Source of the DNA: a virus
Virus record (IMG/VR): IMGVR_UViG_3300045988_138376
Strand: one strand, 5' to 3'
DNA: 64,000 bases
Made by a program: the position numbers and the translations under genes
The notes under the pieces: model-generated
The model's database searches: none
What the model saw: only the letters and a program-made list of their open reading frames with translations
What the model was told of the DNA's origin: nothing
In this document: piece after piece, positions 1 through 64,000 of the stretch
How the letters are laid out: each line of letters starts with the position of its first letter
Position numbering within the stretch: position 1 is the stretch's first letter

Positions 1-128
1 AGCTCTTGCATACTTGCAATGATATTTACCTTCGTCACAAGCAAGCCTATACAAATGTTATTAATACTCCACTCCATGCAAAACAAAATACGATTAACAG
101 ATAAATAGCTAATCCAAAGATAGTCGCT

Positions 129-848
129 CTAACTATTAATTTTTCCATTATTCCATTTTTTTAAGTATAATAATCTCATTTCATTCACTAAATGTTCAAA
201 TGATTTTATATAACCCATATTTATAGCAAAAGCTAAAGATTTTTGTAAATCATCTAATTCTTTTAATTGATCTTGTGTGGCTTTATTTCTCAACAACGTT
301 TCATGTATATTAAATACTATATAATTTAATCCTTTTGCTATAACTCTATAATCAACATTACTAAAAACAGATGCAGCAACACACAACTCGTTATACCTAT
401 CTCCTGCCTCAATCCTATTGATAATCAAGTTATCGGTTAACCACATTACTACAATTGCATATATTTCTGGATTAAGTTCTAACGCCAATAATACCCAAAT
501 ATAAGGATTACACATCGTACTTTTATTTTCTCTTGCTCCACAAGTTTTATATGCTCCGTATTTCTTCATAACTTTTACAAGAGAGCTTTCTTTTACTTCT
601 TCCATAAAAACCGGAAATGTGGTTTTTATAAATCCTTGTTTTTCAAGTATATAATAAATTCTTTCAGCAGATCCAATATTTGATAAAATATGTTCTATTC
701 TTCTATCAGACCATCCTTTCTCAATTCTTGCTCGCGTATAAGCTTCTTGTAGATCTGTTACAGACAAGAATTGACTTTTAGTATCTTGCCTAATTGTAAC
801 TCCAAATAATTCCCTGTCTTTTGACTTCATTGTAACTGTTGTTTTCAT
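129..848 (-). CDS. KilA-N domain DNA-binding protein (antirepressor-type family)
   Basis: 239-aa ORF. The N-terminal half (FGVTIRQDTKSQFLSVTDLQEAY..GWSDRR) reads like a KilA-N domain. A TAnnTTTG box lies 24 nt upstream. Confidence 0.6.
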   Translation of the reverse strand: MKTTVTMKSKDRELFGVTIRQDTKSQFLSVTDLQEAYTRARIEKGWSDRRIEHILSNIGSAERIYYILEKQGFIKTTFPVFMEEVKESSLVKVMKKYGAYKTCGARENKSTMCNPYIWVLLALELNPEIYAIVVMWLTDNLIINRIEAGDRYNELCVAASVFSNVDYRVIAKGLNYIVFNIHETLLRNKATQDQLKELDDLQKSLAFAINMGYIKSFEHLVNEMRLLYLKKWNNGKINS

Positions 849-871
849 TCTATATTATATTAAATTATATG

Positions 872-879
872 CAAATATA
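872..879 (-). promoter_or_regulatory. Bacteroidetes-type -7 promoter box (TATATTTG on minus strand)
   Basis: The plus-strand sequence caaatata is the reverse complement of TAnnTTTG. It sits just upstream of the ATG at 848. Confidence 0.5.
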
Positions 880-1104
880 ATACTATTTTTTATAAAATGA
901 AATATTATAGCATTGTTTTTTTATAGGAATAAATAAATATATTATTTTATTGCAAAAAATAACATATTACTCGAATATCAATAAGTATTCGGAATTTTAA
1001 ATTATATTATATTTTGGGAATAAAATAATATATTATATAATCAAGACTTATTCTTTTTAGAATTGACTACGAATACAATTTTCTCTGTAAATAATCCAGG
1101 CGCT

Positions 1105-1581
1105 TTAGATCTTAGTTGCGGCTTCACTGGTGACTTTCTCCCATTCTCCGTTACCTTCGTACTCGCCTTTATCTGTACCTTTTTCTTTGCCATAGCCTAA
1201 TTCGATTAATGTCATTATTGAATAAGAAGCCAAGTCCATTAATGTATCCGCGATAGATTCGTCATTAACTTTTTGATTCTTTTTAGTTGCTAAAGAGATA
1301 ATACGATTCATTTTGTCGCTCATTCGCGTAATGGAGGATATAATCCCAAGCTTTTTAAATGTTTCTCCAAATGAATCGCCATAATCACTGTTTTTTCTTT
1401 CATAAAGAGATGCAATAGAATTTGCAATTGATTTGAACTGCGCAACTTTATCTATGCTCTTTGTTTCAAAATCCTCTGGGAACTCTATCATCCCAAACGG
1501 CTTTGCATAGCTATTCTCCCATGCAATAGGTTTTGCACTACCTAATACATGGGGGAAATTACTGTTATTCTCCTCTTTCAT
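1105..1581 (-). CDS. hypothetical helical protein, possibly DUF1599-like (nucleotide-modification-associated domain)
   Basis: 158-aa ORF. The motif KNSDYGDSF..G...RMSDKMNRI resembles DUF1599 as I remember it. The family assignment is not verified. Confidence 0.55.
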   Translation of the reverse strand: MKEENNSNFPHVLGSAKPIAWENSYAKPFGMIEFPEDFETKSIDKVAQFKSIANSIASLYERKNSDYGDSFGETFKKLGIISSITRMSDKMNRIISLATKKNQKVNDESIADTLMDLASYSIMTLIELGYGKEKGTDKGEYEGNGEWEKVTSEAATKI

Positions 1582-2173
1582 TTTCTCCTTCTTTTAAAAC
1601 TTCTTGTTTAAATCTCTCTGCCGCCAAAATATTCTTTCTAAACTCTTCGTCTTCAATTGGGGTTTCTTCTTGAAGAGGCGCATCCAATTTGCTTTGGAAG
1701 AATTCTATTTGTTTTTTAGTTATATATGTCGCTAAATCAATCCAATATTCGTCATTTGTAAAGCAAATAAGAGGATTTAGTATAATAGAGAAAGTTCCAG
1801 ATAACAGCAAATCATAATTCTCTTTTTCTTGTTCGTTTAAGAGGTCATAATTCCCCTTCAGTTCAATAAGAGACTTCAAATGCCCATAAAGGGAATGCAG
1901 CCACGGTCTTACATACATTCTAAAACCATTCGCGCTTACTATTATCCCAGACTTTGTTTCATACAATTTAAAACTCTCAAAATCAAGTTCTTTTTGGGTT
2001 TCAGAACAAGGCACATGTATCAATGTAGGTTCAACACATAATTGTTCCTTTATTGATAAGATGTCATTAATTAATTTCTCACCATAATGTGCGTTATCGC
2101 AAAGCCCTTTCAGCTTTGCGATCTTAACGCGTAGTTCTTTGTTCAATTCTTCTTTAGTTTTAGTTTCCATCAT
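1565..2173 (-). CDS. hypothetical protein
   Basis: 202-aa ORF that overlaps both neighbours by 14-17 nt within a co-oriented operon. Confidence 0.6.
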   Translation of the reverse strand: MMETKTKEELNKELRVKIAKLKGLCDNAHYGEKLINDILSIKEQLCVEPTLIHVPCSETQKELDFESFKLYETKSGIIVSANGFRMYVRPWLHSLYGHLKSLIELKGNYDLLNEQEKENYDLLLSGTFSIILNPLICFTNDEYWIDLATYITKKQIEFFQSKLDAPLQEETPIEDEEFRKNILAAERFKQEVLKEGENERGE

Positions 2174-2741
2174 TTTCAGTTTTAGGTTTGCGTCCTCTTC
2201 TTTTGGGTGATTCGTCTAATGTTTCAGTATCAACTTCGGAGGCAGCAGATTTATCTATTGCTTTGCTTTCTGTGGGATTTTCAGGATCTTCTACGCCTAA
2301 CATGTAATCAGTAGTAGTTTTTCTTCCGTTGAACCTACTAATTTTCTCTTTAATGCAGATATTTAACAAACGTTTTTTCAGTGTATCGTTGTCAAGCCCG
2401 ATTAGGCTATCTCGTTCTACACGCTCTCTTTGACTGATAAAGTTGATAATATCCTCTTTGGTTTCAACAGCCGGAGTATCAGAAGCACCGAGGCTTAAAT
2501 AGGGATAAATAGCTAATACACTATGTGGAATGCCTCTGTCGGGAGATTCTTTCTTTACATTTATTTCCTCCCATGAAAAGAAATCATGTTCTGCTATAAC
2601 ATAATCCTCACAACCAGATTTACGTTTCAGTTTTACAATTGCCTGTGCCCATACTTTAGAGCCATCATATTCATCGGGAAGTTCCGATATTTTTGCATAA
2701 AGCAACATGTCTATCAAAGATTCATCTTCTCTTGTTACCAT
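2160..2741 (-). CDS. hypothetical protein with AT-hook-like C-terminus
   Basis: 193-aa ORF. The C-terminal PKRRGRKPK resembles an AT-hook core. Confidence 0.6.
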   Translation of the reverse strand: MVTREDESLIDMLLYAKISELPDEYDGSKVWAQAIVKLKRKSGCEDYVIAEHDFFSWEEINVKKESPDRGIPHSVLAIYPYLSLGASDTPAVETKEDIINFISQRERVERDSLIGLDNDTLKKRLLNICIKEKISRFNGRKTTTDYMLGVEDPENPTESKAIDKSAASEVDTETLDESPKRRGRKPKTENDGN

Positions 2742-2816
2742 GATTTTTATATTTTAAATTATGAATTCGCCACAAATATAACTTTTTTAAGTCGTATTTA
2801 CAACCGAGTAGTATTA

Positions 2817-3578
2817 TTAATTGCGACTCAACAACTTATTAACAAAGAACACTTGTCCAGCACCAGTCACTTTTGGAGTTTTATTTATGGTAATATGTCC
2901 ATCACTGTGAGTTATAGCTGTTTCCTTAATCTCAAATAATTTCATCTCCATGCTTTTTTGAGTTGGCATATTAAAATCAGATCCTTTTCTTTTTATTAGA
3001 TAACCATTATCTCTTAACCAAGAAAACATCCTATTTTGTCCCATTTCTACTCCATTCTGCTTGATAATTTTAGCCAAATCTCCAATTAGGATAGAAGTTT
3101 TGGAAGTAGTCACCGCTTCACTGAACAGAACTTTAGGTTTATCAACCTCAATCTTAGCCTCAGCCTCAATCCTTTTCTTTTTTTCCTCTTTCAGATTTTG
3201 CAACAGACCAATCATAAAGTCTGGATTAGAGATAGCCTGTTCCAACACATTGTCTGTCATATATGCACCATGCTTGCGGATCGAAGGTAATACTTCGTTG
3301 CATACCCAATCTTGAAACTTTTCTGCATTAGGAAGCTTAGATTTCATTGTTAATCTATATACTTCCCCTTCTTTCCCGTACTTTATAGGTTGCACACCAC
3401 TTTGAGTAGGGGTTTCCAAAACGGTAACCCCCTTACAATGGTCTATAACAGCCTTTGCCGGATTTGAATAACCGAGAGATTTCGCCACATCAGCCAAACA
3501 AAATAAAGGCTCACCGTCAACGACTGATACTCTTACCTTTCCGAACTCTAAATTTTCAAATACTTTAATTTCTGACAT
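2817..3578 (-). CDS. phage antirepressor, Bro-N N-terminal domain plus KilAC-type C-terminal domain
   Basis: The N-terminus FENLEFGKVRVSVVDGEPLFCLADVAKSLGY is Bro-N-like. The C-terminal half is paralogous to those of 11891..12610 and 40462..41184. Confidence 0.75.
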   Translation of the reverse strand: MSEIKVFENLEFGKVRVSVVDGEPLFCLADVAKSLGYSNPAKAVIDHCKGVTVLETPTQSGVQPIKYGKEGEVYRLTMKSKLPNAEKFQDWVCNEVLPSIRKHGAYMTDNVLEQAISNPDFMIGLLQNLKEEKKKRIEAEAKIEVDKPKVLFSEAVTTSKTSILIGDLAKIIKQNGVEMGQNRMFSWLRDNGYLIKRKGSDFNMPTQKSMEMKLFEIKETAITHSDGHITINKTPKVTGAGQVFFVNKLLSRN

Positions 3579-3608
3579 AATTTTGATTTTTAATGATTAG
3601 TACTATTA

Positions 3609-3809
3609 TTATTTGCTCAACAAAGAGTTAAGCGTCTCTCTAAACTTTTTGTAGTCTTTCAATTCTTCATCAGACAATACAATAAAGCACATTCCATCAA
3701 TGTATGTACATTCTAATTTTTCTCTTTTGATTAATCTCCAAATCCATGGTACGGTAACACCTTTCATGTCAGCGTAATTTTTGACCTTAATAAGATTTTC
3801 TAACTTCAT
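3609..3809 (-). CDS. small helix-turn-helix protein (excisionase/MerR-like fold), family member 1 of 4
   Basis: 66 aa. The segment NYADMKGVTVPWIWRLIKREKL..IDGMCFI is paralogous to 11725..11889, 15085..15270 and 35966..36136. Confidence 0.6.
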   Translation of the reverse strand: MKLENLIKVKNYADMKGVTVPWIWRLIKREKLECTYIDGMCFIVLSDEELKDYKKFRETLNSLLSK

Positions 3810-3838
3810 GTTATTTATTGTTTATTGGTTTAACAGTA

Positions 3839-3846
3839 CAAATATA
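3839..3846 (-). promoter_or_regulatory. -7 promoter box TATATTTG (minus strand)
   Basis: caaatata on the plus strand, about 30 nt upstream of the ATG at 3809. Confidence 0.5.
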
Positions 3847-3980
3847 GCGTTAATTACCATATACCGCCAAATAAAAAGATAATATTTTCAGGATTTAACA
3901 TTGTTTTATAAAAAAAGCGGCAAGAACCAAGTCTCACCGCCCAAAACAATTATGAATAAAATTAAAACTAAAGATTTCTG

Positions 3981-4535
3981 TTACCAGATTTTATATCCTG
4001 CGCCAATATTATATACGGGCTTATTTCCAAAGACTCCTATACCACCATTTAAATAAAATCCTCTTGGGAATGTAATAGCAACGTTTAAAGTTGGTATATA
4101 GTTCTGATCAAAGTAAGAAACTTGTCCATAAAGATACCCTTGTGTTTTTTTAGGGGGATATATGGTTTTCGTTTCCGTATTTGTTATGGTCTTATATTCC
4201 GTTTTATTAAAGACGTTTATTTTATCCAATGAAGGATTATACCCCGACACCCAAGCTTCATATCTACCATCTTCTTTATAATATTTCTGTTCTATTGGAA
4301 GTATTATTTTAGAAGAGTCAGGGGTATATATGTAAATTGTATCAACAATCTTTTTTTCTTTAAATATTGGAGATACTAATTCAAGAGTATCGTATTTTAC
4401 TATCCAAACCGTATCTGTCTGAAAAACCGTAGTAGGCTTCTCTAATGGTTTATTAAAATACGGGACAATTGCTATTACCACTAATGATATGATGATGACA
4501 TATACAATAGCATTACAACGCTTTAATTTCATCAC
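3981..4535 (-). CDS. membrane-anchored protein with outer-membrane beta-barrel-like C-terminal signature
   Basis: 184 aa. It has an N-terminal hydrophobic helix (AIVYVIIISLVVIAIV) and an alternating aromatic C-terminus ending in GAGYKIW. Confidence 0.55.
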   Translation of the reverse strand: MMKLKRCNAIVYVIIISLVVIAIVPYFNKPLEKPTTVFQTDTVWIVKYDTLELVSPIFKEKKIVDTIYIYTPDSSKIILPIEQKYYKEDGRYEAWVSGYNPSLDKINVFNKTEYKTITNTETKTIYPPKKTQGYLYGQVSYFDQNYIPTLNVAITFPRGFYLNGGIGVFGNKPVYNIGAGYKIW

Positions 4536-4887
4536 ATGCTTTTATTACTTCATCATAAATACGACGCAAGCTAATCGCATAACTGACATTTCTTGCATTT
4601 AAGGTAAAAGCCGAAATTTTATATTCATCAGAACTCAAGAAATCCATTTCCTTTGAAACAGCTTTACCTATTCTTTCAAGACTTAACAATTCCTGAGATT
4701 TTTCTTTCCCATTAAACCAGTCTGTGAAATCCTTAAAAGTTCTATTACATTCTCCTGATCTGTAAATAAGTCCGTCTCCGTCATTCATTACATTAAGAGC
4801 TATCAAATAACCAATAGCTTTTGATACAATATCTTTAGAATAATAATTTTCTTTAAAATGTTTTTTTACGTCTTCAAAGTTCTTCAT
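4513..4887 (-). CDS. hypothetical protein
   Basis: 124-aa ORF starting 27 nt downstream of the tnpB stop codon. Confidence 0.55.
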   Translation of the reverse strand: MKNFEDVKKHFKENYYSKDIVSKAIGYLIALNVMNDGDGLIYRSGECNRTFKDFTDWFNGKEKSQELLSLERIGKAVSKEMDFLSSDEYKISAFTLNARNVSYAISLRRIYDEVIKACDEIKAL

Positions 4888-5050
4888 TTCTTGTTAGGGC
4901 ACTTATATCCAAGTTTACACTTGTCTATTTTGACGTTTCACCGAACCGCTACTTCTTAGGTGACTTTCGCCACGTTCGTCCATAGTTAGGTTCTCACCGT
5001 CCGAACCCCGGTGTGCCACCGGTTCTGTTAATAAATTCTGTTCTTGCAGT
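4888..5050 (-). ncRNA. candidate TnpB omega/right-end RNA overlapping the tnpB 3' end
   Basis: On the minus strand there is a GUGGC-GAAA-GUCAC tetraloop hairpin (4960-4973) and a GAACCGG..CCGGGGUUC helix (5003-5025). This is the position where omega RNAs map in characterised TnpB systems. Confidence 0.4.
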
Positions 5051-6135
5051 CCGAATCGTTTAATATTCTGTGCTGCATTTAAGTCTCTGTCATTTACTAT
5101 TCCACACTTAGGGCAAGTCCATGTACGGTCAGATAGTTTCATTCCCCGGTTTACATATCCACATCCACACATTTTAGATGAAGGCTGAAATCTACCGATG
5201 CGAATCAAAGTCTTTCCATACCATTTGCACTTGTATTCAAGCATGGAAAAGAAAGTAGACCAACCAACAGAACCTATTGAACGGGCTAAATGATGATTCT
5301 TCATCAGACCTTTGACGTTCAAATCCTCTATAATAATCGCTTGGTTTTCACGAACGAGTTTAGTACTAATCTTGTGAAGATAGTCCGTCCGTTGGTTGGT
5401 TACTTTCTCATATTGTCTTGCTAACCTCTTTCTAATTCTTTCACGTCTATTCCCTCCTTTTTTAGCCTTACTGAAACGTCTTTGCAGTTGTTTTAGTTTG
5501 ACTGTTGATTTCTCCAAGTATTTTGGATTCTTATACACATCACCATTGGAACATACTGCAAAGTCTTTAATACCTACATCAATCCCAATAGTCCCGTCAT
5601 ATGTTATGTTTTCCTTAGCTGGAAAATCTTTATCATCATCTACCAATACGCTAATATAGTATTTATCAGTAGGAGTTTTTGATACTACGACTGAGGTTAT
5701 TCTCCCTTCAAATGCACGGTTAGCTGCAAACTTTACCCATCCTATCTTTGGGAGTCTTATCTTGTTGCTGTCTAAGTCAACCACTACTGAATTGATAGCT
5801 TTATACGACTGTCTATTATCATGCTTTGACTTGAATTTAGGAAATCCTTTCTTTTCCCTAAAGAATCTCGTAAAAGCGGAATCAAGATTACGGATTGACT
5901 GTTGCAGGCATTCGTTTGACACCTCTTTTAACCACCCCATTCCCTCTTCCTTTTTCAAACCTGTAAGCATCTTGCACAGATCAATAGAATTTATCCGCTT
6001 ATTTTCTGTCTGATATGCTTCAATGCGTTTGTTCAAAGCCCAATTATATACATACCTCGCACATCCAAAAGACTTCGCAAAGAAAATCTTCTGTTCTTTT
6101 GTAGGATGTAATCTGTATTTATAGGCTCGTAACAT
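4915..6135 (-). CDS. tnpB: TnpB RNA-guided nuclease-like protein (IS200/IS605 OrfB)
   Basis: The N-terminus MLRAYKYRLHPTKEQ is typical of the family. RuvC-like motifs are IGIDVGIKDF, IIIEDLNVKG and NDRDLNAAQNI. A zinc finger reads CGCG..17..CPKCG. Confidence 0.9.
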   Translation of the reverse strand: MLRAYKYRLHPTKEQKIFFAKSFGCARYVYNWALNKRIEAYQTENKRINSIDLCKMLTGLKKEEGMGWLKEVSNECLQQSIRNLDSAFTRFFREKKGFPKFKSKHDNRQSYKAINSVVVDLDSNKIRLPKIGWVKFAANRAFEGRITSVVVSKTPTDKYYISVLVDDDKDFPAKENITYDGTIGIDVGIKDFAVCSNGDVYKNPKYLEKSTVKLKQLQRRFSKAKKGGNRRERIRKRLARQYEKVTNQRTDYLHKISTKLVRENQAIIIEDLNVKGLMKNHHLARSIGSVGWSTFFSMLEYKCKWYGKTLIRIGRFQPSSKMCGCGYVNRGMKLSDRTWTCPKCGIVNDRDLNAAQNIKRFGLQEQNLLTEPVAHRGSDGENLTMDERGESHLRSSGSVKRQNRQV

Positions 6136-6158
6136 AGCTTATTTCTATTGATTCAGTG

Positions 6159-6166
6159 CAAATATA
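6159..6166 (-). promoter_or_regulatory. -7 promoter box TATATTTG upstream of tnpB
   Basis: caaatata on the plus strand, 24 nt upstream of the tnpB ATG. Confidence 0.5.
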
Positions 6167-6245
6167 GTGAACGATAAACTAAAATACAACTATATTAGTT
6201 TATTTAACTATTTACTTGGTGTTGGGACGTATATAAGTGTCATTG

Positions 6246-6692
6246 TTAGTTTTTAATAGTCGTAAGACCGTTGATATTAGTAAATTTAAATGTTGCTAAA
6301 ATATATGGGGAGTTTCCATGCAGATAATCCGAAGATGGCTCTACTTTATCAGAGAGAATAATCTCTGCTTGTCTTTTTCTGATAGTATCCCAATACAATA
6401 TTTTTTTCCCAAGAACATAATTATAAAAATTGTCGAAAGTATCACGACGATTGACTCCTATAAATGCAAACACGAATTCAATATCTGTAGCATCTACCGT
6501 TGGAGTATCTGGTATGTAGTAATTACTTCCATTGCTTTCAGGAAATACTTCTGAATAAACTCTTGGCTTACCCTTAGTGGATAGCCCTTTGCATGACACA
6601 TACTTCATACCAGGGAAATCTACCTCTAAGTTTTTAACGGGTTGCGTTGTTGGCTTCCCTATCTCTTGCATATAAAAAACCGGATCACTCAT
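6246..6692 (-). CDS. hypothetical protein
   Basis: 148-aa ORF that overlaps the upstream gene by 8 nt. Confidence 0.6.
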   Translation of the reverse strand: MSDPVFYMQEIGKPTTQPVKNLEVDFPGMKYVSCKGLSTKGKPRVYSEVFPESNGSNYYIPDTPTVDATDIEFVFAFIGVNRRDTFDNFYNYVLGKKILYWDTIRKRQAEIILSDKVEPSSDYLHGNSPYILATFKFTNINGLTTIKN

Positions 6693-7206
6693 CGTCTTTC
6701 GGAATTATTCGTTCAACTATAACGCGGCTATTAATTACGTCTCCTGTAATTAAAGGCGAGCCGCCATATACATAAATAAAACATCTGCTATTTGCTCCAA
6801 TGCTTATATCTATCCTACTATCACCAGCAATAAAGATTTTGCAAAAATGATTGGGTTTTATTTTGAGATCTGTATTACTATATAATATACACAAAAGAGT
6901 AGTAGAAACCTCAAAGTTATCGTCGTTGTATTCACATAGCATAGCCCCAGTATATCCATGCCCCTTATCATTTTTATATTCGCAAATATACTTCCCATTT
7001 ACATAGGCTTTAAATTTCTTTGCAAAATATTCAGGGGATACACCCCACCCCTCGGCAACAGAAGCAGCCATAAATTCTGCTCCATTAGCATCACAAGCAA
7101 TTTCAAATAATTCTCTATTGCTTTTTTCAGAAGTCCATTTGTCAGTATAACCTTGACAGAGACCTCTTTCTATAGCGTTTTTTTTAAATTGTTCTAAATC
7201 TATCAT
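6685..7206 (-). CDS. hypothetical protein
   Basis: 173-aa ORF with a promoter box at 7227-7234. Confidence 0.6.
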   Translation of the reverse strand: MIDLEQFKKNAIERGLCQGYTDKWTSEKSNRELFEIACDANGAEFMAASVAEGWGVSPEYFAKKFKAYVNGKYICEYKNDKGHGYTGAMLCEYNDDNFEVSTTLLCILYSNTDLKIKPNHFCKIFIAGDSRIDISIGANSRCFIYVYGGSPLITGDVINSRVIVERIIPKDDE

Positions 7207-7226
7207 TGTTAGTCTGTTTTATACCG

Positions 7227-7234
7227 CAAATATA
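7227..7234 (-). promoter_or_regulatory. -7 promoter box TATATTTG (minus strand)
   Basis: caaatata on the plus strand, 21 nt upstream of the ATG at 7206. Confidence 0.5.
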
Positions 7235-7241
7235 GCAATTA

Positions 7242-7460
7242 TTACTTTAAATCCAATACTCTATCCCATTCAACTTCTATTTTCAGTAAAAAATCATCCA
7301 GTGACTTACTGTTTTGTAAAATACTCATGGCTGGTATTCCAACTCTATATAAACATCTTATTTCTATCGCTCCAACTCGTCTATAAGTTTGTATGTAGTC
7401 AATAGTACTTTGATATAATTCTTCATCTGTCATATCTATATTTTTTTTTAAAAAGGACAA
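7242..7460 (-). CDS. hypothetical small protein
   Basis: 72-aa ORF that overlaps the primase-helicase stop by 13 nt. Confidence 0.5.
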   Translation of the reverse strand: MSFLKKNIDMTDEELYQSTIDYIQTYRRVGAIEIRCLYRVGIPAMSILQNSKSLDDFLLKIEVEWDRVLDLK

Positions 7461-9559
7461 CTTTCATCTCCACTTGTAAATGGCAATCCATTATCCTTAT
7501 TTTGATTAATATCTCTCGTTTCTTGATTATGCCATGATTCGGATTGAGAATATGTAAAAGAATAAGGTTTAGGGGATTCTTCCCATCCATAATGTATATC
7601 TTCATTTTCTTCATTTTTGAACCTTCGGCTTGGTATATCATAGTGCATTCCCACCAAATAATCTACTACACCATACATTCGGTTTTTAGCCACCTCTATT
7701 ACGTTTCCAAATCCAGTATATCCGGCAACCTTATCCTTCCCTAAAAACTCTCCTCCACGTTTAATGAAGTCATTATTAACTCGATGGATTATAAATACAT
7801 TGTCAACAGCATTTGTTAAATCGGCTGTTCCGCTAATTGAATCCTTTCTTAGAAATTCAACTTGTTTACGTGGATGGCAGACCAGAATTAAATGGATTTG
7901 ATTCTTTTTAGAAAACTCGCATATTTTCAAAATTAGCTCTTTTTGCTTATTGTTTTTATCTCCATCAAATAAATCAATATCAAGAGAAAACAAGTTATCA
8001 AGAATCAAAAGCTTTACGCCATTATCAACCATTTCTTTCATGTCGTTAAAAAGCTGCGCGAACTTAGATCCATACTCGTTATTATACAAAAAGAACTTCC
8101 CATCAAGCCAATTATCTATTTTTTCAGCAGCAGCAGGCAAAACATCATACTTTCCAGCGCCAGGTATTCGTTCAACTAAATTCCTACTGCCTGCGGCAAC
8201 CATTTGAATCCAAGTTTTTAGAATATCTGGACGTAATTCTCCGCTCCACAATGCAGCCTTATATCCCTGATTTACAACATTGAGAATTAATGTATTTAGC
8301 CATGATGATTTTCCACTGGAATTACTCCCAGACAAAATAGATACTTCTCCAAGATTTAACCCAACCATAGCCCTATCCAAGACATGGAAACCTGTTTTTA
8401 GACTTATGATTTCTGTCAGATTTATCTTTTTAATATCCTTCATGCTAAACCATTTCTTGCCTAATTCTTTTGTCTCCTCCTTAATTTTTATTTCTTTTTT
8501 TGGATGAGTTGGATAGTTATTATTCCCATATTGGATATTATTTCTTGGAGTAACATCATACGCATTAGGCTCGTATTTTAAGCGCAAATCCCTCCAAGTA
8601 TATTGGCTACATGAATTATGAAAACAAGTAAAACCTATGCCGTCTTTAGATACAAAAATAGCCGAATCAGGATGTTTATGCGAAGAATCAAATGGGCATT
8701 CGTCTAATATGATCTTTCTTGTTCCATCACCAAGCAATGTCTCTTTATGTACTTTTATTCCATGCTTACTGATAAAGTTATCAATATCAAATTGTTCCCT
8801 ATTACCGTTATTAAATCGAACTATTGGTTCTATTTTAGGAATATAATCAGCGAGTCTTTTGAATAAAGATATATCATTCTCTTTAATTTCTTGCGGTACG
8901 ACTAATATTTTGCTAATTCGATGTGGTCTATTAGGCGTATTGCCTCCCTTTCTCGAATACGTGCCATAGAGCTTTGTTATTCTCGCTGGATTAAATACCT
9001 TCACATCAACATCAACATGGTCATCAGTAAACTTGGAAGATAAGTACTTCAAAAAATCCCTGATGATAGTTGTATTTTCATCGGTATTATCCAAATCCAC
9101 CTTATACATCAAATGGTATCCATTACCAGATTCGCAAACAATTGGATAATTAAACCCGTTTGCTTTCAAAAAGGTTCTTGCTGCGTTTGCTGTCTTGCGA
9201 GAACATTCCTTCTCTTCATCAGTACTTGCTACATCCTTTACGCCACCTTCACGTATTGGATCAAAATCAATAAGCACCCAACGTCTTTTTTGAATATCAG
9301 CATCCTTAATCGCAGGTGCACCTTTCACCATAGTGTTAAACTGCGGCAGGCCATCTAAGGCGTTTTTTAGCTCGTTAAAGGTAAAATAGATGTTGTACCT
9401 ATCATCGAACCTTTGAATTGATTCTACGGCTTTATTTGCGTCTCTAAACACGCCTGAATAGATGTCATTCTTGTTTAGTGGATTAAAAAGTCGTATTTCG
9501 AATAATTCTCCATCATTTCTGAATAGAGTAAGGCTCTTTTTTATTTCTTCGTTATTCAT
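7448..9559 (-). CDS. bifunctional AEP-type primase(-polymerase) / DnaB-like (SF4, RecA-fold) helicase
   Basis: AEP motifs are VLIDFDP (DxD), SGNGYHL (sGxGxH) and NPARITKLYGT. A Zn ribbon reads CPFDSSHKH..CFHNSC. Walker A is GSNSSGKS and Walker B is LLILDNL. Confidence 0.8.
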   Translation of the reverse strand: MNNEEIKKSLTLFRNDGELFEIRLFNPLNKNDIYSGVFRDANKAVESIQRFDDRYNIYFTFNELKNALDGLPQFNTMVKGAPAIKDADIQKRRWVLIDFDPIREGGVKDVASTDEEKECSRKTANAARTFLKANGFNYPIVCESGNGYHLMYKVDLDNTDENTTIIRDFLKYLSSKFTDDHVDVDVKVFNPARITKLYGTYSRKGGNTPNRPHRISKILVVPQEIKENDISLFKRLADYIPKIEPIVRFNNGNREQFDIDNFISKHGIKVHKETLLGDGTRKIILDECPFDSSHKHPDSAIFVSKDGIGFTCFHNSCSQYTWRDLRLKYEPNAYDVTPRNNIQYGNNNYPTHPKKEIKIKEETKELGKKWFSMKDIKKINLTEIISLKTGFHVLDRAMVGLNLGEVSILSGSNSSGKSSWLNTLILNVVNQGYKAALWSGELRPDILKTWIQMVAAGSRNLVERIPGAGKYDVLPAAAEKIDNWLDGKFFLYNNEYGSKFAQLFNDMKEMVDNGVKLLILDNLFSLDIDLFDGDKNNKQKELILKICEFSKKNQIHLILVCHPRKQVEFLRKDSISGTADLTNAVDNVFIIHRVNNDFIKRGGEFLGKDKVAGYTGFGNVIEVAKNRMYGVVDYLVGMHYDIPSRRFKNEENEDIHYGWEESPKPYSFTYSQSESWHNQETRDINQNKDNGLPFTSGDESCPF

Positions 9560-10628
9560 GGTTCAATGGTTTTCTTTTCCACTCTTTTTTTTCTGAATTC
9601 CAATTATAATACACTCCCTGACAATATACTGTTGCACCATTAGGACGTTCGTTAGGTTTATATCCATCATATACGCCCCATTCAGGGTTATTAGTTGTAC
9701 AATAGGCATTGATGTTATCATTCCAAAACAGTGATATACCATCACATGATGGAGTGTATGCCTCTTTATAAGCCTTGTCTCCCAAATTGATAATCATATC
9801 ATAGTCTCTTTTAGCAGAAGGAGAATTATGCAATGCTCCTGATAATATGGAGTCAAAATTGCCTTTTGTATTGCTTATAAGCCACATGAAACTTGCTTTC
9901 CATGCTTTACCATTATCTCCTCCTTTGTAGAAATCAGGCAAAGACTCGCAAAGCAATATAGCTTTTTTAATATCATCAACCGAATATCCATCCCTTATTC
10001 TTGAATTAATGGCTGACTTTATTTTCTCAGAAATAACATGGACTTTAGCAAACGATTTGGTACTGTTATTCCAGAAATCAACAATTTCTTTATAAATTTC
10101 TTTATTTTGTTTATTAGTAGAAGAGTTATTAGTATTATTATAGTCTTTTGGTTCGTAGTTGACTACGACCCCCTCTTGTAGTTGACTACGACCCCCCTCT
10201 TGTAGTTGACTACGACCCCCCTCTTGTAGTTGAGTGTCATAACATGATGTGGTTGAATACTTAATTTTTTCATATAGACCAGTCAAGCGAAATGATGTAA
10301 ATGTGCCTTGACCTTGCGCCCTTAATATTTTTTTTTCTAATATGCCTAATTCTACCATCTTATCTATTCTATCAGATAAAGCCTGTTTCTTTATATCCAA
10401 TATTGGTAAATCTTCAAGAATAAGATTATATGTTATCCAATAATAAAGTTTATCGTCTATGATTTGCTTGGTAAATTTATCACGATGTATAATATCTGCA
10501 ATTACCTGTATTATTAGTAAATCAGATACATCTAATGCTATCTTTCTATCCTTTCCCTTTTTATCTTTAATGATTTTATAAATAGATAGCACAGCCTCTT
10601 GATTGAAGTCTAAAATGTTGTATTTCAT
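9552..10628 (-). CDS. replication organizer/initiator-like protein (N-terminal winged-helix-like domain, C-terminal conserved phage replication domain)
   Basis: 358 aa. The C-terminal region (IRDGYSVDDIKKAILLC...WKASFMWLI) resembles the conserved phage C-terminal domain seen in DnaD/replisome-organizer proteins, from memory. The gene contains a triple repeat and lies upstream of the primase-helicase. Confidence 0.6.
   Translation of the reverse strand: MKYNILDFNQEAVLSIYKIIKDKKGKDRKIALDVSDLLIIQVIADIIHRDKFTKQIIDDKLYYWITYNLILEDLPILDIKKQALSDRIDKMVELGILEKKILRAQGQGTFTSFRLTGLYEKIKYSTTSCYDTQLQEGGRSQLQEGGRSQLQEGVVVNYEPKDYNNTNNSSTNKQNKEIYKEIVDFWNNSTKSFAKVHVISEKIKSAINSRIRDGYSVDDIKKAILLCESLPDFYKGGDNGKAWKASFMWLISNTKGNFDSILSGALHNSPSAKRDYDMIINLGDKAYKEAYTPSCDGISLFWNDNINAYCTTNNPEWGVYDGYKPNERPNGATVYCQGVYYNWNSEKKEWKRKPLNHE
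10155..10233. repeat. 3.3 tandem copies of a 23/24-bp unit GTAGTTGACTACGACCCCC(C)TCTT (iteron-like)
   Basis: Read directly from the sequence. Each unit contains the palindrome GTAGT-TG-ACTAC. The repeats encode LQEGGRSQ x3 in the linker of the replication protein. Confidence 0.9.
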
Positions 10629-10632
10629 AATT

Positions 10633-10765
10633 TCTGCATTTAATTAATAAAAAAAAATACCTTTTCCCTGTTTTTTATCTGCATTTAAAAGAGAAGAGAT
10701 GGGAAGGAATGCAGACCTCATTGTATGTTAGCTAATCCATACTTACCCATCTCTTGTTAGTACTG
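10633..10765 (-). ncRNA. structured 5' leader RNA, family copy 3 (upstream of replication organizer)
   Basis: Closing helix AGAGATGGG/CCCATCTCT, hairpin GTATG/CATAC, and conserved GGG..CTTCCC frame. The internal TCTGCAT is complementary to ATGCAGA at 10678-10684 and at 10633-10639. Confidence 0.55.
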
Positions 10766-10773
10766 CAAAGATA
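10766..10773 (-). promoter_or_regulatory. -7 promoter box TATCTTTG (minus strand)
   Basis: caaagata on the plus strand, immediately upstream of the leader structure. Confidence 0.55.
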
Positions 10774-10778
10774 GCACT

Positions 10779-11066
10779 TTATTTGTTATTATCCATTTTC
10801 TCCTTTAATTTTTCTTCCGCCTCAGCTAATCTTTTCTTTAGTTCTATGACGACTTTAGACAGCGCGTAATCATTGACCCATTTAACATCGTCTATTTGCG
10901 CTAATATCGTCCCAAAATCGCGATTTAAATCATAAAGTATACTCTCAGTACTCTGCGACAAGAAAGTGTCTAATTTCGCACTACGCAAACCGAATGGGGT
11001 ATTGTATACAATATTGCCTTTCTTCTCTTCTTCCAACACCAATTTCTTAATATAGTTATTCTCCAT
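10779..11066 (-). CDS. hypothetical coiled-coil protein
   Basis: 95-aa ORF separated by 1 nt from the upstream gene. Confidence 0.55.
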   Translation of the reverse strand: MENNYIKKLVLEEEKKGNIVYNTPFGLRSAKLDTFLSQSTESILYDLNRDFGTILAQIDDVKWVNDYALSKVVIELKKRLAEAEEKLKEKMDNNK

Positions 11067-11067
11067 G

Positions 11068-11367
11068 TTAGTATCCCTCCTCTCTTATTGTCTTTAAAGC
11101 TCTTTCAATAGCAGTTTTTATAGATTTCGATATAGTCCTTCTATAAAAAGATTCTTTAACCGTAAATAATATATATCGCAAATGGTTCAATTCATAAGAA
11201 TATTCAATGTTAATAAAATATGGTTTGACTTGTATCTTTAACTCAAATTCTACAGTATCAGAATTGAGCATCCATTTAGAATCAGGTGCGGAAGTAATAG
11301 TTATAGGCAAACTATTTAATAATTCCTCCATGTTGTTCATCTCTTGCAAATTTATCATATTCTTCAT
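11068..11367 (-). CDS. hypothetical protein (start uncertain; internal Met codons at 11340 or 11331 are possible)
   Basis: 99-aa ORF. It overlaps the upstream ORF by 56 nt if the first ATG is used. Confidence 0.5.
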   Translation of the reverse strand: MKNMINLQEMNNMEELLNSLPITITSAPDSKWMLNSDTVEFELKIQVKPYFINIEYSYELNHLRYILFTVKESFYRRTISKSIKTAIERALKTIREEGY

Positions 11368-11728
11368 ATTGTTTTTTATCTATTTTAGCCCAAAAAATAA
11401 TTACAACCAATTTGTTATGCCTTATGCTTAACTCTTTTGCCACACGAGTGATATTAAAATATTCGCCATGTGTTTTATATCCTACTCCTCCTTTACGTCC
11501 ATCGGGTAACTGAAATGCGCAATAATAATAATTTAAATTATTGAGATTATCTTTTGCATTATTACTATTTGTGGAACATTCTAATCTATGAACCCGAACT
11601 TTCAAAGACTCAATATCAGATTCGATCTTATCAGTCCCATGATTTAGGTCGCACTCTTCTGAATTGAAAAAATCGCGAATCAAGTTTTTTACGCTCTCTT
11701 TTTCTGATTTACTTTTAAATAACTTCAT
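11312..11728 (-). CDS. hypothetical protein
   Basis: 138-aa ORF with an ATGA start/stop overlap with the upstream small HTH gene. Confidence 0.55.
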   Translation of the reverse strand: MKLFKSKSEKESVKNLIRDFFNSEECDLNHGTDKIESDIESLKVRVHRLECSTNSNNAKDNLNNLNYYYCAFQLPDGRKGGVGYKTHGEYFNITRVAKELSIRHNKLVVIIFWAKIDKKQYEEYDKFARDEQHGGIIK

Positions 11729-11889
11729 GGCTTTTTGTTTTTTAATTCTTCATCGGTTAGTTTTATAAAAATGGTTTTATCTATAGTGACGGTCTTAACT
11801 AAACCTTTTAAGATTCTCACTCGGATCATCTCTTTAGACAAATCCAACATTTTTGCATAAGTGCTAATTCTAACTAAATTTTCGTACAT
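11725..11889 (-). CDS. small helix-turn-helix protein, family member 2 of 4 (below the ORF-track size cutoff)
   Basis: My hand translation gives a 54-aa product, MYENLVRISTYAKMLDLSKEMIRVRILKGLVKTVTIDKTIFIKL.... It is paralogous to 3609..3809. It starts 2 nt after the antirepressor stop. Confidence 0.55.
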   Translation of the reverse strand: MYENLVRISTYAKMLDLSKEMIRVRILKGLVKTVTIDKTIFIKLTDEELKNKKP

Positions 11890-11890
11890 A

Positions 11891-12610
11891 TTACTTTCTT
11901 TTGTTTTTAATGGTTTTACTTATAAAATCAACTCCTTTTTGGTAGACAAGCGTCTTAATGTTCATACATGGCTCTCCATTTTTCATGTATTTTTGCTCTA
12001 TAACTCTAAAATATCCGCGATCAACATAGATTTGGAAAGGAACATTATTCGACATTAATATCTTTTCATTTCTTAAAAACTCAAAGAGATTGTTTCGCCC
12101 CATTCCTTTAATACCTAAAACTTTAGCTACATCATTCATGGATATTGCAGTCTTACTGTCGGCAACAGTATCGAAGAATTCAGCCTTAGGCTTCATCTCT
12201 TTATTTTCAATTTGAAGCCTTTCGTTCTCCTCAACTTTGTCAGCGAGTTGCCTCAACGCTTCTGCATAGCTTGGAAGTTTAGGCTGAACCGAATAACTTC
12301 CATTTTTGCGGATTGAAGGCAGAACTTCCGAAGTAATCCATTTTCTAAACTTTTTGGCTTCTGGCTTGCGGGAGTCAAGTATTACGTCATACAAACCGTC
12401 TTCGTTGACAAAGTTCGCTTGTTGAATTCCTCCTGCTGTTAAAAGGGGGTACTTTGAAAGTACATCCTCTCCCAAACGTTGGGCTACCTTGCTTGGAGTA
12501 AGATCTAATACCAGACAAAGGTCTGCCAAACAAAACATTGGTTCTCCATTCTCATTCATTGCAATTCTTACTTGTCCAAATTGCTCGTTTTCAAAAATCT
12601 TTAATTCCAT
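11891..12610 (-). CDS. phage antirepressor, Bro-N plus KilAC-type C-terminal domain
   Basis: The N-terminus FENEQFGQVRIAMNENGEPMFCLADLCLVL is Bro-N-like. The C-terminus is paralogous to those of 40462..41184 and 2817..3578. Confidence 0.75.
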   Translation of the reverse strand: MELKIFENEQFGQVRIAMNENGEPMFCLADLCLVLDLTPSKVAQRLGEDVLSKYPLLTAGGIQQANFVNEDGLYDVILDSRKPEAKKFRKWITSEVLPSIRKNGSYSVQPKLPSYAEALRQLADKVEENERLQIENKEMKPKAEFFDTVADSKTAISMNDVAKVLGIKGMGRNNLFEFLRNEKILMSNNVPFQIYVDRGYFRVIEQKYMKNGEPCMNIKTLVYQKGVDFISKTIKNKRK

Positions 12611-12633
12611 ATTTAATATTTTAAATTACTCTG

Positions 12634-12641
12634 CAAATATA
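12634..12641 (-). promoter_or_regulatory. -7 promoter box TATATTTG (minus strand)
   Basis: caaatata on the plus strand, 24 nt upstream of the ATG at 12610. Confidence 0.5.
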
Positions 12642-12660
12642 ATGGTTAATTGTCAATAAC

Positions 12661-12700
12661 CAAACAAAAAGAGCAAAAAGAGGAGAATTTAACCTCCTCT
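12661..12700 (-). terminator. rho-independent terminator after dnaN
   Basis: On the minus strand, stem AGAGGAG/CTCCTCT (12679-12685 with 12694-12700) is followed by TTTTTGCTCTTTTT. Confidence 0.65.
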
Positions 12701-12718
12701 TTTAAATTTGTTCATATA

Positions 12719-13855
12719 TTAACAGAATGGGCATGTCATGGCAAGTTCAGAATCATATTCTGTGTTTTTTATTTTAATGGGAGTACTTTCTCCTGTAAAA
12801 CATAAACTCACCTTATCACACATAATAGAATTTACTACCATAGAAAGATAGCTTATACTAAATCTTTGAGTTATTGGAACTACTTCTCCATCAGAGTCAA
12901 AAGGTATCAATTCTTCTGTTTTTTTATTATAGTCAATGTTTTCGGCATAGATATAAATGCTGTTATCTCTAACACTTACATCACATACGCTGTTAATATT
13001 ATCCGAAAGCAAAGAAGTACGTCGTAAGGCAGAAATTAATGCTTTCTTATCAACATTGATACATGTCTTATCAGGAAGATTAATCAGTCTGTCAAATGGA
13101 GGAAGAGCTTTTTTCTCTAATTTTTGAATCAGAACCATCACATCTCCACAAACAAACATCATATTGTTTTCTGAATTTGTTATTTTAACATTCTTGTCCT
13201 TAATTGATTTTAAAGCAGATTCTAACCCATCAAAAGCAGTCTTGTCAATAGAAAGCGTACATTCTCCCTTATAATCAATATCTGTATATGTATCGTAGTA
13301 CATATTATGTCCCTCAGAAGCGTATACTTTGGCAGTACCTTCGGACAATACGATATGCACGCATTGTTTGTTTGGGAAAAATTCATCCTCCAACAAAAAG
13401 GGTTTGCTCTTTTCAATCCAATATAATAGCATATTTGCATCAAAAAGGAAAGATTCAGTAGTAGTATCTATTTTTAATACAGGAAACTCGCGAGCATCTT
13501 CAAGAGGAAATTTAATCGAACTATTCTCTGTCTTAATCTCAGCAATGCCTTTATATGAATATTTATCTATTTTTTCTTCTTCAATATTGATTTCAATTAA
13601 ATCATCATTGATCAAAGAAATATATTTTCTCAATTCTATAGAATCAATGCAAAACACAATATCTTCTTCCGAAGATTCTACTGGGCATTTTGCTTTAATA
13701 GCATTTTTACCATTATAAGACATGATCCAGCAATCATTGCCTCTTATTGTTATTTTAGCACATCCCAAAATAGGAAGAATTTTCTTGCTGCCTGCATAAC
13801 CACCTCCGACTATAAGTCCGGAATTTAAACTTTTTCTGTTAAATACGATTTTCAT
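12719..13855 (-). CDS. dnaN: DNA polymerase III beta sliding clamp homologue
   Basis: 378 aa, the typical clamp length. The N-terminus MKIVFNRKSLNSGL....KKILPILGCAKITIRGN follows the DnaN pattern. Confidence 0.7.
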   Translation of the reverse strand: MKIVFNRKSLNSGLIVGGGYAGSKKILPILGCAKITIRGNDCWIMSYNGKNAIKAKCPVESSEEDIVFCIDSIELRKYISLINDDLIEINIEEEKIDKYSYKGIAEIKTENSSIKFPLEDAREFPVLKIDTTTESFLFDANMLLYWIEKSKPFLLEDEFFPNKQCVHIVLSEGTAKVYASEGHNMYYDTYTDIDYKGECTLSIDKTAFDGLESALKSIKDKNVKITNSENNMMFVCGDVMVLIQKLEKKALPPFDRLINLPDKTCINVDKKALISALRRTSLLSDNINSVCDVSVRDNSIYIYAENIDYNKKTEELIPFDSDGEVVPITQRFSISYLSMVVNSIMCDKVSLCFTGESTPIKIKNTEYDSELAMTCPFC

Positions 13856-14030
13856 AATTACGCGATTTTTTTATAATTCAAATCAAAATATTCGATAATA
13901 TCCTTCAAATCAATACTGACATACCATGATGCCATACAATCTGTACTCCATACTTAAAGAATTCATGCCCTAAAATATGCGATATGGAAATTCGGTGCAT
14001 GGTTTCTTATTTTCACTCATTTCTTATCTA

Positions 14031-14264
14031 TTATTCGTTAATATTAGGAATCTGACCAACTTTCATATAGTAGTCTATATTTTCATGAAGAGAGCTTTCT
14101 TTTCCGTTTATTATATCAACTACATTATTCCATGAACGCATTACATTTCGATCCAAACATGATTCTCTTTTTGGACAATCAAGCGCATTTGCTACCATCC
14201 GAAGCGTATTAGCTATTTCTTTAAGCTTCCAAAGAGGAACATTAATGGTTTCATTCACTTTCAT
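14031..14264 (-). CDS. hypothetical small protein
   Basis: 77-aa ORF that overlaps the upstream gene by 14 nt. Confidence 0.5.
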   Translation of the reverse strand: MKVNETINVPLWKLKEIANTLRMVANALDCPKRESCLDRNVMRSWNNVVDIINGKESSLHENIDYYMKVGQIPNINE

Positions 14265-14514
14265 AAGATATTTCTTTTTTTTCGTTATTCAACATTTCTG
14301 CAAATTCTGCAATTATACCATCTCTATCAACGTCAAGAACCCGATTGTCTAATACAGATGAAAGGACTTCGATGGATTTTCTTTTTTGAGCTTCAACTCC
14401 CTTATAAAACATATTCAGCATGGCATTCTGCCGATATGCAAATTCTCCATTAACAACAATTGCATAACTTTGCCAAAGTTCTCTGCTTGCAATTTCTTCT
14501 AAACTTTTTCCCAT
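14251..14514 (-). CDS. hypothetical small protein
   Basis: 87-aa ORF within an operon of overlapping genes. Confidence 0.5.
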   Translation of the reverse strand: MGKSLEEIASRELWQSYAIVVNGEFAYRQNAMLNMFYKGVEAQKRKSIEVLSSVLDNRVLDVDRDGIIAEFAEMLNNEKKEISYESE

Positions 14515-15113
14515 TTCAAAATTCGTTTTGTTACTTTTTTAATGTTTTCATTGAAAACCATATCAATATCATTTAATGCTTTTCTAAACAATCTTGTATC
14601 CATTTGGTGATGATAGCCATTATAAAGATTAAACCAGATACTATCGTCTTTTAAATCTTCTATAATTCCTTTTTCACCATTAGTCAGAGAATCATTCACA
14701 TAAAAAAGAACGCGATGAAGATACTCAATGAAGAAATGACAATAAGGGCGCATATAGAACTTTGTATAAAAAAGCTGTTTTGCAGTGCCAGATATAATCC
14801 TTTTGCCTGAATCATCATATTTATCTAAAACTTCTTGAAGATCTTTATAAGCTTCAATTGCTTCATTCGATAGTTCATCCTGACTGTAAACATAATCAGA
14901 CGGGTTAACGTCACAACCAAAAACATTTCCTATGAAATAAGAAAAATCTTCAGCGTCAGAATAACTAATACCACCAGTTTTAGCCAAAGTTGCACAATCA
15001 ACAATTCTAAAGTAAGCTTCGTAATATTGTAAAACAGCCGCAGCAGACAACAATCGCTGACACAACAGCGCACGACGTATATGTTTATACTTTCTCAGAT
15101 TCTTCATATTCAC
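14499..15113 (-). CDS. hypothetical protein
   Basis: 204-aa ORF, co-oriented with its neighbours. Confidence 0.6.
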   Translation of the reverse strand: MNMKNLRKYKHIRRALLCQRLLSAAAVLQYYEAYFRIVDCATLAKTGGISYSDAEDFSYFIGNVFGCDVNPSDYVYSQDELSNEAIEAYKDLQEVLDKYDDSGKRIISGTAKQLFYTKFYMRPYCHFFIEYLHRVLFYVNDSLTNGEKGIIEDLKDDSIWFNLYNGYHHQMDTRLFRKALNDIDMVFNENIKKVTKRILKWEKV

Positions 15114-15270
15114 CCGGCTTTAAGATTATAAACCTAACACCGTCTATCATAACAGAATCAACAGCATCTTTCCGAATCCATTGCGCCACAGTCTCGCGAA
15201 CAACACCGCGAAGCTCCGCATAGTGACGAACAGTTACCAATCTACTAATGTCATACATCCTTTTCTCCAT
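15085..15270 (-). CDS. small helix-turn-helix protein, family member 3 of 4
   Basis: 61 aa. The segment VTVRHYAELRGVVRETVAQWIRKDAV..IDGVRFII marks the family. It starts 2 nt after the Rha-type gene. Confidence 0.6.
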   Translation of the reverse strand: MEKRMYDISRLVTVRHYAELRGVVRETVAQWIRKDAVDSVMIDGVRFIILKPGEYEESEKV

Positions 15271-15272
15271 AA

Positions 15273-15974
15273 TTACTTTGTTTTTAATAAGTTAATAATA
15301 AAATCTCTTCCTTTACCAGTCCAACGTCTATCATATTGAATCGTTCCGTTGTCAAGCTGTATTTGTTTTACCGAAGTATATCCTTTTTCAGAGTACTCGG
15401 AATACATCAACCATGTGCCGTTCTGCTTATACTGAATACGTTTTTCTTCAAGCAGCTTATTTAAAGCTATCGCAGACTTCATCCCAAGTTCTTTGGCAAT
15501 CTCACTCGATGTATATGTCTTGCCGTTATGAACGAGAAGCTTCACGTGATCTTTAGCCTCTTTTGCTTCAAGCAAAGCAGCCTCTTTCGCCTTATATTGT
15601 TCAGCCCAAGCAATAGCTGCCTCAGCAGGATTTGTAAAGTCTGGCAATTGAATTACGTTTGAACGCTTCTCCATCTCCAATTCCTCCCATCTATTGATAA
15701 TCTTTTCACGTAACAATGCGTCATAACCCGAAGCGAGAATTAAACAACCTTTCTTTGTTAGATTGTAACATGGCCTTGGCTTTCCTTGATTATCCGAATA
15801 TTCCGCCAATTCAAAATTGATTTGGCTAACGCCTTGTTCTAACAAGTTACGTATGTCACGCATTACATTAGAATGCTGTTTGCTCGTGAGTACCGCAATT
15901 TCAATAGAACTCATGGTTTCTTTTGCGTTTATAGTTTCGCCAACTTTCTCTAAATTAAATTTCATTTCTTTCAT
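15273..15974 (-). CDS. Rha-family phage regulatory protein with antirepressor-like C-terminal domain
   Basis: The segment SSIEIAVLTSKQHSNVMRDIRNL...YNLTKKGCLILASGY..INRWEELE matches the Phage_pRha pattern. Confidence 0.7.
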   Translation of the reverse strand: MKEMKFNLEKVGETINAKETMSSIEIAVLTSKQHSNVMRDIRNLLEQGVSQINFELAEYSDNQGKPRPCYNLTKKGCLILASGYDALLREKIINRWEELEMEKRSNVIQLPDFTNPAEAAIAWAEQYKAKEAALLEAKEAKDHVKLLVHNGKTYTSSEIAKELGMKSAIALNKLLEEKRIQYKQNGTWLMYSEYSEKGYTSVKQIQLDNGTIQYDRRWTGKGRDFIINLLKTK

Positions 15975-15990
15975 CGTTTTGATTATGATG

Positions 15991-15998
15991 CAAAGATA
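15991..15998 (-). promoter_or_regulatory. -7 promoter box TATCTTTG (minus strand) for the leftward operon
   Basis: caaagata on the plus strand, 17 nt upstream of the ATG at 15974. Confidence 0.55.
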
Positions 15999-16057
15999 AA
16001 ACCAATTTAGTAATTCGCAATACGCAATTTAGTATTTAACTCTAATTTAACACATAC

Positions 16058-16100
16058 ACAAAAAAAAGAAGCGGACATCAGAAATAAATCCAATGTCCGC
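16058..16100 (-). terminator. rho-independent terminator (minus strand)
   Basis: Stem GCGGACAT/ATGTCCGC (16071-16078 with 16093-16100) is followed on the minus strand by TTCTTTTTTTT. Confidence 0.7.
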
Positions 16101-16318
16101 CCGCATATATTGAAAGAAAAGTGATGAAGAATCTAACAACGCCACAAAGGTAAGAACTAATTTCCAAATACGCAATATAAAGCCCAAATTTTAACGATCT
16201 CTCACAAACATAAGGGAACTATCACATGTACATAGAAAATGGCTAAAACACGAGAATATTAGCCTTATTTAAAGGGTAAACGATAAACTCACTGGACGAA
16301 GATGGAGGAAACGGCTAA
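16058..16318 (-). ncRNA. candidate ~260-nt non-coding transcript (promoter TAAATTTG at 16324-16331 to terminator at 16058-16100)
   Basis: No ORF longer than 7 codons lies between the promoter box and the terminator. There is an internal GGCTAA/TTAGCC hairpin. The -33 element is absent, so promoter strength is uncertain. Confidence 0.35.
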
Positions 16319-16330
16319 ATCGGCAAATTT

Positions 16331-16371
16331 AAAAAGAAAAAAAGAGGATAACGCGAAAAACGAAATCCTCT
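16331..16371 (-). terminator. rho-independent terminator (minus strand)
   Basis: Stem AGAGGAT/ATCCTCT (16344-16350 with 16365-16371) is followed on the minus strand by TTTTTTTCTTTTT. Confidence 0.65.
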
Positions 16372-16428
16372 ACTCTTTTAAAGTGCAGTAGCCCCATTCA
16401 AGACGAAACAGTGCACTATGGATAAACA
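16331..16428 (-). ncRNA. candidate ~95-nt small RNA (promoter to terminator unit)
   Basis: A -33 TTTG (16460-16463) and a -7 TATATTTG (16434-16441) are spaced 18 nt apart. They are followed by hairpin AGTGCA/TGCACT (16382-16417) and the terminator hairpin. No ORF is present. Confidence 0.45.
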
Positions 16429-16433
16429 CAATG

Positions 16434-16463
16434 CAAATATAGACAGAAATTGGGAAATACAAA
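16434..16463 (-). promoter_or_regulatory. Bacteroidetes-type promoter (-33 TTTG, -7 TATATTTG), minus strand
   Basis: Both elements are read directly from the sequence, with an 18-nt spacer. Confidence 0.55.
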
Positions 16464-17095
16464 ATAAATGAAGAGAAAATAAAAGAATAGAATACATAAA
16501 AAATATGAATAACATATTGATTTTCAGAAAAATAAAAAAAATAAAAGTAAAAAAATTTCGAGAAAGAGTAGACTGAGCCCAATATCCGAAAGCGGGGGAG
16601 GGGGAGTCCCGACGGGATATCCAGCAACAAAAGGAGGTCAAACATCGACGAGTACGCTAATACATTGGCAAAATAGAGACTTTTATACTAAAATGGTATA
16701 TCTGTATACATTGGTGTGAAATATCGCCTAATTTGGCCTTAAAACGCGTCTTATTCGTTCGTTTAGTGTTTTGGGAGTTAAAATATAAAGCTTGAAGCAC
16801 GTAGAAAAGCAATATTTACGCTTTTTGAGGCGCTTTTTCATCATTTGGAGGGTGTTCTTGCGAGAAAGGGCGCGAGCCCGCCTAAACTATACCCGCTCCG
16901 CTCTTTTTTCTTTGTCTCTTTCTTTTCCTTCATTCTCCATCCTGGTACTTTCTTCATTTGCATTTTCTTTTTGCCTTATTTTCATTCTTTCCATTTCTCT
17001 TTCTGTTATTCTTTTGATTGTATCTTTATTGCTTTCTTCTTCTCCCTCTTTTATTCTTTCTCTAAAGTTCCATTTATTTTTTCTATGATAATAAT
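16440..17095. other. mirrored strand-composition tracts: ~120-bp purine-rich (plus strand) tract and ~200-bp pyrimidine-rich tract flanking a core with short GC-rich hairpins
   Basis: 16440-16560 is almost all A/G on the plus strand and 16890-17095 is almost all T/C. GC-rich islands lie at 16585-16620 and 16861-16900. The ORF-track hits here are low-complexity and start at non-ATG codons. Confidence 0.6.
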
Positions 17096-17149
17096 GCTCG
17101 TCATAGATTTATTCTATTGACTCTTTGTTACCGCTTGGTAACATTGTGT

Positions 17150-17275
17150 ATTGTCTATATTATATATATATTAATATTAATATTATATCGTGTTATATAT
17201 AAATATCCAAGTAATATATATACTTCACTACGTTACGTAATATATTACATTGTATATTCATATAAACACTATAGT
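17150..17275. other. TA-dinucleotide-rich block (candidate DNA unwinding element)
   Basis: The sequence tatattatatatatattaatattaatattatat...taatatatata...tacgttacgtaatatattacattgtatattcatataa is preceded by the perfect hairpin GTTACC-GCTT-GGTAAC at 17127-17142. Confidence 0.4.
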
Positions 17276-17399
17276 GTAAAATCTTCGATTTTGTTGGTAT
17301 TTACAGTTAACAAACCTTTAATATGTTCTTTTGTTGTTAATAGGTGTTATCTATCTGTCTTTTTACGTGTTGTTGTTTGGCTATTCCGAATATAACACC

Positions 17400-17407
17400 T
17401 ATATTTG
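17400..17407 (+). promoter_or_regulatory. -7 promoter box TATATTTG for the rightward arm
   Basis: Perfect TAnnTTTG. It is followed by a ~380-nt leader containing hairpin AACCTGTAA-GACTGG-TTACAGGTT before the first gene at 17796. Confidence 0.5.
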
Positions 17408-17795
17408 TATCAGAAACAAAGAGATAAAGATTCTCTTAAAGTTCTAAAGTAGTTCTTTCATTTACTTCCATACTGACAAACCTGTAAGACTGGTTACAGG
17501 TTCTATTTACTACCATTCAAATAAGCAACATTCATAAGCGTTATGTTATAATGTTATCATCGTATTTTTTCTTTTATTCTTCGATGTATAAAGAAGTATT
17601 TAGGCGTTATGTGTGTAGATATACTTGTTATATCTATGTGCTTGACTTTTTTTCGTTTCCTTTACGCTGTTTGGGTGGTGTTTCTGAATAAAAGAGAAGG
17701 TTGAGGAATAAAGGTAGTACTCAACCGCTTTAATGTAGTCTTCATACATTAGGAGCAATAAATATTAAATATAAACCCTTTAAGCATATAGAGTT

Positions 17796-18188
17796 ATGAA
17801 AACAATTGATTTGATTAAAAACATTGAGGAAAAAGGAATTATCACAGAAAAAGAAATTCTTCTTTTAAAGAGACGCGCCAACAACGGTGACAGCGACGCT
17901 GCTAACTTCTATCCTGGTTGTGATAGAATTATAGAGGTTACAGATGAACAAAGTGAAAAAGGATTTAAATGGCTGTATAACCTTTATAAAACTCCAATGG
18001 GAAAAGAAAGAAAAAACAATCCTTTCGGATATAGAGAGATGGACATTTTGGATAATTACAACGGTGAAAGATTTACATTTGTAGGTTTTTACGACGCAGG
18101 AAACCGATTTAATTCATACTATATTCCTATTTACGAATTAAACGGAATGGAGTATTATTATAACGGAGAAATTCACATAGTAGGATAA
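17796..18188 (+). CDS. hypothetical protein
   Basis: 130-aa ORF, the first gene of the rightward arm. Confidence 0.6.
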   Translation: MKTIDLIKNIEEKGIITEKEILLLKRRANNGDSDAANFYPGCDRIIEVTDEQSEKGFKWLYNLYKTPMGKERKNNPFGYREMDILDNYNGERFTFVGFYDAGNRFNSYYIPIYELNGMEYYYNGEIHIVG

Positions 18189-18335
18189 CTTTAAATATCA
18201 CAATGATGGAGGATAAAGATTTTTTTGGTAGTGCTATAATAACGGTTTGTATTATAGATGTTATTTTTACACTTTATTATATATTTCACTAATTGATAAA
18301 CGATTTGCAAACTTTTAAGAATAGGAGATTAAATT

Positions 18336-18599
18336 ATGAAAATGACTGATATAGAATTGTATTCTGCAAAATGTGATATTTACGGAAACCCTCGCGTAAT
18401 AGTGCATTTTCTCACATTTGTTAAACCTGATGAATCTAATTTGTCTATTGAGGAACAATATAGAATCGCACACAAAAGAGCAAAATATTTAGGATTTAGG
18501 AAATACAAAGGGAGGGATTTTGGCGGCGGTTTTGTGTGCCAATGTTGGAGCGGACCGCACCTTAAAAATAGTATTATAGAACTAATGAATAAAGCGTAA
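18336..18599 (+). CDS. hypothetical small protein
   Basis: 87-aa ORF with GGAGA upstream of the ATG. Confidence 0.55.
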   Translation: MKMTDIELYSAKCDIYGNPRVIVHFLTFVKPDESNLSIEEQYRIAHKRAKYLGFRKYKGRDFGGGFVCQCWSGPHLKNSIIELMNKA

Positions 18600-18616
18600 T
18601 AATAGGAGGATATAAT

Positions 18617-18793
18617 ATGACAACTTACATTTATAAAGGAGAAAAGATCAGTCATTCAAAGTTATTAATGCTTTTGCGTTCTGCACACGTTTTTGGTGGA
18701 AGCAAGCTATCACATTACGAGGCTTTAGTGCAAGCGGCTGAGAACGGGGACGAACGTGCGACAAACATTCTTAGGGACTTAGAAGTAAAGTAA
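18617..18793 (+). CDS. hypothetical small protein (58 aa, below the ORF-track cutoff)
   Basis: My hand translation gives MTTYIYKGEKISHSKLLMLLRSAHVFGGSKLSHYEALVQAAENGDERATNILRDLEVK. AGGAGGA lies 6 nt upstream of the ATG. Confidence 0.5.
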   Translation: MTTYIYKGEKISHSKLLMLLRSAHVFGGSKLSHYEALVQAAENGDERATNILRDLEVK

Positions 18794-18941
18794 TAAACTA
18801 ATAAAACCATTTTTTTAATAACATGAAACGTAGAAGAATAAATACTAAAACTTTTGTTTGTAGATGTGAAGGTTTGAATTTACATATACTTTCATTTAAT
18901 TTTAAGAAATAATAATTCAATAAACAATTAAAAACAAAATC

Positions 18942-19907
18942 ATGGAAAAGAAATTTGAACTAACAGAAAAGTATGTAGTAAACGAGTTTGGAACAAAGTT
19001 GTACCAAATCAAATGTACGAAGACGTTCGAGTATGCAAAAGAAGGAGAACTTGGAGGATATATCGAAAAAGAAGAAAACTTAAGTCAAGAAGGTAATGCG
19101 TGGGTGTCCGACACTGCGCGGGTATCCGACGATGCGCGGGTGTACGGCAATGCGCAGGTATTCGGCGATGCGAATGTATCCGGCAATGCGCGGGTATTCG
19201 GCACTGCATGGGTGTACGGCGATGCGTGGGTGTTCGGCAATGCATGGGTGTACGACAATGCGCGGGTATCCGACACTGCGCGGGTATCCGACGATGCGCG
19301 GGTATCCGGCGATGCGTGGGTATCCGGCAATGCGCGGGTATCCGACGATGCGCAGGTGTTCGGCAATGCGCAGGTATTCGACACTGCGCGAGTGTTCGGC
19401 AATGCGAATGTATCCGGCACTGCGCGAGTGTCCGACACTGCGCGGGTATCCGACGATGCGTGGGTGTTCGGCACTGCGCGGGTGTTAGGCAATGCGTGGG
19501 TATCCGACGATGCGCAGGTGTTCGGCTATGCGAATGTATCCGGCAATGCGCGAGTGTCCGACACTGCGCGGGTATCCGACGATGCGCGGGTGTACGGCAA
19601 TGCGCGGGTATCCGACGATGCGCGAGTGTTCGGCACTGCGCAGGTGTACGGCTATGCGCAGGTGTCCGACACTGCGCGGGTATCCGACGATGCGCAGGTG
19701 TTCGGCACTGCGCGAGTGTTCGACAATGCGCGGGTGTTAGGCACTGCGCGAGTGTTCGGCAATGCGTGGGTGTCCGACAATGCGTGGGTGTCCGACAATG
19801 CGCAGGTATCCGACGATGCGCGAGTATCCGGCACTGCGCGAGTGTTCGACACTGCGCGAGTGTTCGGCAATGCGCGGGTATCCGGCAATGCGTGGGTGTG
19901 CAAATAA
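18942..19907 (+). CDS. hexapeptide-repeat (predicted beta-helix) protein: 50-aa N-terminal domain plus 45 tandem [GD][NDT]A[RWQN]V[SFY] units
   Basis: 321-aa ORF. The period of 6 aa / 18 nt is read directly. The pattern (V at position i, small residue at i+4) resembles left-handed beta-helix hexapeptide repeats. Confidence 0.8.
   Translation: MEKKFELTEKYVVNEFGTKLYQIKCTKTFEYAKEGELGGYIEKEENLSQEGNAWVSDTARVSDDARVYGNAQVFGDANVSGNARVFGTAWVYGDAWVFGNAWVYDNARVSDTARVSDDARVSGDAWVSGNARVSDDAQVFGNAQVFDTARVFGNANVSGTARVSDTARVSDDAWVFGTARVLGNAWVSDDAQVFGYANVSGNARVSDTARVSDDARVYGNARVSDDARVFGTAQVYGYAQVSDTARVSDDAQVFGTARVFDNARVLGTARVFGNAWVSDNAWVSDNAQVSDDARVSGTARVFDTARVFGNARVSGNAWVCK
19092..19901. repeat. 45 x 18-bp tandem array (consensus about GGCAATGCGCGGGTATCC), GC-rich island
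   Basis: 810 bp equals 45 units with no interruption. The array is stop-free in several frames on both strands, which generates the overlapping artefact ORFs in the track. Confidence 0.95.
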
Positions 19908-19945
19908 TAAGGTCAAGTTGTAATAACTGTATAAACAATAAATCC

Positions 19946-20689
19946 ATGAAAGCAATATATTTAAGGTGCTCAACCGATAAACAAGATTTTGCACAACAAT
20001 TTGAATGTATAAGACAATATTTGAAGCGGATAAATGAATCATGTGATTTATACACTGTACAGGAAAAAATATCCGGTACAGTCAAGCACACAAAAAGAAA
20101 GTTGCATGAGTTATTAGAATCATGTGATAAAGGTTCTGTTATTTATGTCTCAGAATTATCTCGTTTGGGTAGAAGTATGTCGGATCTCTTTCAAATTGTT
20201 GGTTATGCCGGAGAAAAAGATATAACATTGATTCAATGCAAAGACGGTACTGTCATAGAAAACAAATCTATAGGCGGAAAAGCCTTATTATTTGCCTTAT
20301 CTTTAGCGGCTGAAATCGAGGTTGAGAACATAAGACAAAGAACAAAAGCCGGGCTTGCTGCAAAAAAAGCAAGAAACGAAGCAATAGGCGGAACGGATGA
20401 TCTTTGGGGGAAAAACACAGGAGCAGACAGGGAAACGTCCCTAAATGAAATAAGAAACGAATCTGCGAACAAAAGAAAAGAGAATGCAAAAGCAAATGCA
20501 AATAACGCGTTCTTTTGGACTTTTATAAATCAATGGATAAAAGATAAAGGAGAGCCTAAAAACTGCGAAGAATGGCAGGATATAGCGCAAAAACTCAATG
20601 CTTTGGGGCAAAAGACAGCTACAGGAATGCAGTATAATAACATTCGCGCGGCTGCAATGTATCGTAAATTAAAAAAATTAATGAAATGA
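19946..20689 (+). CDS. small serine recombinase (resolvase/invertase family)
   Basis: The true start is the ATG at 19946 (MKAIYLRCSTDKQ, containing the catalytic Ser motif). Other motifs are VSELSRLGRS and EIEVENIRQRTKAGL. The product is 247 aa (248 codons including the stop) with a helical C-terminus. The track ORF 19100..20689 is extended artefactually through the repeat. Confidence 0.85.
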   Translation: MKAIYLRCSTDKQDFAQQFECIRQYLKRINESCDLYTVQEKISGTVKHTKRKLHELLESCDKGSVIYVSELSRLGRSMSDLFQIVGYAGEKDITLIQCKDGTVIENKSIGGKALLFALSLAAEIEVENIRQRTKAGLAAKKARNEAIGGTDDLWGKNTGADRETSLNEIRNESANKRKENAKANANNAFFWTFINQWIKDKGEPKNCEEWQDIAQKLNALGQKTATGMQYNNIRAAAMYRKLKKLMK

Positions 20690-20991
20690 ACGAATTATCA
20701 AAATATACAGATAAAGAGTTGCGCCAAGAATTGTATAGGCGTAATAAAAAGAATAAAATAAGTGAAAAAGACAAAGATAAGTGCCTGAATTGTGTGCATA
20801 GAATATGCTATTCTAAAGCTATTAGACTTGAAAAAAAGCATTTGCTTTCATTTAAATTGGATCATTTTATGTATAAAGCTATTTGCTTGAAAAGACATGG
20901 AACTGAAAGCTGGGATAAAGATTATCATTTGTCAGTAAGCAATAATACAAAAGGTTGCGATTTATTTAAAAATAAAAAGAATTATGAATAA
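20686..20991 (+). CDS. hypothetical protein
   Basis: 101-aa ORF with an ATGA overlap with the recombinase stop. Confidence 0.55.
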   Translation: MNELSKYTDKELRQELYRRNKKNKISEKDKDKCLNCVHRICYSKAIRLEKKHLLSFKLDHFMYKAICLKRHGTESWDKDYHLSVSNNTKGCDLFKNKKNYE

Positions 20992-21199
20992 AGTAAATTT
21001 AGTGGAAAATTATTTTAGGATCAAATATCCCGAAAAAAGGTATCAAATCAAAACATATTATATCATAAAAGATATATTTGGCGTAAAAGAGAACAATCTC
21101 TATATAATAGAATTTATTGATACGCAAATGGGACATCCAAAAACACTTGAATTACAAGTAAAATCGAACGAATTAAATAAAGAAAGGAGCCAAAAATGA
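20984..21199 (+). CDS. hypothetical small protein
   Basis: 71-aa ORF, overlapping and co-oriented with its neighbours. Confidence 0.5.
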   Translation: MNKVNLVENYFRIKYPEKRYQIKTYYIIKDIFGVKENNLYIIEFIDTQMGHPKTLELQVKSNELNKERSQK

Positions 21200-21666
21200 A
21201 ATATATTACATACGCATTAATAACGGCTATCGGAATTATTACTATTAGTCTTATAGTTACCATTGATTATTTTAACGGAGTTAACAAAGATCTAACCAGT
21301 AGAATAGAAGCATTAGAGACTCAGATAGAGGAGAGCCGAATCTATAATATTAGATCAAATCATTTTCAAGCTAAAACAAATATTGCATTTGCGGTTAAAA
21401 TAAATAGGCTTGAAAGATGTAATATTGACAATATTGATTTGAACCAACTTTACAATATTGACGCGAGCAATGTTAATGGGTTTATAATGGTCAACGGAGA
21501 TATTTTGAATCCATTTAATGACGCCAATAATGCAGAGGAAGCCGCTGAGCTGTTTACAAAGGGAAGAATAGACTATACCAACAACTTTGCTATTGATGGT
21601 ATAGTAAATAAAAACAAAGCCCTTATAGAAGTTTATAAACCCGTTGTAGAAAACAACATAAATTAA
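21196..21666 (+). CDS. hypothetical membrane-anchored protein
   Basis: 156 aa with an N-terminal TM helix (ITYALITAIGIITISLIVTI). Confidence 0.6.
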   Translation: MKYITYALITAIGIITISLIVTIDYFNGVNKDLTSRIEALETQIEESRIYNIRSNHFQAKTNIAFAVKINRLERCNIDNIDLNQLYNIDASNVNGFIMVNGDILNPFNDANNAEEAAELFTKGRIDYTNNFAIDGIVNKNKALIEVYKPVVENNIN

Positions 21667-21757
21667 AAAATCATGGGAAGTATCTTATTTGGTGCATGCG
21701 TAATTATATGGTTAGCATGTTTTAGTGGGAAAAATTTAACGAGATAAGGAGGTTTAC

Positions 21758-22012
21758 ATGGCTAAAGTATATATAACAAAATATGCCTTATCTACAGGTA
21801 TAGAAAAAGTTGATACCGAATTATACAAATCTCCTATAGATAACAGATATTATACGCAAGTATATTATAATAGATATTATATTGGGTCAGAAGCTTTCAC
21901 TGTTGAATCACAAGCAATTGAAAAAGCTGAAGAAATGAGAGTTAAAAAGATTGCTTCTTTAAAAAAGCAGATCGAAAAGCTTGAAAAACTAAATTTTAAA
22001 AAGGAGGAGTAA
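21758..22012 (+). CDS. hypothetical small protein
   Basis: 84-aa ORF with AAGGAGG 5 nt upstream of the ATG. Confidence 0.55.
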   Translation: MAKVYITKYALSTGIEKVDTELYKSPIDNRYYTQVYYNRYYIGSEAFTVESQAIEKAEEMRVKKIASLKKQIEKLEKLNFKKEE

Positions 22013-22368
22013 TGGTAGACTATCAAATATTATTAAAGCTTACATCATTCAATAATGCTATTATTACAAGGGAAGAGATAAACGGAATAGAGGAAGAAGG
22101 AGTTTTTATTCCTCTTAAATATAATTCTATATTCCGTACCAGAGGCGGAGAGATAGCCGTAAATCTTTATGCTAAAGAGAAAAAACCAAATGCTTATGGT
22201 CAATCACATGTCATTTCTAACCAAATGAGTAAAAAGAAATATTTAGAATTGAAAGAACTTGGTTTTGAGACTGCTTTTATTGGTAATATGAAGATAGTTA
22301 GAAATGGCGGTTATAACTACCTAAAAACGCCCAACAAAGTTTCTTTGGATGAGGCATTGGAAAGATGA
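22012..22368 (+). CDS. hypothetical protein
   Basis: 118-aa ORF whose start overlaps the upstream stop. Confidence 0.55.
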   Translation: MVDYQILLKLTSFNNAIITREEINGIEEEGVFIPLKYNSIFRTRGGEIAVNLYAKEKKPNAYGQSHVISNQMSKKKYLELKELGFETAFIGNMKIVRNGGYNYLKTPNKVSLDEALER

Positions 22369-22384
22369 TAAAGAATAATTAGTT

Positions 22385-22708
22385 ATGAAAGAATGGATAA
22401 AGAATATTTGCGAGCAATTGGAATGTAGTGAGCAGCGTAAAAGGAAATTTATTCTTGAAATGTGCGATAAATATGTTGATCCAAAGTATAATAAACCTAT
22501 TGATACTACTAAAAAAAAGGAGGTTAATCAACTTTTGGGATCTGCTATTGAAATATTTCTTTTTGTTACATGGTTGCATGAGAGAGGATATATTAAAATA
22601 ACAAACAATGAATACATTGCAGTATCATCTATGATAGAGAATCGAAAGGGAGATCTTTATGTATGTCCTGAACTTATAAACGCTTTTAGGCTTGATGTTG
22701 GACTATAA
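22385..22708 (+). CDS. hypothetical protein
   Basis: 107-aa ORF. Confidence 0.55.
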   Translation: MKEWIKNICEQLECSEQRKRKFILEMCDKYVDPKYNKPIDTTKKKEVNQLLGSAIEIFLFVTWLHERGYIKITNNEYIAVSSMIENRKGDLYVCPELINAFRLDVGL

Positions 22709-22874
22709 AAATACTATTAATTCAAAAACGTTAATCATGGAAGAGGAAATAATTGAACTTAGAAAATTAATTTATGAAATTATTGAAACCTTGAACGGTA
22801 GAGATGACTCCGTAAAAGAATGGATTGAAGAAAGATTATCCAATATAGAAGATGAATTTAACTATCAAAATTAA
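22692..22874 (+). CDS. hypothetical small acidic protein
   Basis: 60-aa ORF that overlaps the upstream gene. Confidence 0.45.
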   Translation: MMLDYKNTINSKTLIMEEEIIELRKLIYEIIETLNGRDDSVKEWIEERLSNIEDEFNYQN

Positions 22875-22879
22875 CAGAA

Positions 22880-23398
22880 ATGGAAAAGAAAGAGCTTGGA
22901 GTAGGACAGTATGTATCAACGGGAACATTATTTGTTAAAAGTAGAATTAGTCCGGAGGTAACAAAGATGTCTTTAACAGATCACGCAAAAGCAGCCGTTT
23001 TAGAGTATCTAACAGAGAGTGACGAATTTCACAAACTGGTATGCGATATAACCGGAACTGAAAGAAAGCAGGTGAAAGTCTCCCAGGAACTTGAAAAGCT
23101 GAAAGAGGACTATTCGTATGTATGTGATAGATATAAGAAGGAACAACAGAAAAGCAATTATTTGCTTAACAAATGGAGGAAAGAAGCGGCAAGGAGATTG
23201 GAAGCTGAAAAAGAAAGAGATAATGCGGAAAGACATCATAAGTTTATAGTTGATGAAATTTTCTCAATGCTGAAAGAAGTTGAATGTAGCTCTGTGAGAG
23301 GTATTGTAGATGAATTGAAGTCTGAGAGAGCAAACGGAAAATTGTTGGCGGAGGAAAACGAGATGTGCAGACGGGAGAATGACAAACAAAGAACTTGA
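22880..23398 (+). CDS. hypothetical coiled-coil protein
   Basis: 172-aa ORF. Confidence 0.6.
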   Translation: MEKKELGVGQYVSTGTLFVKSRISPEVTKMSLTDHAKAAVLEYLTESDEFHKLVCDITGTERKQVKVSQELEKLKEDYSYVCDRYKKEQQKSNYLLNKWRKEAARRLEAEKERDNAERHHKFIVDEIFSMLKEVECSSVRGIVDELKSERANGKLLAEENEMCRRENDKQRT

Positions 23399-23693
23399 AG
23401 CGCAGAAAGATTTAGTTAAAAAGTATGTGGCTAAATCTGAGAAAATGCGTAGATTATCTATATCAGGCAAAGGTACGTTTGTTCCGGAAGAAGGAGAAAT
23501 ATTTTTAGCGGAAGTACCAAATAAGGGGATAGATCGAAAAGTGAAAGCACTGGTATCGAAAGATAGGGAAGCATGTGAGAAGTGCTGTTTTTGTGATGGT
23601 GAATTAGGCTTTTTGTGTTGGGGAGTACGTTGCACAACAATAGACGATGAAACACAACTAACATTTAGGAGGGTATCAGATGGGAAAATTTAA
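23379..23693 (+). CDS. Cys-rich small protein, paralog family member A (CxxC..C..C module)
   Basis: 104 aa. GEIFLAEVP... is followed by EACEKCCFCDGELGFLCWGVRC. Confidence 0.6.
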   Translation: MTNKELEAQKDLVKKYVAKSEKMRRLSISGKGTFVPEEGEIFLAEVPNKGIDRKVKALVSKDREACEKCCFCDGELGFLCWGVRCTTIDDETQLTFRRVSDGKI

Positions 23694-23898
23694 AAGCGTA
23701 GAACTATATGATACCTTCACAATAGATCACCCAGTGACAGGGGAAACGATAAGAGTGCAAGCAATGGAAGGTAACAATGTAATATCATGCAGGGAATGCC
23801 TATTCCGGCAAAAGGAGTTTAAAAAGATATGCCCGCTTATGCGATGTGTCGATATGGCTACGGGAAAGTGTCAAACCTATAAACAAGTGAAGTTATGA
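23680..23898 (+). CDS. Cys-rich small protein, paralog family member B
   Basis: 72 aa. GETIRVQAMEGNNVISCRECLFRQKEFKKICPLMRC. Confidence 0.6.
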   Translation: MGKFKSVELYDTFTIDHPVTGETIRVQAMEGNNVISCRECLFRQKEFKKICPLMRCVDMATGKCQTYKQVKL

Positions 23899-24425
23899 AA
23901 AGATTAGATTTATCATGCCTGCCGTTATACTTAGAGGTAGGTGAAAAGATGGAGTTAATAGATAAAGACGGTAAGTATCACTTATTGCAATGTGTTCCGT
24001 CAAAAAATAGTTCATGCGAGGGGTGTTTCTTTATTGATGCAAAAACTCCGTTTAGCTGTGATTATGTTATGTGTTCTTCACTGGAAAGATATAATAAAAG
24101 AGATGATGTGATATGTGCGGAACTTCCGGTAGAGAATGAATTTAAGCAAGACGAAGAAAACGAAATGAAAACGCTGACATTTGAAGATCTATCAGGAACG
24201 AAAACAATAAAAGAGGGAGAAATATTCATCTACGTAGACTGTTTAGACGTACAGCACAAAATAATAGCTAAGAAAGCGGAATCATCAAGCAGTTCGGTGA
24301 GATGCAGAAGGTGCGTATTTAACAATGATGCGTGTCGCTTTGTGTGTTGTTTAAATTCAGATAGGGAAAGCAAAGATGATGTTTCTTACGAGGAATTATC
24401 ATTTGAAGAACCATTTAAGCCCTAA
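23895..24425 (+). CDS. Cys-rich protein with two copies of the same module
   Basis: 176 aa. Module 1 is GEKMELID...SSCEGCFFIDAKTPFSCDYVMC. Module 2 is GEIFIYVD...VRCRRCVFNNDACRFVCC. Confidence 0.65.
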   Translation: MKRLDLSCLPLYLEVGEKMELIDKDGKYHLLQCVPSKNSSCEGCFFIDAKTPFSCDYVMCSSLERYNKRDDVICAELPVENEFKQDEENEMKTLTFEDLSGTKTIKEGEIFIYVDCLDVQHKIIAKKAESSSSSVRCRRCVFNNDACRFVCCLNSDRESKDDVSYEELSFEEPFKP

Positions 24426-24429
24426 TATA

Positions 24430-24615
24430 ATGAAACCGTATATAATAACTGAACTTCGTTTGATAACATACGATGGGAAAGAAATACCTGTCGAATTAAT
24501 TGAAAGAAAAATCTTGACCGAACCACCTCGATTGATAAAAGAGAGGATTCTGGAAGCCTTCAAGACGATGAAAGACACACCAGTTGATGTCAAGATGAAA
24601 ATAAAATTGGTTTAA
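24430..24615 (+). CDS. hypothetical small protein (start moved to the ATG at 24430)
   Basis: The 61-aa product MKPYIITELRL... starts just after the upstream stop. The longer track ORF would overlap the previous gene by 50 nt. Confidence 0.5.
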   Translation: MKPYIITELRLITYDGKEIPVELIERKILTEPPRLIKERILEAFKTMKDTPVDVKMKIKLV

Positions 24616-24629
24616 TTTAAATTACTTAT

Positions 24630-24995
24630 ATGATAGCAAAATATAATGGGATTGTCTATAAAGACAACGAGCTACAACTATTTTCCACAGGAGCAATTTT
24701 TGTGAAACCTTTAAAGAGGGCTTTTTGGGATTATGAATTTGAATTTGTAAAACATGATTGCCCAATTGACTTAAATGACACAGTATCTGTAATATTAACA
24801 AAATGGGGTGCAACATATCTTAATGCAAGGAATATGTATAAGAATGAAACTGATACAGTGAAACCAATTTATAAGGTTGACTATAAAGAAGGTGATGTTT
24901 ACGAAGGACAGCTTTGGCAACTTATATTAGACTTTAAAGACGGCTTTAGATTTGATAAAGAAAAAGTATTTAAAAAATTAACAAAGGTACGTTAA
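24630..24995 (+). CDS. hypothetical protein
   Basis: 121-aa ORF. Confidence 0.55.
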   Translation: MIAKYNGIVYKDNELQLFSTGAIFVKPLKRAFWDYEFEFVKHDCPIDLNDTVSVILTKWGATYLNARNMYKNETDTVKPIYKVDYKEGDVYEGQLWQLILDFKDGFRFDKEKVFKKLTKVR

Positions 24996-25013
24996 ACCAA
25001 ATAAAAAAAAACT

Positions 25014-25430
25014 ATGGGATTTACAACGCCATGTTTTATTAGAAAAAATACGGAAGAACTTCAGAAGAAGTTAGAGCAACTGGGATATACCTTAATTCCC
25101 AATGGATACGGTGTATGGAACATTCCTATCAAAGACTGCACCTATTTATTTTGTGGTGTTGACGTTTATCAAGGAACAACCATCCCTTTTTATATGGGGC
25201 GCATGTGTAAGCCTTGCGCTTATTATTGTGAAAAGAACGAAACGCTATTTTTGGCTATAGCTGCATTAAGGGACGATAACAATTACATGCAATGGTTTAC
25301 TGATGGGAGTCATTGGTATCAAAACAAAATTGCTGACAGAGAAGTTGAACGTTTTGGAGCAGGAGATCCGATCGGATATCACAAGGCTACGGTAGAAGAG
25401 CTTATTAATCATTTTAACAATAAACGTTAA
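25014..25430 (+). CDS. hypothetical protein
   Basis: 138-aa ORF. Confidence 0.6.
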   Translation: MGFTTPCFIRKNTEELQKKLEQLGYTLIPNGYGVWNIPIKDCTYLFCGVDVYQGTTIPFYMGRMCKPCAYYCEKNETLFLAIAALRDDNNYMQWFTDGSHWYQNKIADREVERFGAGDPIGYHKATVEELINHFNNKR

Positions 25431-25475
25431 ATATCAAACAATGCTTTGATAATTCAAAAAGAATGCGGATATTTG

Positions 25476-25655
25476 CTGATGTATTCTGAAATGTGGCAAT
25501 GGATGATATATGATTAAATAGCTTTTTTAGATTAAATTGTTTTGTAGATTATATAACCGTATGTTAGCAATTGCCACCGTTGTGTTTATACAACGTCTGT
25601 TAACGCGGTAACGATAAAGCCGTACTGATAGAGTTTCAGATACGGCTTTATTGTT
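25476..25655 (+). ncRNA. candidate ~170-nt structured intergenic RNA
   Basis: A near-consensus -7 box GATATTTG lies at 25468-25475. The structure has a long-range helix GTGGCAAT/ATTGCCAC (25493-25500 with 25570-25577), hairpin CGTTG/CAACG (25578-25595), and a terminal 13-bp bulged hairpin at 25616-25649. No ORF is present. Confidence 0.35.
25616..25649 (+). terminator. strong hairpin AAAGCCGTACTGA...TCAGATACGGCTTT (terminator-like, weak U tract)
   Basis: Read directly from the sequence. It is flanked by an A-run upstream and ATTGTT downstream. Confidence 0.4.
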
Positions 25656-25741
25656 CTAAACGGCAAAAGGTTCATTATCTCCACACCTTGAACATTGTAA
25701 TTCAATATTAAAAATAGAATAAACTCAACAACAACATAACA

Positions 25742-26059
25742 ATGGAAGAATTTGATGTAGAATGCCCATATTGCGGCAAAGGTTTAAATATTGACCATGA
25801 AGATGGCTATGGTTATGAAGAAGGTGAAACTCACACCCAATATTGCTATCATTGCGATGCGAAATTCGTCTATACTACCAGTATCAGCTATTACTATGAA
25901 GTAGACAAAGCTGACTGTCTTAATGGCGGAGAGCATATCTGGGAGTTAACGCCTACCTTTCCTAAATATTATGCTGATATGCAATGTAAATGTTGTGGGG
26001 AGAGACGGCAATTAACAGAAGAGGAAAGAAAGAAGTATAATGTTGAAAATTACATTTGA
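25742..26059 (+). CDS. zinc-ribbon protein
   Basis: 105 aa with CPYCG..CYHCD and CKCCGERR pairs. Confidence 0.6.
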   Translation: MEEFDVECPYCGKGLNIDHEDGYGYEEGETHTQYCYHCDAKFVYTTSISYYYEVDKADCLNGGEHIWELTPTFPKYYADMQCKCCGERRQLTEEERKKYNVENYI

Positions 26060-26061
26060 CT

Positions 26062-26226
26062 ATGAGAACAATTATGCTAATTTCCGCACATATAATAGCT
26101 ACAAGCATACATCCTGATTACTTGGATAATATAAAGGTCACTTCTATTGTATTGGCTGTACTAATAGCAGTCGTTGGAGATACAATAGATATGTTTAACA
26201 ATAAAAAAAAGAGAAGTAATGAATGA
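26062..26226 (+). CDS. possible small membrane protein (54 aa, below the ORF-track cutoff)
   Basis: My hand translation gives MRTIMLISAHIIATSIH...VTSIVLAVLIAVVGD...KKKRSNE. It starts 2 nt after the upstream stop. Confidence 0.35.
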   Translation: MRTIMLISAHIIATSIHPDYLDNIKVTSIVLAVLIAVVGDTIDMFNNKKKRSNE

Positions 26227-26917
26227 ATTAATCAAAGTCCAAATTGAAACAAAAGACGGTATAAACATTGTAAGTAGCAGAGTAATTGCTAACCAACTTG
26301 GAAAGGAACATAAGCATGTTTTAGAGGGTATTAGAAGGATGGGTCTAAATCTCGACCCATGTAATTTTATTGAAAGTTCCTATTTAGATTCGTATAATAG
26401 AAGCAAGGCGGAATATCTTTTAACGAAAGACGGGTTTACTCTTTATATGTTCAACATACAAGGCTATAATGAATTTAAGAGGGCTTATATAAACCGCTTC
26501 AATGAAATGGAAAGGGCATTGAAAACTATGCAGCCAAAACTACCTCAGACTTATAAAGAGGCTTTAAAGGAACTCCTTGTACAAGTTGAGGAAAACGAAC
26601 GGTTGCAGATTGAAAACAAAGATATGAAGCCTAAAGCCGAGTACTTCGATGAAATAGTAGATAGAGGCGGTCTTACTAATTTTAGAGACACAGCGAAACT
26701 GTTAGGCGTATCGGAAAAGGCATTTATTTTTCTACTGATTGACAAGAAGTACATATACAGGGATCAGAAAGGGACTTTAAAACCAGTCGCCAAATATGTA
26801 GGAACTTACTTTGAATTAAAAGAATGGGTAAGAGGAGAAAAGACCGGAACTCAAACATTAATAACGGCTAAAGGGAAAGAGCAGTTCTTAGAGCTAATCA
26901 ATAGCATAAAACTATAA
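26219..26917 (+). CDS. Rha-family N-terminal domain plus KilAC-type (variant B) antirepressor
   Basis: The N-terminus is SSRVIANQLGKEHKHVLEGIRR. The C-terminal KPKAEYFDEIV...FRDTAKLLGV...YFELKEW is highly similar to 43825..44517. Confidence 0.75.
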   Translation: MNELIKVQIETKDGINIVSSRVIANQLGKEHKHVLEGIRRMGLNLDPCNFIESSYLDSYNRSKAEYLLTKDGFTLYMFNIQGYNEFKRAYINRFNEMERALKTMQPKLPQTYKEALKELLVQVEENERLQIENKDMKPKAEYFDEIVDRGGLTNFRDTAKLLGVSEKAFIFLLIDKKYIYRDQKGTLKPVAKYVGTYFELKEWVRGEKTGTQTLITAKGKEQFLELINSIKL

Positions 26918-26921
26918 TCTC

Positions 26922-27695
26922 ATGAAAAACATATTTTTCGGTAAGGACATCACTTTATACAACTATAATTGTTTGGAAGTAATGCCTCTCCTGCAAAGTT
27001 CAAGTATTGATTTAATTCTATGCGATCCTCCTTTTGGTACAACAGCTTCTCAGTGGGACAAAATTATTTCTTTTGATGAAATGTGGAAGGAGGTTAAAAG
27101 AATAAGGAAAGAAAATGCGCCTACAGCTCTATTTGGCAGCGAACCGTTTAGCAGTCTTCTTCGTTGTAGCAATTTAAATGAATTTAAATATGATTGGGTC
27201 TGGGAGAAATCGAAAGCAAGTAACTTTCTACTCGCTAAAAAACAACCTTTGAAAGCGCATGAATTAATCAGCGTTTTTGGTAAAGGGAAAATCCCTTATT
27301 ATCCAATTATGGAGGAAGGAGAGCCTTATGGAAATCGCACAAAAAGAGGAAGCAATTGGACGGGAGTTAACAATGTGCCAAATCCTACATTCAGGCATGA
27401 AAACAAAGGAACACGATACCCACGAAGTGTAAAATACTTCAAAACTGCGGAATCAGAGGGGAAAACAATTCACGTTAATCAGAAACCCATCGCGTTGTTA
27501 ATGTATCTTATACAAACATACACAAAAGAGGGAGACACAGTTCTTGATTTTGCTGCTGGAAGTATGAGTACGGCTATTGCTTGTCTTTATACAAATAGGA
27601 AATGTATCTGCATAGAAAAAGACGAAAATTACTTCTTGCTTGGAGCAGAAAGAGTTGAAAAAGAATATCAAAGCGTAAGGGGATTAAGATTTTGA
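26922..27695 (+). CDS. DNA methyltransferase, N6-adenine/N4-cytosine family (beta-class motif order)
   Basis: Motif IV is ILCDPPFG near the N-terminus and the AdoMet motif VLDFAAGSMSTAIA is near the C-terminus. Confidence 0.85.
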   Translation: MKNIFFGKDITLYNYNCLEVMPLLQSSSIDLILCDPPFGTTASQWDKIISFDEMWKEVKRIRKENAPTALFGSEPFSSLLRCSNLNEFKYDWVWEKSKASNFLLAKKQPLKAHELISVFGKGKIPYYPIMEEGEPYGNRTKRGSNWTGVNNVPNPTFRHENKGTRYPRSVKYFKTAESEGKTIHVNQKPIALLMYLIQTYTKEGDTVLDFAAGSMSTAIACLYTNRKCICIEKDENYFLLGAERVEKEYQSVRGLRF

Positions 27696-27712
27696 ATATT
27701 AAATAAAAAATT

Positions 27713-27928
27713 ATGAAACATAAATCAAGCGTAATCAATCCGTATAACGGAATGTTTGGGCAGCAGGGATGGATTTGCCCGAAGTGTGGGAGAGTATATT
27801 CACCTTTTACTCAAATGTGTTTACATTGTAAGCCCAATAATACAACAACTGTTTCTAATATTGGTAACAGAACTAATAAGATTGTCAGTGAAGAAGAACT
27901 AAGAGAAAACCGTAAAACGATAAAATAA
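27713..27928 (+). CDS. small zinc-ribbon protein
   Basis: 71 aa with CPKCG..12..CLHC. Confidence 0.55.
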   Translation: MKHKSSVINPYNGMFGQQGWICPKCGRVYSPFTQMCLHCKPNNTTTVSNIGNRTNKIVSEEELRENRKTIK

Positions 27929-27973
27929 CAAATTAAATAGCCTTGGACGGGCTTTGTAAAATCCTTAAACATT

Positions 27974-28219
27974 ATGACATTTGAACAAGAAGTTGTAGAA
28001 ACAAAAAGATTGCGTCAAGAAATTGATGCTAAGATTCAAGAAGTGAAAGACCTTCCAGTAAGTCGTGAACGTAGCCTTACTATCACAAAATTACAAGAAG
28101 CTGTTATGTGGCTCGGTATGGATTTGAAACGACTGGGTACTGATAATCCTTATCCATCAAGTAAAGACCCTTCAACGGGAACAGTTATAGAACCTACCGC
28201 TGATGGATTGAAGCTATGA
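27974..28219 (+). CDS. hypothetical small protein
   Basis: 81-aa ORF. Confidence 0.55.
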   Translation: MTFEQEVVETKRLRQEIDAKIQEVKDLPVSRERSLTITKLQEAVMWLGMDLKRLGTDNPYPSSKDPSTGTVIEPTADGLKL

Positions 28220-28506
28220 TTACTCAACAACACATTGATGCACTTAAAAAGTACCTTGGGGAAGAAAACCTAAGGTACTTCCGACACTTGAAAGGTTTGA
28301 AAGGATGCGTTTTCCCCGTACTAAGGTTGAATTTCAATAGAAAACACATTCCGTTTCATCCTGTAGGATTGAGGGAAGGTATGCAAATAAGAAATTGGAT
28401 GCGTGCGAATTTTCCTGAATTCAGAAAGCTATCTCAAGACAAGATTGAGAAATATTCTAAGGAATTGGTAGAAAAAGCAATAATAAATTTACATAAAACA
28501 ACATAA
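28216..28506 (+). CDS. hypothetical protein
   Basis: 96-aa ORF with an ATGA overlap. Confidence 0.55.
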   Translation: MITQQHIDALKKYLGEENLRYFRHLKGLKGCVFPVLRLNFNRKHIPFHPVGLREGMQIRNWMRANFPEFRKLSQDKIEKYSKELVEKAIINLHKTT

Positions 28507-28509
28507 AGT

Positions 28510-28839
28510 ATGAAACAGACATTAGAAGAAGCAGCTAAAGAAAATATTCTGTTTAATCACAGAACAGCTGATCGCACTTTATCAGGTAAGAACTTGGCAC
28601 AATTTGGGGAGATTAATTTCATTCAAGGTGCCGAATGGCAGGCAGAGCAATCTCCGTGGATCAGCGTCAAGGAACGGTTACCGGAATCCAACATCACGGT
28701 TTTTACTAAAGGAGCTTATGGATACCTTATTTGTTTTCTTTCAAATTTAGGAGAATGGGAAACAGGTGCAAACATTAATGAAGAAAGATTAGGTATAACA
28801 CATTGGATGCCTATTCCCTCTTTAAATGAAAATCATTAA
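28510..28839 (+). CDS. DUF551-like phage protein
   Basis: The segment WISVKERLPESN....ITHWMPIPSL matches the DUF551 pattern as I remember it. Confidence 0.55.
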   Translation: MKQTLEEAAKENILFNHRTADRTLSGKNLAQFGEINFIQGAEWQAEQSPWISVKERLPESNITVFTKGAYGYLICFLSNLGEWETGANINEERLGITHWMPIPSLNENH

Positions 28840-28841
28840 GT

Positions 28842-29276
28842 ATGAGTAGAACACCTAAAACAAATAGAGTTTGGAATAAACAGGAGAAACGGATAGTCCG
28901 ACTTCTCTATCGCAAAGGATTTGATATAGACTTATCAAACTTGTATTGGGCTTCCTATAAAAAGACAGGAAAGAAGTACAGACGTAAAGGTTCTACGTTT
29001 AGCTCTTCGGGTTATCGTGACGAAGTTTATTTTTGTACTCGGGACTATTGGGGAGAATATGACGAATATTCTTTAGTTGACTCCTTTATAGAAATGAAGA
29101 CATGGGAAAATATTCCTGATGACGTACTAAAGAACTGTGATGATATGTGGAAAGCATATTCGCTATCAAATTTCCAATGTAAAAGTAGAAAGTGGCTGAT
29201 TAAATATTTGTCAACCCTTTCCACCGTTAGATTCGATTCGAAGGTAAATAAAATTCTGAGAATCAAACATTATTAA
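28842..29276 (+). CDS. hypothetical protein
   Basis: 144-aa ORF. Confidence 0.6.
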   Translation: MSRTPKTNRVWNKQEKRIVRLLYRKGFDIDLSNLYWASYKKTGKKYRRKGSTFSSSGYRDEVYFCTRDYWGEYDEYSLVDSFIEMKTWENIPDDVLKNCDDMWKAYSLSNFQCKSRKWLIKYLSTLSTVRFDSKVNKILRIKHY

Positions 29277-29360
29277 AAACTAAAATGAATAATATTATGG
29301 ACGAAAAACAGAAAAGAATACTTCAGTACTCTACTATGCTAACAGCACAGATTTTTTGAG

Positions 29361-29591
29361 ATGTTTCAAGAAGAAGACTGTGAAAATTACTTAGGTGATA
29401 GAGACGTGAATAGTGTTGAATTTGGAATGGCATTAATGCTCGCAAATTGTAGTATTTTCAAAACATTGTTTGGGGAAACAAACGTAAATCTATTAGAGGC
29501 AAGCCACATGTGTAATAGTCTTGCGGTTGAATATCTGATGCAATATGGCAAGATGTCCAAACAGGATGATGAAGAATCCGATGATGAATAA
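29361..29591 (+). CDS. hypothetical small protein with acidic tail
   Basis: 76 aa, ending in QDDEESDDE. Confidence 0.5.
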   Translation: MFQEEDCENYLGDRDVNSVEFGMALMLANCSIFKTLFGETNVNLLEASHMCNSLAVEYLMQYGKMSKQDDEESDDE

Positions 29592-29610
29592 CCTTCAATA
29601 CAAATAAGAA

Positions 29611-29889
29611 ATGAACGGAGAACAAATAATACCGCCAATTACTGACCCATTGGGACAGAGTTGGCGACAGCCTCACAGAAGGTTTATCGAATTGGATGAT
29701 ACCCACGCTCTTATGAGTGAGCAGACTTTAAAAGCTCTGAAAGAGTATTCCACCACAATACCTACTGGAATATATGACGGTAAAATGTGGAAAGGGCTTG
29801 CGAATGGTGAGTGGTATCTTGTATGGTTTGCTCCTGACGAAGCCCCTGACAAAGCTCGTATAGAGAAAAGAAAAATTTTAATAGCGTAA
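29611..29889 (+). CDS. hypothetical protein
   Basis: 92-aa ORF. Confidence 0.55.
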   Translation: MNGEQIIPPITDPLGQSWRQPHRRFIELDDTHALMSEQTLKALKEYSTTIPTGIYDGKMWKGLANGEWYLVWFAPDEAPDKARIEKRKILIA

Positions 29890-29908
29890 AACAGTTTAGA
29901 AATTAATT

Positions 29909-31855
29909 ATGAAAGAGATTAAATTAAAAAAGTTAATTCTCCAAAATTGGAGAGGAAGAAATCTTGTTATTTCATTTAAATTAGATGGAGTAACCAACAT
30001 TATGGGACGTAATAAAAGTGGTAAAAGCTCTTTGAAAGATGCTTTTTTGTGGTTAATGACAGGATTTGATTCAAGCAACCGCGCAAATTACAATCTTTTT
30101 GACAACAACCATAATTATACAGCAGAAGATTCTCCTGTTGCATCTGTTGAAGCTCTTATTGCCATTGACGGGAATGAATTTTATTTTAAAAAAGAAGCAA
30201 AAAAAGGATGGATAAGAAGAAGAGGGAATAAGGAATATGAATTAAAAGGATCTGATGATTACGTCTGCTATTTTGACGGAATCGAGGTATCGGCCGGAGA
30301 ATACAAGAAGCGAGTTTCCGAATTATTGTGCGAGATAGAGCCATTAAAGGTTATGTTGAACACAGAATATTTTCTTAGTTTAGAATGGAAACAACAACGC
30401 GAAATGCTTTCTTTATTAGCTGGGGACATTCAGGAGAGTGATTTCAAATCCAATTACAGCGATTTATTTCTTCTTCTGAAAAAATACTCGATTGATGAAT
30501 TGAAGGCACAAGTCAAGACAAAGATAAGCCCTATGAAGCAGCAATTGAGTTCTTTCCCTTTAACAATACAAACTCTCGAACAACATTTGCCTGACATATC
30601 TAATGTTTGCGATTTAGAAAAAGAAATAGGGGAATTGAAAAGCAAAATCGTAGAGATAGATAATGCAATATTATCAGCTTCAAAAATGGCCGAACCTTAT
30701 ATTGAGATGAGGAACAAGCAATTACAAGAATTATCTAACATCAACTCGGAGATTAGAAATAAGAAAAGTGACTTTGAATATAATCAGAATGAAAAGCCGA
30801 ACAAAATCAGGAGACAAATACAGGAAGCAAAAAAAGAAAACGAATATATTCAAAGACAAAGGAATAAAACGCAAGAAGAAAGAAAGTCTAACGAAAATAA
30901 ATTAGCTCGATTAAAAGCAAAGGTAGAAGAGCACGATGAATATCGAAAAAAGCTATTAATTGAAAAAGACGAGTTGTTAAAAAGGGAATTTAACAGCGAA
31001 AAATGCTCTTTCTGCGGACAAGATCTTCCTGAATCAATGCTTGAAGCAAAAAGAAGAGATTTTTATGAAAAAAGAGAAAATGCAGTAAATGATATTATTA
31101 AAAAGGGAAAAGAAAACAATGAAAGGAAACAAGAAAAACTTGAAGAAATAGAACGTATAGAAGCTCTATTAGCTGATGATATTGAAAGTCCGATGTATAT
31201 TGACATAGAGGAATTGGAAAAGGGACTGCAAGAAGCGGAGCAAAAAACCTTAAAATTTGAAGATTCTGATGAATATAAAAAGCTAAAAGACAAAGCTGCT
31301 GCAATTCAAAATGGGTTAACAGAAGTCCCAGTAGTAGATAATACTAATCTGCTAAATATGAAAGAATCATTGACCCTGCAAATTGAAGAGAAAAGTCGTG
31401 CAATGGGACTTGTCGATGAAAGAGAAAGACAATTAAAAACGATTGCTTCTTTAAAAAGAGAAATGCGCGAAGTTGCCGATAGTTTGGCCGTGCAAGAGCA
31501 AATAGAGGCAAATATTAAATCCTATGAAGAAGAGCGCGCCCAAATTGTTTCTAACAAAGTAAATAAATATTTTAGTAGATGCAATATTTCTATGATGCAA
31601 CAGGACAAGTCTGGGCAATGGATACCGAGCTGCACAATAACTGTATCTGATGGCAGTTTGGTGAGCACCTGCAATGGAGCCGAAAATATTTTAGTAGGAC
31701 TTGACATTTCAAATGCTTTTGCTTCATATTATGACATTAGCTTGCCTGTATTTGTAGATGATGTAAATCTTATAAATAGCGATGTAAATGTCGAAACAAA
31801 TCATCAACTCATTAAATTAGTAGTTAGCGAAGACGAAAACATTATTGTTCGTTAA
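29909..31855 (+). CDS. Rad50/SbcC-like coiled-coil ATPase with central CxxC zinc hook
   Basis: Walker A is GRNKSGKSS. A long coiled coil has CSFC at its midpoint (nt 31004-31015, aa 366-369 of 648). The C-terminal Walker B is LPVFVDDV. Confidence 0.75.
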   Translation: MKEIKLKKLILQNWRGRNLVISFKLDGVTNIMGRNKSGKSSLKDAFLWLMTGFDSSNRANYNLFDNNHNYTAEDSPVASVEALIAIDGNEFYFKKEAKKGWIRRRGNKEYELKGSDDYVCYFDGIEVSAGEYKKRVSELLCEIEPLKVMLNTEYFLSLEWKQQREMLSLLAGDIQESDFKSNYSDLFLLLKKYSIDELKAQVKTKISPMKQQLSSFPLTIQTLEQHLPDISNVCDLEKEIGELKSKIVEIDNAILSASKMAEPYIEMRNKQLQELSNINSEIRNKKSDFEYNQNEKPNKIRRQIQEAKKENEYIQRQRNKTQEERKSNENKLARLKAKVEEHDEYRKKLLIEKDELLKREFNSEKCSFCGQDLPESMLEAKRRDFYEKRENAVNDIIKKGKENNERKQEKLEEIERIEALLADDIESPMYIDIEELEKGLQEAEQKTLKFEDSDEYKKLKDKAAAIQNGLTEVPVVDNTNLLNMKESLTLQIEEKSRAMGLVDERERQLKTIASLKREMREVADSLAVQEQIEANIKSYEEERAQIVSNKVNKYFSRCNISMMQQDKSGQWIPSCTITVSDGSLVSTCNGAENILVGLDISNAFASYYDISLPVFVDDVNLINSDVNVETNHQLIKLVVSEDENIIVR

Positions 31856-31915
31856 AAACTTGCCTGTTAGAGAAAAAAGTAGTATTTTTATAAACTTTAA
31901 AAAACAAATAAACTT

Positions 31916-32362
31916 ATGCAAAATTGGTATGAAGGCGTAATACGCTATGAAAAAGTAACAGAAGAAGGTAAAGTAAAGAAAGTAAATGAATTATATTTAG
32001 TTGATGCACTTTCTGCTACAGAATGCGAAGCACGTCTAATCGAAGAAATGACTCCGTTTATTACAGGAGAATTTGCTGTAAAATCAGTCAAAGAGTCGAA
32101 TTACTCTGAATTGTTTCTAAGTGAAGAAGAAGCTGCTGACCGTTATTTTAAATGCAAATTGATTTTTATCACATTGGACGAAAAAAGTGGGAAGGAATCT
32201 AAAACATCTACTCTGATTTTGGTACAAGCTGCCGATCTGCGCGATGCTGTAAAGAAGCTGGATGAAGGCATGAAAGGTACAATGGCTGATTATCAGATCG
32301 GTTCTGTTGCTGAAACAGCAATTATGGACGTATATTTATATAACAATAACAACAATAATTAA
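31916..32362 (+). CDS. DUF4494-like protein
   Basis: 148 aa. The N-terminus MQNWYEGVIRYEKVTEEGKVKKVNELYLVDA resembles DUF4494 as I remember it. This is not verified. Confidence 0.5.
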   Translation: MQNWYEGVIRYEKVTEEGKVKKVNELYLVDALSATECEARLIEEMTPFITGEFAVKSVKESNYSELFLSEEEAADRYFKCKLIFITLDEKSGKESKTSTLILVQAADLRDAVKKLDEGMKGTMADYQIGSVAETAIMDVYLYNNNNNN

Positions 32363-32366
32363 TAAA

Positions 32367-32714
32367 ATGGCAAAGAAAGTAACAGACATAGATAGCGCTA
32401 CCGATATTTTTTTATCATGCAGTATTTGCTTATCGGACATTCCTAAAGATGTCATCTATACATCTAAGGGTGGAAAAAAATACGTTCGGTTTTCAATAAG
32501 CAAACTAAAGGAACTTGGTAAATTTGGAGACACCCATTATCTTAAATATTCAGCTTCACAAGAAGACAAAGCTCGCGGGCAATATGACATCTTTATTGGA
32601 GGAGGAACAGAATACCAAAGAGGAGAAGGAGCAGATGCAGAAGTAGGGTCTGCTAAGAAACAAAATAAACCAAGCGTTCAACCGACCGTACCAGCAGATG
32701 ATTTGCCTTGGTAA
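32367..32714 (+). CDS. small protein with SSB-like C-terminal tip (ADDLPW); candidate single-strand DNA-binding or adaptor protein
   Basis: The start is set at the ATG at 32367 (MAKKVTDIDS). A Gly-rich, low-complexity linker precedes the terminal DDLPW, which resembles the bacterial SSB tip DDD(I/L)PF. Confidence 0.55.
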   Translation: MAKKVTDIDSATDIFLSCSICLSDIPKDVIYTSKGGKKYVRFSISKLKELGKFGDTHYLKYSASQEDKARGQYDIFIGGGTEYQRGEGADAEVGSAKKQNKPSVQPTVPADDLPW

Positions 32715-32739
32715 TATTGCACAATAATTAGAAGTTTCT

Positions 32740-32747
32740 TATATTTG
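32740..32747 (+). promoter_or_regulatory. -7 promoter box TATATTTG
   Basis: Perfect TAnnTTTG, 5 nt upstream of the leader closing helix. Confidence 0.55.
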
Positions 32748-32857
32748 CAACCGAAAGGGATAGTTGAGGGTCATGGCTCAATGATAAGGCTAAGCTAACA
32801 GGCTTCCCCTTTCTCTTTTAATCGTCAGAATTACCTCAACCGTTAGTCCTATAACGG
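32748..32857 (+). ncRNA. structured 5' leader RNA, family copy 1 (upstream of recT)
   Basis: The closing helix is GAAAGGG/CCCCTTTC (32753-32813) and the hairpin is GTTGAG/CTCAAT. GATAAG joiner and CTTCCC are conserved. The internal CTAAC(A)GG is complementary to CCGTTAG at 32840-32846, which can alternatively pair with TAACGG at 32852-32857. Confidence 0.55.
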
Positions 32858-32879
32858 AATTAACTTTAATAGAAAAAAT

Positions 32880-33740
32880 ATGGCAGAAACAAAAAATCAA
32901 ATGATTTCCAAAGCTGATATTGGGAATCAAGTAATCACAAGAATAGATGACCTTTGCAAAGTAGGGTTCACTATGCCAGCAGATTACAATTATGTAAATG
33001 CAATTAAAGGCGCAATGCTTTTATTGAATGACGTAAAAAACAAAGATCGAGTTCCCGCTTTATCTTGTTGCACTCCCAATAGTATATCTACAGCGTTATT
33101 CAAAATGGCGACGCTCGGATTGGATGTAACGAAGAAGCAGGCATATCTAATTGTAAGAGGAGACCAACTTTGCCTTGAAGAAAGTTATTTCGGTACTTGT
33201 TTACAAGCAAGAAGAGTCTCTAAAAATTACGAACCAATCGCAAATGTTATCTACAAAGGAGATACTTTTAAATTTGAAGTTAATCCAGAGACAGGAAGAA
33301 AGCGCATTGTAGAGCATACTCAGACATTAGAATCAATTGATTCCGGAGAAATGATTGGAGCTTATGCTATTGTAACAAATGACAAGGGAGAAACCGACGT
33401 TGAAATTATGTCTATGTCACAAATAAAGAAAAGTTGGGCAAAAAGTTCTTCTTCTCAACAGTTGGTGCATCGGGAATTTGGAGACCAAATGGCAAAAAGA
33501 ACTGTAATTAAAAGAGCCGCAAAAATGCTTATAAATTCTGCGCTTTCAGAAAATACTATTCCGGATGATGAACTCGAACCAAATAATGAACTCGATCCTA
33601 CAAAGCAAATTGCTCCTGATTATGCGGAATATGAAGAAGTCGAAGAAGCAACGCCAGTAGAAGCCGTACCCATACAAAAAGAGGAAGCTAAGAAAGAAGA
33701 AGCAGTTAAACAGCCCGCTTCGGAGCCAGAGCCTTTTTAG
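32880..33740 (+). CDS. recT: RecT-family single-strand annealing recombinase
   Basis: 286 aa. The core (LGLDVTKKQAYLIVRGDQL..ESYFG...IGAYAIVTNDKGE...MAKRTVIKRAAK) follows the RecT pattern. It has an acidic tail ending in EPEPF. Confidence 0.75.
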   Translation: MAETKNQMISKADIGNQVITRIDDLCKVGFTMPADYNYVNAIKGAMLLLNDVKNKDRVPALSCCTPNSISTALFKMATLGLDVTKKQAYLIVRGDQLCLEESYFGTCLQARRVSKNYEPIANVIYKGDTFKFEVNPETGRKRIVEHTQTLESIDSGEMIGAYAIVTNDKGETDVEIMSMSQIKKSWAKSSSSQQLVHREFGDQMAKRTVIKRAAKMLINSALSENTIPDDELEPNNELDPTKQIAPDYAEYEEVEEATPVEAVPIQKEEAKKEEAVKQPASEPEPF

Positions 33741-33828
33741 CATGGACGATGACGAAATAGACATATCCTACGAGGAAATGTCCCCAGATTCATACGATTG
33801 CGGAGAAATTTGGTAATGAATAAACTTA

Positions 33829-33873
33829 ATCCCATCTTGATTAGATAGTAATATCTATTCGGATGGGTTTTTT
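33829..33873 (+). terminator. rho-independent terminator
   Basis: Stem CCCATC/GATGGG (33831-33836 with 33862-33867) is followed by TTTTTT. Confidence 0.55.
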
Positions 33874-33904
33874 AATGAGAACAAAATAAAAAAAAGAACT
33901 AATT

Positions 33905-34255
33905 ATGAGCAGAATAGAAAGACATACTGGTAAAATTAAAAAAGTAGATTTGAATAATTATACCGTCGAAGGATGGTGTGAACGAAAATGTAAGGAGCTT
34001 GGAATAGAGTTAGATACATATTATAAGACTTACAAAGAAGCATTGCTAAATGATCCCTACCCAGCTATTGTGATTGAACTCGATGATGAACTTTGGGAAG
34101 TCATTGAGGATAAAGAAGAAGAGGCTTCAGAAGATATTTCGATTCTTATTCCTAACAGTGATGGGACGTATAGCTATATTATGCAATTTTACAATGGCGG
34201 AACATGTTTAAACGAAATGCTTGAAGATGGTATTGGAAATATAAAGGAGGATTAA
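33905..34255 (+). CDS. hypothetical protein
   Basis: 116-aa ORF. Confidence 0.55.
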   Translation: MSRIERHTGKIKKVDLNNYTVEGWCERKCKELGIELDTYYKTYKEALLNDPYPAIVIELDDELWEVIEDKEEEASEDISILIPNSDGTYSYIMQFYNGGTCLNEMLEDGIGNIKED

Positions 34256-34256
34256 T

Positions 34257-34973
34257 ATGGGAGTTTTCAGAATAATAAATAGTGGTTCTTCTGGGAATAG
34301 TTATATTTTAGATTGTTTAGGCGAATATTTGCTAATAGAATTAGGCGTCAAATGGGACAATATATTAAATGGAGTAAATTATAAGACGGAAGATGTAGTT
34401 GGATGCTTAGTCAGCCATCGGCATTCAGATCATTCGAAATCAATATCGAAAGCTTTATATCGGCAACTTCCCGTATATTCTTGTGCGGACGTATCAGAAA
34501 GATTTAATGGAGTATTCCCGTTAAAATCTAAAAAGAAGTATAAAATAGGGAATTTCGAGGTTCAATGTATACCAGTCCCACACGGTGATTGTTCATGTTA
34601 TAGCTTTATTATCGACAATCCAGATATGGGGAGAATGCTATTTATAACTGATGCGTCAGATTTCCCCTATAAAGTAAAAGGCGTGAATCATTTGTTTATT
34701 GAAGCCAATTATATGGAGGACATTATCTTGGATAATGCCTGTAACAACAAATGGAACTCGTCAGCGAGTAATACCCACATGGTGATAGAAAAGAGCGCAG
34801 AAGTGATTAAAAGACATTATTCTGAAAACTTGCATACCGTTTGCTTGATTCATTTAAGCGATGGAAATAGTGATGCCAATAAATTCAAGAACATTGTTTT
34901 CGAAGAAGTCGGAATTAGACCTTTTATAGCAGAAAGCGGATTGGAGATAGAACTTAAAAAAGAAGAATTTTAA
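34257..34973 (+). CDS. metallo-beta-lactamase-fold hydrolase (candidate nuclease)
   Basis: The HxHxDH motif is present in LVSHRHSDHSKS. AAGGAGG lies 6 nt upstream of the ATG. Confidence 0.75.
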   Translation: MGVFRIINSGSSGNSYILDCLGEYLLIELGVKWDNILNGVNYKTEDVVGCLVSHRHSDHSKSISKALYRQLPVYSCADVSERFNGVFPLKSKKKYKIGNFEVQCIPVPHGDCSCYSFIIDNPDMGRMLFITDASDFPYKVKGVNHLFIEANYMEDIILDNACNNKWNSSASNTHMVIEKSAEVIKRHYSENLHTVCLIHLSDGNSDANKFKNIVFEEVGIRPFIAESGLEIELKKEEF

Positions 34974-34983
34974 AAGAAATTAA

Positions 34984-35190
34984 ATGTATAAAATTAGAGA
35001 TTATATCAAAAGCCTTTGGGAGTGGACGCAAGAAAACGAAAATAAGAATCCCATCTTTTATTATTTCCCATTAACATCAAGAGATTTAGCAAAGCATAAA
35101 GATGTTATAGAATGGGGATTTAATAATAACGTTTGCGCGATTAAACTTCTTTGGAAAATTGTAGAACTTAAAAAGCAAGAAAATGAGTAA
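34984..35190 (+). CDS. hypothetical small protein
   Basis: 68-aa ORF. Confidence 0.5.
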   Translation: MYKIRDYIKSLWEWTQENENKNPIFYYFPLTSRDLAKHKDVIEWGFNNNVCAIKLLWKIVELKKQENE

Positions 35191-35668
35191 AATATACTGC
35201 GGATGTGATAATGGAGTGACTGGAACTATCGGTATCTTAGGTGAAGAAATAGAAATGTTTTGTAAAACACCTATTAAAAAAGAACAAGATTACACGAAGA
35301 AAAAGAAAATTGTTTCAAGATTAGATGTTGTAAAATTTATTTCTATATTTAATGGGATTAATAAAAATGACTTAGTGTTCATTTTAGAACGTCCGATGAT
35401 AAATGGAACTCGCTTTAACGCCTCAATGTCAGCCATTAGATGCCATGAAGCAATGCTGAATTGTATTGAAGTGATGGGATGCAAATTGATCTATGCGGAC
35501 TCTAAAGAATGGCAAAAAGAATTACTGCCAAAAGGATGCGCAGGAGATGAATTGAAAAAAGCTTCTCTTGATATAGGCAATAGATTATATCCTAAGTTCT
35601 GCGAGATAAAGCATCCTGATCGCGATGGATTACTAATAGCTGAATATGCACGAAGAAAAAATTTATAG
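35183..35668 (+). CDS. RuvC-like Holliday-junction resolvase
   Basis: 161 aa. The N-terminal GCDNGVTGTIG carries the catalytic Asp, and HPDRDGLLIAEYA is C-terminal. This is the typical RNase H-fold resolvase layout. Confidence 0.6.
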   Translation: MSKIYCGCDNGVTGTIGILGEEIEMFCKTPIKKEQDYTKKKKIVSRLDVVKFISIFNGINKNDLVFILERPMINGTRFNASMSAIRCHEAMLNCIEVMGCKLIYADSKEWQKELLPKGCAGDELKKASLDIGNRLYPKFCEIKHPDRDGLLIAEYARRKNL

Positions 35669-35671
35669 AAT

Positions 35672-35887
35672 ATGGATACAATATTATTGGTTTATATTAT
35701 AGGAGTAATAATATCACTAAAAGCTTCTTGGGATATAATGAATTTTTCCAATGTTGAGTCCATTACTATTGGGGATATTCTATTATTTCTTTTCATGAGT
35801 TCTCTCTCTTGGCTTACTGTTACAATAGCCATATTTATTTGTTGGAGGGAAATACTCAATTACGAAATATGGAAAAGAAAGAGATAG
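35672..35887 (+). CDS. small two-TM membrane protein
   Basis: 71 aa with two hydrophobic helices. Confidence 0.55.
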   Translation: MDTILLVYIIGVIISLKASWDIMNFSNVESITIGDILLFLFMSSLSWLTVTIAIFICWREILNYEIWKRKR

Positions 35888-35935
35888 TTTATGGTTTGTT
35901 AACGAAAAACATTTCGTTATCTATTTATTAACTGC

Positions 35936-35943
35936 TAACTTTG
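35936..35943 (+). promoter_or_regulatory. -7 promoter box TAACTTTG
   Basis: Perfect TAnnTTTG, 22 nt upstream of the ATG at 35966. Confidence 0.5.
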
Positions 35944-35965
35944 CAGAAACAAAAAACAAATTATC

Positions 35966-36136
35966 ATGCTAATAGAAACAAAAGACTGGGTTGGCGTAAC
36001 CGAATACGCAAAAAGAAACAACCTATCAACCGTATGGGTGTATAAATTGATTAAAAGAGGAGATTTAAAAACGATGGAATTTGCGGATAAAACGCTAATT
36101 TTCATTGGAGATAAAAAACAAAGTGTTAATTTATAA
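35966..36136 (+). CDS. small helix-turn-helix protein, family member 4 of 4 (56 aa, below the ORF-track cutoff)
   Basis: My hand translation gives MLIETKDWVGVTEYAKRNNLSTVWVYKLIKRGDLKTMEFADKTLIFI.... This replaces the antisense track ORF 35935..36195. Confidence 0.55.
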   Translation: MLIETKDWVGVTEYAKRNNLSTVWVYKLIKRGDLKTMEFADKTLIFIGDKKQSVNL

Positions 36137-36148
36137 AATAAAATCATC

Positions 36149-36352
36149 ATGTGGTTAAGAATTGGAGATAAGGATTTTCCTAAAAGTAGTATCAAGGAAA
36201 TATACAGAATGGGTAAAACTATTCAGAGTGGAAAATGGTGCATCGGATACAGAGTTTACAATCAGTGGCGTTATGTTCACTATGACACCGAAGAGGATTA
36301 TAATAAAGTGATTGAGAATTTAACTAAAATATTGGAAATCGCGGAGGTGTAA
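36149..36352 (+). CDS. hypothetical small protein
   Basis: 67-aa ORF. Confidence 0.5.
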   Translation: MWLRIGDKDFPKSSIKEIYRMGKTIQSGKWCIGYRVYNQWRYVHYDTEEDYNKVIENLTKILEIAEV

Positions 36353-36433
36353 AACAGAATACCATGACTGATAAACTACAAACTCTTATTGAAAAATACA
36401 ATAATAATTACTATTTTATTTAAAAGATTTAAG

Positions 36434-36441
36434 TATCTTTG
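36434..36441 (+). promoter_or_regulatory. -7 promoter box TATCTTTG
   Basis: Perfect TAnnTTTG, abutting the leader closing helix. Confidence 0.55.
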
Positions 36442-36535
36442 TAAAGGGATAGGCAGGAGTTATAAACCTGCTGATAAGAGTAAACTCACGCTCTTCCCTT
36501 TATTCTCAAACGTGAGTAATATTAAATAAGTGAGT
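36442..36535 (+). ncRNA. structured 5' leader RNA, family copy 2 (upstream of AP2-domain gene)
   Basis: The closing helix is AAAGGGA/TCCCTTT (36443-36501) and the hairpin is GGCAGG/CCTGCT. GATAAG and CTTCCC are conserved. The internal ACTCAC (36484-36489) is complementary to GTGAGT at 36512-36517 and at 36530-36535, the latter abutting the ATG. Confidence 0.55.
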
Positions 36536-37972
36536 ATGAGTAAAAGAAAAACAACTGAACAATTTATTGAAGAGGCAAGAGCTATTCATGGTGATAAGTA
36601 TGATTATTCTAAAGTAGAATATGTAAATAGCAGGACTAAAGTGTGTATTATTTGCCCTATTCATGGAGAATTCTTTCAAGAGGCTAATGGCCATATTCAA
36701 GGTAAAAAATGTTATTTATGCGAACAGTTAAGAAAAAGAACTAAATTATGTGGTATAGGTGTAAATGATTTAGATCATCCATTGAGCAAAAAAGAAATGA
36801 AATCATATTACGTATGGGCATCAATGATTAGAAGATGTTATGATGAAAAAGAATTAAAAAAAAGACCGTCTTATACAGGTTGCTCCGTTTGTGATGAATG
36901 GAAATACTTTTCCAACTTTAAGAGATGGTTTGATGAAAATTATGTCGATGGTTATCAATTAGATAAAGATATTATTGTAAGTAAAAATAAGCTGTATAGT
37001 CCAAATACTTGCTGTTTTGTTCCGTTGGAAATAAATAATGTGATCAAGAGGGTTGGTTTTAGACGAGACAAATACATTGGAACAACTAAAAATTATAATA
37101 AATATGGAGCATCTATATCTAAATATGGGAAGAACATAAGTTTAGGATATTACGACAATATAGAAGATGCTTATTTGGTTTATAAAAAAGCAAAGGAAGA
37201 TTATTTGAAAGAATTAGCAAATAAGTATAAAGATAAAATTAATGCTATTACATATGATTCTTTAATTAATTATAGAGTTGATGATTTATATAATTTGGAT
37301 CAAGGCTGCGAAAGAGCGCATCCAGAGGAATTTAAAGAGCCAGAAAGGATTCCTATGACAAATGACCAAATATTGCTTATCGCTACATATATTGTTATTT
37401 ATGTCAACGAATTAGCCAATGTATGCGTCATGGACATTAAGCCATCTATTACCAATAAGGACAAGGAGACTCAAAAGATTTATTTTGCAGCGCTTAAACG
37501 AGTTAAGGAGTATCAAAGTCGGATGGCTAAGATCGCAGGTGATAATGCAATAGGTATCTATGCTTCTTACTGTGACGCTCTCGACCAAGAAGTATTACCT
37601 GTTATCGAGAAGTATCGAATGTCCATTGAGAAATATCTTTGTGAGATAGAAGGGGTTGAAAATCCCTATTTCCTATCAATGGTTGAATTAGCGCGAAGCA
37701 TAACAAGTTATTCGGTTATTGCAATCTCAAAAAGAATAGCTGAATGTTTGAAGTTTGATGAAAATGCAGTAGCTTTGCGAGGATATAAACAGTCCGAACT
37801 ATTGAAGATCTTGGAAGAATTATGCAAATGGTGCTTTAGAAAAGCTTCTGATATAAATTACAATGAAAGTGAAGAATGCGTAAATGCCTATAGGGAATTT
37901 GACGCGATACTCACAAATCCGGATATTATTTCAACATGTATTATTAACGCTAACGAATTAGAAAACAAATGA
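36536..37972 (+). CDS. AP2-domain DNA-binding protein (homing-endonuclease-associated architecture) with uncharacterised helical C-terminal half
   Basis: The start is set at the ATG at 36536; the track uses a GTG at 36530. There is an N-terminal Cys/His module (CIICPIHGEF...KKCYLC). The AP2-like segment is YIGTTKNYNKYGASISKYGKNISLGYYDNIEDAYLVYKKA. Confidence 0.6.
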   Translation: MSKRKTTEQFIEEARAIHGDKYDYSKVEYVNSRTKVCIICPIHGEFFQEANGHIQGKKCYLCEQLRKRTKLCGIGVNDLDHPLSKKEMKSYYVWASMIRRCYDEKELKKRPSYTGCSVCDEWKYFSNFKRWFDENYVDGYQLDKDIIVSKNKLYSPNTCCFVPLEINNVIKRVGFRRDKYIGTTKNYNKYGASISKYGKNISLGYYDNIEDAYLVYKKAKEDYLKELANKYKDKINAITYDSLINYRVDDLYNLDQGCERAHPEEFKEPERIPMTNDQILLIATYIVIYVNELANVCVMDIKPSITNKDKETQKIYFAALKRVKEYQSRMAKIAGDNAIGIYASYCDALDQEVLPVIEKYRMSIEKYLCEIEGVENPYFLSMVELARSITSYSVIAISKRIAECLKFDENAVALRGYKQSELLKILEELCKWCFRKASDINYNESEECVNAYREFDAILTNPDIISTCIINANELENK

Positions 37973-38550
37973 AAGTAAAAATTAAGAAAATACATAAAGA
38001 CGAATTGTGGGAATTTTATCCATTAGACAATAGATACCTTATATCAAATTACGGTAGAGTTTGGAGTACTATAAATAACAGGGAGCTTAAAAACAGTATA
38101 AATGGAGCAGGATATTTATGTTGTTTAGGAGAAAGTGTACATAGATTAGTGGCAGAAACATTTATCCCTAATGTGCATAATTATACAGAAGTAGACCATA
38201 TTGATACAAATAGAAAAAATAATTTTGTTGGTAATCTAAAGTGGTGTAATCATCCCGAAAATTGCAAGAACCCCATAAGTATAAATAAAAGAAAATTAAA
38301 AGATGGTTTCCGAGTAAACTTAGGTGTAAGTTTTTCAGATGAGCATAAAAAGAAAATATCAGAAGCGCAAATCGGGAACAGAGGTATTCCAGTAATACAA
38401 ATGTCATTAGATGGGGATTTTATTAAAGAGTATGTAAGCCTTAATCAAGCTGCGAAACAGAATAATATATCCAGGAGGAATATATCAAGATGTTGCAATG
38501 GAATTTACAGTCAGGCAAATGGTTATAAATGGATATATAAAAATAAATGA
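37969..38550 (+). CDS. HNH homing endonuclease (NUMOD4-like N-terminus, HNH_3 core, C-terminal HTH)
   Basis: The motifs are YLISNYGRVWS, VHRLVAETF...VDHIDTNRKNNFVGNLKWCNHPEN, and a C-terminal LNQAAKQNNISRRNISRCCNG. Confidence 0.8.
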   Translation: MKVKIKKIHKDELWEFYPLDNRYLISNYGRVWSTINNRELKNSINGAGYLCCLGESVHRLVAETFIPNVHNYTEVDHIDTNRKNNFVGNLKWCNHPENCKNPISINKRKLKDGFRVNLGVSFSDEHKKKISEAQIGNRGIPVIQMSLDGDFIKEYVSLNQAAKQNNISRRNISRCCNGIYSQANGYKWIYKNK

Positions 38551-38945
38551 TAATTTTTAGAACTATGGAATTAAAAGAGTATCAAAATCAAGCAATGACT
38601 ACTTGTATGCCAAGTAGTGAAAATTTTAGTTATATGTTCCTTAACCTTATTGGCGAAGTAGGAGAATTTGCGAGTAAGGTGTCAAAGCAAATTCGCAAAA
38701 GCAATATGAACATTGAGGATTCTCAATTAGCATTTACAACTAAAGCAGATATTAATGATTTAGATTGTTTTTATGAGGAATTACAGAAAGAGGCAGGAGA
38801 TATTTTATGGCAGTTGAGTGGTCTATGCACCGTAATGGGTTGGTCTTTAGAAGATATTGCTCAAATTAACTTAGATAAACTTGCTTCTCGTAAGGCTATT
38901 GGAACGATAGACGGTAATGGAGATGGGATAATTAGGGGGAAATAA
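38547..38945 (+). CDS. mazG: MazG-like nucleotide pyrophosphohydrolase
   Basis: The motifs are LKEYQNQA...LIGEVGEFASKV...EAGDILWQL...INLDKLASR. Confidence 0.7.
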   Translation: MIIFRTMELKEYQNQAMTTCMPSSENFSYMFLNLIGEVGEFASKVSKQIRKSNMNIEDSQLAFTTKADINDLDCFYEELQKEAGDILWQLSGLCTVMGWSLEDIAQINLDKLASRKAIGTIDGNGDGIIRGK

Positions 38946-38999
38946 TATAGGAGTAAAACAGTATAGGCATGACACCAAAAATAGACTTTATCGAAGTGG

Positions 39000-39269
39000 A
39001 TGAGTTGGAAGAAAGAGAGAGAAATTGTAATGGATACGGAAGCACGGATGAGAAAATTAACCAATAAAGATATGAATAAGAAAGAAGTAATTAAAATGGC
39101 AAAGAAATACTCAAGTAAACGCCATATCCAAGATGGGTATTTAGCAGGGTTTCAGGCAGCGTGTAATATCATAAGGCAGAAATACCAAACATGCTATAAC
39201 GAAGATTTTTGCGATGCGATGGAAGAGCTCGCACAAGTTTCATATATGGATTTAGATATTGATGATTAA
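39000..39269 (+). CDS. hypothetical protein (start uncertain)
   Basis: 89-aa ORF with several internal Met codons. A competing 32-codon ORF starts at 38969 in another frame. Confidence 0.45.
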   Translation: MSWKKEREIVMDTEARMRKLTNKDMNKKEVIKMAKKYSSKRHIQDGYLAGFQAACNIIRQKYQTCYNEDFCDAMEELAQVSYMDLDIDD

Positions 39270-39286
39270 CGTAAAACAATAAAGAA

Positions 39287-39514
39287 ATGAATATAAAAGA
39301 GGCGGTAAAAGACTATATAGAAGACTTTCCGGAGTGTTTTAGATTTAAAAGATCCGACGTTGCGGATGCCTTTGAAGCAGGTGCAGAATGGCAAGCAAAG
39401 CAAGGAGATCTCGAATCCATGCTTAGGAAACTAAAGGGGAAAGCGTTAAAAGCTTTCCTCGAATGTGAAGGATACGATGAATTTGAACGTGAAATTAATT
39501 CTTTGACAGAATGA
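39287..39514 (+). CDS. hypothetical small protein
   Basis: 75-aa ORF. Confidence 0.5.
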   Translation: MNIKEAVKDYIEDFPECFRFKRSDVADAFEAGAEWQAKQGDLESMLRKLKGKALKAFLECEGYDEFEREINSLTE

Positions 39515-39690
39515 GCAATACAGGATATAAATATATTCATTTTAATAGAAGCAGCAAGAAGTTCCAAGTAAAAATATGGAATGGGGATAGAAACATATAT
39601 TTCAAAGAATGGGAAACTTTAGAAGAAGCTATTAAAGTGAGAGAAGAGAAAATGAAAGAATTAGGATTAACTTTATATTTGGATAAATAA
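39511..39690 (+). CDS. stand-alone AP2-like domain protein (59 aa, below the ORF-track cutoff)
   Basis: My hand translation gives MSNTGYKYIHFNRSSKKFQVKIWNGDRNIYFKEWETLEEAIKVREEKM.... It has an ATGA overlap with the upstream stop. Confidence 0.5.
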   Translation: MSNTGYKYIHFNRSSKKFQVKIWNGDRNIYFKEWETLEEAIKVREEKMKELGLTLYLDK

Positions 39691-39691
39691 A

Positions 39692-39910
39692 ATGAAGATA
39701 GAAATAGATATTCCAGATCCTTTTATTTCGGATGAAAATAGTTATATCTCTATTAGTGGTGATAATTTCGAATATTGTAGATTTGATAAATTTTATCGTG
39801 GATTACAATGCAACCATGAAAAAGATTCTAAGAAATACTGTGTCCTTCAATCAGAATTAGATATTATATCTGATGCAATCATTAATTTAATAACAAATAA
39901 ACTTTTATGA
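39692..39910 (+). CDS. hypothetical small protein
   Basis: 72-aa ORF. Confidence 0.5.
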   Translation: MKIEIDIPDPFISDENSYISISGDNFEYCRFDKFYRGLQCNHEKDSKKYCVLQSELDIISDAIINLITNKLL

Positions 39911-40314
39911 AGTATTTTACAATTAAAGAACTTACAAAGTCCTCAACAGCTGAGGCAAAGGGAATTAATAATACTCCCACACCGGAGATTAAAGCGAACC
40001 TTGAACGATTAGTAGAAAAGGTTTTAGATCCATTGAGAGAAAAATACGGTAAGCCTATCACCGTCAATTCGGGCTATCGGTGTCCAGAATTAAACAAAGC
40101 TGTTGGAGGTTCTAAGACATCGGATCATATGAACGGTTTCGCAGTGGATATAACAGCTTCCATCAAAAAAGAAAATGCGATTCTATTTCAAATAATAAAA
40201 GATAATTTTGACTTTGATCAATTGATTTGGGAAAAAGGGAATAGTGAATATCCGGATTGGGTGCATGTATCTTACAATCCAAATAGACTAAGAAAGCAAG
40301 TGCTAAAAATGTGA
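39907..40314 (+). CDS. peptidase M15 family cell-wall hydrolase (endolysin)
   Basis: The motifs are SGYRCPELNKAVGGSKTSDHMNGFAVDI and DWVHVS, which hold the zinc ligands of the M15 (VanY/D-Ala-D-Ala carboxypeptidase-like) fold. Confidence 0.85.
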   Translation: MKYFTIKELTKSSTAEAKGINNTPTPEIKANLERLVEKVLDPLREKYGKPITVNSGYRCPELNKAVGGSKTSDHMNGFAVDITASIKKENAILFQIIKDNFDFDQLIWEKGNSEYPDWVHVSYNPNRLRKQVLKM

Positions 40315-40343
40315 AAAACCTTTGGTGTTTAGTTTTTAACTAC

Positions 40344-40351
40344 TATATTTG
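40344..40351 (+). promoter_or_regulatory. -7 promoter box TATATTTG
   Basis: Perfect TAnnTTTG, 30 nt after the endolysin stop. Confidence 0.5.
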
Positions 40352-40354
40352 CAG

Positions 40355-40449
40355 CGTCAACCACCACTGACACAAAAAAAGAAGAAATAGTTTTATCTAT
40401 ATATTAATCGGGATTTAGATGCGTGGTGGCTCTATTTCCCGATTTTTTT
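40355..40449 (+). ncRNA. candidate ~95-nt small RNA or attenuator (promoter directly followed by a terminator)
   Basis: CCACCAC (40361-40367) is complementary to GTGGTGG (40423-40429), which lies in the loop of the terminator hairpin AATCGGGA/TCCCGATT. No ORF is present. Confidence 0.4.
40406..40449 (+). terminator. rho-independent terminator
   Basis: An 8-bp stem AATCGGGA/TCCCGATT (40406-40413 with 40437-40444) runs into TTTTTTT. Confidence 0.65.
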
Positions 40450-40461
40450 ATAAAAAGCAAT

Positions 40462-41184
40462 ATGGGAGAATTAGTATTTAAAGGAGAATCGAATCAAGTT
40501 TTAACGAACAGTCTGTTAGTGGCTGAGAAGTTTGGGAAAGAACACAAAAGAGTAATGCAGGATATTAGAGAATTAAAATGTAGTAATAAATTTAAACAGC
40601 ACAATTTCGTGCTTTCCTCTTATAAGAGTGAACAGAATCGAGAATTGCCTATGTATGTGATGAATAAAGACGGATTTACTCTTTTAGTTATGGGGTATAC
40701 TGGTGAAACAGCTATGAAATTTAAGGAGGAATACATTAAGGCTTTCAATGAAATGGAGGAGATTATAAAAAATGGGAACTATTGTGTGCCTAAATCATTC
40801 CGTGAAGCTCTTTTACTTGCAGCCGAACAGCAGGCTCAGATTGAACAACAGCAAATGCGTATTGAAGAGATGAAACCAAAAGAAGAGTTTTTTGATCAAG
40901 TAACAGATAGTAAGGACGCATGTGATATGGCAACAGTAGCTAAAGTACTAAACATGGGAGTTGGTAGAAATAAACTATTTGAGATATTGCGGGATAAGAA
41001 AGTCCTCCAAGAGAGAAACGCACCATACCAGTCTTACATAGATAGAGGATGGTTTAGAGTCATAGAAAGCAAATACACCAAGCCCAATGGAGACATGTGT
41101 GTAAACTACAAAACCATAGTTTATCAAAAAGGCATAGATGGTATCAGAAAGCTATTATCAGAACTAAAGAATGCTGGGGAGTAA
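40462..41184 (+). CDS. Rha-family N-terminal domain plus KilAC-type (variant A) antirepressor
   Basis: The start is set at the ATG at 40462; the track uses a GTG inside the terminator loop. The N-terminus is LVAEKFGKEHKRVMQDIREL. The C-terminus is paralogous to that of 11891..12610. Confidence 0.75.
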   Translation: MGELVFKGESNQVLTNSLLVAEKFGKEHKRVMQDIRELKCSNKFKQHNFVLSSYKSEQNRELPMYVMNKDGFTLLVMGYTGETAMKFKEEYIKAFNEMEEIIKNGNYCVPKSFREALLLAAEQQAQIEQQQMRIEEMKPKEEFFDQVTDSKDACDMATVAKVLNMGVGRNKLFEILRDKKVLQERNAPYQSYIDRGWFRVIESKYTKPNGDMCVNYKTIVYQKGIDGIRKLLSELKNAGE

Positions 41185-41190
41185 TACTCC

Positions 41191-41364
41191 CTATTCTTTT
41201 AATCTTTTTAATTCCTCAATTCTAAACAGAAGTAAGCCTTTTATCTTTTCAAATTCAAACTGTGGCATTTCGCACATTAATTGATTTATAACAAAATCTA
41301 TTTCGTACTTCTTGCGTAAAATCGCAAGCTTTACAGCATCATATTTTATTCTTTTTGTTTTCAT
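41191..41364 (-). CDS. hypothetical small protein (57 aa, below the ORF-track cutoff)
   Basis: My hand translation gives MKTKRIKYDAVKLAILRKKYEIDF.... It starts 6 nt after the upstream minus-strand stop. I prefer it over the TTG-start plus-strand track ORF 41312..41566. Confidence 0.4.
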   Translation of the reverse strand: MKTKRIKYDAVKLAILRKKYEIDFVINQLMCEMPQFEFEKIKGLLLFRIEELKRLKE

Positions 41365-41370
41365 AGGCTA

Positions 41371-41532
41371 TCATCTTTCAGACTTCAAAAGTTGCTCTAT
41401 TTTCTCTTCTGTAAATCCAAATTGCTTAGCAAATTTCATAAAAGACTTCTTTTGCTTTTCGGGAATAAGTGCAAACATAGAGTTGATAGGTTTATCACTC
41501 TGTAATGCTTTCTTGAAATCTTTGTTTTTCAT
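41371..41532 (-). CDS. hypothetical small protein (53 aa, below the ORF-track cutoff)
   Basis: My hand translation gives MKNKDFKKALQSDKPINSMFALIPEKQKKSFMKFAKQFGFTEEKIEQLLKSER. It starts 4 nt after the upstream stop. Confidence 0.4.
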   Translation of the reverse strand: MKNKDFKKALQSDKPINSMFALIPEKQKKSFMKFAKQFGFTEEKIEQLLKSER

Positions 41533-41536
41533 ATTA

Positions 41537-41950
41537 TCATTTCTTTATTCTACAACAATCACATAAATATTTCTTTGCCGAATCCCATGTCTTATCTATG
41601 ATGTAATCACCTAAATATTGTATTTCCTCGCCATGAGGGCTTATATCATAAGTAAGGCATATATGGTCTGCTAAGTGTCCTGATTCATGAGACCAAGTTT
41701 TTTCAAACTCTTTTGCACTGCTCGTTCTACCTATAACAATTACACTTTTATGCGCTAAGTGATTAGAAAATGTGAGTCCGTTATTATATCCACATGTAGT
41801 TAGATTTTTATAAGCTCTTTTAAGAGACTCCTCTCCACATTCGATATATTCTAATTCCTCTATTACATCTTCAAAATATTTGCAAGTATAATCATAAAAG
41901 ATAGTGACAGTCCAATCGTATTTATATAAATATATTGTTTCTATTTCCAT
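41537..41950 (-). CDS. putative zinc metallopeptidase (HExxH)
   Basis: 137 aa. WSHESGHLADH contains HExxH, and a downstream Glu lies in PHGEE. Its size and motif context are reminiscent of ImmA/IrrE-like peptidases, but this is not verified. Confidence 0.45.
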   Translation of the reverse strand: MEIETIYLYKYDWTVTIFYDYTCKYFEDVIEELEYIECGEESLKRAYKNLTTCGYNNGLTFSNHLAHKSVIVIGRTSSAKEFEKTWSHESGHLADHICLTYDISPHGEEIQYLGDYIIDKTWDSAKKYLCDCCRIKK

Positions 41951-41984
41951 AATATTTAAAAAGGCACATTTTAAGTGCCTAAAA

Positions 41985-42395
41985 TTAAAGCATATCTTCC
42001 CAATTAATGGCTATTCCAAAACCATACATGTCTGCTAAAAAGTGCCTAAAAGCTTTTTCTGTAGATGGATAATCAGGGTCATCAATATACGCTTTAATAA
42101 ATTTAGCCAGCTGATCTTCGGAGCTTATTACTGTACCCCAATAATCTGCTTTAGCCATGTGTAGAACATACAACCCATTATAACCATTATCTTTTTCAAG
42201 TTCAATGCCATACAGTTTAAGCAATTCATCATACTTTTCTTTCGGTATTGGTGTGATTTTCCCTTCTTTAGTTTTCATCATAGATACTGCAAAATCACAC
42301 ATTTTTTTAGAAAAGTTGAATCCATAATTTTGTAGATAAATCCGCATATCTTCCGGGATATTATCATATAAATCAAAACTTGCTCCTTTTTTCAT
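41985..42395 (-). CDS. hypothetical protein
   Basis: 136-aa ORF. Confidence 0.6.
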   Translation of the reverse strand: MKKGASFDLYDNIPEDMRIYLQNYGFNFSKKMCDFAVSMMKTKEGKITPIPKEKYDELLKLYGIELEKDNGYNGLYVLHMAKADYWGTVISSEDQLAKFIKAYIDDPDYPSTEKAFRHFLADMYGFGIAINWEDML

Positions 42396-42441
42396 ATCTT
42401 TTAGTATTAAAGGGGGACTATTATATCCCCCTTAGTTTATA

Positions 42442-42597
42442 TTAGCGACGACGACGACCACGACCAGAGCCTCTTACACCTCTGCGCTCTCCCATCATTT
42501 CGTCATCATCGTATTCATCGTATCTATTCCCGTAAGAACCACCACGACTACCACCACCATAAGAACCATGAGCCATCTCCGCCAAACCCGTTTCCAT
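42442..42597 (-). CDS. Gly/Arg-rich low-complexity ORF overlapping the 3' end of 42548..42733 (separate gene or frameshifted continuation)
   Basis: My hand translation gives METGLAEMAHGSYGGGSRGGSYGNRYDEYDDDEMMGERRGVRGSGRGRRRR. Confidence 0.3.
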   Translation of the reverse strand: METGLAEMAHGSYGGGSRGGSYGNRYDEYDDDEMMGERRGVRGSGRGRRRR

Positions 42598-42733
42598 TTC
42601 CTTTGCTATTCAAAGCCATTAACAAGTTAGGGTCAATACCTTTCTGCTGCAAAAGTGGAGCAAGCATAGCCATCATTCCACTTCCGCTTCCACTCCCTAC
42701 ATCAGGAGTATAAACAACTGTTTTTGATTCCAT
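42548..42733 (-). CDS. hypothetical Gly-rich small protein
   Basis: 61 aa. It ends abruptly in FLWWW inside a GGT/TGG run. Confidence 0.45.
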   Translation of the reverse strand: MESKTVVYTPDVGSGSGSGMMAMLAPLLQQKGIDPNLLMALNSKGNGNGFGGDGSWFLWWW

Positions 42734-42891
42734 AAAAAATACATTTAATATAGTCCGACATTGAACTATGTCCTGAATAAACTAAAAATAATGGAATCAA
42801 ACTACACAGTATTTTTATATTTTTCGAGCGTTGTGTTTCAGCGTATTATGATATATTATAGAATATATTTGGTGGATAGTGATAAAACCAT

Positions 42892-42899
42892 TACATTTG
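42892..42899 (+). promoter_or_regulatory. -7 promoter box TACATTTG (a second box, TATATTTG, lies at 42864-42871)
   Basis: Perfect TAnnTTTG, 18 nt upstream of the ATG at 42918. Confidence 0.5.
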
Positions 42900-42917
42900 T
42901 GCCATATAATTATCACT

Positions 42918-43262
42918 ATGACGCTAACAGCAGAACAACAACATAAAGTCGATCAGATAGCCAACGAAGTATATAAATATTTCGGAGTTGTAGAGCAAGA
43001 TATAATTAATCATAATATGAAAGAAAAGCCTTCTACTGCTCGGTATTTTCTTTATTATATATTGCATTATAGCTTAGGCTTATCTTCGTCAACAATTGCT
43101 AATATGTATTTTAGAGCACCACGATGTGTTAAACGTGGTGTTGCTAAAATAAAATTGGGAGTAGTAAGACACAAGTATTACAATGCTATTTATGCCGACT
43201 TGATGGGAAAAATACAGCCTTTGATCCCCGAAGATATTGATAGATTTCTAAATAAATCATAA
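42918..43262 (+). CDS. hypothetical protein, possibly DnaA C-terminal-domain-like HTH
   Basis: The start is set at the ATG at 42918. The segment ARYFLYYILHYSLGLSSSTIANMYFRAPRCVKRGV resembles the DnaA domain IV pattern. The similarity is weak. Confidence 0.5.
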   Translation: MTLTAEQQHKVDQIANEVYKYFGVVEQDIINHNMKEKPSTARYFLYYILHYSLGLSSSTIANMYFRAPRCVKRGVAKIKLGVVRHKYYNAIYADLMGKIQPLIPEDIDRFLNKS

Positions 43263-43267
43263 AATGT

Positions 43268-43299
43268 TTTGTTGTTAAAAAAACAAATAAGTATCTTTG
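43268..43299 (+). promoter_or_regulatory. Bacteroidetes-type promoter (-33 TTTG 43268-43271; -7 TATCTTTG 43292-43299)
   Basis: Both elements are present with a 20-nt spacer. Confidence 0.6.
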
Positions 43300-43304
43300 C
43301 GATG

Positions 43305-43440
43305 TAACAAGAGTGGAAATCTTAGACACGTGTGAAGAAATTAATAGCCAAGTGTGGCTTTTATATAAAGCCTGTAAGCAATTGTTAATTTAGAATGTGT
43401 CTAAGATTTCCACTCAAAAGCTTACAGGCTTTCTTGTGTA
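43305..43440 (+). ncRNA. candidate structured RNA or DNA switch with two interleaved perfect inverted repeats
   Basis: There is a 19-bp IR GAGTGGAAATCTTAGACAC (43311-43329 with 43397-43415) and a 13-bp IR AAAGCCTGTAAGC (43367-43379 with 43420-43432), arranged A-B-A'-B'. Confidence 0.45.
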
Positions 43441-43824
43441 AAAAAACAAGATGATTGCACTAATCAGCCTTAAAATGGATGTTCATTATCTCCGTACATT
43501 GTGCATCGCCCTCCAAGGCGAAAAAAGGGATAACACTACAATCAGATGTTTTTTCATGTTGGGAAAGTGAAGGGCAACGTTGAACCTTGCGACCCTTCGA
43601 CCTCACGCCAAAAACAAAAACTAACATGAAAAGGCAAACGAAAAAAAGTAGATATAAGCAGAGGTGTTTATATGCGAGGGATACGGGAGTGCTGATTGTG
43701 TATGTAGGTTTTTGGAGTAAACCGAAAATATTCTTCTTACTGCTAACTGCTATATATATAATGTACAGTGTAGGTGTGAGGGATATAAAAGGTATACTAT
43801 ATATTAATTCTAAATTAACAACTA

Positions 43825-44517
43825 ATGAACGACTTGAAATTAAACAAGGAAGTAATGACTTCGAGAGAGATTGCGGATCTGACGGGGAAGGAACACAAAA
43901 ACGTAATGCAAGATATTAGAAATCTTGTTGCCCAACTGCCAGAAAAAGATAGGCTGAATTTTCAGCTCACCTCTTATACAGATTCTCAAAATAGGGGGAA
44001 GCCTATGTATCAACTTTCCAAGAAAGGTTGTTTGTGCCTTGCTTCGGGTTACAGAGCAGACTTGCGTATGGCAATCATAAACAGATGGGAAGAGCTCGAA
44101 AAAGAAAAGCGTTCCGGAAACTTTGTCATCCCGTCTACATTTAGCGAGGCCTTAATGTTGGCTGCAAAACAAGCCGAGGAAATAGAAAAGCAACAAAAAC
44201 AGATTGAGTGTATGAAGCCTAAAGCCGAGTATTTCAATGGGCTTGTCGAGAGAGGGAATAATCTTAATTTTAGAGATACAGCAAAGTTACTTGGGGTTAA
44301 AGAAAAAACTTTCATTTATATTTTAATTGATAAAGGGTATATTTATCGTGATACAAAAGGGAAACTAAAACCGATAGCCAAATATGTAGGTAGATACTTC
44401 GAGTTGAAGGAATGGGTCACCAATGATAAATCTGGAACGCAAACTCTTATTACGGTGACAGGAAGAGAAAAGTTCGCCAGCATAATTAAGGAATACATTT
44501 CAGAGAGTTTAAATTGA
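43825..44517 (+). CDS. Rha-family N-terminal domain plus KilAC-type (variant B) antirepressor
   Basis: The N-terminus is MTSREIADLTGKEHKNVMQDIRNL. The C-terminus is roughly 70 percent identical by eye to that of 26219..26917. Confidence 0.75.
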   Translation: MNDLKLNKEVMTSREIADLTGKEHKNVMQDIRNLVAQLPEKDRLNFQLTSYTDSQNRGKPMYQLSKKGCLCLASGYRADLRMAIINRWEELEKEKRSGNFVIPSTFSEALMLAAKQAEEIEKQQKQIECMKPKAEYFNGLVERGNNLNFRDTAKLLGVKEKTFIYILIDKGYIYRDTKGKLKPIAKYVGRYFELKEWVTNDKSGTQTLITVTGREKFASIIKEYISESLN

Positions 44518-44543
44518 ACCATTATTTAATAAAACCAATAAAA

Positions 44544-44921
44544 ATGAAAAAGAACATTCTATTTTTAGTATTAGCATTAATGCTTGCATTTTCTTCTTGT
44601 TCTAAAGGAGAAGATAGTCATAACGATTTCCTTCTTGAAAACACAACATGGTTGTGCATCGAGAATCAAATCACCATGCAATTTACTTCTGCAAAAGATG
44701 TAAAAGTCGAATCAGATTTATGGGCTGACCGCTATGGAACTTATATTCAAAACGAAAAGTCTATTAAATTCTTTGATCTATGGGCATTTATTTCGATTAC
44801 TCCTTATGACTTCAAATCGGCTACCTTGTCAGATTACGGAACCAACATGAAGGTGAAATGCGTAGATAAAAACAACGGAGAAGAAAAAGAGTTAACTTTT
44901 GTGAAAGAAGTATCTAAATAA
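44544..44921 (+). CDS. lipoprotein
   Basis: The start is set at the ATG at 44544. The signal peptide plus lipobox is MKKNILFLVLALMLAFSSC. Confidence 0.7.
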   Translation: MKKNILFLVLALMLAFSSCSKGEDSHNDFLLENTTWLCIENQITMQFTSAKDVKVESDLWADRYGTYIQNEKSIKFFDLWAFISITPYDFKSATLSDYGTNMKVKCVDKNNGEEKELTFVKEVSK

Positions 44922-45028
44922 CATTCCTTTTACTATCTTTGTAAACAAGAAATAGCAGCAACTTTAATTTCTTAACTCATATCATTTATTTTAAGTGTTT
45001 TTCATATAATATAGATTTAAAGGGTTTG

Positions 45029-45068
45029 TCCCCAAGAGTATGTGAATATTCTTGGGGATGTTTTTTTT
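45029..45068. terminator. bidirectional rho-independent terminator between convergent operons
   Basis: Stem TCCCCAAGA/TCTTGGGGA (45029-45037 with 45050-45058) is followed by TGTTTTTTTT. Confidence 0.7.
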
Positions 45069-48000
45069 ATAGTACAGTTTTTATGCTATATCCTCCAACT
45101 GAATTGTTACCTCCAGCTGTAATAACACTTTCCAATTTGCTATTTATATCTCTTAATACTCTTGTTTGTGCGACTAATTCTCCTAATAATGGATTAGCCT
45201 CAACATCAAAGCTACCGATAGCAGAAAGAGTTTTTAATTGTACGTTTGAATCAGCTACGAAGAATCGCATGGAGTTTAAAAGTGCTTCAAGAGCTTGCGC
45301 TGTTTCTTCTGTAATACCTTTTATACCTGCATTCAAACCAGATAGCTCTTGATTGTTCCCTCCTGGCAAAACACCTAAGTTTTCTACGATGGATTTATAC
45401 AATGCGTCTAAAGCTCCTTTGGTATCCGTATTAAATTTATCCATGATTCCAGAAAGTTCATCCTTAGTTAAGATGCTATCTTTAACTGCTTCGTCAATCA
45501 TTCCCAATAGGGGTTTTAATATGGTCTCAGTTCCTCTAAACAACAATTGCTTTTTAACAACATTATCCATAAAGTCTTGGAATGTAGTTTCCAACCCTTT
45601 CATTCCATCCCCTGTTTCTTTGAAGGCTTCATACCAAGCATTAGCAAATTCTTGTGCGGCAGATTTAAAGTTTTCTTCCGTTCCGAATCCTCCCATTTCT
45701 GCTAAAGCTTCTTCTTTTAATTGCAGTTGCAAATCGTGCAACTTTTCAATTTCTCCTTGCCATTCCTTTATTCGCTTCTTGTCGGTTTTCTTTTTCGCAT
45801 CTTCGGCAGCTATCATCTGTTCGTATGACTTTATTTGGGCTTTTACGTTTTCTTGGGCAAGTCTATTTGATTCTTGAAATGTGTCTACAGAATAAGCTGC
45901 TTCTATTGACTTTTCAAGCTTTTTGTACGCCTTATCCAGATTCTCAATCTTTTCTATTTCCCTCTGTATTTGACGTTCCTTCTTTTTATCACCAATATTA
46001 AAGAAAGCTCCAATTGTTTTTGCCAAACCAGTAATACCTTGCAGGTACCCGCCAATATCAGCAGGATTAACCATAACCCTTGCGACACCCGCCGCTGTAT
46101 CTCCGACACCCGATAATATTTCTTGGAGAGAACCGATTGAATCAGCAGCTTTAGCATCCATCTTGCCAAAGACATTTTCCATTGAAGTAGCTACATCAGA
46201 GATAGTTTGTCCTACTTCATCGGCATATCTACCGATTAATAATAATACAGCTTGAAGTTTATCTTTTAATGTTTCGCCATATTTTATTTGCTTTATTAAG
46301 GCTTTTACAACTTCGCCTTGACTTTTTACATTGTTATTTGCAATGTCCAATGCTTGCTGTGCAATCCTTAAATTTTCCTTGGCTAAATTAGCTTCTTTAG
46401 AATTAATCCCGTATTTTTTAACTGCAACATCATATTGCTTTTGAGCAGAAATAACGTTATTCTCTGCTAATGTTTGCTGCTGTTTATATTGCTCTAAGGT
46501 TTTTGATTCATCTGTATATTCAGCCTCCAAATTCTTTTTTTCTTTTAAGTAGCCGATATACTCTTTTATATTAGGCAATAGATCCTTAAACGGATTTCGC
46601 TTCTCTATTTGTTCGTCAATCTTTTGCATTTGAGAAGTTATCTCCTTTAATTCGGTTGGAGACAAATCTTTTAAATACTCTTTCAACGAAATCAATTTAG
46701 CTTTCATCTGCTCTAATACGGAAGAAGATACTCTATCAAGATCTTCAAACATCGTAATATAAAGATCGCTTTCTTTGAATTCGGCAAAAGATTGCTTATC
46801 TAATTTCTGCCTTGTTTCTTTCTGTATGTCCTTTTTAATCTGTTCCTTCTGTGGTTTTGTAAATTCAGAAGGGATTTCTGCTATCTTCTTCTGCGCTTCA
46901 AGCTCAATCTTGATACGCTCCGACATGGATTTTTTCAGATATTGAGAATAATCCTTTAATCGTTCTTGCAAGGATGCTTTTTCTGCGGCAGTTATTTTAT
47001 CCGATGCTTCGTTATATGCTTTTAATTGCTCCTCGCTCAATGCCTTTATATCAGGATAGAGAGATTTCAGTTTTGCCTTAATATCATCAAGCGTAAATGT
47101 ATCAATTCCAAATAACTGGCTAATTAAATCTTTATCAAGACCTAACTTCCCTAATTCCACAGTTAATTCATAACCAGTAAAAAGCCCCTCTATTTCTTTT
47201 CTTGTCCTTTCTACGTCTTTTGCTCTTACATCTATTTCAACGTCACCCTTCAAATCAGCAATGGCTTTTTCAAGCGTCAAGCGCATTTTGGGAGAAACAG
47301 AAGACATAAGTGATTCTAATCCTGCTATAATTCCGCTTGGATCAAAATTCATCGTTGTAATCAAATTCCCTAATCCAGCTTCTTTAAAAGAATCCGTATA
47401 GTCTTTTCGAGTTTTCTCTAAAGCTTCGGCTTTACTATAATATTTTAGATTTTTCTGGTATTCTTGCCCAACTTTCTTTAAAAGATCTATTTGCTGTTGT
47501 AACGTTTTGTTTCTTTCATTTTCTCCTTTATTCGATTTAGGCATTTCGCCAAATGCTGACAATATCTGAGTGAGCTGCTTAACTCTCTCTTTATTGTATT
47601 TAAGAGCTTCTTCATTGGTCATCGAAGCATTTAATTGCTCTGTTGCTACATTTAATTTTTCTACATTAGATTGCGAGTCTTTCAGTTCGGCTTTTAGCTT
47701 ATCAAAATAATCTTTAGTTCCTTGATCTGGTTTTATAATATCAAGTTCAAGCTTATGATCTTCTACATATTTTTTAAGTCGAGCTTGCATCCCTTGATAT
47801 TGATTTATAATAGGTTTAGATGCTATTTCTACTCCAAACTTAACTGTAAATTCCTGAGATACAAATTTTCTTGTTTCCTCGTCAGCTATATTTATAGAAT
47901 TAATATAATCTCTAAGAGTTTCTTGTGCCGCTTTTCTCCCCTCTTCTGTAGCAATATTATAAGTCTTCTTAAAATCCGTAGCAAGTTTCTTTATATCCTC

Positions 48001-50682
48001 TGACATTTCAGTTCTTGTTTTAGTCAACTTGCTTAAAGCTTTGTCATAATCATTGAAGTCAGAAGAATAAGGGCGCATTAATTCCCTCAAACCTCCACCA
48101 CCAGTAGCAGCAGTTTTTCTACCGAGAACGTCTAACGCTTTTAATTTCTCAACGGCTGTTCCTGCACTATTTTGTATTGCAATGATCTGCTGTCGGACAT
48201 CAGGATCTAAATTTTTAGCTGTTTGAAGAAAAACATTGAGTTTCCCATTTGCATCAAGCCAAATATTACCCATATTATTAGCTTGTTTATTATATTCAGC
48301 TTGAAATTCCGATAGCTCTGCTGCCTTTTCAATCATTCCTGTACTAAACCAAGACTCTTGCCTCTTTGCTAACCAATTTAAATAATTAGTTTGTTCTAAC
48401 TTCTTATTAAACTCCTCTTGTGCTTTAGTCAAATCTACAGTACCATCTTTCTGTGTAATAATGCTATTATATACTGTCGGATGATTAATTCTCAATTCTT
48501 CTAACAAGGCATTTCGTTTTGCCGAAGATTCGTTGTTTTCTTTTTGAGCTTCTGTATATTCCTTAGTTCCTTCTTTAAACTGCTGCATTGCAGAAGCAGA
48601 TTCTTTTATTTTCGCATTATATTCCTTAATTTTAGAGGAGATAGAATCTATTTCATTCTTTTGTCTTGCTAAAGAATTTGTTAATATGTCATATTTAGCT
48701 TTTGCTTCTTCAATCTTACTATTGTATTCTGTAGCTGCATATATTGCTGTAGCAATACCAGTTGCCAAAAGTAAATAAGGATTGCCTTTTGCAAAAGATA
48801 ATAAGTTTTTAAGCCCTGTAACTGTTCCTCCGATAGCCTTGTTAACTCTTCCTGAATTGGCGATTATTTCTCCCTGTGATGCCGCGAAAGCCTTATTAGC
48901 GATGGTAGCTAAAACTATTTTTCCAGTATATAAAACGAACCCAGTTGCTACGGATTTTAATAAAACTGCAAAAACTTCCCAACTCTCTACAATGCCTCGA
49001 ACAATCGCAACCAAATCTTTTAGAACACCGTCATTAGCTTTTCCAATCTCGTTAAACATAACATCGAAGCTATCTTGGAGGTTGGAAATTTGACCTTGCA
49101 AAGTTTCAGCTTGTATTTCTTGCATATTATAGAAGATTCCTCCGGCAGAAGTTATCCTCTTAAATACTTCTTCGACATCCTCAAAGGCAACCATTCTATT
49201 AGATACCATATCGAAGACTTCTCCAACAGATACCATTCGTCCTTCTAATTCAGTGAAATATGTTGCCAATTCACCTAATATATTAATACCAGCTTCACTA
49301 AACTGTCTTAATTCCGTTCCTCGTAGATAATTAGCTGCCTTAACCTGACCAAAGGCTAAAATCAAGCGATCCATTTCAACACCCAAGCCGCTTGATATAT
49401 CAGCAAGCATTTTTGTTGTATCGTACAGTTTTTCTGTTTCAATACGATATGCAGCCAATTGCTTTGTATATGTAACCAATTCCTTAACTCTATAAGGAGA
49501 CCTAACAGCCAATTCGACAACTTGATTAAATAATTGGTCAGCTTGATCTTTGTTTTGAAGAATAGCTTGTAATGCGCGGTTCTGCAATTCAAATTCCCCT
49601 CGCACCTGTACCAATTTACCAATATACCCTTCAATTGCGGCCACACTGAAAAGAAGACCTAATTTACGCTCCAATTGCGCAGAAGTATCGAGTATGCGGC
49701 TTTGATTTTTCTTCAAATTGTTCATGCTATTTGCTGTAGCATTATTAACCGCATTTAGTCTTTGGGTTTCAGCAGTTATTTTCTGCAATTGAACCGTATA
49801 ATTCTTTCCAGTAGCATTTAATTGTTCTTGGGCGCTTCTTAATTTGGCTAATTTATTAATACGTTGGGCGATGGTTCCCTCAGATGCAGCCATAGCTCTA
49901 TTGTAAGCTTGCATGGCTTGTGCAGCTTGCTGATCTGATTTCCTATTTTGTTCTCTATTAAGTTTTTCTTGTGCTTTAGCTAATTTCTCTGCTTCTGCCG
50001 CAGCCTTCTCTTCAGCTTGCGCCATTTTATAAGCCTTCTCAAAAGCTGCATCCATCATCTTCTGTTGCTGCTGTAAAGCCGAACTTCCTGTTTTGAATGA
50101 AGAATTTAATTGGTCTAATGCAATAGAAGTGTTACCGATTGTTTTTTTGTAATTTTCCCAAGAAGCGGCTGTAGCAAGAATGCTTCTTCTTTCTTGCTCT
50201 AATACAGCTAATTCAGCTTGAATTTGAGGAGTAAGTGATTTCCCTGCTGAGGCTTCTTTTATTGTAGAACCACTAATAAATCCGCCTCCCTTATTTTTCA
50301 AATTGGCAATTTGAGAATCCAATTTAGATACTGCCGAAGTCGAATCATTTAACAAGTTTTTAAGCGATTCTATTTTTTTATTGATAACATCGACGGGAGA
50401 TTGGGACACTCTATTTAGTTGCTCTGCCACATTAGCCACACTTTTAGCTACTTTTTCTGTGCCAGATGTATCAAGCTTAGGCATCAAATCTTTAATGCCT
50501 TTATTCGCTGTTTTTAATTGTTGTAATAATGGGTTAAGCCCATCTGCCATTTCTTGAAAAGCCGACTTCATTAGCTTTTTAGTATTCTCACTCGTTTTAG
50601 CTAATGTCTCTATTTTCTTATCTGTTTGATCCAGTTGCTTTAATACATTTTCTGGTATCTCTAAAATATATCCTTCTGCCAT
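45067..50682 (-). CDS. tail tape measure protein
   Basis: 1871 aa and highly alpha-helical/coiled-coil. It lies immediately downstream of the G/GT chaperone pair. Confidence 0.85.
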   Translation of the reverse strand: MAEGYILEIPENVLKQLDQTDKKIETLAKTSENTKKLMKSAFQEMADGLNPLLQQLKTANKGIKDLMPKLDTSGTEKVAKSVANVAEQLNRVSQSPVDVINKKIESLKNLLNDSTSAVSKLDSQIANLKNKGGGFISGSTIKEASAGKSLTPQIQAELAVLEQERRSILATAASWENYKKTIGNTSIALDQLNSSFKTGSSALQQQQKMMDAAFEKAYKMAQAEEKAAAEAEKLAKAQEKLNREQNRKSDQQAAQAMQAYNRAMAASEGTIAQRINKLAKLRSAQEQLNATGKNYTVQLQKITAETQRLNAVNNATANSMNNLKKNQSRILDTSAQLERKLGLLFSVAAIEGYIGKLVQVRGEFELQNRALQAILQNKDQADQLFNQVVELAVRSPYRVKELVTYTKQLAAYRIETEKLYDTTKMLADISSGLGVEMDRLILAFGQVKAANYLRGTELRQFSEAGINILGELATYFTELEGRMVSVGEVFDMVSNRMVAFEDVEEVFKRITSAGGIFYNMQEIQAETLQGQISNLQDSFDVMFNEIGKANDGVLKDLVAIVRGIVESWEVFAVLLKSVATGFVLYTGKIVLATIANKAFAASQGEIIANSGRVNKAIGGTVTGLKNLLSFAKGNPYLLLATGIATAIYAATEYNSKIEEAKAKYDILTNSLARQKNEIDSISSKIKEYNAKIKESASAMQQFKEGTKEYTEAQKENNESSAKRNALLEELRINHPTVYNSIITQKDGTVDLTKAQEEFNKKLEQTNYLNWLAKRQESWFSTGMIEKAAELSEFQAEYNKQANNMGNIWLDANGKLNVFLQTAKNLDPDVRQQIIAIQNSAGTAVEKLKALDVLGRKTAATGGGGLRELMRPYSSDFNDYDKALSKLTKTRTEMSEDIKKLATDFKKTYNIATEEGRKAAQETLRDYINSINIADEETRKFVSQEFTVKFGVEIASKPIINQYQGMQARLKKYVEDHKLELDIIKPDQGTKDYFDKLKAELKDSQSNVEKLNVATEQLNASMTNEEALKYNKERVKQLTQILSAFGEMPKSNKGENERNKTLQQQIDLLKKVGQEYQKNLKYYSKAEALEKTRKDYTDSFKEAGLGNLITTMNFDPSGIIAGLESLMSSVSPKMRLTLEKAIADLKGDVEIDVRAKDVERTRKEIEGLFTGYELTVELGKLGLDKDLISQLFGIDTFTLDDIKAKLKSLYPDIKALSEEQLKAYNEASDKITAAEKASLQERLKDYSQYLKKSMSERIKIELEAQKKIAEIPSEFTKPQKEQIKKDIQKETRQKLDKQSFAEFKESDLYITMFEDLDRVSSSVLEQMKAKLISLKEYLKDLSPTELKEITSQMQKIDEQIEKRNPFKDLLPNIKEYIGYLKEKKNLEAEYTDESKTLEQYKQQQTLAENNVISAQKQYDVAVKKYGINSKEANLAKENLRIAQQALDIANNNVKSQGEVVKALIKQIKYGETLKDKLQAVLLLIGRYADEVGQTISDVATSMENVFGKMDAKAADSIGSLQEILSGVGDTAAGVARVMVNPADIGGYLQGITGLAKTIGAFFNIGDKKKERQIQREIEKIENLDKAYKKLEKSIEAAYSVDTFQESNRLAQENVKAQIKSYEQMIAAEDAKKKTDKKRIKEWQGEIEKLHDLQLQLKEEALAEMGGFGTEENFKSAAQEFANAWYEAFKETGDGMKGLETTFQDFMDNVVKKQLLFRGTETILKPLLGMIDEAVKDSILTKDELSGIMDKFNTDTKGALDALYKSIVENLGVLPGGNNQELSGLNAGIKGITEETAQALEALLNSMRFFVADSNVQLKTLSAIGSFDVEANPLLGELVAQTRVLRDINSKLESVITAGGNNSVGGYSIKTVL

Positions 50683-50687
50683 CGTTT

Positions 50688-50894
50688 TTACTGTTCTTTA
50701 AATAATGGGAATCCTAAATCGCTTAATAAATCTTCTGCGGAATTGATTACAGTTACATTGTCCTCGCTTTTATTTTCAGGTAAATAAACAACTTGCGTTG
50801 AATCATGGGACGCTAAAGCTATTTGAGCCATACTCATTTTCCACATGTATTCGTCTATGGTCACAGAAGGATAAGCTTTAAGAAAATCAAACAT
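50688..50894 (-). CDS. tail assembly chaperone, frameshift extension (T part of G-T)
   Basis: This ORF is in the -1 frame relative to 50921..51403, and that frame stays open from the T9 slippery run. Confidence 0.65.
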   Translation of the reverse strand: MFDFLKAYPSVTIDEYMWKMSMAQIALASHDSTQVVYLPENKSEDNVTVINSAEDLLSDLGFPLFKEQ

Positions 50895-50920
50895 CTGCCC
50901 ATAGCTTGTTCTGGCGACTA

Positions 50921-51403
50921 TTATTTTTGTTCGTTCATCCTTGTCTTCCTCTGTAGAGCCATCTCCTTGAATATCTGAGTCGAGTTGATAATGTAAAAAA
51001 AAACATCCACATTTATCAAATTAAGTATTTCAAATAACAACTGTCCCCATTCCTTTTCATCACATTCCCAAAAAAGGGTTTCGTATACTTTTTTATATGT
51101 TACTTCATCTTCAATATCTTCTTTCTTGTTAAGAATAGCCAATGTAATAATCCTACAAACAGAAGGTAAATTAGACGCTAATCCTTTTAACACATCACTA
51201 TACGATGCTTTTTCTGCTTTACTTATTTTAACTGCTTCTTCTGCAATCATCCACATTACGGCAGGCTTCAAAGACTTTATAGCGAACTCTGTTTTTGACA
51301 ACTTAACTAAAGTTGGGCTATCTGTCATGATTTGTGCTAAACGTTCCATTGCTTCATCAGAAACAGGTTCGTTGATTGATTTTCTTTTTATATTTTCTTT
51401 CAT
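50921..51403 (-). CDS. tail assembly chaperone (G-like)
   Basis: 160 aa, positioned between the tail tube gene and the tape measure gene. It contains the slippery run near its 3' end. Confidence 0.65.
   Translation of the reverse strand: MKENIKRKSINEPVSDEAMERLAQIMTDSPTLVKLSKTEFAIKSLKPAVMWMIAEEAVKISKAEKASYSDVLKGLASNLPSVCRIITLAILNKKEDIEDEVTYKKVYETLFWECDEKEWGQLLFEILNLINVDVFFYIINSTQIFKEMALQRKTRMNEQK
50995..51003 (-). promoter_or_regulatory. -1 programmed ribosomal frameshift slippery site (G TTT TTT TTA C on the coding strand)
   Basis: There is a T9 run in the zero-frame codons GTT TTT TTT TAC. The -1 frame has no stop until it joins ORF 50688..50894. Confidence 0.65.
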
Positions 51404-51563
51404 GTTATTACTTATGAAATAGGGGGAAGGAGTTTAATTCTCCCACCCCCCCTATATAGTTAGATGATATTACTTTTTCTCGCTCTTGTTTTAGGAGACA
51501 ATAAAATAGCGTCTTCTCCGTTCAGGATATTTAGGGAATTAGCCGGAGTTACCGATTCCCTCG

Positions 51564-52142
51564 TTACCCCCCCACAGTTGTAGGAATAGTATAATCGTAG
51601 TCGATCATAAATGGAGTCATAACTTTGCCAGAACCGTTGGTCATCTCCAACAAAGATCCTGTACCAGCTAATGCAATTCGTCCAATAGAGGTACTTAAAG
51701 AGTCAATTGTTACAGTTGGGCTCATCTGAACTTTAGGCAGAATACATGCAATGTATTTCCCATCTGTACCCTGAAATACCAAAGCAAATTCAGCATATTT
51801 AGTAACATATCCGCTTGGGGCATATACCTTTTTATTATCTGTACCTACTGTAAATCCTAAAAGATCTTTCAATAAGTCGGGCTGCAAATCGGCAATTTCT
51901 GTAGCTACAGAATACTGTCCAGCTTGAATATTGTTAATAATTGGTGCAGAAGACAATTCATTCTCTACTGGGTTCTCGGTGTTTTCCTCCTGTGTAATAG
52001 AGGTTGAGTCCCGGATAATTTCCTCACATTGATATACATTTGTTCCTTTTGTCGTTTCGTCTGTAAAAGGAGTAATAAAAATGTATTTCGGGTTAAAAAC
52101 CTTCTTCGATTTTGCGGATGTTTTTACAACTGTTGTTGCCAT
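51564..52142 (-). CDS. putative major tail (tube) protein
   Basis: 192 aa. The assignment is by position, directly upstream of the chaperone pair. Confidence 0.5.
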   Translation of the reverse strand: MATTVVKTSAKSKKVFNPKYIFITPFTDETTKGTNVYQCEEIIRDSTSITQEENTENPVENELSSAPIINNIQAGQYSVATEIADLQPDLLKDLLGFTVGTDNKKVYAPSGYVTKYAEFALVFQGTDGKYIACILPKVQMSPTVTIDSLSTSIGRIALAGTGSLLEMTNGSGKVMTPFMIDYDYTIPTTVGG

Positions 52143-52154
52143 AATTTTTATTAT

Positions 52155-52547
52155 TTAAGCGGTTAAAATTTGAATTTCTACAATATTGTAATGTAATTTA
52201 GCATTGGAATCATAGCCTGAACGCGTACCTCTCCTGATTAATTGATAAGCAGGATTTTCATTTGAAAAAAGTATTTCATTCAAGGTAGTTTCCATTTTAG
52301 AGAGTACGGGAACGTTTTTTGCGCCAGAGGACATTGGCTTGGCATATAACCAAATTGCTATTGTGCCAAAACCATAAGCCGACAAGTCGCGTATCAAATA
52401 AGAACAATCAACCAAAAGTAAATCTTTCCACGAGTCTTTTATGACTGGCGGCAATGTATCAAAGAAAACATTTGCTGAAACCTTATTCCCCAACAAGGAA
52501 TCAAGGTAAGCTTCTATATTTGATATGTTTAACTTATTTTTATCCAT
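52155..52547 (-). CDS. head-tail joining / tail completion protein (by position)
   Basis: 130-aa ORF in the neck-gene block. Confidence 0.45.
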   Translation of the reverse strand: MDKNKLNISNIEAYLDSLLGNKVSANVFFDTLPPVIKDSWKDLLLVDCSYLIRDLSAYGFGTIAIWLYAKPMSSGAKNVPVLSKMETTLNEILFSNENPAYQLIRRGTRSGYDSNAKLHYNIVEIQILTA

Positions 52548-52995
52548 TTCCTATTGTCTTTACTTTTGAACCTTTTATCTTCGACGACAATAATGAAATA
52601 TCATCTCCAATCATAAAGATCACTTTATATTTTCTTTTTAAAGGAGATTCGCCTGCCTCTAATATTCCCCCATAGAACAAAGCAACAGCAACTACTAATT
52701 GCATCCCTTTAGATGGTGGATTATATTTAGAGAAAAACTCCTCAATTGACTGTCTTCCTGTTATGTAACGCCCATTAACTTTTACACCCTTATCCGTAGC
52801 TAAACGATCTAAAAATCTTGTTGTTTGCGGATATATTTTTCCGTTATAAAAGACTGCGCTACCGTAACTATCATGGAGGTTTTGAGTTTCGTTTTTACTA
52901 TAATCCGCTTCTTCAAAAGCCTGATGTATCAACTTATCTCCATCGGAAGCCAGTTTCATGGCTAATTGATGTACATAATTAGAAGAAACCTTCAT
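52540..52995 (-). CDS. head-tail joining protein (by position)
   Basis: 151-aa ORF with overlapping starts and stops. Confidence 0.45.
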   Translation of the reverse strand: MKVSSNYVHQLAMKLASDGDKLIHQAFEEADYSKNETQNLHDSYGSAVFYNGKIYPQTTRFLDRLATDKGVKVNGRYITGRQSIEEFFSKYNPPSKGMQLVVAVALFYGGILEAGESPLKRKYKVIFMIGDDISLLSSKIKGSKVKTIGNG

Positions 52996-53342
52996 TATTC
53001 TTCCTGTGTATAAGTTGTTATGTAAACCGAAACACCTCCTAATTGAGTTGGGAATAAACCAATTACTCGACCTTCGACTGACATTCCAAACATTTCCCCT
53101 CTGAATAGCATTCCTTTTTTTATGGTAATGCCTTGTTTTTTATCAAAAGGATAATATACTTCAAAAGCATTTGAGATGATAGTATTATCACTTTTCTTTG
53201 CTTCTTGTATATCACATTTGGTTTCTAATACCAAGATTTCCTCTTCGACTCTTTCCGTCAACGGCTTAGTCATATCTATGTCGTATGTATAGAAAGAACC
53301 ATTGAAAGGATATTCTTGTATTAAGTCTCTGTCAATAATCAT
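52995..53342 (-). CDS. head-tail joining protein (by position)
   Basis: 115-aa ORF. Confidence 0.45.
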   Translation of the reverse strand: MIIDRDLIQEYPFNGSFYTYDIDMTKPLTERVEEEILVLETKCDIQEAKKSDNTIISNAFEVYYPFDKKQGITIKKGMLFRGEMFGMSVEGRVIGLFPTQLGGVSVYITTYTQEE

Positions 53343-53704
53343 TAGTCATATTCATTAATCCATTGTACACCCAAGTTTGATAGCTCTGATAGTTTAGGAT
53401 CGTCCCATTTCTTATATAACCCAATTAAAATATTATAGACTTCTTTCTTTGTATCATAACGCTGGCTCCCAATCGTTTTCGTAAATGCGCCATGCTGTTG
53501 AGTTGAACTCGCAGTATAATTAGGGGCTGTATAAATCACGAACAATAAATCAGCAAGACAAAGATCTTTTTGTTTTTCTGTCAAAGATTTATAATCTGTA
53601 ACGTCGATAACTTCTCTTTCTATTGCGATACGGGTTAAGACTGCCCTGTCAAAGACGAAGGCAGTCAAACCAGAAAGATATTCTATAACATCGAATTGCG
53701 TCAT
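53342..53704 (-). CDS. head-tail connector/adaptor protein (by position)
   Basis: 120-aa ORF directly downstream of the capsid gene. Confidence 0.45.
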   Translation of the reverse strand: MTQFDVIEYLSGLTAFVFDRAVLTRIAIEREVIDVTDYKSLTEKQKDLCLADLLFVIYTAPNYTASSTQQHGAFTKTIGSQRYDTKKEVYNILIGLYKKWDDPKLSELSNLGVQWINEYD

Positions 53705-54876
53705 GAGTTTGCAGATGTAGTATCAACAATAACGTGATATGGGAACTCGTTCAATGACGGAACGGCCGACATAATCAAATCGGTATGCCATTCTTTATAC
53801 ATTCCATTAGGTACAGTTGTATTTACCAATGTATAAATACCACCTTCCATCTGAGCGAATGATTTAGTAATGGAATTATTACCGTATTTTTCAAACATTA
53901 CTACGTCCAAAATATCAGTATACTGAATTTCCCCAGCAAATCCCGCAGGGCGTAGAACAGCAGCTTTCGAATCCCATCCATTAACGAACTTACCAGTCAT
54001 ATTATCCCAACTGATGTCCTTTTGTTTTTCAACAACAATCTCAATTGGAGACAAATCGGGATAATTAGCATAAACAACACTGTTGAAGATTTCCTCAGTA
54101 ACAGGCATTGAGTCCAAGAAAACCTTATCATTTAGCGTATAGTATTGTTTCACCAGCTCGCGAACTTCTTTGTTCTTCAAAACGACATCCATATACATCT
54201 TATACGGAATCTGCCATTTCATTGGGCCATTATAACCTTTTGTATCGCGGAAGTCAACCTCAATAGTACGCATTTGACTAAGTAGATTACAATCTGCGGC
54301 AGTCCAAACCTTAGCACCTGCTTTCTTGAAGTTTTCTGATGGGATTTCTGCTTTCTGCAAAGCGCCCTTCATTCCACGTCCAAAACTATAAGAACACTGA
54401 CCCTTTGAAATAAGCTGTGCGCCCAAATTAGTTAAGGTCTGGTCAGCAGCGTCGATCTGCATCTGAACATCGTCCATCCACTCGCTAATCAAGAAAGCGT
54501 CATTCCCGAATTGAGCAAAAAGACGTTCTTTGTATTCACGCTGCGGAGCAGTTTCTACAATACCGGGAGCAATAAAATCAGGTATAGTAGCAGAATACCA
54601 AGAAATTCCCTTGTAATCCAAAGGTACAGAATCGCCAAGAGGCGCACGCATATCCATCATTGGAGTAGCGGTTCTGTCTTTAGCCTGTACTGTAAAGGTT
54701 GCAGTACCATCAGCTGCTACGGGGGTAGCATTGCTGGCTTTCGTAAATTGGGTTTTCCACCATCCGTAATTTGTGCGAAGCAAACCCGATTCGTCAATCA
54801 AAGAGCGCAAAAAACGCACATCAGAATCAGTCCACAAACGAGCATATCTATTATTATTAAAATCAAACTTTGGCAT
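53701..54876 (-). CDS. major capsid protein, lambda gpE-like
   Basis: 391 aa. The C-terminal LIMSAVPSLNEFPYHVIVD parallels the lambda gpE tail MIQSAPLMLLADPDEFVSV, from memory. The gene order scaffold / decoration-like / capsid supports the call. Confidence 0.7.
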   Translation of the reverse strand: MPKFDFNNNRYARLWTDSDVRFLRSLIDESGLLRTNYGWWKTQFTKASNATPVAADGTATFTVQAKDRTATPMMDMRAPLGDSVPLDYKGISWYSATIPDFIAPGIVETAPQREYKERLFAQFGNDAFLISEWMDDVQMQIDAADQTLTNLGAQLISKGQCSYSFGRGMKGALQKAEIPSENFKKAGAKVWTAADCNLLSQMRTIEVDFRDTKGYNGPMKWQIPYKMYMDVVLKNKEVRELVKQYYTLNDKVFLDSMPVTEEIFNSVVYANYPDLSPIEIVVEKQKDISWDNMTGKFVNGWDSKAAVLRPAGFAGEIQYTDILDVVMFEKYGNNSITKSFAQMEGGIYTLVNTTVPNGMYKEWHTDLIMSAVPSLNEFPYHVIVDTTSANS

Positions 54877-54893
54877 TTTCTATTTCCTTTCTT

Positions 54894-55616
54894 TTAAAGT
54901 TCAAACCATCCGGTTACTAATGATTTATTTCTCGCGTCAAGTACAGATTTAGGCATTGGGGACATCCGATCAATATAAGCAGTACCATGAAGCACCGGAG
55001 TCATAAAATATCTCGCTCCGTCAAAGTCTGAGTCGCCTGTAGAAGGTTCATAAAGAAAATCATAATCCGCAGGACACATTGCATTCGGATTTGTAACCAT
55101 CGGTTTTTTGCTTTCTCCGGCTTCGGCAGCTTCAACAAGGACATCACCTGCCTTTAACGCAGTCAATGTTGCAGAAAGAGTAAGTTTCCATACGTCTTTA
55201 TTTGTATCAACTGTTGCCTCAACTTTTGTTACAGTTACAGCAGTACCAGTACCATCAAGAGTGGCGGGGGCTTTCATAATAGTATCACCCACAAAAGGAA
55301 TGTGCTTATAACCATCTCTTACTATATAAATTTCGGTATCAGTACCATTGGTTGTATTTTTAGCGACAACATAAGTCTTCAAGATATAACCTGTAGCACC
55401 CTTTTCACCGTCCTTATAGCGATATTCAATCAAATCGCCTGCATACATTTTGGCTGTTCCCTTAAACGGATTCATAATTTTACATCCGAAAGTAGGGAAT
55501 ACAAGTTCATTCTTGTTGCCTTGCAGCTTAACAAAAACGTATCTTGCGCCACCAATTTCACCTCTTCGTTGAAGAAGAGTCTTTCCTAAAAAGACACCTG
55601 CATCGGTAGAATACAT
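54894..55616 (-). CDS. capsid-associated protein (decoration-like, by position)
   Basis: 240-aa ORF between the scaffold and the major capsid genes. Confidence 0.4.
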   Translation of the reverse strand: MYSTDAGVFLGKTLLQRRGEIGGARYVFVKLQGNKNELVFPTFGCKIMNPFKGTAKMYAGDLIEYRYKDGEKGATGYILKTYVVAKNTTNGTDTEIYIVRDGYKHIPFVGDTIMKAPATLDGTGTAVTVTKVEATVDTNKDVWKLTLSATLTALKAGDVLVEAAEAGESKKPMVTNPNAMCPADYDFLYEPSTGDSDFDGARYFMTPVLHGTAYIDRMSPMPKSVLDARNKSLVTGWFEL

Positions 55617-55632
55617 ATTTTCTCTTTTTTTT

Positions 55633-56265
55633 TTAATTTAAAACTTCTTTTTTACGTTCTCTCATTTTCTTAATATCATCCCACGTATCGGTTGCGGCTG
55701 CACTTGGGGTTTCCAAAGATTGCGGGGACATTGAAGTCGTGAAATTAGCCTGAGATTGATTGTAAATTTTCACATAAGAGTCAAGTTTTGCGTCTACGTC
55801 GAATTCTTCTGTGATATTAATCTCTTGAATGAAATCATTAATCCATGAATCGTTTTTAACGCCTTTAGTTTTTAATTTGCCTTTCAAATCTTGTTTCTTC
55901 TGAGAAATAACTTTCTCTCTCTTTTCAGCTTGCAATTCCTGTTCCAACTGTGCGAGTCTTTTTTCAAGTTCGCTTGTTCCTTCCGCAGGTTTCTGTGTAG
56001 TCTGCTGTGTGGCAGGTGATGTAGTTTGAGACTTGTAAGACTGCACGAAATCCGAATAATCTTTTTCCATGTTGCCATTTGCGGTTTTGAATAACGGCAA
56101 TGCTTTTGACATAAAATCAGTCAATTCGGTTTCTTCTGTTGCTAATAATGGGGTTAGGGTTTCTAACATCTCATTAATACTTCTCTCTGTTAAACGTAGG
56201 GTTTTCCCACCTTCTGTCAGAGCACCTTTGAGGTTTTCAAAGGCTTGCTGTTTGGTAAATTTCAT
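55633..56265 (-). CDS. putative scaffolding protein
   Basis: The start is set at the ATG at 56265 (MKFTKQQAF); the track ORF uses an upstream GTG. The protein is helical and charged (ELEKRLAQLEQELQAEKREK) and sits at the head of the morphogenesis operon. Confidence 0.5.
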   Translation of the reverse strand: MKFTKQQAFENLKGALTEGGKTLRLTERSINEMLETLTPLLATEETELTDFMSKALPLFKTANGNMEKDYSDFVQSYKSQTTSPATQQTTQKPAEGTSELEKRLAQLEQELQAEKREKVISQKKQDLKGKLKTKGVKNDSWINDFIQEINITEEFDVDAKLDSYVKIYNQSQANFTTSMSPQSLETPSAAATDTWDDIKKMRERKKEVLN

Positions 56266-56395
56266 ACTTCGTGATATTTTAATTTGCATACAAATTAAAG
56301 CTATATATTCAACAATACAGATAAATATAGGGCTAAATCTTATCACTGGTGATAATATTTATTCATTAGTCCAAAATATTCGCAAATTTCTATAG

Positions 56396-56403
56396 TATTT
56401 TTG
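56396..56403 (+). promoter_or_regulatory. -7 promoter box TATTTTTG abutting the terminase start codons
   Basis: The TAnnTTTG box ends 1 nt before the ATG at 56405 and 7 nt before the ATG at 56411. Confidence 0.45.
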
Positions 56404-56404
56404 C

Positions 56405-59023
56405 ATGTATATGGAAATTATAGACAAAGATAAGGAATCAAAGACCAAAATAATCAAGCCACAACCGGGCTTTCAAGAAAAGTTTGTGTGCTCGAATGTG
56501 GATGTAGTGTTCGGTGGCGGAATTTTATCGTGTGGAAAGGCTCAACCGCTTCATAGTAAGATACTTACGCCTAATGGGTGGACTACTATGGGTGCTTTGA
56601 ATATAGGTGACGAGATTATAGGTCTTGACGGGAAGCCCCAAAAAATTATGAATATATTCGAGAGAGGATTGCTTGACAATATAATGTTTACTTTTGAAGA
56701 TGGCACTTCGGTGGAATGCTGCCCCGAACATTTATGGACAGTATGGGATAAGTACAATAAGAAATACGTCACTTTAGAGGCACAACATGTTATTAATAAT
56801 GGCATTAAAAGATATGGATTACCTTTATTGCATCCAATAGAATTTAATGATAATAAAGATTTGCCTATAGATCCATATTTATTAGGAGTCCTATTAGGGG
56901 ATGGAATGTTAGGTCGAGATAAAGCATCCGTAATGTTAACTACTGATGAATATATAGTGAATAAGGTATCCAAAGAAAATAACATTACGGTCACAAGAGA
57001 TAAATCCAAGAAAAATCCATCATATAGAATATTAGGAAGCAAATTAAGGGAGTCTCTTAGAAATATGGGATTATTTGGAAAGTGTTCACACGAAAAATTC
57101 ATCCCAAATGAATATTTGTTTTCAACAATAGATAATAGGTTAAAATTATTGCAGGGACTTTTCGATACTGATGGATATAATGACAAGGTCGCAAGTAGAA
57201 TAGAATATTGCACAACCTCGAAAAAATTAGCAGAAGATGTATTGTTTCTTGTAAAATCATTAGGAGGAAAGGCTAAGGTAATAACAAAGATTGGGTCTTA
57301 TAAAAAAGATAATGAAAGGATAATATGCAAAAAAGCCTGGCGTTTACTATGTAGATTTGAGAATCCCAACGACATGTTCACATTAGAACGTAAAAGAAAT
57401 GGGAAGATTTCAAAGAGGGGATTCAACATAGGTATAACAAAAGTGGAAGCAAAAGGCAAAGAAATAATGAGATGTATATTGGTATCAAATAAAGACCATT
57501 TATATGTTACCGATGGCTTAAATCTTACACATAATACTTTTGCCGCCATCTTATCAGTCGCAGAGCCAAGTTTAGACCCTTCTTTCCGCGCATGTTTTAC
57601 TCGTAGGACATTTGGTGAGTTGAATATGGGTGGAGGACTTGTTGACGACTTTGAATCTTCTTATGGCAATGGAGCACAAATCAGAAAAACAAATCCTCCA
57701 AGAGTAACATTTCCATCGGGGTCTTTTGTTGAAATGCGCCAAATCAATGATGAAAACATCAAAAAGATAACGGAGCAATGGAAAGGTGCGCAGTTTGACC
57801 TTATATATATGGACGAGTTGACTTCTTATCAATTTTCTACCTTCAAATACCTTCTGACCAGAAATAGAGGTAAAGGTTCTTGGACAGGTAAGTTTAGAGG
57901 CACTACGAACCCGAAGAAAGATTCTTGGATTAGAAAATTCCTTGATTGGTATATTAGTCCAGAAGGTCAGATTATCCCTGAGCGAGATGGCGTAGTTAGA
58001 TATTTCTATATTGCCGGAGATACCATAGACGATGTTATTTGGGGAGATACCAAAAAAGAAGTATACCAGAAATGTAAATTGGACATTGACAAGAAGATAA
58101 AAGCTGTAGGAGGAACGATTTCTTATGAAAACTTCATCAAGTCTTTTACATTTTATTTAGGTAGAATGTCCGAAAACAAAGCCATTCTCGATGGCAACAT
58201 GGACTACGTAGGTTCTGTTGCTGCATCAGGAGGTAGAATGGCTCAACAATTATTGGAAGGTAACTGGAATGTTGACTTAGAGGATGAATCAGATGCTCCT
58301 ATTCCGTCCCATGTTGCAAGAAGCACATTTATGAATGATCCTCAAAGGAATGGAGACAGATGGATTACTTGCGACTTGGCAGACTTTGGAACGGATAACA
58401 TGGTTGCTTTGGCTTGGGATGGCTTTCATATCATGGATGCTCTAATCTTAGGCAAAACAACGCCTCGAATGAATGCAGATAAGCTGTCTCTATTTGCAGC
58501 AAAGTGGGATGTAGCAGATTGCCATATAATATATGATGGTATCAACGGACGCTACCTTTCTGATTATATCCCAGATGCGATTGCATTTCTTTCTTTTAAA
58601 GCACCAAGAGGGATGTATGGACGTTCCGCAAGAAGCTTAAAAGACGAATGTTATTTACGACTCAAATACATTATTAATAATAGGTATTTATCCTGGGAAG
58701 AAGAAGTCCTACAAAGAAGATATACGCATAATAAGATGAAAGATGAAATCACTATTGGCGTTGAATTTGTAGAAGAATGTACTGTTGTTCGGTTCAAAAC
58801 AGAAGCAAGCGGGAAACATAGATTGGCCACAAAGAAAGAGATGAATCAAATGTTGGGAAAGGGACGTTCTATGGACTTATTAGACCCATGCGCTATGCGG
58901 ATGTATCCTGTTTTGGAATATCAATATGGCGATGAACTTATTGAGACAGCAGTCGATTTTGAGGAAAGAGAGAAGCAATATATTCCCAAAGACAATATAT
59001 ATAGAGATGATTTTTGGGCTTAA
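56405..59023 (+). CDS. terminase large subunit (terL): terminase large subunit interrupted by an intein
   Basis: The exteins rejoin to give Walker A GILSCGK|T. Walker B is DLIYMDELTS. The C-terminal nuclease-size domain is present. The exteins total 540 aa. Confidence 0.85.
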   Translation: MYMEIIDKDKESKTKIIKPQPGFQEKFVCSNVDVVFGGGILSCGKAQPLHSKILTPNGWTTMGALNIGDEIIGLDGKPQKIMNIFERGLLDNIMFTFEDGTSVECCPEHLWTVWDKYNKKYVTLEAQHVINNGIKRYGLPLLHPIEFNDNKDLPIDPYLLGVLLGDGMLGRDKASVMLTTDEYIVNKVSKENNITVTRDKSKKNPSYRILGSKLRESLRNMGLFGKCSHEKFIPNEYLFSTIDNRLKLLQGLFDTDGYNDKVASRIEYCTTSKKLAEDVLFLVKSLGGKAKVITKIGSYKKDNERIICKKAWRLLCRFENPNDMFTLERKRNGKISKRGFNIGITKVEAKGKEIMRCILVSNKDHLYVTDGLNLTHNTFAAILSVAEPSLDPSFRACFTRRTFGELNMGGGLVDDFESSYGNGAQIRKTNPPRVTFPSGSFVEMRQINDENIKKITEQWKGAQFDLIYMDELTSYQFSTFKYLLTRNRGKGSWTGKFRGTTNPKKDSWIRKFLDWYISPEGQIIPERDGVVRYFYIAGDTIDDVIWGDTKKEVYQKCKLDIDKKIKAVGGTISYENFIKSFTFYLGRMSENKAILDGNMDYVGSVAASGGRMAQQLLEGNWNVDLEDESDAPIPSHVARSTFMNDPQRNGDRWITCDLADFGTDNMVALAWDGFHIMDALILGKTTPRMNADKLSLFAAKWDVADCHIIYDGINGRYLSDYIPDAIAFLSFKAPRGMYGRSARSLKDECYLRLKYIINNRYLSWEEEVLQRRYTHNKMKDEITIGVEFVEECTVVRFKTEASGKHRLATKKEMNQMLGKGRSMDLLDPCAMRMYPVLEYQYGDELIETAVDFEEREKQYIPKDNIYRDDFWA
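56540..57535 (+). mobile_element. 332-aa intein with LAGLIDADG homing endonuclease; class-3-type signature (Ala1, Trp66, Cys312, Thr330, His-Asn end, Thr+1)
   Basis: Block A is AQPLHSKILTPNGW. Block B is CCPEHLW. The LAGLIDADG motifs are LLGVLLGDG and LLQGLFDTDGY. Block F is MRCILVSNKDHLYV. Block G is GLNLTHN followed by T. Confidence 0.8.
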
Positions 59024-59075
59024 TTCATTGTAATTCAATTATTTTTATTAACTTTGTATCTTTAAAAGAAATAAA

Positions 59076-59633
59076 ATGGATGCCAACGACTTTAAAAAAA
59101 TAACTACCGACGCTAAAAACTTGGGGCATGATGTCTCCATGCAGGATATTGCATACGTGTTTCTCTGCGAAAGTTATGAAAACGCAGAGATTGCATATAA
59201 AGTGCTATTCGGGAAAGAGTCCATAGATGCGGAGGTGAATAAATATAAGAAATCAAAGAAGATTGTTTTTTTAACAGATTATATAAAAAGCAATTATACT
59301 AAACCTTCTAAGAAGGCAGAAGTTGAATTTTCGACAGAAGAAGATATGGATCTTTCTTTTGAGGAAAATAAGAGCAAGATGATCTCTCTTTTAAATAAGA
59401 TTGACGATTTGGTTACTTCTGGCGATATGTCTGCGAAAGATGCTGTTAAATTAGAGGCTGAAATTAGAACAAAACTGAATGATAAATTCTCTGTTGACGA
59501 TCAATCGGAGCAAAGTAATATTATCGTCGTTGAGCCGAAATTCAATCTTATTTGTCCGCATACTAATAGAGAGTGCTATGTAAATAGCAAAGAGCAAGTG
59601 ATGAAAAGATATAATCTAATCGAAAAGGAATAA
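59076..59633 (+). CDS. hypothetical protein (possible small terminase or packaging accessory; position atypical)
   Basis: 185-aa ORF between terL and the portal gene. Confidence 0.4.
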   Translation: MDANDFKKITTDAKNLGHDVSMQDIAYVFLCESYENAEIAYKVLFGKESIDAEVNKYKKSKKIVFLTDYIKSNYTKPSKKAEVEFSTEEDMDLSFEENKSKMISLLNKIDDLVTSGDMSAKDAVKLEAEIRTKLNDKFSVDDQSEQSNIIVVEPKFNLICPHTNRECYVNSKEQVMKRYNLIEKE

Positions 59634-59634
59634 A

Positions 59635-61152
59635 ATGGCAGAAGATAGAGTAAAAATAGATCATTTGATTGCTAATCCGCAATTGTTATTACAGAAAAAG
59701 CCTTTCTTTAGAGGATTGCAGATAAATGCGCGCTATAATCCTCAAAACGTAGACTTGAATCAAACCATACAAGTAGACACTCCGAGGGTGAAGAAAATGG
59801 TTATTTCACAAGATGAATATCTTCAAGAACTAAACCCATACTGCCACAAAGTCTTATTTGATGATAACGTGCCAAGTATTACAATGAAGCTTTCAAAGGA
59901 ACAAGGTGGAGGCTGGGCTACTATCGAATATAAAAAGATGGCAGTCTCTTTTCAAGAAAATATAAAGAATAAGCAAGTATTGCATCTTTGCGGGAATCCT
60001 CTGAATTTTACATTGATGGAAACAAACCCGACAACAAAACAGAGTGAAGACTTTATTACCTTTAAGCAGTATTGGGATTTAAGAAACCAAGATGGCATGA
60101 AAACAAAAATGGTTGATGCTCAAAAGTCGGTTGGAGATGCAGGACTTCTATATTATTTCGATAGGAAGGGAGAGATTAAATCGCGATTGTTATCCTACAT
60201 GGATGGATATGTTCTCTGCCCACATAATGATGATAATGGTGATAGACTATTAGAAAGCGTTTATTACAAAAAGGATGACATAGAATATATTGATTCTTAT
60301 GACGATAGATATATGTATCGTCACATGAATGATGGAAGTGGTGCGGATGAAAACGGCTGGAAATTAATATTCAAGAACGAACATGGATTTAGCGAAATCC
60401 CTCTGATTACTAAAAGAGGCAAAGTCGCTTGGGATGATGCTCAAAGCTCAATTGAAGCCTATGAAGTGTTATATAACATATTCTTAGTGATTCAGAAACG
60501 ACATGGATGGGGTATATTATACATCAAAGGGCGTTTTGATAATGATGGTAGAAAGATTGCTGGTTCTGTTATCTTGAATGACAGAAGTGATGATGCTAAT
60601 AGTGATGCTAAATTTCTTACTCCACCAACTCCGGAAGGAACTATTGAAACGCTGAATCTCTTAGAGGAAACAATACAGAAAGGATCAAAAACGACATTTA
60701 TTCTTCCGAAAGATATTAAAATGTCAGGAGATATTTCTGGTATTGCCATCATGCTTACTCAATCATTGGATATAGAGAATGCTCTTCAAGGCGTTATTGA
60801 ATGGCAGAATGTAGCTGATAAAATGTGTCGCTTATTCAAAGAGGGATTAGCTAAGGAATTGGTGAATAAAGACATTCAACCAACTGCTATTACAGACTTC
60901 AATAATATTAAAATTAATGCCAAATTCAAAGTATGGAGACCTCAATCTGATACAGACTTTGCACAAATGTTGGTTACTTTAAAATCTAATGGCTTATTGT
61001 CAGAGGAAAGCGGCATTGAATTAAGTCCAGTATCTTCTCCTGATGAAAAGGCAAGAAGACAGAAAGAAAAAGATTTAGAGAGGAATTTAGAGATAGAAAA
61101 AGAAACTATTATTAATAATTCTAACAATATTAAGGAGGAAGAAAATGTATAA
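59635..61152 (+). CDS. portal protein
   Basis: 505 aa. Its size and its position next to the terminase support the call. It has an acidic/Lys-rich C-terminal tail. Confidence 0.65.
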   Translation: MAEDRVKIDHLIANPQLLLQKKPFFRGLQINARYNPQNVDLNQTIQVDTPRVKKMVISQDEYLQELNPYCHKVLFDDNVPSITMKLSKEQGGGWATIEYKKMAVSFQENIKNKQVLHLCGNPLNFTLMETNPTTKQSEDFITFKQYWDLRNQDGMKTKMVDAQKSVGDAGLLYYFDRKGEIKSRLLSYMDGYVLCPHNDDNGDRLLESVYYKKDDIEYIDSYDDRYMYRHMNDGSGADENGWKLIFKNEHGFSEIPLITKRGKVAWDDAQSSIEAYEVLYNIFLVIQKRHGWGILYIKGRFDNDGRKIAGSVILNDRSDDANSDAKFLTPPTPEGTIETLNLLEETIQKGSKTTFILPKDIKMSGDISGIAIMLTQSLDIENALQGVIEWQNVADKMCRLFKEGLAKELVNKDIQPTAITDFNNIKINAKFKVWRPQSDTDFAQMLVTLKSNGLLSEESGIELSPVSSPDEKARRQKEKDLERNLEIEKETIINNSNNIKEEENV

Positions 61153-61438
61153 CGACGTAATAAAACAAGTTTTAGAGATTCCAGAAAGCCCCGACCATTT
61201 TACTTTGTCTGATCGGAATCCATTTTATGTATTTCCACAAAAGAAAGATGATACTGCACCCGATGTTTTTAATATTCAGGCTGAATGTTCTGCGGCAAGA
61301 GCAAGTAGTGCACCTGTGAATATTCCTTTGGTTTGTAATCAGTGGAATGTTATTCTTCTGCAAGGCATACATTTAACCGCAGATTTAAAAACCAAGTATA
61401 AGTTATTTGCAGGGGTAAACTATTCTTATGAGCCATGA
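61145..61438 (+). CDS. hypothetical protein
   Basis: 97-aa ORF that overlaps both neighbours. Confidence 0.5.
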   Translation: MYNDVIKQVLEIPESPDHFTLSDRNPFYVFPQKKDDTAPDVFNIQAECSAARASSAPVNIPLVCNQWNVILLQGIHLTADLKTKYKLFAGVNYSYEP

Positions 61439-62907
61439 AAATAGGAGTTGGAATAGGATTGTCGTATCCTAAATATGCTACATTTGTAAATAAGGGAGGG
61501 CAAACTTCTCCTTTTCACCCTTCCCTTGTGGATTATTGGAACTTTAAAGGTAAGAGCAATTTTGATAAAGATAGGAATATTATAAAAGGCGTTAAGGGTA
61601 ATATCTTTAACGCTTATAATTTCGGTTGGAGCTTAGGCAGTGGATATGGTAAATATACTATGAATTATTTAAATTATTTAAATAATTCTAAGAGCCCTGA
61701 AGACATTATAATAACAGATTCTTCAATAACCAGATTAAAAGGTGAAGGAAAAATATCCTTTTGGGTTACAGGGAATAAACTTCCCACAGGTATAACAGTT
61801 ATTCCTTCCTATAGAATCAATGTTACAGGAGAATGGGAAACTCCTCCGGAATTTACTTATTGTGATGGAGATAACGCATCTATATCACATACAATTACTT
61901 TAACTCACGGCATTAACATCATCCCTGAGATAACAATAAATGTAATAACATCAATATCATCCACTATATATGGTTTTAGTACTTTTCAAAATGGAGATGT
62001 CACTATTGAACAAATTCCAGAATATGAAGGGGCAATAGTTACAGATGGTGTTGACGATTATCTGAAACTTGATAAGGTAGGATATAAGATAGGAACTGTT
62101 ATAGTTAAATTTGTTCCTATTAAGTTTAATGTTGGTTGGAATACAGTTTTTGATAATAATAAATACGATAGCCCTAATAGGAATTTTTTAGGTTATTCTT
62201 CTACCATAGAAAATAGAGGTACTACTATGTTTGTTTCTAATTATGGCGATTATCTTGCATTATATCATAATACGCCTAAACAAGCTAATGACTCACTTTA
62301 TATAAGTAGCTCTTATACAGAATCGTTTACAGCTAAGGAGTTTTTTTCTATGGCTCTATATGATATTGCTATATATCAAGACGTTCTGACCGCTGAAGAA
62401 ATTCAGAAAGAAATCAACGTCATGGAATATGGTACTCCAAATCCAGTGTTCGCATTGAACTTTGATAATTTTGCCTATAAAGCCGTTGATTATCCTGAAT
62501 TTGCTACTGGCAAAGTTACAACAAAAAAAATTGTAATAGATAGTACAACTACACAAATGAATGGATTTATTGTGGCTGCTTATAATCCAGAATTAACAAC
62601 AGGAGATGCAATTGAACTACCATCTTATAAAGTAAAAGTCACAGGAATTGACGCATATGGTAATCTGGGCGATGGTTATTGGGCAGTTGCGTTAATGGGA
62701 ATGCCTATTAATGCGTCACAAGACCCTTGGGTTTATCTGTTTTACAAAGATGGAATTTATGATATACCAGCAATATCATTAAGTGAAAGTATCTATAATT
62801 TAGCAGTGATGTGTCAAATAATGGTTGACAAGCCTATTGAAATAGAAGTTCTTTATGATAGTAGTATAACTACTAATTTTCCGAGTGTTAAACAAATATT
62901 TCCTTAA
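61435..62907 (+). CDS. LamG/concanavalin-like lectin-domain protein (candidate receptor-binding or fibre protein)
   Basis: The segment VTDGVDDYLKLD...(beta-rich)...FSMALYDIAIYQDVLTAEEIQKEI matches the Laminin_G_3 pattern (DG.dDy..., G.i.d..iY...Ls.eEI). Confidence 0.6.
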   Translation: MKIGVGIGLSYPKYATFVNKGGQTSPFHPSLVDYWNFKGKSNFDKDRNIIKGVKGNIFNAYNFGWSLGSGYGKYTMNYLNYLNNSKSPEDIIITDSSITRLKGEGKISFWVTGNKLPTGITVIPSYRINVTGEWETPPEFTYCDGDNASISHTITLTHGINIIPEITINVITSISSTIYGFSTFQNGDVTIEQIPEYEGAIVTDGVDDYLKLDKVGYKIGTVIVKFVPIKFNVGWNTVFDNNKYDSPNRNFLGYSSTIENRGTTMFVSNYGDYLALYHNTPKQANDSLYISSSYTESFTAKEFFSMALYDIAIYQDVLTAEEIQKEINVMEYGTPNPVFALNFDNFAYKAVDYPEFATGKVTTKKIVIDSTTTQMNGFIVAAYNPELTTGDAIELPSYKVKVTGIDAYGNLGDGYWAVALMGMPINASQDPWVYLFYKDGIYDIPAISLSESIYNLAVMCQIMVDKPIEIEVLYDSSITTNFPSVKQIFP

Positions 62908-62911
62908 GATT

Positions 62912-63160
62912 ATGAAATTTGCAATACTAACAAAAGAGTGGCTAAACAGCAAAGGCGTTGTTATACAGCCAGAGTGGAGACATAATATAGCTGAAACTGA
63001 ATATATTCTGCATCAAGAGATGATTAGTCCTTTGTTGAATGATACAGATAATATTACTTTTTATGAGTATGATAATACTGAGTTTATTAATATAATAAAT
63101 AGCTCTTCTTGGGTGTTGCCAGAAAGGGAAGAAATACTCCGCAGTTCGCGTAGAAGGTAA
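62912..63160 (+). CDS. hypothetical small protein
   Basis: The start is set at the ATG at 62912 (MKFAILTKEW). Confidence 0.5.
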   Translation: MKFAILTKEWLNSKGVVIQPEWRHNIAETEYILHQEMISPLLNDTDNITFYEYDNTEFINIINSSSWVLPEREEILRSSRRR

Positions 63161-63184
63161 TTTTAATCATTACAAATAAGAAGA

Positions 63185-63221
63185 TAGCCATGCCCCAATA
63201 GGAACATGGCTACTTTTTTTT
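63185..63221 (+). terminator. rho-independent terminator
   Basis: An 8-bp stem TAGCCATG/CATGGCTA (63185-63192 with 63205-63212) is followed by CTTTTTTTTT. Confidence 0.75.
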
Positions 63222-63231
63222 CTGCAAAGAC

Positions 63232-63262
63232 TTTGCAATTAACACTTCAATTGTTATCTTTG
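63232..63262 (+). promoter_or_regulatory. Bacteroidetes-type promoter (-33 TTTG 63232-63235; -7 TATCTTTG 63255-63262)
   Basis: Both elements are present with a 19-nt spacer. The ATG lies 21 nt downstream. Confidence 0.65.
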
Positions 63263-63282
63263 CGATTAAAACCATACAATCT

Positions 63283-64000
63283 ATGGCAAAAGTAACTAAT
63301 TTTTCTGAATCTGCAAGCGATAGCCTGCAAATTCCAGCGTCAGCCAACGAAAAAGGCATTTTAACAAAAAGCAGTTCAAGCAGTGAAATCGAATTGTATT
63401 TCCGAAAAGTCTTAGAACTCAGCAAGTCCGATAACGAATTTCCCGTCAATCTCGAAGAGGTGTGGATGCTGGTATATCCAAGAAAAGATCACGCTGTTAG
63501 AGAATTGGTAGAAGGCAGTCAGTTTATGGAAGGTGTTGATTATCAAGTTTTCCTCAAAAATGGGGAAAACCCTAAAGGAGGAAGACCTACAAATGAGTAC
63601 AAGCTTACCGTTCCCTGCATGGAATTCTTCATTGCAAGAAAAGTCCGCCCAGTATTTGAAGTTTATCGCAAAGTGTTCCACAAAGTAGCAAACGCTTCTA
63701 CTTCTACATCCGATGTAGTTTTGTGGATTAATGCAGTTTCCGACTCTTTGAATCTGAACAAGCAGTCTAAACTCTTATTATTCAAGAAATGGGGAGATAG
63801 TAGAGATTTGCCAACTCCTGATTATGTAGATTCCGCGGATATTCTCTTATCAGCAACTGAGCTTTTAAAGCGCAATGGGCTTAATATCAGCGCAAGAGTA
63901 TTCAATGTGGCTATGATAGAAAAAGGCTTTTTGGAAAAGTGTACTCGCCCTTCAAGCAAAGGACAGAAAGTTTTCAATCACCTAACTACTAAAGGTCTTG
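63283..64000 (+). CDS. AntA/AntB-type antirepressor (3'-truncated by the window end)
   Basis: My hand translation from the ATG at 63283 stays open to the window end. The segment NLEEVWMLVYPRKDHAVRELVEGSQFMEGVDYQVFLKNGENPKGGRPTNEYKLTVPCMEFF is AntA-like. It is absent from the track because there is no stop codon in the window. Confidence 0.65.
   Translation, partial: MAKVTNFSESASDSLQIPASANEKGILTKSSSSSEIELYFRKVLELSKSDNEFPVNLEEVWMLVYPRKDHAVRELVEGSQFMEGVDYQVFLKNGENPKGGRPTNEYKLTVPCMEFFIARKVRPVFEVYRKVFHKVANASTSTSDVVLWINAVSDSLNLNKQSKLLLFKKWGDSRDLPTPDYVDSADILLSATELLKRNGLNISARVFNVAMIEKGFLEKCTRPSSKGQKVFNHLTTKGL

Follow-up and report, generated by a model that had tools for sequence, protein, structure and literature searches.

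The c4 system of phages is characterized by duplicated targets and by RNase P processing. Repression of ant by the c4 and sar RNAs takes place at the ribosome binding site (RBS) of the gene (PMC12197685), and RBS-sequestering RNA structures have been documented for the homing endonuclease genes of T-even phages (PMC2988022). In the latter case, the leaders of I-TevI, I-TevII, I-TevIII, segB, and mobE form hairpins that pair with the initiation region, presumably limiting endonuclease synthesis (PMC2988022). These are simple local hairpins without a conserved scaffold, and they form on read-through transcripts only, since transcription from the gene's own promoter begins within the hairpin. To our knowledge, the restraint of free-standing homing endonucleases outside the T4-like phages, and their tolerability to phages of unrelated hosts, is largely unknown.

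Three other RNAs are relevant here. The HIV-1 DIS exemplifies the kissing-loop format, phi29 pRNA is built on a three-way junction and forms oligomers through intermolecular loop-loop pairs, and the lariat-capping ribozyme GIR1 is a dedicated structured RNA that forms the 5' terminus of mRNAs for intron-encoded homing endonucleases. Natural RNA homodimers are reported to be rare.

The DNA analyzed here (the window) is a 64,000-nucleotide stretch of the IMG/VR virus record IMGVR_UViG_3300045988_138376. An earlier note on this sequence had singled out three loci with a shared architecture. A regular-expression search of 128 kb (both strands) with the core pattern GGGWWAG..RATRAG..CTTCCC recovered exactly these loci, with no further match:

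32757–32808, plus strand: core-pattern match of copy 1
36446–36498, plus strand: core-pattern match of copy 2
10748–10701, minus strand: core-pattern match of copy 3

All three are intergenic and lie 4 to 17 nt past a TAnnTTTG box, and every feature that had been listed for them (closing helix, GGG-WWA junction, covarying hairpin, purine joiner, CTTCCC, and T-rich run) is present.

The window copies (32753–32813 and 36443–36501 on the plus strand, 10695–10754 on the minus strand) are members of a far larger family, which ranges over IMG/VR phage contigs and genome assemblies of Bacteroidales and Bacillota. The exact core pattern occurs in at least 119 IMG/VR stretches; the matches listed reduce to 58 unique cores, of which 44 contain both hairpins. 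Since the length of the third helix, P3, varies, core alignments made with MAFFT misplaced the 3' half. Model R1 was therefore seeded with seven members of equal length, and the family alignment, comprising 51 unique members, was built by Infernal. Every alignment seed holds the exact words GGGATAG, GATAAG, and CTTCCC, and the family alignment is biased in this respect.

The suggestion that no named RNA family fits these loci agrees with Rfam 15. The window and 15 loci gave no match at the gathering score, and permissive scans (E ≤ 10) around copy 1 and around a consensus-like member yielded nothing meaningful, the top match being Thermales-rpoB (E = 4) on the wrong strand. The family thus adds to gut phages a widespread structured RNA class that is absent from Rfam 15. 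A full-text literature search returned no description of the motif; the 8,495 candidate RNAs catalogued from IMG/VR in 2023 (PMC10690425) may include it unnamed. Among cultured phages, no near relative was found by megablast with a 10-kb query, nor did a distant blastn search with a Firmicute-type leader give a match. The element is also absent from Bacteroides phage PhiCrAssBcn4 and Streptococcus phage CHPC577, which both carry similar endonucleases. No tRNA or tmRNA was found within the window. A group I intron context was dropped, as the elements lie between open reading frames (ORFs) and no intron model matched. A fourth candidate in the window (63794–63846) was rejected as a chance match: it scores 13.5 bits (E = 0.3) with mismatched P2 pairs, the approximately 90 nt that were read upstream contain no TAnnTTTG box, and matching sites were not observed.

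Three helices, P1, P2, and P3, make up a three-way junction that spans the first 55 to 60 nt or so of the predicted transcript. Its joiners, GGGAUAG, GAUAAG, and CUUCCC, are near-invariant (conserved joiners AUA, GAUAA, and U), and the junction is followed by a U-rich linker and then by two direct-repeat sites. In the earlier layout, the elements were correctly identified, but what was taken for a "9-14 nt variable segment" forms the loop of an additional hairpin, P3, which makes the fold a three-way junction. Likewise, the covarying stem of the hairpin described there (P2) stands, whereas its palindromic loop had been missed. The canonical subtype is defined here by a match to models R1/R2, by a P2 loop that contains a palindrome, and by a pair of downstream sites to which the P3 loop is complementary. 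Copy 2 has all of these:

36434–36441, plus strand: -7 promoter box TATCTTTG, read from the sequence, inside the inserted cassette
36443–36501, plus strand: canonical three-way-junction RNA; covariance-model matches of 78.9 bits (E = 1.5e-19) and 70.8 bits
Within this RNA, plus strand: helix P1, AAAGGG(A)/(U)CCCUUU
36452–36472, plus strand: hairpin P2, loop AGUUAUAAA with palindrome UUAUAA
36473–36478, plus strand: joiner GATAAG
36478–36493, plus strand: hairpin P3, loop AAACUCAC
36511–36517, plus strand: site 1, CGTGAGT, complementary to P3 loop ACUCACG (duplex, -10.9 kcal/mol)
36530–36535, plus strand: site 2, GTGAGT, abutting the ATG at 36536 (duplex, -8.8 kcal/mol)
36536–37972, plus strand: cargo, a chimeric ORF with a homing-endonuclease domain (~257 amino acids [aa]) in frame with the C-terminal ~220 aa of another gene

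Covariation is strong in all helices. In the 51-member covariance-model alignment, 98.1% of cells are paired, compared to 76.6% in shuffles, and double-change cells number 162 in the family alignment against 40.6 in shuffles, with double changes at 10 of the 14 pairs. P1 covaries as well (CGG/CCG, GAG/CUC, and AGG/CCU). The G·U pairs are strand specific, 41 of them falling at the closing pair of P2, which speaks for RNA over double-stranded DNA. Minimum-free-energy folding of copies 1 and 2 alone (ViennaRNA) did not produce the consensus junction. The proposal of a structured RNA with covarying helices and covarying long-range pairing is supported in the larger alignment that the earlier note had called for: homologues exist, and covariation among the 51 unique members exceeds that of shuffles.

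The long-range pairing is real and family-wide. The longest exact complement of the P3 loop averages 7.1 nt, compared to 2.0 nt when a loop is matched to another element's leader. Normally, the pairing involves two direct-repeat sites, an arrangement the earlier note did not recognize. Two separate sites occur in 44 of 50 elements (8% in controls), site 1 approximately 13 nt past P1 and site 2 on the start codon or in the Shine-Dalgarno region. In 41 of 42 cases, the distance between the end of the last site and the ATG is in the range of -7 to +14 nt (median, ~3 nt; 32 nt in the remaining case), and in Firmicute-type members this site overlaps GGAG/GAGG. The alternative pairing CCGTTAG/TAACGG that had been suggested at 32840–32857 is a local hairpin of the copy-1 lineage only and does not extend to the family. 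A role as translational operator, also raised before, would fit the fact that the second site falls on the start codon or the Shine-Dalgarno sequence.

A loop complementary to repeated targets on the same transcript, the second of them at the start codon or Shine-Dalgarno sequence, constitutes a functional likeness to the C4 family. Like c4 of P1/P7 (also the P4 CI RNA and N15 CA RNA; Rfam C4), the element is a small structured RNA on the same strand and transcript as the gene that it would control and upstream of it (PMC12197685). As in c4, variable loops complement the region of the downstream RBS, the target is present more than once, differences in loop and target correspond to specificity between phages, and the cargo includes an anti-repressor gene. 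However, the two share no sequence or structure homology (no C4 match at E ≤ 10), and there is one recognition loop here, in contrast to the two of c4, the second loop being palindromic. Moreover, this RNA is predicted to start at the transcription start, whereas c4 is excised by RNase P, and the family occurs in phages of Bacteroidota and Bacillota, in several apparently orthogonal copies per genome and mostly on homing endonuclease genes.

In 42 of 51 members, the second loop, that of P2, holds a perfectly palindromic stretch of 6 nt or more, compared to 11% of shuffled loops and none of the 51 P3 loops. Eight palindrome variants exist, all of the form U-NNNN-A, in which the inner four bases vary while the symmetry is preserved; a conserved asymmetry, AG...A, surrounds them. 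A self-complementary hexamer kept in a loop despite sequence change is what the kissing-loop (DIS-like) format entails, and the P2-loop palindrome is a match to the format of such a putative dimerization site. As in the HIV-1 DIS, a 6-nt self-complement lies in an 8- to 10-nt loop, is flanked by purines (AG-palindrome-A), and varies between lineages yet remains self-complementary. Here, however, the carrier is a phage mRNA leader instead of a packaged RNA genome, and dimerization is predicted from sequence. Loop-loop helices of the window copies have predicted energies of -2.0 to -7.5 kcal/mol (RNAduplex), values that describe the helix and not dimerization itself. The phi29 pRNA is likewise a phage RNA built on a three-way junction with hairpin loops, but it is part of a packaging motor, uses two different complementary loops to form a ring, and has neither a link to translation starts nor homology to this family. 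The covarying palindromic loop predicts natural RNA homodimers, in combination with a loop-coded address that has a decoy copy and an RBS copy of its target.

The earlier note regarded DNA-transaction genes as the common theme of the downstream genes, which does not hold across the family: the theme is mobile or accessory cargo. Free-standing homing endonucleases account for approximately 37 of 50 downstream genes, about three quarters, and the remainder are Ant anti-repressors and replication initiators. The element is always oriented in the sense direction of the downstream gene. In the relative L004, the endonuclease gene and both sites are kept while the three-way junction is lost; the RNA is therefore not essential for keeping the gene. 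Copy 2 illustrates the mobility of the unit. The left junction of its cassette lies at approximately 36417, as homology to the uninterrupted L002 allele stops at 36416, and window positions 37309–37990 are 97% identical to the 3' part of a 450-aa ORF that is intact in L002. Residues 64 to 260 of the cargo match PHROG HNH endonuclease families. Its product, previously read as an AP2-domain protein, joins a homing-endonuclease domain to what the disrupted host gene encodes in its C-terminal part. Copy 2 is at the head of an endonuclease cassette inserted into a gene, and it is somewhat probable that it represents a complete working unit of the kind proposed below. The RNA looks like a ready-made control unit moving with the endonuclease gene, one cassette having visibly landed in another gene of the window.

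Copy 1, upstream of recT, comprises the following features:

32740–32747, plus strand: Bacteroidetes-type -7 promoter box TATATTTG, read from the sequence, 5 nt before the base of the extended P1
32753–32813, plus strand: three-way-junction RNA; covariance-model matches of 64.2 bits (E = 1.8e-15) and 61.9 bits
Within this RNA, plus strand: helix P1, GAAAGGG/CCCTTTC
32763–32782, plus strand: hairpin P2, loop GGUCAUGG at 32769–32776
32783–32788, plus strand: joiner GATAAG
32788–32803, plus strand: hairpin P3, loop at 32792–32799, with one G·G mismatch in the covariance-model alignment
32823–32828, plus strand: site 1, degenerate (CGTCAG, compared to CGTTAG in the leaders of the relatives L002 and L004)
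32840–32846, plus strand: site 2, CCGTTAG, in bulged pairing with loop CUAAC(A)GG (-7.5 kcal/mol)
32855–32879 (approximate), plus strand: 3'-end remnant of an Ant gene, just before recT; the last ~25 nt (GGAATT..TTTAATAGAAAAA) are kept relative to L004

Of the canonical features, this copy has the model match only, both sites being weakened, site 1 by degeneration and site 2 by the bulge. The duplex of site 1 with the P3 loop amounts to only -1.1 kcal/mol. Site 2 is displaced from the start codon, as it lies 33 nt from the recT ATG; in the L002 counterpart, the matching loop pairs perfectly over 8 nt. The palindrome is 4 nt long, or 6 nt counting G·U. In L004, a gene for a 243-aa protein (9268–9999) is situated between the copy-1 element and recT; it is deleted in the window. 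From its N-terminal sequence, we take this protein to be the Ant anti-repressor. The position upstream of recT given in the earlier note is therefore correct as such, but it is left over from the deletion of the Ant gene, which has the same element at its head in L004. By this comparison, copy 1 is a decayed unit, an apparent relic before recT after loss of the Ant gene.

Copy 3, upstream of a replication-initiator gene, is organized as follows:

10766–10773, minus strand: -7 promoter box TATCTTTG, read from the sequence, 11 nt before the base of the extended P1
10695–10754, minus strand: divergent-subtype three-way junction, exactly reproduced by the minimum-free-energy fold
Within this RNA, minus strand: helix P1, AGAGAUGGG/CCCAUCUCU
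Within this RNA, minus strand: joiners, the first UAA and the second AAU
10742–10723, minus strand: hairpin P2, loop GAUUAGCUAA with the 8-nt palindrome UUAGCUAA
Within this RNA, minus strand: hairpin P3, GAGG/CCUU, loop UCUGCAUU at 10715–10708
10678–10686, minus strand: site 1, AAATGCAGA, complementary to the P3 loop (duplex, -12.2 kcal/mol)
10633–10641, minus strand: site 2, AAATGCAGA, ending 4 nt before the ATG (duplex, -10.5 kcal/mol)
9552–10628, minus strand: cargo, the replication-initiator gene (PHROG replication initiation/DnaD-like loader)

Membership of this copy, assumed in the earlier note, is borne out by its complete architecture but not by models R1 and R2, which represent canonical members and miss it (E > 10). 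It was therefore filed as a divergent subtype by architecture. Element B of L148–152 is a second example, and the divergent sequences are too few for a third covariance model. Besides this second example, the assignment is backed by canonical elements in L067 and L068, where they lie upstream of replication genes homologous to that of copy 3. We judge the chance that copy 3 is a complete, divergent unit of the proposed kind to be slightly better than even.

The predicted promoters are tied to the fold. In members of the minimal type, in which P1 has only 4 bp, the -7 box ends 4 nt before G1, and it is proportionally farther upstream when P1 is extended; in Firmicute-type members, TATAAT lies 6 to 8 nt before G1. 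As promoter distance scales with P1 length, the whole of P1 should be transcribed, and the host-type promoter is predicted to place the transcript start at the base of P1. A T4-like arrangement with the promoter inside the inhibitory stem was rejected, since promoter distance tracks P1 length. Three members directly follow tRNA genes. For annotation, the motif can help to locate promoters, transcript starts, and the limits of mobile genes in the genomes of uncultured phages.

On balance, we consider it probable that the element is a portable 5' leader RNA of mobile and accessory phage genes that exerts c4-like translational control. The P3 loop would serve as an inbuilt antisense "address," base pairing with the translation initiation region and limiting translation of the cargo. 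A fraction of the transcripts might end or be cut in the U-rich tract, freeing the junction as a small RNA; two identical junction RNAs could then join through the 6-nt palindrome of their P2 loops in a kissing dimer, which would hold sites 1 and 2 together and cover the ribosome landing pad. Upon entry, the cargo would be expressed in a burst and then shut off by the accumulating RNA. With two identical sites, pairing in cis should prefer site 1, which is closer, and the RBS would stay free; repression therefore needs the trans/dimer assumption or another factor. The 4-bp P1 of minimal-type members makes a poor canonical terminator, and release of a small RNA stays a proposal. For the solo element A of L148, no convincing trans targets were found in the DNA examined. 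The purpose would be that of the T-even hairpins, but in this family every transcript should carry the conserved junction, a loop holds the anti-RBS sequence, and the target has a decoy copy. If the P2-palindrome and P3-loop codes are orthogonal, as the sequences suggest, the element would be a compact programmable translational regulator that could work in Bacteroides and Firmicutes, for which genetic tools are scarce.

A bolder form of this proposal, which we put forward tentatively and regard as rather doubtful, is a self-dimerizing, RNA-only translational repressor that travels with selfish genes, in which junction RNAs of approximately 60 nt, made by each cassette for itself, kiss in pairs through a private palindrome and use their two address loops to clamp the identical sites on either side of the ribosome landing pad of that cassette alone. 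In RNA form, it would correspond to a dimeric repressor bound to two half-sites. Its P2 palindrome and P3 loop would be two independently programmable codes, keeping several cassettes per phage orthogonal, and it would provide a burst-then-silence program for homing endonucleases across host phyla without a host-specific factor.

What an RNA-only antisense model leaves unexplained is the near-invariance of the junction nucleotides across phages of two phyla, which could constitute a protein or ligand site. GGGAUAG, GAUAAG, and CUUCCC are identical in 51 of 51 unique covariance-model matches while every helix is variable, an invariance that is in part an artifact of how the members were collected. 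The junction might accordingly be a sensor that binds a protein (a ribosomal protein, a nuclease, or a phage factor) or a ligand, with the P3 loop choosing between decoy site 1 (on) and site 2 (off) in the manner of a riboswitch or operator. One loop with two identical alternative partners is the layout of a two-state switch, and a core common to Bacteroidales and Bacillota contexts suggests a universal partner. Even so, we think this unlikely. None of the riboswitch or ribosomal-protein leader models of Rfam 15 matched, even at E ≤ 10, and the palindromic P2 loop has no place in it. Furthermore, copy 3 and element B of L148–152 have the same architecture with different junction words, so the junction sequence is not strictly required.

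The coincidence of the predicted transcript start with the base of P1, regardless of how long this helix is, could alternatively point to 5'-terminal protection, in which the paired 5' end and a pseudoknot between the P3 loop and site 1 form a compact, cap-like fold that shields the cargo mRNA from 5'-dependent decay (RNase J/E/Y, pyrophosphohydrolase) and translation is not the target. With a loop of the three-way junction paired to sequence farther downstream, the topology is reminiscent of exonuclease-resistant RNAs, and processing of the three members behind tRNA genes would likewise leave the junction 5' terminal. This explanation is distinctly unlikely, given that a simple 5' hairpin would suffice and that it offers no reason for a second identical site at the start codon or Shine-Dalgarno sequence in 42 to 44 of 50 members, nor for the self-complementary P2 loop.

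The linker past P1 is 59% U and 3% G, with at least five U residues among its first 8 nt in 40 of 50 elements. In 24 of 50 members, P1 itself continues outward for another 4 bp or more (approximately 12% in controls), which places stems of 8 to 13 bp before the U run. The element might therefore be an attenuator or insulator, ending some read-through and cassette-initiated transcripts to keep cargo expression low and the cassette isolated, with loop-site pairing merely tuning the fold. We rate this as quite improbable, with P1 of the minimal type limited to 4 bp and the start-codon site and P2 palindrome left unexplained. The sites lie downstream of the would-be terminator and so cannot affect termination of the same transcript. 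A simple terminator scan does not call the junctions either, because its loop limit is 3 to 8 nt; the stem closes a three-way junction, not a simple hairpin.

It is very improbable that the element is a self-cleaving ribozyme or an RNase P-type signal setting the 5' end of the endonuclease mRNA, as the analogy of the lariat-capping ribozyme might suggest. Its size, many fixed junction nucleotides, and pseudoknot are ribozyme-like, and the association with homing endonucleases and the location of some members right after tRNA genes would be in keeping with such a role. However, models for hammerhead, twister, twister-sister, pistol, hatchet, HDV-like, and GIR1 ribozymes all remained unmatched, even at E ≤ 10; GIR1 itself is a group-I-derived ribozyme of approximately 180 nt from eukaryotic twin-ribozyme introns. 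By eye, the G8 on which the hammerhead core depends is missing from the joiner YGAUAAG, and P3 is not followed by GAAA. In most members, their own promoter sets the 5' end at G1, which makes cleavage unneeded.

Least probable of all is a DNA-level element without any RNA role, either the operator of a dimeric DNA-binding protein or single-stranded DNA hairpins in replication or homing: P2 is indeed an inverted repeat of operator-like size with a palindromic center just downstream of the promoter, but its arms vary freely yet stay complementary and its center exists in eight forms (conservation of base pairing, not sequence recognition), G·U pairs are frequent on the sense strand only, the AG...A loop asymmetry disfavors a symmetric DNA site, and the element is always sense to the downstream gene, with its second site tied to the start codon.

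A search of both window strands with the pattern GGGWWAG..RATRAG..CTTCCC returned only the three loci that the earlier note had grouped, at 32757-32808 (+), 36446-36498 (+) and 10748-10701 (-), and their architecture is as described there. All three are intergenic, and reading of the sequence places a Bacteroidetes-type TAnnTTTG box shortly upstream of each. The elements and the genes that flank them are as follows.

32753-32813 (+), element, copy 1
32880-33740, RecT gene, flanking copy 1
36443-36501 (+), element, copy 2
36536-37972, gene for a 478-amino-acid (aa) protein whose residues 1 to about 260 match HNH homing-endonuclease PHROGs, flanking copy 2
10695-10754 (-), element, copy 3
9552-10628 (-), gene for a replication-initiator/DnaD-like protein, flanking copy 3

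Copy 3, with different junction words (GGGUAAG, AAUGAGG, CCUUCCC), was missed by R1/R2, covariance models built from canonical members; all architectural features are present in it. A further covariance-model match at 63794-63846 (+) (13.5 bits; E about 0.3, the E-values of the models built here being rough) has mismatched P2 pairs. The roughly 90 nt read on its upstream side contain no TAnnTTTG box, matching sites were not seen either, and it was judged a chance match. The window contains no tRNA, and no near relative was found among cultured phages.

An exact-word scan of IMG/VR with GGGATAG-N-GATAAG-N-CTTCCC matched at least 119 stretches. Among the matches listed there are 58 unique cores, 44 of which contain both hairpins. 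A covariance model seeded with seven members and searched on approximately 1 Mb of fetched loci yielded 87 matches (51 unique), some of which lack the exact words. With a stricter pattern, the element was found in nine genome assemblies. Its hosts include Bacteroidales (Prevotella, Segatella copri, Bacteroides, and Leyella) and Bacillota (Ruminococcus, Oscillospiraceae, a Clostridia bacterium, and Vagococcus). The statement that the elements match no named RNA family held for Rfam 15 at gathering score across the window and 15 loci, and two elements scanned permissively against Rfam 15 yielded no meaningful match. A literature search found no published description of the three-way-junction leader RNA; the family may be present, unnamed, among the 8,495 candidate phage RNAs of PMC10690425.

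The consensus fold of the family is a three-way junction of helices P1, P2, and P3, with the following parts.

P1: GGG(A)/(U)CCC, frequently with an outward extension
Joiner from P1 to P2: short, AUA
P2: closing pair G.U or G-C, stem of 5 to 6 bp, loop of 8 to 10 nt
Joiner from P2 to P3: GAUAA
P3: invariant closing G-C pair, stem of 3 to 5 bp, loop of 7 to 12 nt
Joiner before the P1 return strand: one U

The covarying helices proposed from the three copies were borne out by the family alignment, which is biased toward exact junction words: standard pairs occupy 98.1% of cells, versus 76.6% after shuffling. Changes occur on both sides in 10 of 14 pairs, double-change cells number 162 versus 40.6 in shuffles, and pairing collapses in every slid register. 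P1 also covaries (CGG/CCG, GAG/CUC, AGG/CCU). The many G.U pairs form in the sense strand only, which favors an RNA over a DNA palindrome and weighs against a DNA element.

The -7 box of minimal members ends 4 nt upstream of G1, the base of P1. An extension of P1 by 4 to 9 bp is accompanied by a matching upstream shift of the box, to 9 to 17 nt, and Firmicute-type members have a TATAAT-like box ending 6 to 8 nt upstream of G1. Given this spacing, the RNA is predicted to start at the base of P1. These comparisons show the predicted 5′ end of the transcript of the downstream (cargo) gene to be a conserved RNA fold. U makes up 59% of the linker that follows P1 and G only 3%, and its first 8 nt hold at least five U in 40 of 50 members; the spacer between the two sites described below is A-rich. 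Three elements without a promoter lie 3 to 10 nt past the 3′ end of a tRNA gene (L072 4726-4778 and 5987-6037; L081 10846-10896). Those of L072 precede GIY-YIG endonucleases inside a tRNA cluster, likewise the setting of segB of T4, and the L081 cargo is an unannotated 114-aa fragment ended by the contig edge.

The long-range pairing of the "variable segment" proved to be family-wide, with the corrections that the segment is the P3 loop and that its targets are usually two. Within 80 nt downstream, the longest exact complement of the loop has a mean length of 7.1 nt and reaches 7 nt or more in 36 of 51 elements. The corresponding figures are 2.0 nt when a loop is compared with the leader of a different element and 2.4 nt in a same-sense control. 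The target forms a direct repeat of two copies in 44 of 50 elements versus 8% in controls. The median distance from P1 to the start of site 1 is 13 nt. In 41 of 42 cases the end of the last site falls between -7 and +14 nt relative to the ATG; the one exception lies at 32 nt, and the median is about 3 nt. Firmicute-type members have their last site overlapping the Shine-Dalgarno sequence GGAG/GAGG. Four leaders, written from site 1 to ATG with the L023 spacer in lower case, illustrate this layout.

L023: GTTTGGCA-ccactaaatt-GTTTGGCA-ATG
L040: CACTGAGG-taacttttaaatt-CACTGAGG-ATG
Window copy 3: AAATGCAGA ... AAATGCAGA-aatt-ATG
Window copy 2: CGTGAGT ... GTGAGT-ATG

These comparisons show co-evolution of the P3 loop with two predicted sites, one of them over the translation start.

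The P2 loop carries a feature that the earlier note had missed. In 42 of 51 unique elements this loop holds a perfect palindrome 6 nt or longer, compared with 11% of shuffled loops and 0 of 51 P3 loops, which shows the P2 loop of the predicted fold to be self-complementary. The eight forms (UAAUUA, UCAUGA, UAGCUA, UUGCAA, UCGCGA, UUAUAA, UGAUCA, and UUCGAA) all read U-NNNN-A, usually with AG before and often with A after, which is the format of the HIV-1 dimerization loop. The inner bases vary while the symmetry is retained, as predicted for pairing between two identical loops. The window copies have UCAUGG (self-complementary with G.U), UUAUAA, and UUAGCUAA. In this small sample, compared partly by eye (L027:1496 alignment row), the palindromes differ between copies in all five sources with at least two scored elements (the window, L004, L027, L072, and L115).

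Homing endonucleases make up about 37 of the 50 downstream genes. The cargo types are listed below.

HNH homing endonucleases, NUMOD4-type (..EEWRDVxGYEGLYxVSxxGRV..) and phrog_559-type: 23 unique proteins in a single BLAST cluster
GIY-YIG endonucleases: seven proteins in one cluster and two more in L072
Other endonuclease types: phrog_374, phrog_12131, and HNH PHROGs (8446/7545)
Ant anti-repressors: the L086 cargo and the L004 gene
Replication initiators: copy 3, L067/68, and L115

From these patterns, we infer a new RNA family with two unusual features that would exert antisense-type translational control. It is somewhat probable that the P3 loop pairs with the initiation region and thereby limits translation. 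The c4 RNA acts on ant of P1/P7 by pairing with the initiation region (PMC12197685), and T-even homing endonuclease genes use ribosome-binding-site (RBS)-sequestering hairpins to the same purpose (PMC2988022). The leader RNA resembles both the c4/CI-type same-strand antisense RNAs and the T-even leader hairpins in mode of action, but belongs to neither: its scaffold differs from both, and it has no c4/CI-type model match. A purely cis model is problematic, because the nearer site 1 should win and leave the RBS free. In a version that draws on every feature, junction RNAs might instead be freed when transcripts terminate or are cleaved at the U tract; they would pair via P2, and the dimer, or a free RNA together with the cis copy, would then fill both sites. 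With a median spacing of 19 nt, the sites jointly cover the ribosome landing pad, from about -35 to -1. The outcome would be an expression burst followed by silencing, or dosage compensation, either of which would suit nucleases, anti-repressors, and initiators. We put this dimer-clamp version forward tentatively and consider it rather doubtful. A protein- or ligand-controlled switch, a 5′ stabilizer, an attenuator, and a ribozyme are rival readings of the leader; none of them, nor a DNA element, accounts for the second site and the palindrome together.

At copy 2, the endonuclease cassette has split a gene. This 450-aa gene, intact in the relatives L002 (13854-15206), L014, and L015, has its codons from about 18 to 232 replaced in the window by a block beginning at 36417 that comprises the promoter, the junction RNA, both sites, and an endonuclease domain of about 257 aa. 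A stub of 19 codons remains (36365-36424), and the domain is fused in frame to the C-terminal 220 or so residues of the interrupted gene (36365-37972); the 478-aa "AP2/HNH" protein is therefore a chimera. In the close relative L004 (13150-13250, corresponding to window 36417-36540), the same endonuclease and both sites occur without the approximately 60-nt three-way junction, and the promoter box is damaged (TATCTTTT in place of TATCTTTG). The junction was apparently lost by deletion between short CTTT repeats, and this allele provides a ready-made natural control. Nearby, relatives have an extra 244-aa ORF (L002 13123-13857) with an FPCQ motif, which is typical of cytosine-5 DNA methyltransferases. 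Its absence from the window, between 36352 and 36358, marks this intergenic spot as a hot spot of gene gain and loss.

At the copy 1 locus, L004 has the element, sites CGTTAGC and TGTTAG, 4 nt, the ATG of a 243-aa gene, and recT; the protein is presumably Ant-like, judging from its N-terminal sequence. L001 and L003 have an element match at the same offset, from which the same arrangement was judged. The 243-aa gene is lost in the window and L002, with its last 25 nt or so retained (window 32814-32879 versus L004 9226-10000 and L002 9931-10000). The copy 1 leader is a hybrid of an L004-type loop and L002-type sites and consequently pairs poorly, with loop-site duplexes of -1.1 and -7.5 kcal/mol, whereas those of copies 2 and 3 range from -8.8 to -12.2 kcal/mol. 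Given the gene loss, the poor pairing, and a remaining site 33 nt from the recT ATG, copy 1 is most likely a relic. The alternative pairing proposed at 32840-32857 turned out to be a local hairpin (CCGTTAG-tcct-ATAACGG) of the copy 1 lineage only (also in L002) and not a family feature; it overlaps site 2 of copy 1 and is terminator-like by pattern scan.

Loci L148 to L152 contain a divergent element (AGAGUGGA...UCCACUCU, loop UAGCUA, sites AAATTCAG and AATTCGGGAA-tt-ATG) upstream of a replication gene (start, 829) with a different N-terminal domain. Two elements stand there in tandem behind one shared promoter (about 619-676 and 706-770). The leading one, a canonical-like solo junction, has GAAAGAG as its joiner and shows no target in its vicinity; the other is the divergent element, whose matching sites lie at the start codon. 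The segment separating the two includes the loop sequence of window copy 3 (CTGCATT), which suggests module shuffling.

Follow-up and report, generated by a model that had tools for sequence, protein, structure and literature searches.

The region of interest lies within a stretch of 64,000 nucleotides of viral DNA (IMG/VR record IMGVR_UViG_3300045988_138376), the whole of which is referred to here as the window. On the + strand a homing-endonuclease-like gene of 478 amino acids occupies positions 36536-37972; its PHROG matches are phrog_953 and phrog_374 ("HNH endonuclease"), and the proteins matched by BLAST are annotated as HNH or GIY-YIG endonucleases. The initial annotation had described the product as an AP2-domain protein, a label that is not confirmed, as Pfam detects no AP2 domain in it. 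The ATG at 36536 is confirmed as the start codon by the homologous gene at locus L295 (MPKKLTTEQF...; L numbers designate the homologous loci). A second endonuclease gene, with HNH_3 and NUMOD domains, follows at 37969-38550 (+). Its beginning overlaps the stop codon of the upstream gene, and the two are probably co-expressed. BLAST against cultured phages matched only the coding parts.

The DNA directly upstream of this gene begins with TATCTTTG (36434-36441, +), an instance of the Bacteroidota-type -7 motif TAnnTTTG whose promoter function is assigned from the known consensus. The same motif is found 3-8 nt upstream of the first helix, P1, in most of the Bacteroidota-type homologues, and transcription of the window copy should start at or just before P1. 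The first 61 nt of the leader (36442-36502) form a conserved three-way junction of the helices P1, P2 and P3. The 5' strand of P1, UAAAGGGA (36442-36449), is paired in the RNAalifold consensus with UCCCUUUA (36495-36502), and the closing helix mentioned in the initial annotation is therefore real. Between the P1 5' strand and P2 lies the junction strand J1/2, the UAG (36450-36452) of a heptamer, GGGAUAG, that does not vary in any member found, even in those that came from the covariance model and not from the search pattern. The P2 hairpin (36453-36471) has the stem GCAGG/CCUGC and a 9-nt loop, AGUUAUAAA, and is followed by J2/3, the UGAU (36472-36475) of the conserved UGAUAAG, which is near-invariant with rare variants UGAC, CGAA and CGAU. 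P3 (36476-36495) has the stem AAGAG/CUCUU and a 10-nt loop, UAAACUCACG, and the 3' strand of P1 runs on directly from its 3' strand. All of these elements, and those that follow, are on the + strand.

Downstream of the junction a pyrimidine-rich linker, UUCUCAAA (36503-36510), U/C-rich and 9-18 nt long in homologues, leads to the heptamer CGUGAGU (36511-36517), here called site 1. An A/U-rich spacer, AAUAUUAAAUAA (36518-36529), separates it from the hexamer GUGAGU (36530-36535), site 2, which adjoins the start codon. A triple helix of the linker with the purine strands of P1 or P3 was considered and rejected on inspection, as the linker does not track the helix sequence in homologues. A short upstream open reading frame starting in site 1 (from GUG here and from UUG in L123) was likewise rejected as not general, many sites having no start codon. 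In many homologues (for example L115 and L203) a U-rich tract comes after P1, often beginning several bases past the stem; in the window no terminator-like site was scored between 35800 and 37000.

Both of these sites are complementary to the loop of P3. The initial annotation had pointed out the segment ACTCAC at 36484-36489 and its two complements GTGAGT at 36512-36517 and 36530-36535, the second touching the ATG (36536-36538), and all of this is borne out, ACUCAC being part of the P3 loop. According to RNAduplex, the loop pairs with site 1 over 7 bp (ACUCACG/CGUGAGU) at -10.9 kcal/mol and with site 2 over 6 bp at -8.8 kcal/mol. The two pairings are mutually exclusive because they use the same loop bases. 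It is clear that this arrangement is not expected by chance: the three-part pattern of a loop with two complements had an expected count of 0.00 in shuffles of the window, and when the 43 nt downstream were shuffled, two or more 6-nt complements of the window loop turned up in about 0.15% of cases.

The sequence pointed out initially belongs to a family of RNA leaders that is widespread in phages. Pattern scans together with a covariance model gave 103 matches in 92 loci, and after further scans at least 63 distinct P2/P3 sequence types were recognised. They are carried by phages and prophages of Bacteroidota and Bacillota, those of the gut among them, and one member, L297, is located in the chromosome of Segatella copri strain HDD04. 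Each member folds as a three-way junction of P1, P2 and P3 with GGGAUAG and UGAUAAG, and the start of every member is no more than a few bases from a promoter or from a tRNA 3' end, which puts the element at the very beginning of the RNA. RNAalifold independently predicts the three-way junction, and all three helices show covariation in homologues; in P1 this includes the pairs of triplets GAG/CUC, CGG/CCG, AGG/CCU and UGG/CCA, and in the P2 stem there are compensatory changes at 4-5 of the 5 pairs. Next to these covarying helices the two junction motifs change little or not at all, as in the generic description of a riboswitch core; eight junction bases are invariant across the phages of two phyla, with all helices varying. 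The tolerance of G-U pairs in the stems speaks for an RNA of the + strand. These sequence comparisons show that the family is real and that selection acts on the three helices and on both long-range pairings. Neither the conserved three-way-junction family nor the self-complementary P2 hexamer described below had been noticed in the initial annotation.

Minimum-free-energy folding, which had been proposed there as a check, gives a different picture. With tools in which pseudoknots are not scored, nearest-neighbour folding of 36442-36503 alone yields an unbranched alternative at -21.2 kcal/mol, against -16.0 kcal/mol for the covariation-supported junction. Nested folding was rejected as a guide, as the unbranched alternative is not supported by homologues and nested folds cannot represent pseudoknots. 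Rfam 15 gave no match in the whole window, permissive Rfam scans of both window copies gave sub-threshold chance matches only, and scans of twelve diverse homologous loci gave tRNAs only. Hammerhead, pistol, twister-sister and other known ribozyme or riboswitch cores were accordingly set aside, there being no Rfam match and, on inspection, a misfit between the junction strands and the hammerhead core.

Two copies of the family, and only two, were found in the window by the covariance model, at 32753-32814 and 36442-36503. The former belongs to a leader (32740-32857, +; model score 71.8 bits) located upstream of a RecT gene (ATG at 32880). It consists of a promoter, TATATTTG (32740-32747), the three-way junction (32753-32814) with the P2 loop GGUCAUGG, the segment CGUCAG (32823-32828) as a degenerate site 1, and a site 2, CCGUUAGU (32840-32847), that lies inside a hairpin 32 nt upstream of the ATG. 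In the relatives L048 and L196 perfect sites are kept. Exact searches, searches allowing 3 mismatches and a repeat search within the window did not pick up the other copies; what the copies have in common is their structure and the junction bases only. The "copy 3" of the initial annotation, said there to have the same duplicated-target layout, was not identified in these searches or by the covariance model. A third candidate at 63790-63851 (17 bits) was rejected as it lies in coding sequence, inside an antirepressor-like open reading frame, and lacks the helices; a leader at 40340-40460 was also rejected as a further copy, its architecture being different.

Across the family the P3 loop differs in sequence from copy to copy, and both downstream sites vary along with it. 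In a MAFFT alignment that was not fitted to the structure, the pairing of loop and site 1 has changes on both sides at 7 of 7 pairs, with 85.7% of cells paired. This covariation-supported pairing between the P3 loop and a downstream single strand has the form of an H-type pseudoknot. Two or more complementary sites are present in 27 of 38 distinct loop types, where shuffled loops gave a mean of 2.3 and a maximum of 9. Site 1, about 10 nt after P1, is the more universal (35/38 types, against 27/38 for site 2) and the stronger partner in 19 of 30 types, and the loop bases used by the two sites overlap. Site 2 is weak or imperfect in some members (L121:1496, L203 and L281), and in L119 it pairs with a shifted part of the loop over 9 bp, compared to 7 bp for site 1. 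Measured between their first bases, the two sites are mostly 15-22 nt apart in members of the Bacteroidota type, and the spacing is very variable, 10-57 nt, in members that use a Shine-Dalgarno (SD) sequence; in L181, L302, L308 and L320 a gap of only 3-4 nt separates the sites. A comparison of G-U with A-C wobbles in the long-range helices, meant to reveal the strand, had an outcome dominated by composition and off-target matches.

The position of site 2 follows the signal for translation initiation. Members of the Bacteroidota type have it over the AUG or 0-9 nt upstream. In homologues its end is mostly between -9 and +9 nt from the AUG (12 and 20 nt in two types), and in L058 (AUGGAACA) and L115 (UGAAUGAG) it overlaps the AUG. 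Where the phage uses an SD, that sequence (GGAG) is site 2, as seen in L133, L233, L260, L288, L308 and L320. Mutually exclusive pairings, one of them at the AUG or SD, correspond to the generic layout of a riboswitch expression platform. In the RecT-type copies, including that at 32740-32857, site 2 is distant from the start, 32 nt before the ATG. It had been reasoned initially that homologous leaders without a complement at the initiation region would speak against competition between a decoy and that region. The leader of L295, whose gene is homologous, does not bear out this objection: its loop is a different one, GCUAAC, and the matching UGUUAGC occurs twice, the second time 4 nt before the AUG.

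It is on balance probable, therefore, that 36434-36538 comprises a promoter and a 5'-terminal leader RNA that acts in cis as a translational throttle or switch for the downstream gene. In this model the P3 loop would be an antisense element with two equivalent targets on its own mRNA. Pairing with site 1, the decoy, would produce a compact pseudoknot that leaves the start region unpaired and allows translation of the gene. With the loop on site 2, the bases beside the AUG, or the SD in other hosts, would be buried and the ribosome excluded. As the pairings exclude each other, the leader would set or switch the frequency of translation of the downstream gene, and most likely it throttles it. 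The open state would be the default since, of the two partners, site 1 is nearer and in most cases stronger; the equilibrium should thus have the loop mainly on the decoy, and nothing was found that would displace it from there. An input could act at the invariant junction bases, at the self-complementary P2 loop or at the extreme 5' position. The competition between decoy and initiation region proposed in the initial annotation thus stands in part: loop and both sites co-vary in dozens of leaders and site 2 tracks the initiation signal, whereas the assignment of on and off states, and the interconversion of the RNA between its two pairings, is what we infer. A plain stabilising hairpin, with which the initial annotation contrasted its proposal, would not account for a loop that co-varies with two sites.

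The genes found downstream of the leaders are mostly homing endonucleases of several families. One type of leader precedes unrelated proteins, namely HNH/NUMOD4, GIY-YIG, PD-(D/E)XK, AP2+HNH, Bro-N/KilAC and RecT proteins, and autoregulation by the encoded protein is therefore disfavoured. One locus, L146, has a leader without a downstream gene and a recombination junction exactly before site 2. Two other loci, L219 and L271, have as site 1 a tandem duplicate of the opening codons of the gene.

The loop of P2 has a feature of its own. In the window it contains the self-complementary hexamer UUAUAA (36460-36465) in the layout AG-UUAUAA-A, and Watson-Crick palindromes of at least 6 nt occur in 18 of 27 distinct P2 loops, compared to 2.3 expected and a maximum of 9 in 5000 shuffles; palindromes of at least 4 nt occur in 26 of 27. 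The hexamers UAGCUA, UAAUUA, UUGCAA, UCAUGA, UGAUCA, UUAUAA and AUUAAU are all self-complementary. The layout of two purines, a hexamer and an A within 9 nt is that of the HIV-1 dimerisation initiation site, whose 9-nt apical loop has purines before and an A after a palindrome of 6 nt (PMC7357161). The self-complementarity of the loop sequences suggests that the RNA may dimerise; functional RNA dimers known from nature are few (PMC7357161).

Dimerisation could give the two sites a different meaning. Two leaders might kiss via their P2 loops so that the two P3 loops hold sites 1 and 2 of one mRNA, the partner being a second mRNA or a short leader-only transcript, and translation would then fall as the concentration of transcript rises. 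The excess of palindromes in the P2 loops, whose hexamer changes while its self-complementarity is kept, and the match to the HIV-1 dimerisation-site layout (PMC7357161) speak for such a clamp; one loop and two sites per RNA would suit a 2:2 complex, the 15-22 nt spacing is fairly constant in Bacteroidota-type members, and the gene-less leader of L146 and the U-rich tract after P1 in many members also fit. However, some hexamers, including UUAUAA of the window, are entirely A/U and would kiss weakly, and the hexamer is sometimes common to different leaders of one genome (L190, L298 and L301). Simultaneous binding by two bulky junctions is unlikely where the sites are only 3-4 nt apart, the spacing in SD-type members ranges widely, and no terminator that would give short leader transcripts was scored at the window copy. 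We consider this clamp unlikely. Alternatively, in a specific version of the switch model, the junction could bind a small molecule, or else a conserved protein of host or phage, and thereby lock the site 1 pseudoknot or free the loop for site 2. The eight junction bases that are invariant in phages of two phyla while the helices vary are in keeping with this, and riboswitches are typically built from such parts: a junction, a pseudoknot of loop and tail, and a second possible pairing at the ribosome-binding site (RBS). The controlled genes, on the other hand, have no single metabolic or transport theme of the kind associated with riboswitches (at least four endonuclease families, RecT and antirepressor-like Bro-N/KilAC), there is no Rfam match, no ligand candidate emerged and the junction bases may equally form a fixed tertiary motif; a riboswitch-like element is judged improbable. 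The broader idea that the leader is an RNA-only sensor, whether through P2 dimerisation and concentration dependence with two junctions clamping both sites or through an invariant junction that binds a signal, is put forward tentatively, as possible but not favoured.

The element might instead be a static 5' structure, in which the junction and site 1 pseudoknot shield the 5' end from RNases or insulate the initiation region, and in which site 2 resembles site 1 through duplication of the start region and has no regulatory role. Its constant place at the extreme 5' end, after a promoter or the 3' end of a tRNA, the greater universality of site 1 and the tandem duplicates of L219 and L271 would all be accounted for. 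A remnant of duplication would decay, and yet loop and both sites co-vary across many lineages; site 2 follows the AUG or the SD in hosts with differing initiation signals, and the shifted and longer site 2 of L119 looks selected and not inherited. Little probability is therefore given to a purely static role. Far less again is given to the repeats acting at the level of DNA, as protein operators or as target sites for recombination or an endonuclease, or to a transcription attenuator: one inverted and two direct repeats do lie beside a promoter, the U-rich tract follows P1 and the recombination junction of L146 falls exactly before site 2, but the repeats differ within one genome (CUAAC and CUCAC in the window), so that no single protein could read all of them, the stems accept G-U pairs, the sites are positioned according to translation signals and, as regards attenuation, no terminator-like site was scored. 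The cis-acting translational throttle or switch remains the preferred reading.

Parts of this arrangement resemble known systems. The nearest in terms of the genes controlled are the RBS-hiding hairpins of T4-like phages (I-TevI, I-TevII, I-TevIII, segB and Aeh1 mobE), in which translation of homing endonuclease genes is held down by RNA structure (PMC2988022). In T4 a simple local hairpin includes the RBS and an internal late promoter yields transcripts without the inhibitory strand, whereas here the loop of a conserved 5' three-way junction would act from around 40 nt upstream via a pseudoknot, and the promoter precedes the whole leader. The decoy target is absent from the T4 hairpins and the sequences are unrelated; the leader does not have the characteristics of a T4-type hairpin, and the association with homing endonucleases is the only common ground. 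The c4 RNA of P1 and P7 is processed from its transcript and acts in trans through two antisense loops (a' and b') upon the targets a1/b1 and a2/b2, of which the a1/b1 copy is upstream of the RNA and a2/b2 is at the icd RBS. As in c4, the antisense element here is on its target's own transcript and the targets are duplicated with one at the RBS; unlike c4, the leader has a single antisense loop, whose two targets both follow it in cis. The operon targeted by c4 controls an antirepressor, and some of the present leaders precede Bro-N/KilAC or Rha-like genes. C4 regulates ant (PMC8201110), and the Rfam C4 model gave no match in the window or in either copy.

A stem-loop pseudoknot near the RBS activates translation of repZ in IncI-alpha and IncB plasmids, where a separate antisense RNA competes with it. 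In both cases a hairpin loop pairs with a short sequence adjoining the initiation region of the downstream gene; unlike repZ, the competitor here is a decoy in cis, and repression is expected because the pairing can cover the AUG itself. Translational riboswitches with loop-tail pseudoknots (SAM-II and preQ1-II/III) have a comparable conserved junction, a pseudoknot of loop and 3' tail and an alternative RBS pairing, and differ in that the genes here are not metabolic and the leader matches none of the Rfam families. To our knowledge, none of the familiar riboswitch classes has an identical target in duplicate. In the HIV-1 5' leader, a switch between monomer and dimer occludes the AUG, the start codon being accessible or not according to which of its long-range pairings is formed. 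The P2 loop shares with that leader the 9-nt apical layout of purines, palindrome and A (PMC7357161); HIV-1 is a retroviral genome in which the palindromic loop is itself an alternative partner, whereas this is a phage mRNA of unrelated sequence, and an alternative pairing of the P2 loop of the HIV type was not found in it. The N-terminal domain of UvrC is of the GIY-YIG type, the fold of one endonuclease family found here. Prevotella candidate RNAs near "uvrC"-type genes are mentioned in one catalogue (PMC8040213); no description of the leader element was found in the literature, and the large sets of unnamed candidate RNAs in that catalogue and in another (PMC10690425) could contain it.

Homing endonuclease genes are everywhere in phage genomes, and their control is understood mainly in T4-like phages; moreover, Bacteroidota largely do without Shine-Dalgarno initiation. 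The leader would be a portable control module for at least four unrelated nuclease families and for some antirepressor-like and recombination genes, and would span the phages of Bacteroidota and Bacillota. We know of no natural RNA with this design, in which a single antisense loop faces both a real target and a decoy identical to it, as a means of setting or switching translation. As loop and sites change freely while the scaffold is fixed, it is a candidate orthogonal part for translational control in gut Bacteroidota, and it should be useful as a marker of transcript 5' ends and of mobile nuclease cassettes in viromes. If the tentative RNA-only sensor were correct, the family would represent a class of regulatory RNA new to bacteria and phages, one whose logic includes a decoy of its own.

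The leader RNA under study occupies 36442-36503, ahead of the gene for a 478-aa endonuclease-like protein (ATG 36536), in an A+T-rich, phage-like genome (34.6% G+C over the window) for which no close cultured phage was found in the collection compared. Immediately 5' of the element lies TATCTTTG (36434-36441), which matches the Bacteroidota promoter -7 motif, TAnnTTTG. The initial annotation placed an internal ACTCAC at 36484-36489 and two copies of its complement GTGAGT downstream, at 36512-36517 and 36530-36535, the latter abutting the ATG, and all of these positions agree with the sequence. Counting both strands, the 64-kb window holds 14 occurrences of GTGAGT, three of them within these 52 bases; the three-part pattern had an expectation of 0.00 in window shuffles, and when the 43 bases downstream were shuffled, two complements of the loop arose in about 0.15% of cases. 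The nearer complement (site 1) would form 7 bp, ACUCACG with CGUGAGU (-10.9 kcal/mol), and the one at the start codon (site 2) 6 bp (-8.8 kcal/mol).

Relatives were collected by scanning IMG/VR with junction motifs, and 14 of these served to build a covariance model, which gave 103 matches in 92 loci, some in copies outside the search patterns; the descriptor scan yielded 63 distinct types of the second and third helices (P2/P3). Matches in genomes include the Segatella copri HDD04 chromosome, Leyella stercorea and Prevotella and Bacteroides MAGs, as well as MAGs labelled Ruminococcus, Erysipelotrichaceae, Oscillospiraceae and Clostridia. The homologues fold as a three-way junction, the same three helices (P1, P2 and P3) being given independently by RNAalifold. 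P2 shows compensatory changes at 4-5 of its 5 pairs and P3 at 1-2, with G-U pairs tolerated, while P1 is found as GGG/CCC, GAG/CUC, CGG/CCG, AGG/CCU and UGG/CCA; the junction bases (A)UAG and UGAU vary little or not at all, and the 3' strand of P3 runs directly into that of P1. Folded by itself with nearest-neighbour energies, the copy at 36442-36503 comes out more stable as an unbranched alternative (-21.2 kcal/mol) than as the junction (-16.0 kcal/mol); the algorithm cannot count the pseudoknot, and this unbranched fold finds no support among the homologues.

The intergenic region before RecT (32740-32857) repeats the order of the 36434 leader: promoter TATATTTG, GAAAGGGAUAG, hairpin, UGAUAAG, hairpin, CCCCUUUC. 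The first hairpins of the two copies are wholly different in sequence with the pairing kept (GCAGG/CCUGC versus UUGAG/CUCAA). The two score 74.8 and 71.8 bits with the covariance model and the best remaining match in the window, within a coding region, only 17 bits, so that two copies are recognised here and not three. Neither copy, nor the window as a whole, matched any family in Rfam 15. At two of the homologous loci (L219 and L226) a truncated leader-like hairpin, GAGUGGGAUAGG...CCUUUCCCACU, lies about 10 nt upstream of the complete leader and may be what is left of an older copy.

Almost all types have a complement of the P3 loop 9-18 nt past P1 and a second one near the start codon, and the sequences vary together: CUCAGUG with CACUGAG twice, ACCGAAG with CUUCGGU and UUCGGU, UGUCAAC with GUUGACA twice, GCUGAAC with GUUCAGC and GUUCAGU. 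For the loop and site 1, both-sided changes are seen at 7 of 7 pairs, and 85.7% of cells are paired in a MAFFT alignment that was not fitted to the structure. By strict criteria at least two sites are present for 27 of 38 loop types, where shuffled loops gave a mean of 2.3 and a maximum of 9. Both sites draw on identical or overlapping bases of the loop, so their pairings are mutually exclusive. Site 2 follows the initiation signal: in most Bacteroidota-type members it either stops 0-9 nt short of the AUG or spans it (as in L058, AUGGAACA, and L115, UGAAUGAG), and in members with a Shine-Dalgarno sequence the loop carries CUCC and the GGAG itself is site 2 (L133, L233, L260, L288, L308, L320). 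The proposal in the initial annotation depends on homologous leaders keeping a complement at the initiation region, and this is what is found at L295, which has a homologue of the window's endonuclease gene: the loop differs, both sites still match it, and the second is 4 nt before the AUG.

The Shine-Dalgarno members sit in tRNA arrays, often in apparently TAG-recoded phages. At seven loci (L133, L288, L296, L298, L301, L320, L322) the leaders lie inside such arrays, 5-10 nt past tRNA genes, and the endonuclease ORFs downstream of them (GIY-YIG and other types) contain in-frame TAG codons, from which these phages appear to recode TAG.

A self-complementary sequence is nearly always present in the P2 loop. 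Watson-Crick palindromes of at least 6 nt occur in 18 of 27 distinct P2 loops (shuffles: mean 2.3, maximum 9 in 5000) and of at least 4 nt in 26 of the 27. The hexamer varies with its self-complementarity kept (UAGCUA, UAAUUA, UUGCAA, UCAUGA, UGAUCA, AUUAAU, and UUAUAA in the 36434 leader), commonly in a 9-nt loop of two purines, the hexamer and an A, which is also the loop format of the HIV-1 dimerisation initiation site (PMC7357161). As a hexamer in a 9-nt loop is unable to fold on itself, the simplest reading is that P2 loops would pair between two RNA molecules.

We regard the leader as a cis-acting translational control element. The initial annotation had read the duplicated targets as a decoy competing with the initiation region in a translational on/off switch. 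This reading is supported in part: sequence comparison strongly supports the competing predicted pairings and their tie to the initiation signal, and it is the on/off assignment and any switching between them that we infer. With the P3 loop on site 2 the initiation region would be hidden; bound to site 1, the loop would be held away and the initiation region left open. Because site 1 is nearer and usually stronger, the closed state would need an input, which is the weak point of the model. That input could be P2-mediated dimerisation, processing, or the action of a ligand or protein on the invariant junction. Members in which just 3-4 nt separate the two sites speak against a rigid arrangement in which a dimer clamps both sites simultaneously. 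The evidence also goes against a purely static stabiliser, most strongly in that complementarity at site 2 is kept in hosts whose initiation signals differ.

Most of the downstream genes are homing-endonuclease-like (HNH/NUMOD4, GIY-YIG with or without NUMOD3, PD-(D/E)XK, AP2 with HNH_3, and the family of the window's 478-aa protein), the others being RecT, Bro-N/KilAC and Rha-like proteins and a few unknowns; autoregulation specific to one encoded protein is unlikely because the leader precedes so many different protein families. Inserted genes seem to take over the leader, as suggested by two close relatives of the window phage in which the RecT-type leader is separated from the recombination gene (RecT in L117) by an inserted gene, of HNH type in L107 and Rha-like in L117. 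There site 2 takes its canonical position beside the ATG of the inserted gene. The window has no such insert at 32740-33740; here 32 nt separate site 2 from the RecT ATG, and the copy of site 1 is degenerate. At L146 (about 3394-3485) the leader and site 1 are kept and the endonuclease gene is absent, homology with its gene-bearing relative L142 stopping exactly before site 2, which suggests that site 2 and the ORF form a separable module. Site 1 in L219 and L271 repeats the start region and first codons in tandem (ATGGAACATCAATTCAAT twice, in frame); such duplication is a plausible origin of the decoy sites.

Several other features of the window were recorded. The Rha/KilAC antirepressor leader (40340-40460, ATG 40462, promoter TATATTTG) has a CCACCAC whose complement, GUGGUGG, sits in a terminator-like hairpin's loop (CGGGA...UCCCG, then U7); its architecture differs from that of the three-way-junction family. 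The intergenic gap 43290-43450 carries a Bacteroidota-type promoter TATCTTTG followed by 20-nt inverted repeats AGAGTGGAAATCTTAGACAC ... GTGTCTAAGATTTCCACTC, with another hairpin, AAAGCCTGTAAGC ... GCTTACAGGCTTT, in the second arm and immediately beyond it, and is a candidate structured non-coding RNA. An 18-nt unit is repeated head to tail more than 38 times at 19001-19900, at and within the 5' part of a 493-aa ORF (19208-20689); the copies encode a hexapeptide-like repeat (..NARVxGxAxV..), and the product is probably a beta-helix protein. Some 1.6 kb without a long ORF (15975-17600), A+T-rich with TATATA runs and between divergent gene blocks, could be an origin or regulatory region.

No description of the leader was found in the literature searched; it may be among the unnamed candidates of large catalogues (PMC10690425, PMC8040213). 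Its nearest functional parallel is the control of T4-type homing endonuclease genes, where hairpins conceal the ribosome binding site (PMC2988022); the architecture here is different. In principle it resembles the P1 c4 RNA, where an antisense element is likewise carried by the transcript that it targets and the targets are duplicated, but the layout differs and the Rfam model of c4 does not match the leader; riboswitch-like features are present, without a ligand or a metabolic theme. We class it as a new RNA family within a known kind of system, the structured leader occluding an initiation region. Its significance is that of a large family outside Rfam 15, tied to mobile nuclease genes in gut phages, which is unusual in two respects, its identical decoy and its self-complementary loop.

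Follow-up and report, generated by a model that had tools for sequence, protein, structure and literature searches.

The insert that interrupts the large terminase gene (terL) of this phage is very probably a bifunctional class 3-type intein, lodged between the lysine and the threonine of the Walker A motif of the phage's TerL. It spans 332 residues (residues 46–377 of the ORF; 996 nt, 56540–57535) and consists of a HINT splicing domain into which a LAGLIDADG endonuclease is inserted. All positions are those of the window, the whole 64-kb stretch of DNA that was analysed, and all features of terL lie on the + strand. Sequence matches, the modelled fold and the comparison of alleles put the intein far beyond chance: it is real, and probably active.

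The interrupted terminase gene

What protein does the insert interrupt? The precursor (872 aa; 56405–59023 in the ORF list, stop included) reads as an N-extein (aa 1–45, 56405–56539), the intein and a C-extein (aa 378–872, 57536–59020). The N-extein closes with GGGILSCGK (56513–56539), the opening portion of Walker A. The C-extein begins with Thr+1 (ACT, 57536–57538), at once the Walker A threonine and the +1 splice nucleophile. Deletion of the insert in silico gives ...GGGILSCGK-TFAAILSV..., and the ligated junction peptide expected after excision is …VFGGGILSCGK/TFAAILSVAEPSLDPSFR, the slash here and below marking a junction. The initial annotation had the insert split Lys from Thr at precisely these boundaries, with GILSCGK/T restored by its removal, and it was exact.

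The Pfam model Terminase_6N matches the ORF above its cut-off (E 7e-7); for the spliced product the match is to PHROG 979, ‘terminase large subunit’ (E 1.7e-52). A Walker B-like motif of the ATPase domain, DLIYMDE (57797–57817), was assigned by inspection. Across 40 intein-less homologues G-x4-GK is invariant (G36, G37, G42 and K43, in the numbering of the empty allele P0001). So are D131 and E137 of Walker B, in the same numbering, D136 being nearly so (40-sequence alignment A3). Ser or Thr follows the GK in all members of the TerL family, throughout which G-x4-GK[ST] and DLIYMDE are conserved. An SPP1-type portal gene lies downstream of terL, two genes on (59635–61152). PDB searches with the spliced extein, both alone and as a profile built from 40 sequences, matched no solved terminase or other entry; the assignment of Walker A and B therefore rests on motif conservation, Pfam and PHROG. 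With both Walker motifs, a TerL profile match and a portal gene close by, the ORF is, on the strength of these motif and profile matches, a large terminase of the Terminase_6-like kind.

Neither a second terL-like sequence nor a second intein was found within the 64-kb window, the whole genome being perhaps ~80 kb. PHROG matched none of six neighbouring ORFs, a Pfam scan of ten, some of them shared with the six, matched several, and a tRNA search found none. Antisense ORFs inside the intein (56551–57213, 56525–56731 and 57298–57549) were set aside as mechanical by-products of AT-rich DNA, since it is the forward frame that shows strong homology and is under purifying selection. At 33.2%, the GC content of the intein is close to that of the window (34.6%), and this comparison of composition gave no sign of recent foreign origin.

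Where does the intein begin? The sister contig L002 (95% ANI) lacks it, and the empty terL allele, P0001, reads …CGK-SFAAIL…, with an extein identical at 98% of amino acids and 94% of nucleotides. The DNA alignment of the two breaks at window 56538/57539, a position that local alignment resolves to 1–3 nt and that agrees within this margin with 56540–57535. The insert is in frame, its removal restores a conserved motif and intein-less alleles exist, as befits an intein. A Cys does precede the proposed junction by three residues, and one might read the insert as a class 1 intein whose true N-terminal junction lies at Cys43 (…GGGILS/CGKAQPL…), with Cys43 as the canonical Cys1 nucleophile. The mature protein of the empty allele, however, has GGGTLNCGKSFAAIL, CGK included, and excision at Cys43 would remove the invariant G42-K43 of Walker A. 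Moreover, position −3 is Ala, Gly or Ser in many family members (…AGK/, …GGK/, …SGK/), and the alignment with solved inteins places residue 1 on Ala46. The allele comparison already refutes the reading, whose probability we regard as practically nil. We conclude that, since the occupied allele is CGK/A...HN/T and the empty one CGK-S, the N-terminal junction is fixed, at the level of aligned sequence, at Lys45/Ala46; the possibility raised initially, that Cys43 might prove to be residue 1, falls away.

The P-loop is polymorphic in its own right. In one phage species (95% ANI) it occurs in four states, one empty and three occupied by class 3 intein lineages that are mutually about 30% identical. 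Two lineages, of 332 and 353 aa, both sit at Lys/Thr; the third sits three codons upstream at Asn/Cys, with Pro1, Cys+1 and no penultimate His. A search of a 5.8-billion-protein set with the intein alone missed the near-identical TerL clusters recovered with the extein, a limitation of the word index that makes the intein-only search unusable for counting.

The splicing signature and its proposed chemistry

Class 1 inteins have Cys, Ser or Thr as residue 1, which makes the initial N–S/O acyl shift, and their F4 residue is usually Asp. Class 3 inteins have none of the three at residue 1 and carry the WCT triplet: Trp at B12, Cys at F4 and Thr at G5. To which class does the present intein belong? 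Its residue 1 is Ala (GCT, 56540–56542), which is no nucleophile and opens Block A (AQPLHSKILTPNG, 56540–56578), in register with the DnaB inteins of Mycobacterium smegmatis (Msm DnaBi1) and M. chimaera (Mch DnaB1). Block B (GTSVECCPEHLWTV, 56702–56743) contains CCPEHLW and aligns with the HQW of 6bs8 and 6rix; Cys60-Cys61 occupy B6–B7, followed by His64 (56729–56731) and, at B12, Trp66 (56735–56737), the W of the triplet. Block F (IMRCILVSNKDHLYVT, 57464–57511) contains MRCILV, whose Cys312 (57473–57475) stands at F4, aligns with the catalytic Cys118 of Msm DnaBi1 and is the proposed branch-point nucleophile. Block G, GLNLTHN (57515–57535), supplies Thr330 (57527–57529; G5, the T of the triplet), His331 and the terminal Asn332 (57533–57535), after which comes Thr+1. 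The WCT positions were fixed by alignment to the two DnaB inteins.

Each residue that had been named at the outset (Ala1, CCPEHLW, MRCILV, LTHN/T) is thus in place. The proposed class 3 assignment stands as far as sequence can carry it: Ala1, Trp66, Cys312, Thr330 and Thr+1 are all present, in an insert homologous in register to proven class 3 P-loop inteins. Ala1 and the Cys at F4 are at odds with class 1. A Ser or Thr, rarely a Cys, at +1 within the P-loop of a helicase or terminase-type ATPase is associated with class 3 (PMC2807308) and does not strictly define it; here the Walker A Thr holds that place.

How well is the signature kept? The residues seen at position 1 of 41 TerL-family inteins are A, D, E, F, L and P, with no instance of C, S or T, and all 41 have His64, Trp66 and the full W/C/T triplet. 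A wider alignment takes in 63 relatives from TerL, PhoH and further P-loop ATPases. In it every sequence has Cys312 and Thr330 (63/63); His64, His331 and Asn332 are each kept in 62/63, and 56/63 have Trp66. Thr (48) or Ser (13) stands at +1 in 61/63, and Lys at −1 in 53/63.

The triplet alone is no guarantee of the class 3 mechanism, since a class 1 intein given WCT by grafting did not become a splicing class 3 intein (PMC7664689). Might Thr+1 instead attack the Lys45–Ala46 bond directly, as in the class 2 (KlbA-type) inteins, leaving Cys312 a structural part only? Ala1 is common to KlbA inteins, and in a model of MP-Be DnaB, the intein of mycobacteriophage Bethlehem, the scissile carbonyl lies 5.2 Å from Thr+1 as against 4.9 Å from the F4 Cys (PMC2807308). 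KlbA inteins, however, are without the WCT triplet and rely on Cys+1, where the present intein has the triplet and Thr+1, and WCT is invariant across relatives that are mutually only about 30% identical. Direct attack of a Thr hydroxyl on an amide is chemically unfavourable. Finally, the F4 Cys is required in the nearest characterised homologues: the C118A mutant of Msm DnaBi1 is splicing-dead (PMC6195587), and MP-Be DnaB cannot do without its C320 (PMC2807308). We regard a class 2-like route as very unlikely.

By analogy with MP-Be DnaB, Msm DnaBi1 and Mch DnaB1 we infer, for the class 3 route, a branched thioester on Cys312. Cys312 would attack the Lys45–Ala46 peptide bond to form it; the N-extein would then be transferred to the hydroxyl of Thr+1; cyclization of Asn332 would release the intein; and an O-to-N shift would restore GGGILSCGK-T and, with it, the DNA-packaging ATPase.

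Might this chemistry also serve as a conditional switch, in which the thiol or redox state of Cys312, together with Cys60/Cys61 or the extein Cys43, gates terminase maturation and packaging? Msm DnaBi1, the closest solved homologue, is reversibly trapped by a Cys48–Cys118 disulfide under oxidative stress (PMC6195587), and the present intein has Cys at both B6 and B7 beside the catalytic centre. But the argument is purely one of analogy. Cys occupies B7 in 22/63 relatives and Gly in 30/63, so a Cys there is not required. The patchy presence of the intein, the empty alleles and the three interchangeable lineages fit selfish homing without host benefit. Such a switch seems to us distinctly improbable.

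Fold, endonuclease and descent

The best PDB matches of the insert (phmmer) are the DnaB inteins 6bs8/6own and 6rix/6riy, with E 5e-10 to 4e-9. The alignment runs in register from residue 3–4 and brings HxW, R-C and THN together; the gp41-1 inteins are matched too. Among the Pfam HINT models, Hint_2 matches weakly and below cut-off (E 0.07), so that the HINT assignment rests on the PDB homology and the predicted fold. The AF2 model of the intein (pLDDT 95, pTM 0.92) comprises a HINT domain and a PI-SceI-like LAGLIDADG domain. In Foldseek its HINT part reaches a TM of about 0.8, normalized to the target, against 6bs8 and 6rix, and also matches Prp8 inteins and hedgehog. A HINT fold is thus predicted, and blocks A, B, F and G, the terminal Asn332 and Thr+1 accompany it.

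Two-motif LAGLIDADG enzymes have two helices that end in catalytic acidic residues, in an alpha-beta-beta-alpha-beta-beta-alpha pseudo-dimer. The domain in question covers about aa 105–290 of the intein (56852–57409; Pfam and Foldseek), and LAGLIDADG_3 matches the insert above the gathering cut-off (E 5e-9). Motif 1, read from the sequence, is PYLLGVLLGDG (56873–56905; LLGVLLGDG is aa 114–122), with the putative catalytic Asp121 (56900–56902), which is Asp in 52/63 relatives. Motif 2, likewise read, is LLQGLFDTDGY (aa 203–213, 57146–57178), with the putative catalytic Asp211 (57170–57172); D211 is found in 60/63 relatives and D209 in 63/63. Foldseek matches the whole model to intein-homing endonucleases with E 1e-18 to 1e-15; the TliVMA intein, PI-SceI and PI-PfuI head the list (E 1e-18 to 1e-11 for these three), and I-DmoI matches too. 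The TM to PI-SceI is 0.72–0.78 when normalized to the query. The present intein shares the two-domain architecture of PI-SceI, TliVMA and PI-PfuI (TM up to 0.78, query-normalized), but these are class 1 inteins with Cys1 and F4 Asp, reside in V-ATPase or RNR and are only 12–16% identical to it.

Against L005, a 93%-identical allele, the dN/dS of the intein is 0.127 (0.15 for the splicing domain, 0.115 for the endonuclease). The exteins, at 0.014–0.035, are under strong constraint. With both putative catalytic Asp residues, a predicted PI-SceI-like fold and the low dN/dS of its domain, the endonuclease looks intact, as had been supposed from its two motifs. At 0.26, the dS of the intein is about that of the extein (0.28), which argues for vertical co-descent between these two alleles and not for recent homing.

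Could the intein nonetheless be decaying or already splicing-dead, and this terL a pseudogene, carried by a defective phage or assembled from a variant that is not viable? Decay does occur in the family, as its mini-intein derivatives without endonuclease attest. Here, however, the 872-codon frame is uninterrupted, every catalytic position is retained and dN/dS is low in intein (0.13) and extein alike. Further, this type of allele recurs in several independent assemblies (P0002–P0005, with contigs as long as 80 kb). We hold decay to be most unlikely.

What, then, is the element for? In a co-infection the LAGLIDADG domain would cut an intein-less terL, whereupon repair would copy the intein in; the candidate target in the empty allele is the L002 sequence around GGCACGTTAAACTGCGGAAAA/AGCTTTGCTGCC. 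Homing would account for the distribution of the intein, which is patchy among near-identical phages; this patchiness and the purifying selection on the domain speak indirectly for such cleavage. Given a sole terL in the window and the strong constraint on the extein, splicing would be essential. The likeliest reading is that of a selfish passenger whose splicing the phage needs for viability.

A wider proposal is that class 3 inteins lie unannotated in large numbers in gut Bacteroidales-type phages, with several lineages competing for the same handful of codons in the TerL P-loop and packaging perhaps sensitive to thiol or redox state. As a whole we think it improbable. Its four-state P-loop polymorphism is observed. 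Its redox-regulated maturation of the terminase, through a Cys-rich centre (Cys60/61 and Cys312) in an anaerobe's phage, would be speculation by analogy. The empty allele and the three rival lineages form a natural population in which the homing cycle and intein–intein exclusion could be studied.

Comparison with known inteins

How unusual is such an intein? The initial annotation regarded class 3 inteins as a small group, a view that the literature does not bear out. A 2020 count found 1701 of them in nr (PMC7891396), actinobacteriophages have 287, mostly in TerL and Cas4 (bioRxiv 10.1101/2025.01.02.630785), and Tori et al. already knew them in phage terminase large subunits, mostly at ATPase P-loops (PMC2807308).

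The best solved-structure matches, Msm DnaBi1 and Mch DnaB1, are proven class 3 P-loop inteins. They share with the present intein a site after the P-loop GK, Ala1, HxW, the F4 Cys and T-H-N, and in them too the +1 Ser/Thr doubles as the hydroxyl residue of the P-loop; that a DnaB intein follows GK and starts with Ala can be read from a primer sequence (PMC7664689). However, they are mini-inteins of about 139–145 aa, without endonuclease, in a bacterial helicase, and identity, at about 30–36%, covers block A/B only. The prototype of class 3, MP-Be DnaB (Tori et al. 2010, PMC2807308), is phage-encoded and, at 341 aa with endonuclease, lacks an N-terminal nucleophile (Pro1) and has WCT and Thr+1. 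It differs in that its extein is a helicase with Gln at −1; the likeness is to its published description.

In actinobacteriophages TerL is the commonest host protein of inteins (Kelley et al. 2016, PMC5050341; bioRxiv 10.1101/2025.01.02.630785). There the TerL1-a site parts the invariant Lys and Thr of the P-loop, and another site lies a single residue away. Class 3 inteins with LAGLIDADG are described as abundant, splicing and endonuclease activity having been demonstrated for several. The 2016 paper names TerL sites c, d and e as class 3 (PMC5050341), and the Lys/Thr site of the P-loop is termed ‘classic’ (PMC5050341). These terminases, however, belong to Terminase_1 or PF04466 and their hosts are Actinobacteria, whereas the present TerL is Terminase_6-like.

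A class 3 intein in a Bacteroidales-type phage terminase had been thought to extend the range of the group, yet like inteins at the same site are already on record. The large terminase gp49 of Acinetobacter phage TaPaz (MZ043613; PMC8228797), annotated as containing an intein, reads GGAAGSGK/AQPLYSKVLT…NEHLW…AKCIYIDD…VVTHN/T, its AQPL start being identical to that of the present intein. TaPaz, however, is a myovirus of a proteobacterium, and its description gives ‘an intein domain’ without a class (PMC8228797). The cultured Bacteroidales phages PF672P1 and PF672P2 of Parabacteroides (OP172819/OP172820) have a TerL that gave the best coverage in the phage collection, aligning over 94% of the query with 30% identity. 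It carries a class 3-type intein at Lys/Thr (GGGK/ALII…EDHLW…CRCIKV…VVTHN/T), though the sequence is divergent and the gene is annotated ‘hypothetical protein’. Our literature search found no paper joining ‘class 3’, ‘inteins’ and ‘Bacteroidetes’.

The present intein brings gut Bacteroidales-type phages into the host range of class 3 P-loop inteins. In annotation, terL should be read here as a precursor of N-extein, intein and C-extein: where the intein goes unrecognized the gene seems oversized or hypothetical, as it does in the record of PF672P2, and trees of TerL come out distorted. What is known of intein chemistry and of terminases is left unchanged, and the present intein is a commonplace case of a pattern on record since 2009.

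The terL insert and its junctions

Nucleotides 56540-57535 form exactly 332 codons, residues 46-377 of the 872-aa protein encoded by the large-terminase (TerL) ORF 56405-59023 (+). Removing this insert in silico leaves …DVVFGGGILSCGK-TFAAILSVAEP…, and the resulting protein hits PHROG 979, ‘terminase large subunit’, at E 1.7e-52. The C-extein matches Pfam Terminase_6N, and an SPP1-type portal gene lies downstream. Neither a further terL nor a further intein was found in the window. The insert begins AQPLHSKILTPNGW, residue 1 being Ala. Its block B reads VECCPEHLW (His64 and Trp66), its block F IMRCILVSN (Cys312) and its C-terminus LNLTHN (Thr330, His331 and Asn332), followed by Thr+1; within it lie two LAGLIDADG motifs, LLGVLLGDG and LLQGLFDTDGY. 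All the residue numbers of the initial annotation agree with the translated ORF.

Where does the intein begin? The initial annotation chose Ala46, naming Cys43 as the start that would overturn its reading. A search with the conceptually spliced TerL recovered 1359 homologues, among them P0001, a protein of 538 aa that is 98% identical to the query and has the unbroken loop GGGTLNCGKSFAAIL. L002, the contig that encodes P0001, aligns collinearly with the window on both sides of the insert (about 95% nucleotide identity), and the DNA alignment of the two ends at window 56538 and restarts at 57539. This empty allele therefore places the N-terminal junction at Ala46. Cys43 is ruled out by it and by residue -3, which in many relatives is Ala, Gly or Ser, not Cys.

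Class and fold of the intein

Class 3 inteins are defined by the co-varying residues Trp at block B position 12 (B12), Cys at block F position 4 (F4) and Thr at block G position 5 (G5), together WCT, without an N-terminal nucleophile; +1 is typically Ser or Thr, and the F4 Cys, as the carrier of the branched thioester, is indispensable (Tori et al., PMC2807308). The window intein has every one of these features. Are they shared by its relatives? The top 120 cluster representatives of the TerL family include 40 with a P-loop intein, 41 with the window. Residue 1 is Cys, Ser or Thr in none of these 41 (A, D, E, F, L and P were observed), while His64/Trp66, the F4 Cys and the G5 Thr are present in all. 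A 63-sequence alignment also takes in inteins of PhoH-like, RecA-like and other P-loop ATPases, which are 30-42% identical to the window intein. In it Cys312 and Thr330 are invariant, His64, His331 and Asn332 each occur in 62 sequences and Trp66 in 56; residue -1 is Lys in 53, and +1 is Thr in 48 and Ser in 13. The class 2 KlbA inteins also begin with Ala, but they lack WCT and have Cys+1; with WCT, and Thr at +1, the window intein does not match that class.

Grafting WCT onto gp41-1 did not yield a working class 3 intein (PMC7664689); the mechanism is therefore inferred from the intein's kinship with experimentally proven class 3 inteins and not just from its triplet. In a PDB sequence search the best matches of the insert were 6bs8/6own (E 5e-10) and 6rix/6riy (E 1.6e-9 and 3.8e-9), followed by engineered and natural gp41-1 inteins. 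Entry 6bs8 is M. smegmatis DnaBi1, a class 3 intein of the DnaB P-loop that takes the P-loop Ser as its +1 nucleophile and loses its activity in the C118A mutant (PMC6195587); the M. chimaera DnaB1 intein, likewise class 3, is represented by 6rix and 6riy (PMC7664689). From residue 3-4 of either partner onwards, the alignments equate CPEHLW with AQHQW, MRCILV with VRCVEV and LTHN with PTHN. WCT, Ala1 and this homology to class 3 DnaB inteins thus bear out the class 3 assignment of the initial annotation as far as sequence goes, and we consider it very probable, given such close characterised homologues, that the window intein splices by the class 3 mechanism.

The domain matches and the predicted structure identify the parts of the insert. 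Pfam LAGLIDADG_3 matched over threshold (E 5e-9); Hom_end was also found, as was Hint_2, below threshold, at the N-terminus; NCBIfam matches were limited to the endonuclease region of intein-containing models (DnaB, RecA, GyrA and similar). An AlphaFold2 model built from the 63-sequence alignment has a mean pLDDT of 95 and a pTM of 0.92. Foldseek against the PDB ranked the TliVMA intein, PI-SceI and PI-PfuI at the top, PI-SceI with a TM of up to 0.78 (query-length normalised). The HINT part alone matched class 3 DnaB inteins at a TM of about 0.8 (target-length normalised), and the endonuclease domain matched I-DmoI.

Three variations among these inteins deserve mention. In the window, Cys60-Cys61 (56717-56722; block B positions 6-7) immediately precede P-E-H-L-W; B7, near the N-scissile bond, is the usual place of the TxxH Thr and is Cys in 22 and Gly in 30 of the 63 relatives. 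The pair could be a candidate disulfide partner of the catalytic Cys312, like Cys48 in Msm DnaBi1. Six inteins (P0149, P0151, P0152, P0154, P0160 and P0162) have His-Leu-Asn for His-Leu-Trp at B12, an ‘NCT’ variant that keeps the F4 Cys and G5 Thr; their exteins end …G[LT]GK/E (slashes mark intein junctions). Five PhoH-like relatives (P0139, P0144, P0145, P0155 and P0156; inteins 34-38% identical to that of the window, three with Ser1) carry the insertion after the Arg of the PhoH motif …[FY][ML]RGR/ instead of the P-loop Lys, which suggests a switch of extein or site inside the intein lineage.

P-loop polymorphism and selection

If the P-loop is empty in one sister contig, what does it hold in the others? 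Sister contigs L002-L005 all align collinearly with the window, at about 95% nucleotide identity (compared region, window 53400-61650), yet within this one phage species the terL P-loop has four different states. It is empty in L002. L005 has a 332-aa Ala1 intein at Lys/Thr, as in the window, and L003 a 353-aa Phe1 intein at the same site. In L004 (terL 3001-5682) a 353-aa class 3-type Pro1 intein (L004:3127-4185) lies three codons upstream, at Asn/Cys, reading GGGTLN/…/CGKT with SHHW, CCINV, the F4 Cys, the G5 Thr, a T-R-N end and Cys+1. Its relatives end T-C-N or T-L-N, the whole Pro1 lineage lacking the penultimate His, a combination with Cys+1 that is rare in the original class 3 set; aligned with the WCT-engineered gp41-1 (gp41-1_WCT, 6riz), the lineage has its WCT residues in register. 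P0015, P0021, P0031, P0038, P0041, P0072 and P0090 also belong to it.

The Ala1, Phe1 and Pro1 lineages are mutually only about 30% identical. Mini-inteins of 140-222 aa, with LAGLIDADG gone and the splicing blocks intact, have arisen independently in each of three lineages (Ala1: P0013, P0074; D/E/L/P1: P0076, P0077, P0098, P0049, P0053; Pro1: P0029, P0043, P0083) and are stages of the homing cycle. No representative among the top 120 contains two inteins. Cluster members, counted as distinct sequences and not as abundances, are occupied in 35 + 104 + 163 cases and empty in 20. The three N-extein codons before CGK (window 56519-56539 and L002-L005) co-vary with the occupant: ATT TTA TCG (ILS) accompanies the Ala1 intein, GTG CTT TCT (VLS) the Phe1 intein, and ACG TTA AAC (TLN) both the Pro1 intein and empty alleles. 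Possible causes are co-conversion tracts, target-site selection, or the target specificity of, or immunity to, the endonuclease. We conclude that the four-state polymorphism is a textbook homing cycle whose inteins compete for overlapping target sites; Kelley et al. (PMC5050341) describe neighbouring P-loop sites, TerL1-a and TerL1-b, in mycobacteriophages.

Against the 93%-identical allele on L005, the intein has a dN/dS of 0.127 (0.15 in the splicing domain, 0.115 in the endonuclease) and the extein one of 0.014, dS being alike at 0.26 and 0.28. The catalytic Asp of both LAGLIDADG motifs is kept (Asp121 and Asp211), in line with the earlier claim of an intact endonuclease, which is predicted to be active. 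Since the precursor has a split Walker A motif, splicing is presumably required for packaging; in P. horikoshii RadA, an intein in the P-loop abolishes the ATPase (cited in PMC6195587).

Genomic setting, host and precedents

The phage has other P-loop genes of its own, for a DnaB-like helicase (7448-9559 (-)), a DNA polymerase III beta-clamp-like protein (12719-13855 (-)) and an SMC/AAA_23-type ATPase (29909-31855 (+)), and all three are free of inteins in this genome. A 406-aa ORF at 4915-6135 (-), with HTH_OrfB_IS605, OrfB_IS605 and Cas12f1-like TNB domains (E 1e-21 to 1e-28), is a TnpB-type gene of the IS200/IS605 family within the phage genome. The 529-aa ORF 19100-20689 (+), whose residues 285-427 form a Resolvase (serine recombinase) catalytic domain, may encode an integrase or invertase; it is overlapped by ORFs 18942-19907 (+) and 19009-20091 (-), several long overlapping ORFs lying there. 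Similarity to the sister contigs is lost between about 61.65 and 62.3 kb (61650-62335), and window 62354-62908, the end of ORF 61435-62907, is 83% identical in DNA to the crAss-like phage cr112_1 (MT774388, hypothetical protein). The region looks like a mosaic junction that this phage shares with an unrelated gut phage group.

The cultured phages with the nearest TerL have Parabacteroides, Bacteroides and Phocaeicola as hosts, and of nine GTDB MAG contigs encoding the TerL family six bear the label Prevotella, Bacteroidales, Muribaculaceae or Rikenellaceae, although phage contigs cannot be binned reliably into MAGs. Indirectly, this points to a Bacteroidales-type host.

Does such a host extend the range of class 3 inteins? 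The initial annotation thought so, regarding them as a small group, mainly of actinophages and Deinococcus. The literature contradicts that premise: a 2020 survey counted 1701 in nr, 82.5% with LAGLIDADG domains (PMC7891396), and a 2025 preprint reports 287 in actinobacteriophages, nearly all in TerL and Cas4 (bioRxiv 10.1101/2025.01.02.630785). According to Kelley et al. (PMC5050341), Lys/Thr is a ‘classic’ P-loop insertion and TerL the commonest intein host in mycobacteriophages, with class 3 examples whose splicing and endonuclease activity are established. For prophage terminases of the Terminase_6 type, the list of Novikova et al. has 22 inteins, and TerL inteins of crAss-like gut phages have been described, their class not given. 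The literature searched yielded no paper bringing together ‘class 3’, ‘inteins’ and ‘Bacteroidetes’.

The phage collection supplies two precedents. Acinetobacter phage TaPaz gp49, annotated as intein-containing, reads GSGK/AQPLYSKVLT…NEHLW…KCIYIDD…VVTHN/T, and the cultured Parabacteroides phage PF672P2 reads GGGK/ALII…EDHLW…RCIKV…VVTHN/T. The PF672P2 gene (PF672P2_00026, L001:2863-5703, OP172820) is annotated ‘hypothetical protein’; its product is nevertheless a TerL whose P-loop holds a class 3-type intein at Lys/Thr. Given these precedents and the literature, only the host range is new, a modest advance. The window intein is of the class 3 LAGLIDADG type well described in the P-loops of phage ATPases and terminases, here in a less sampled group of phages.
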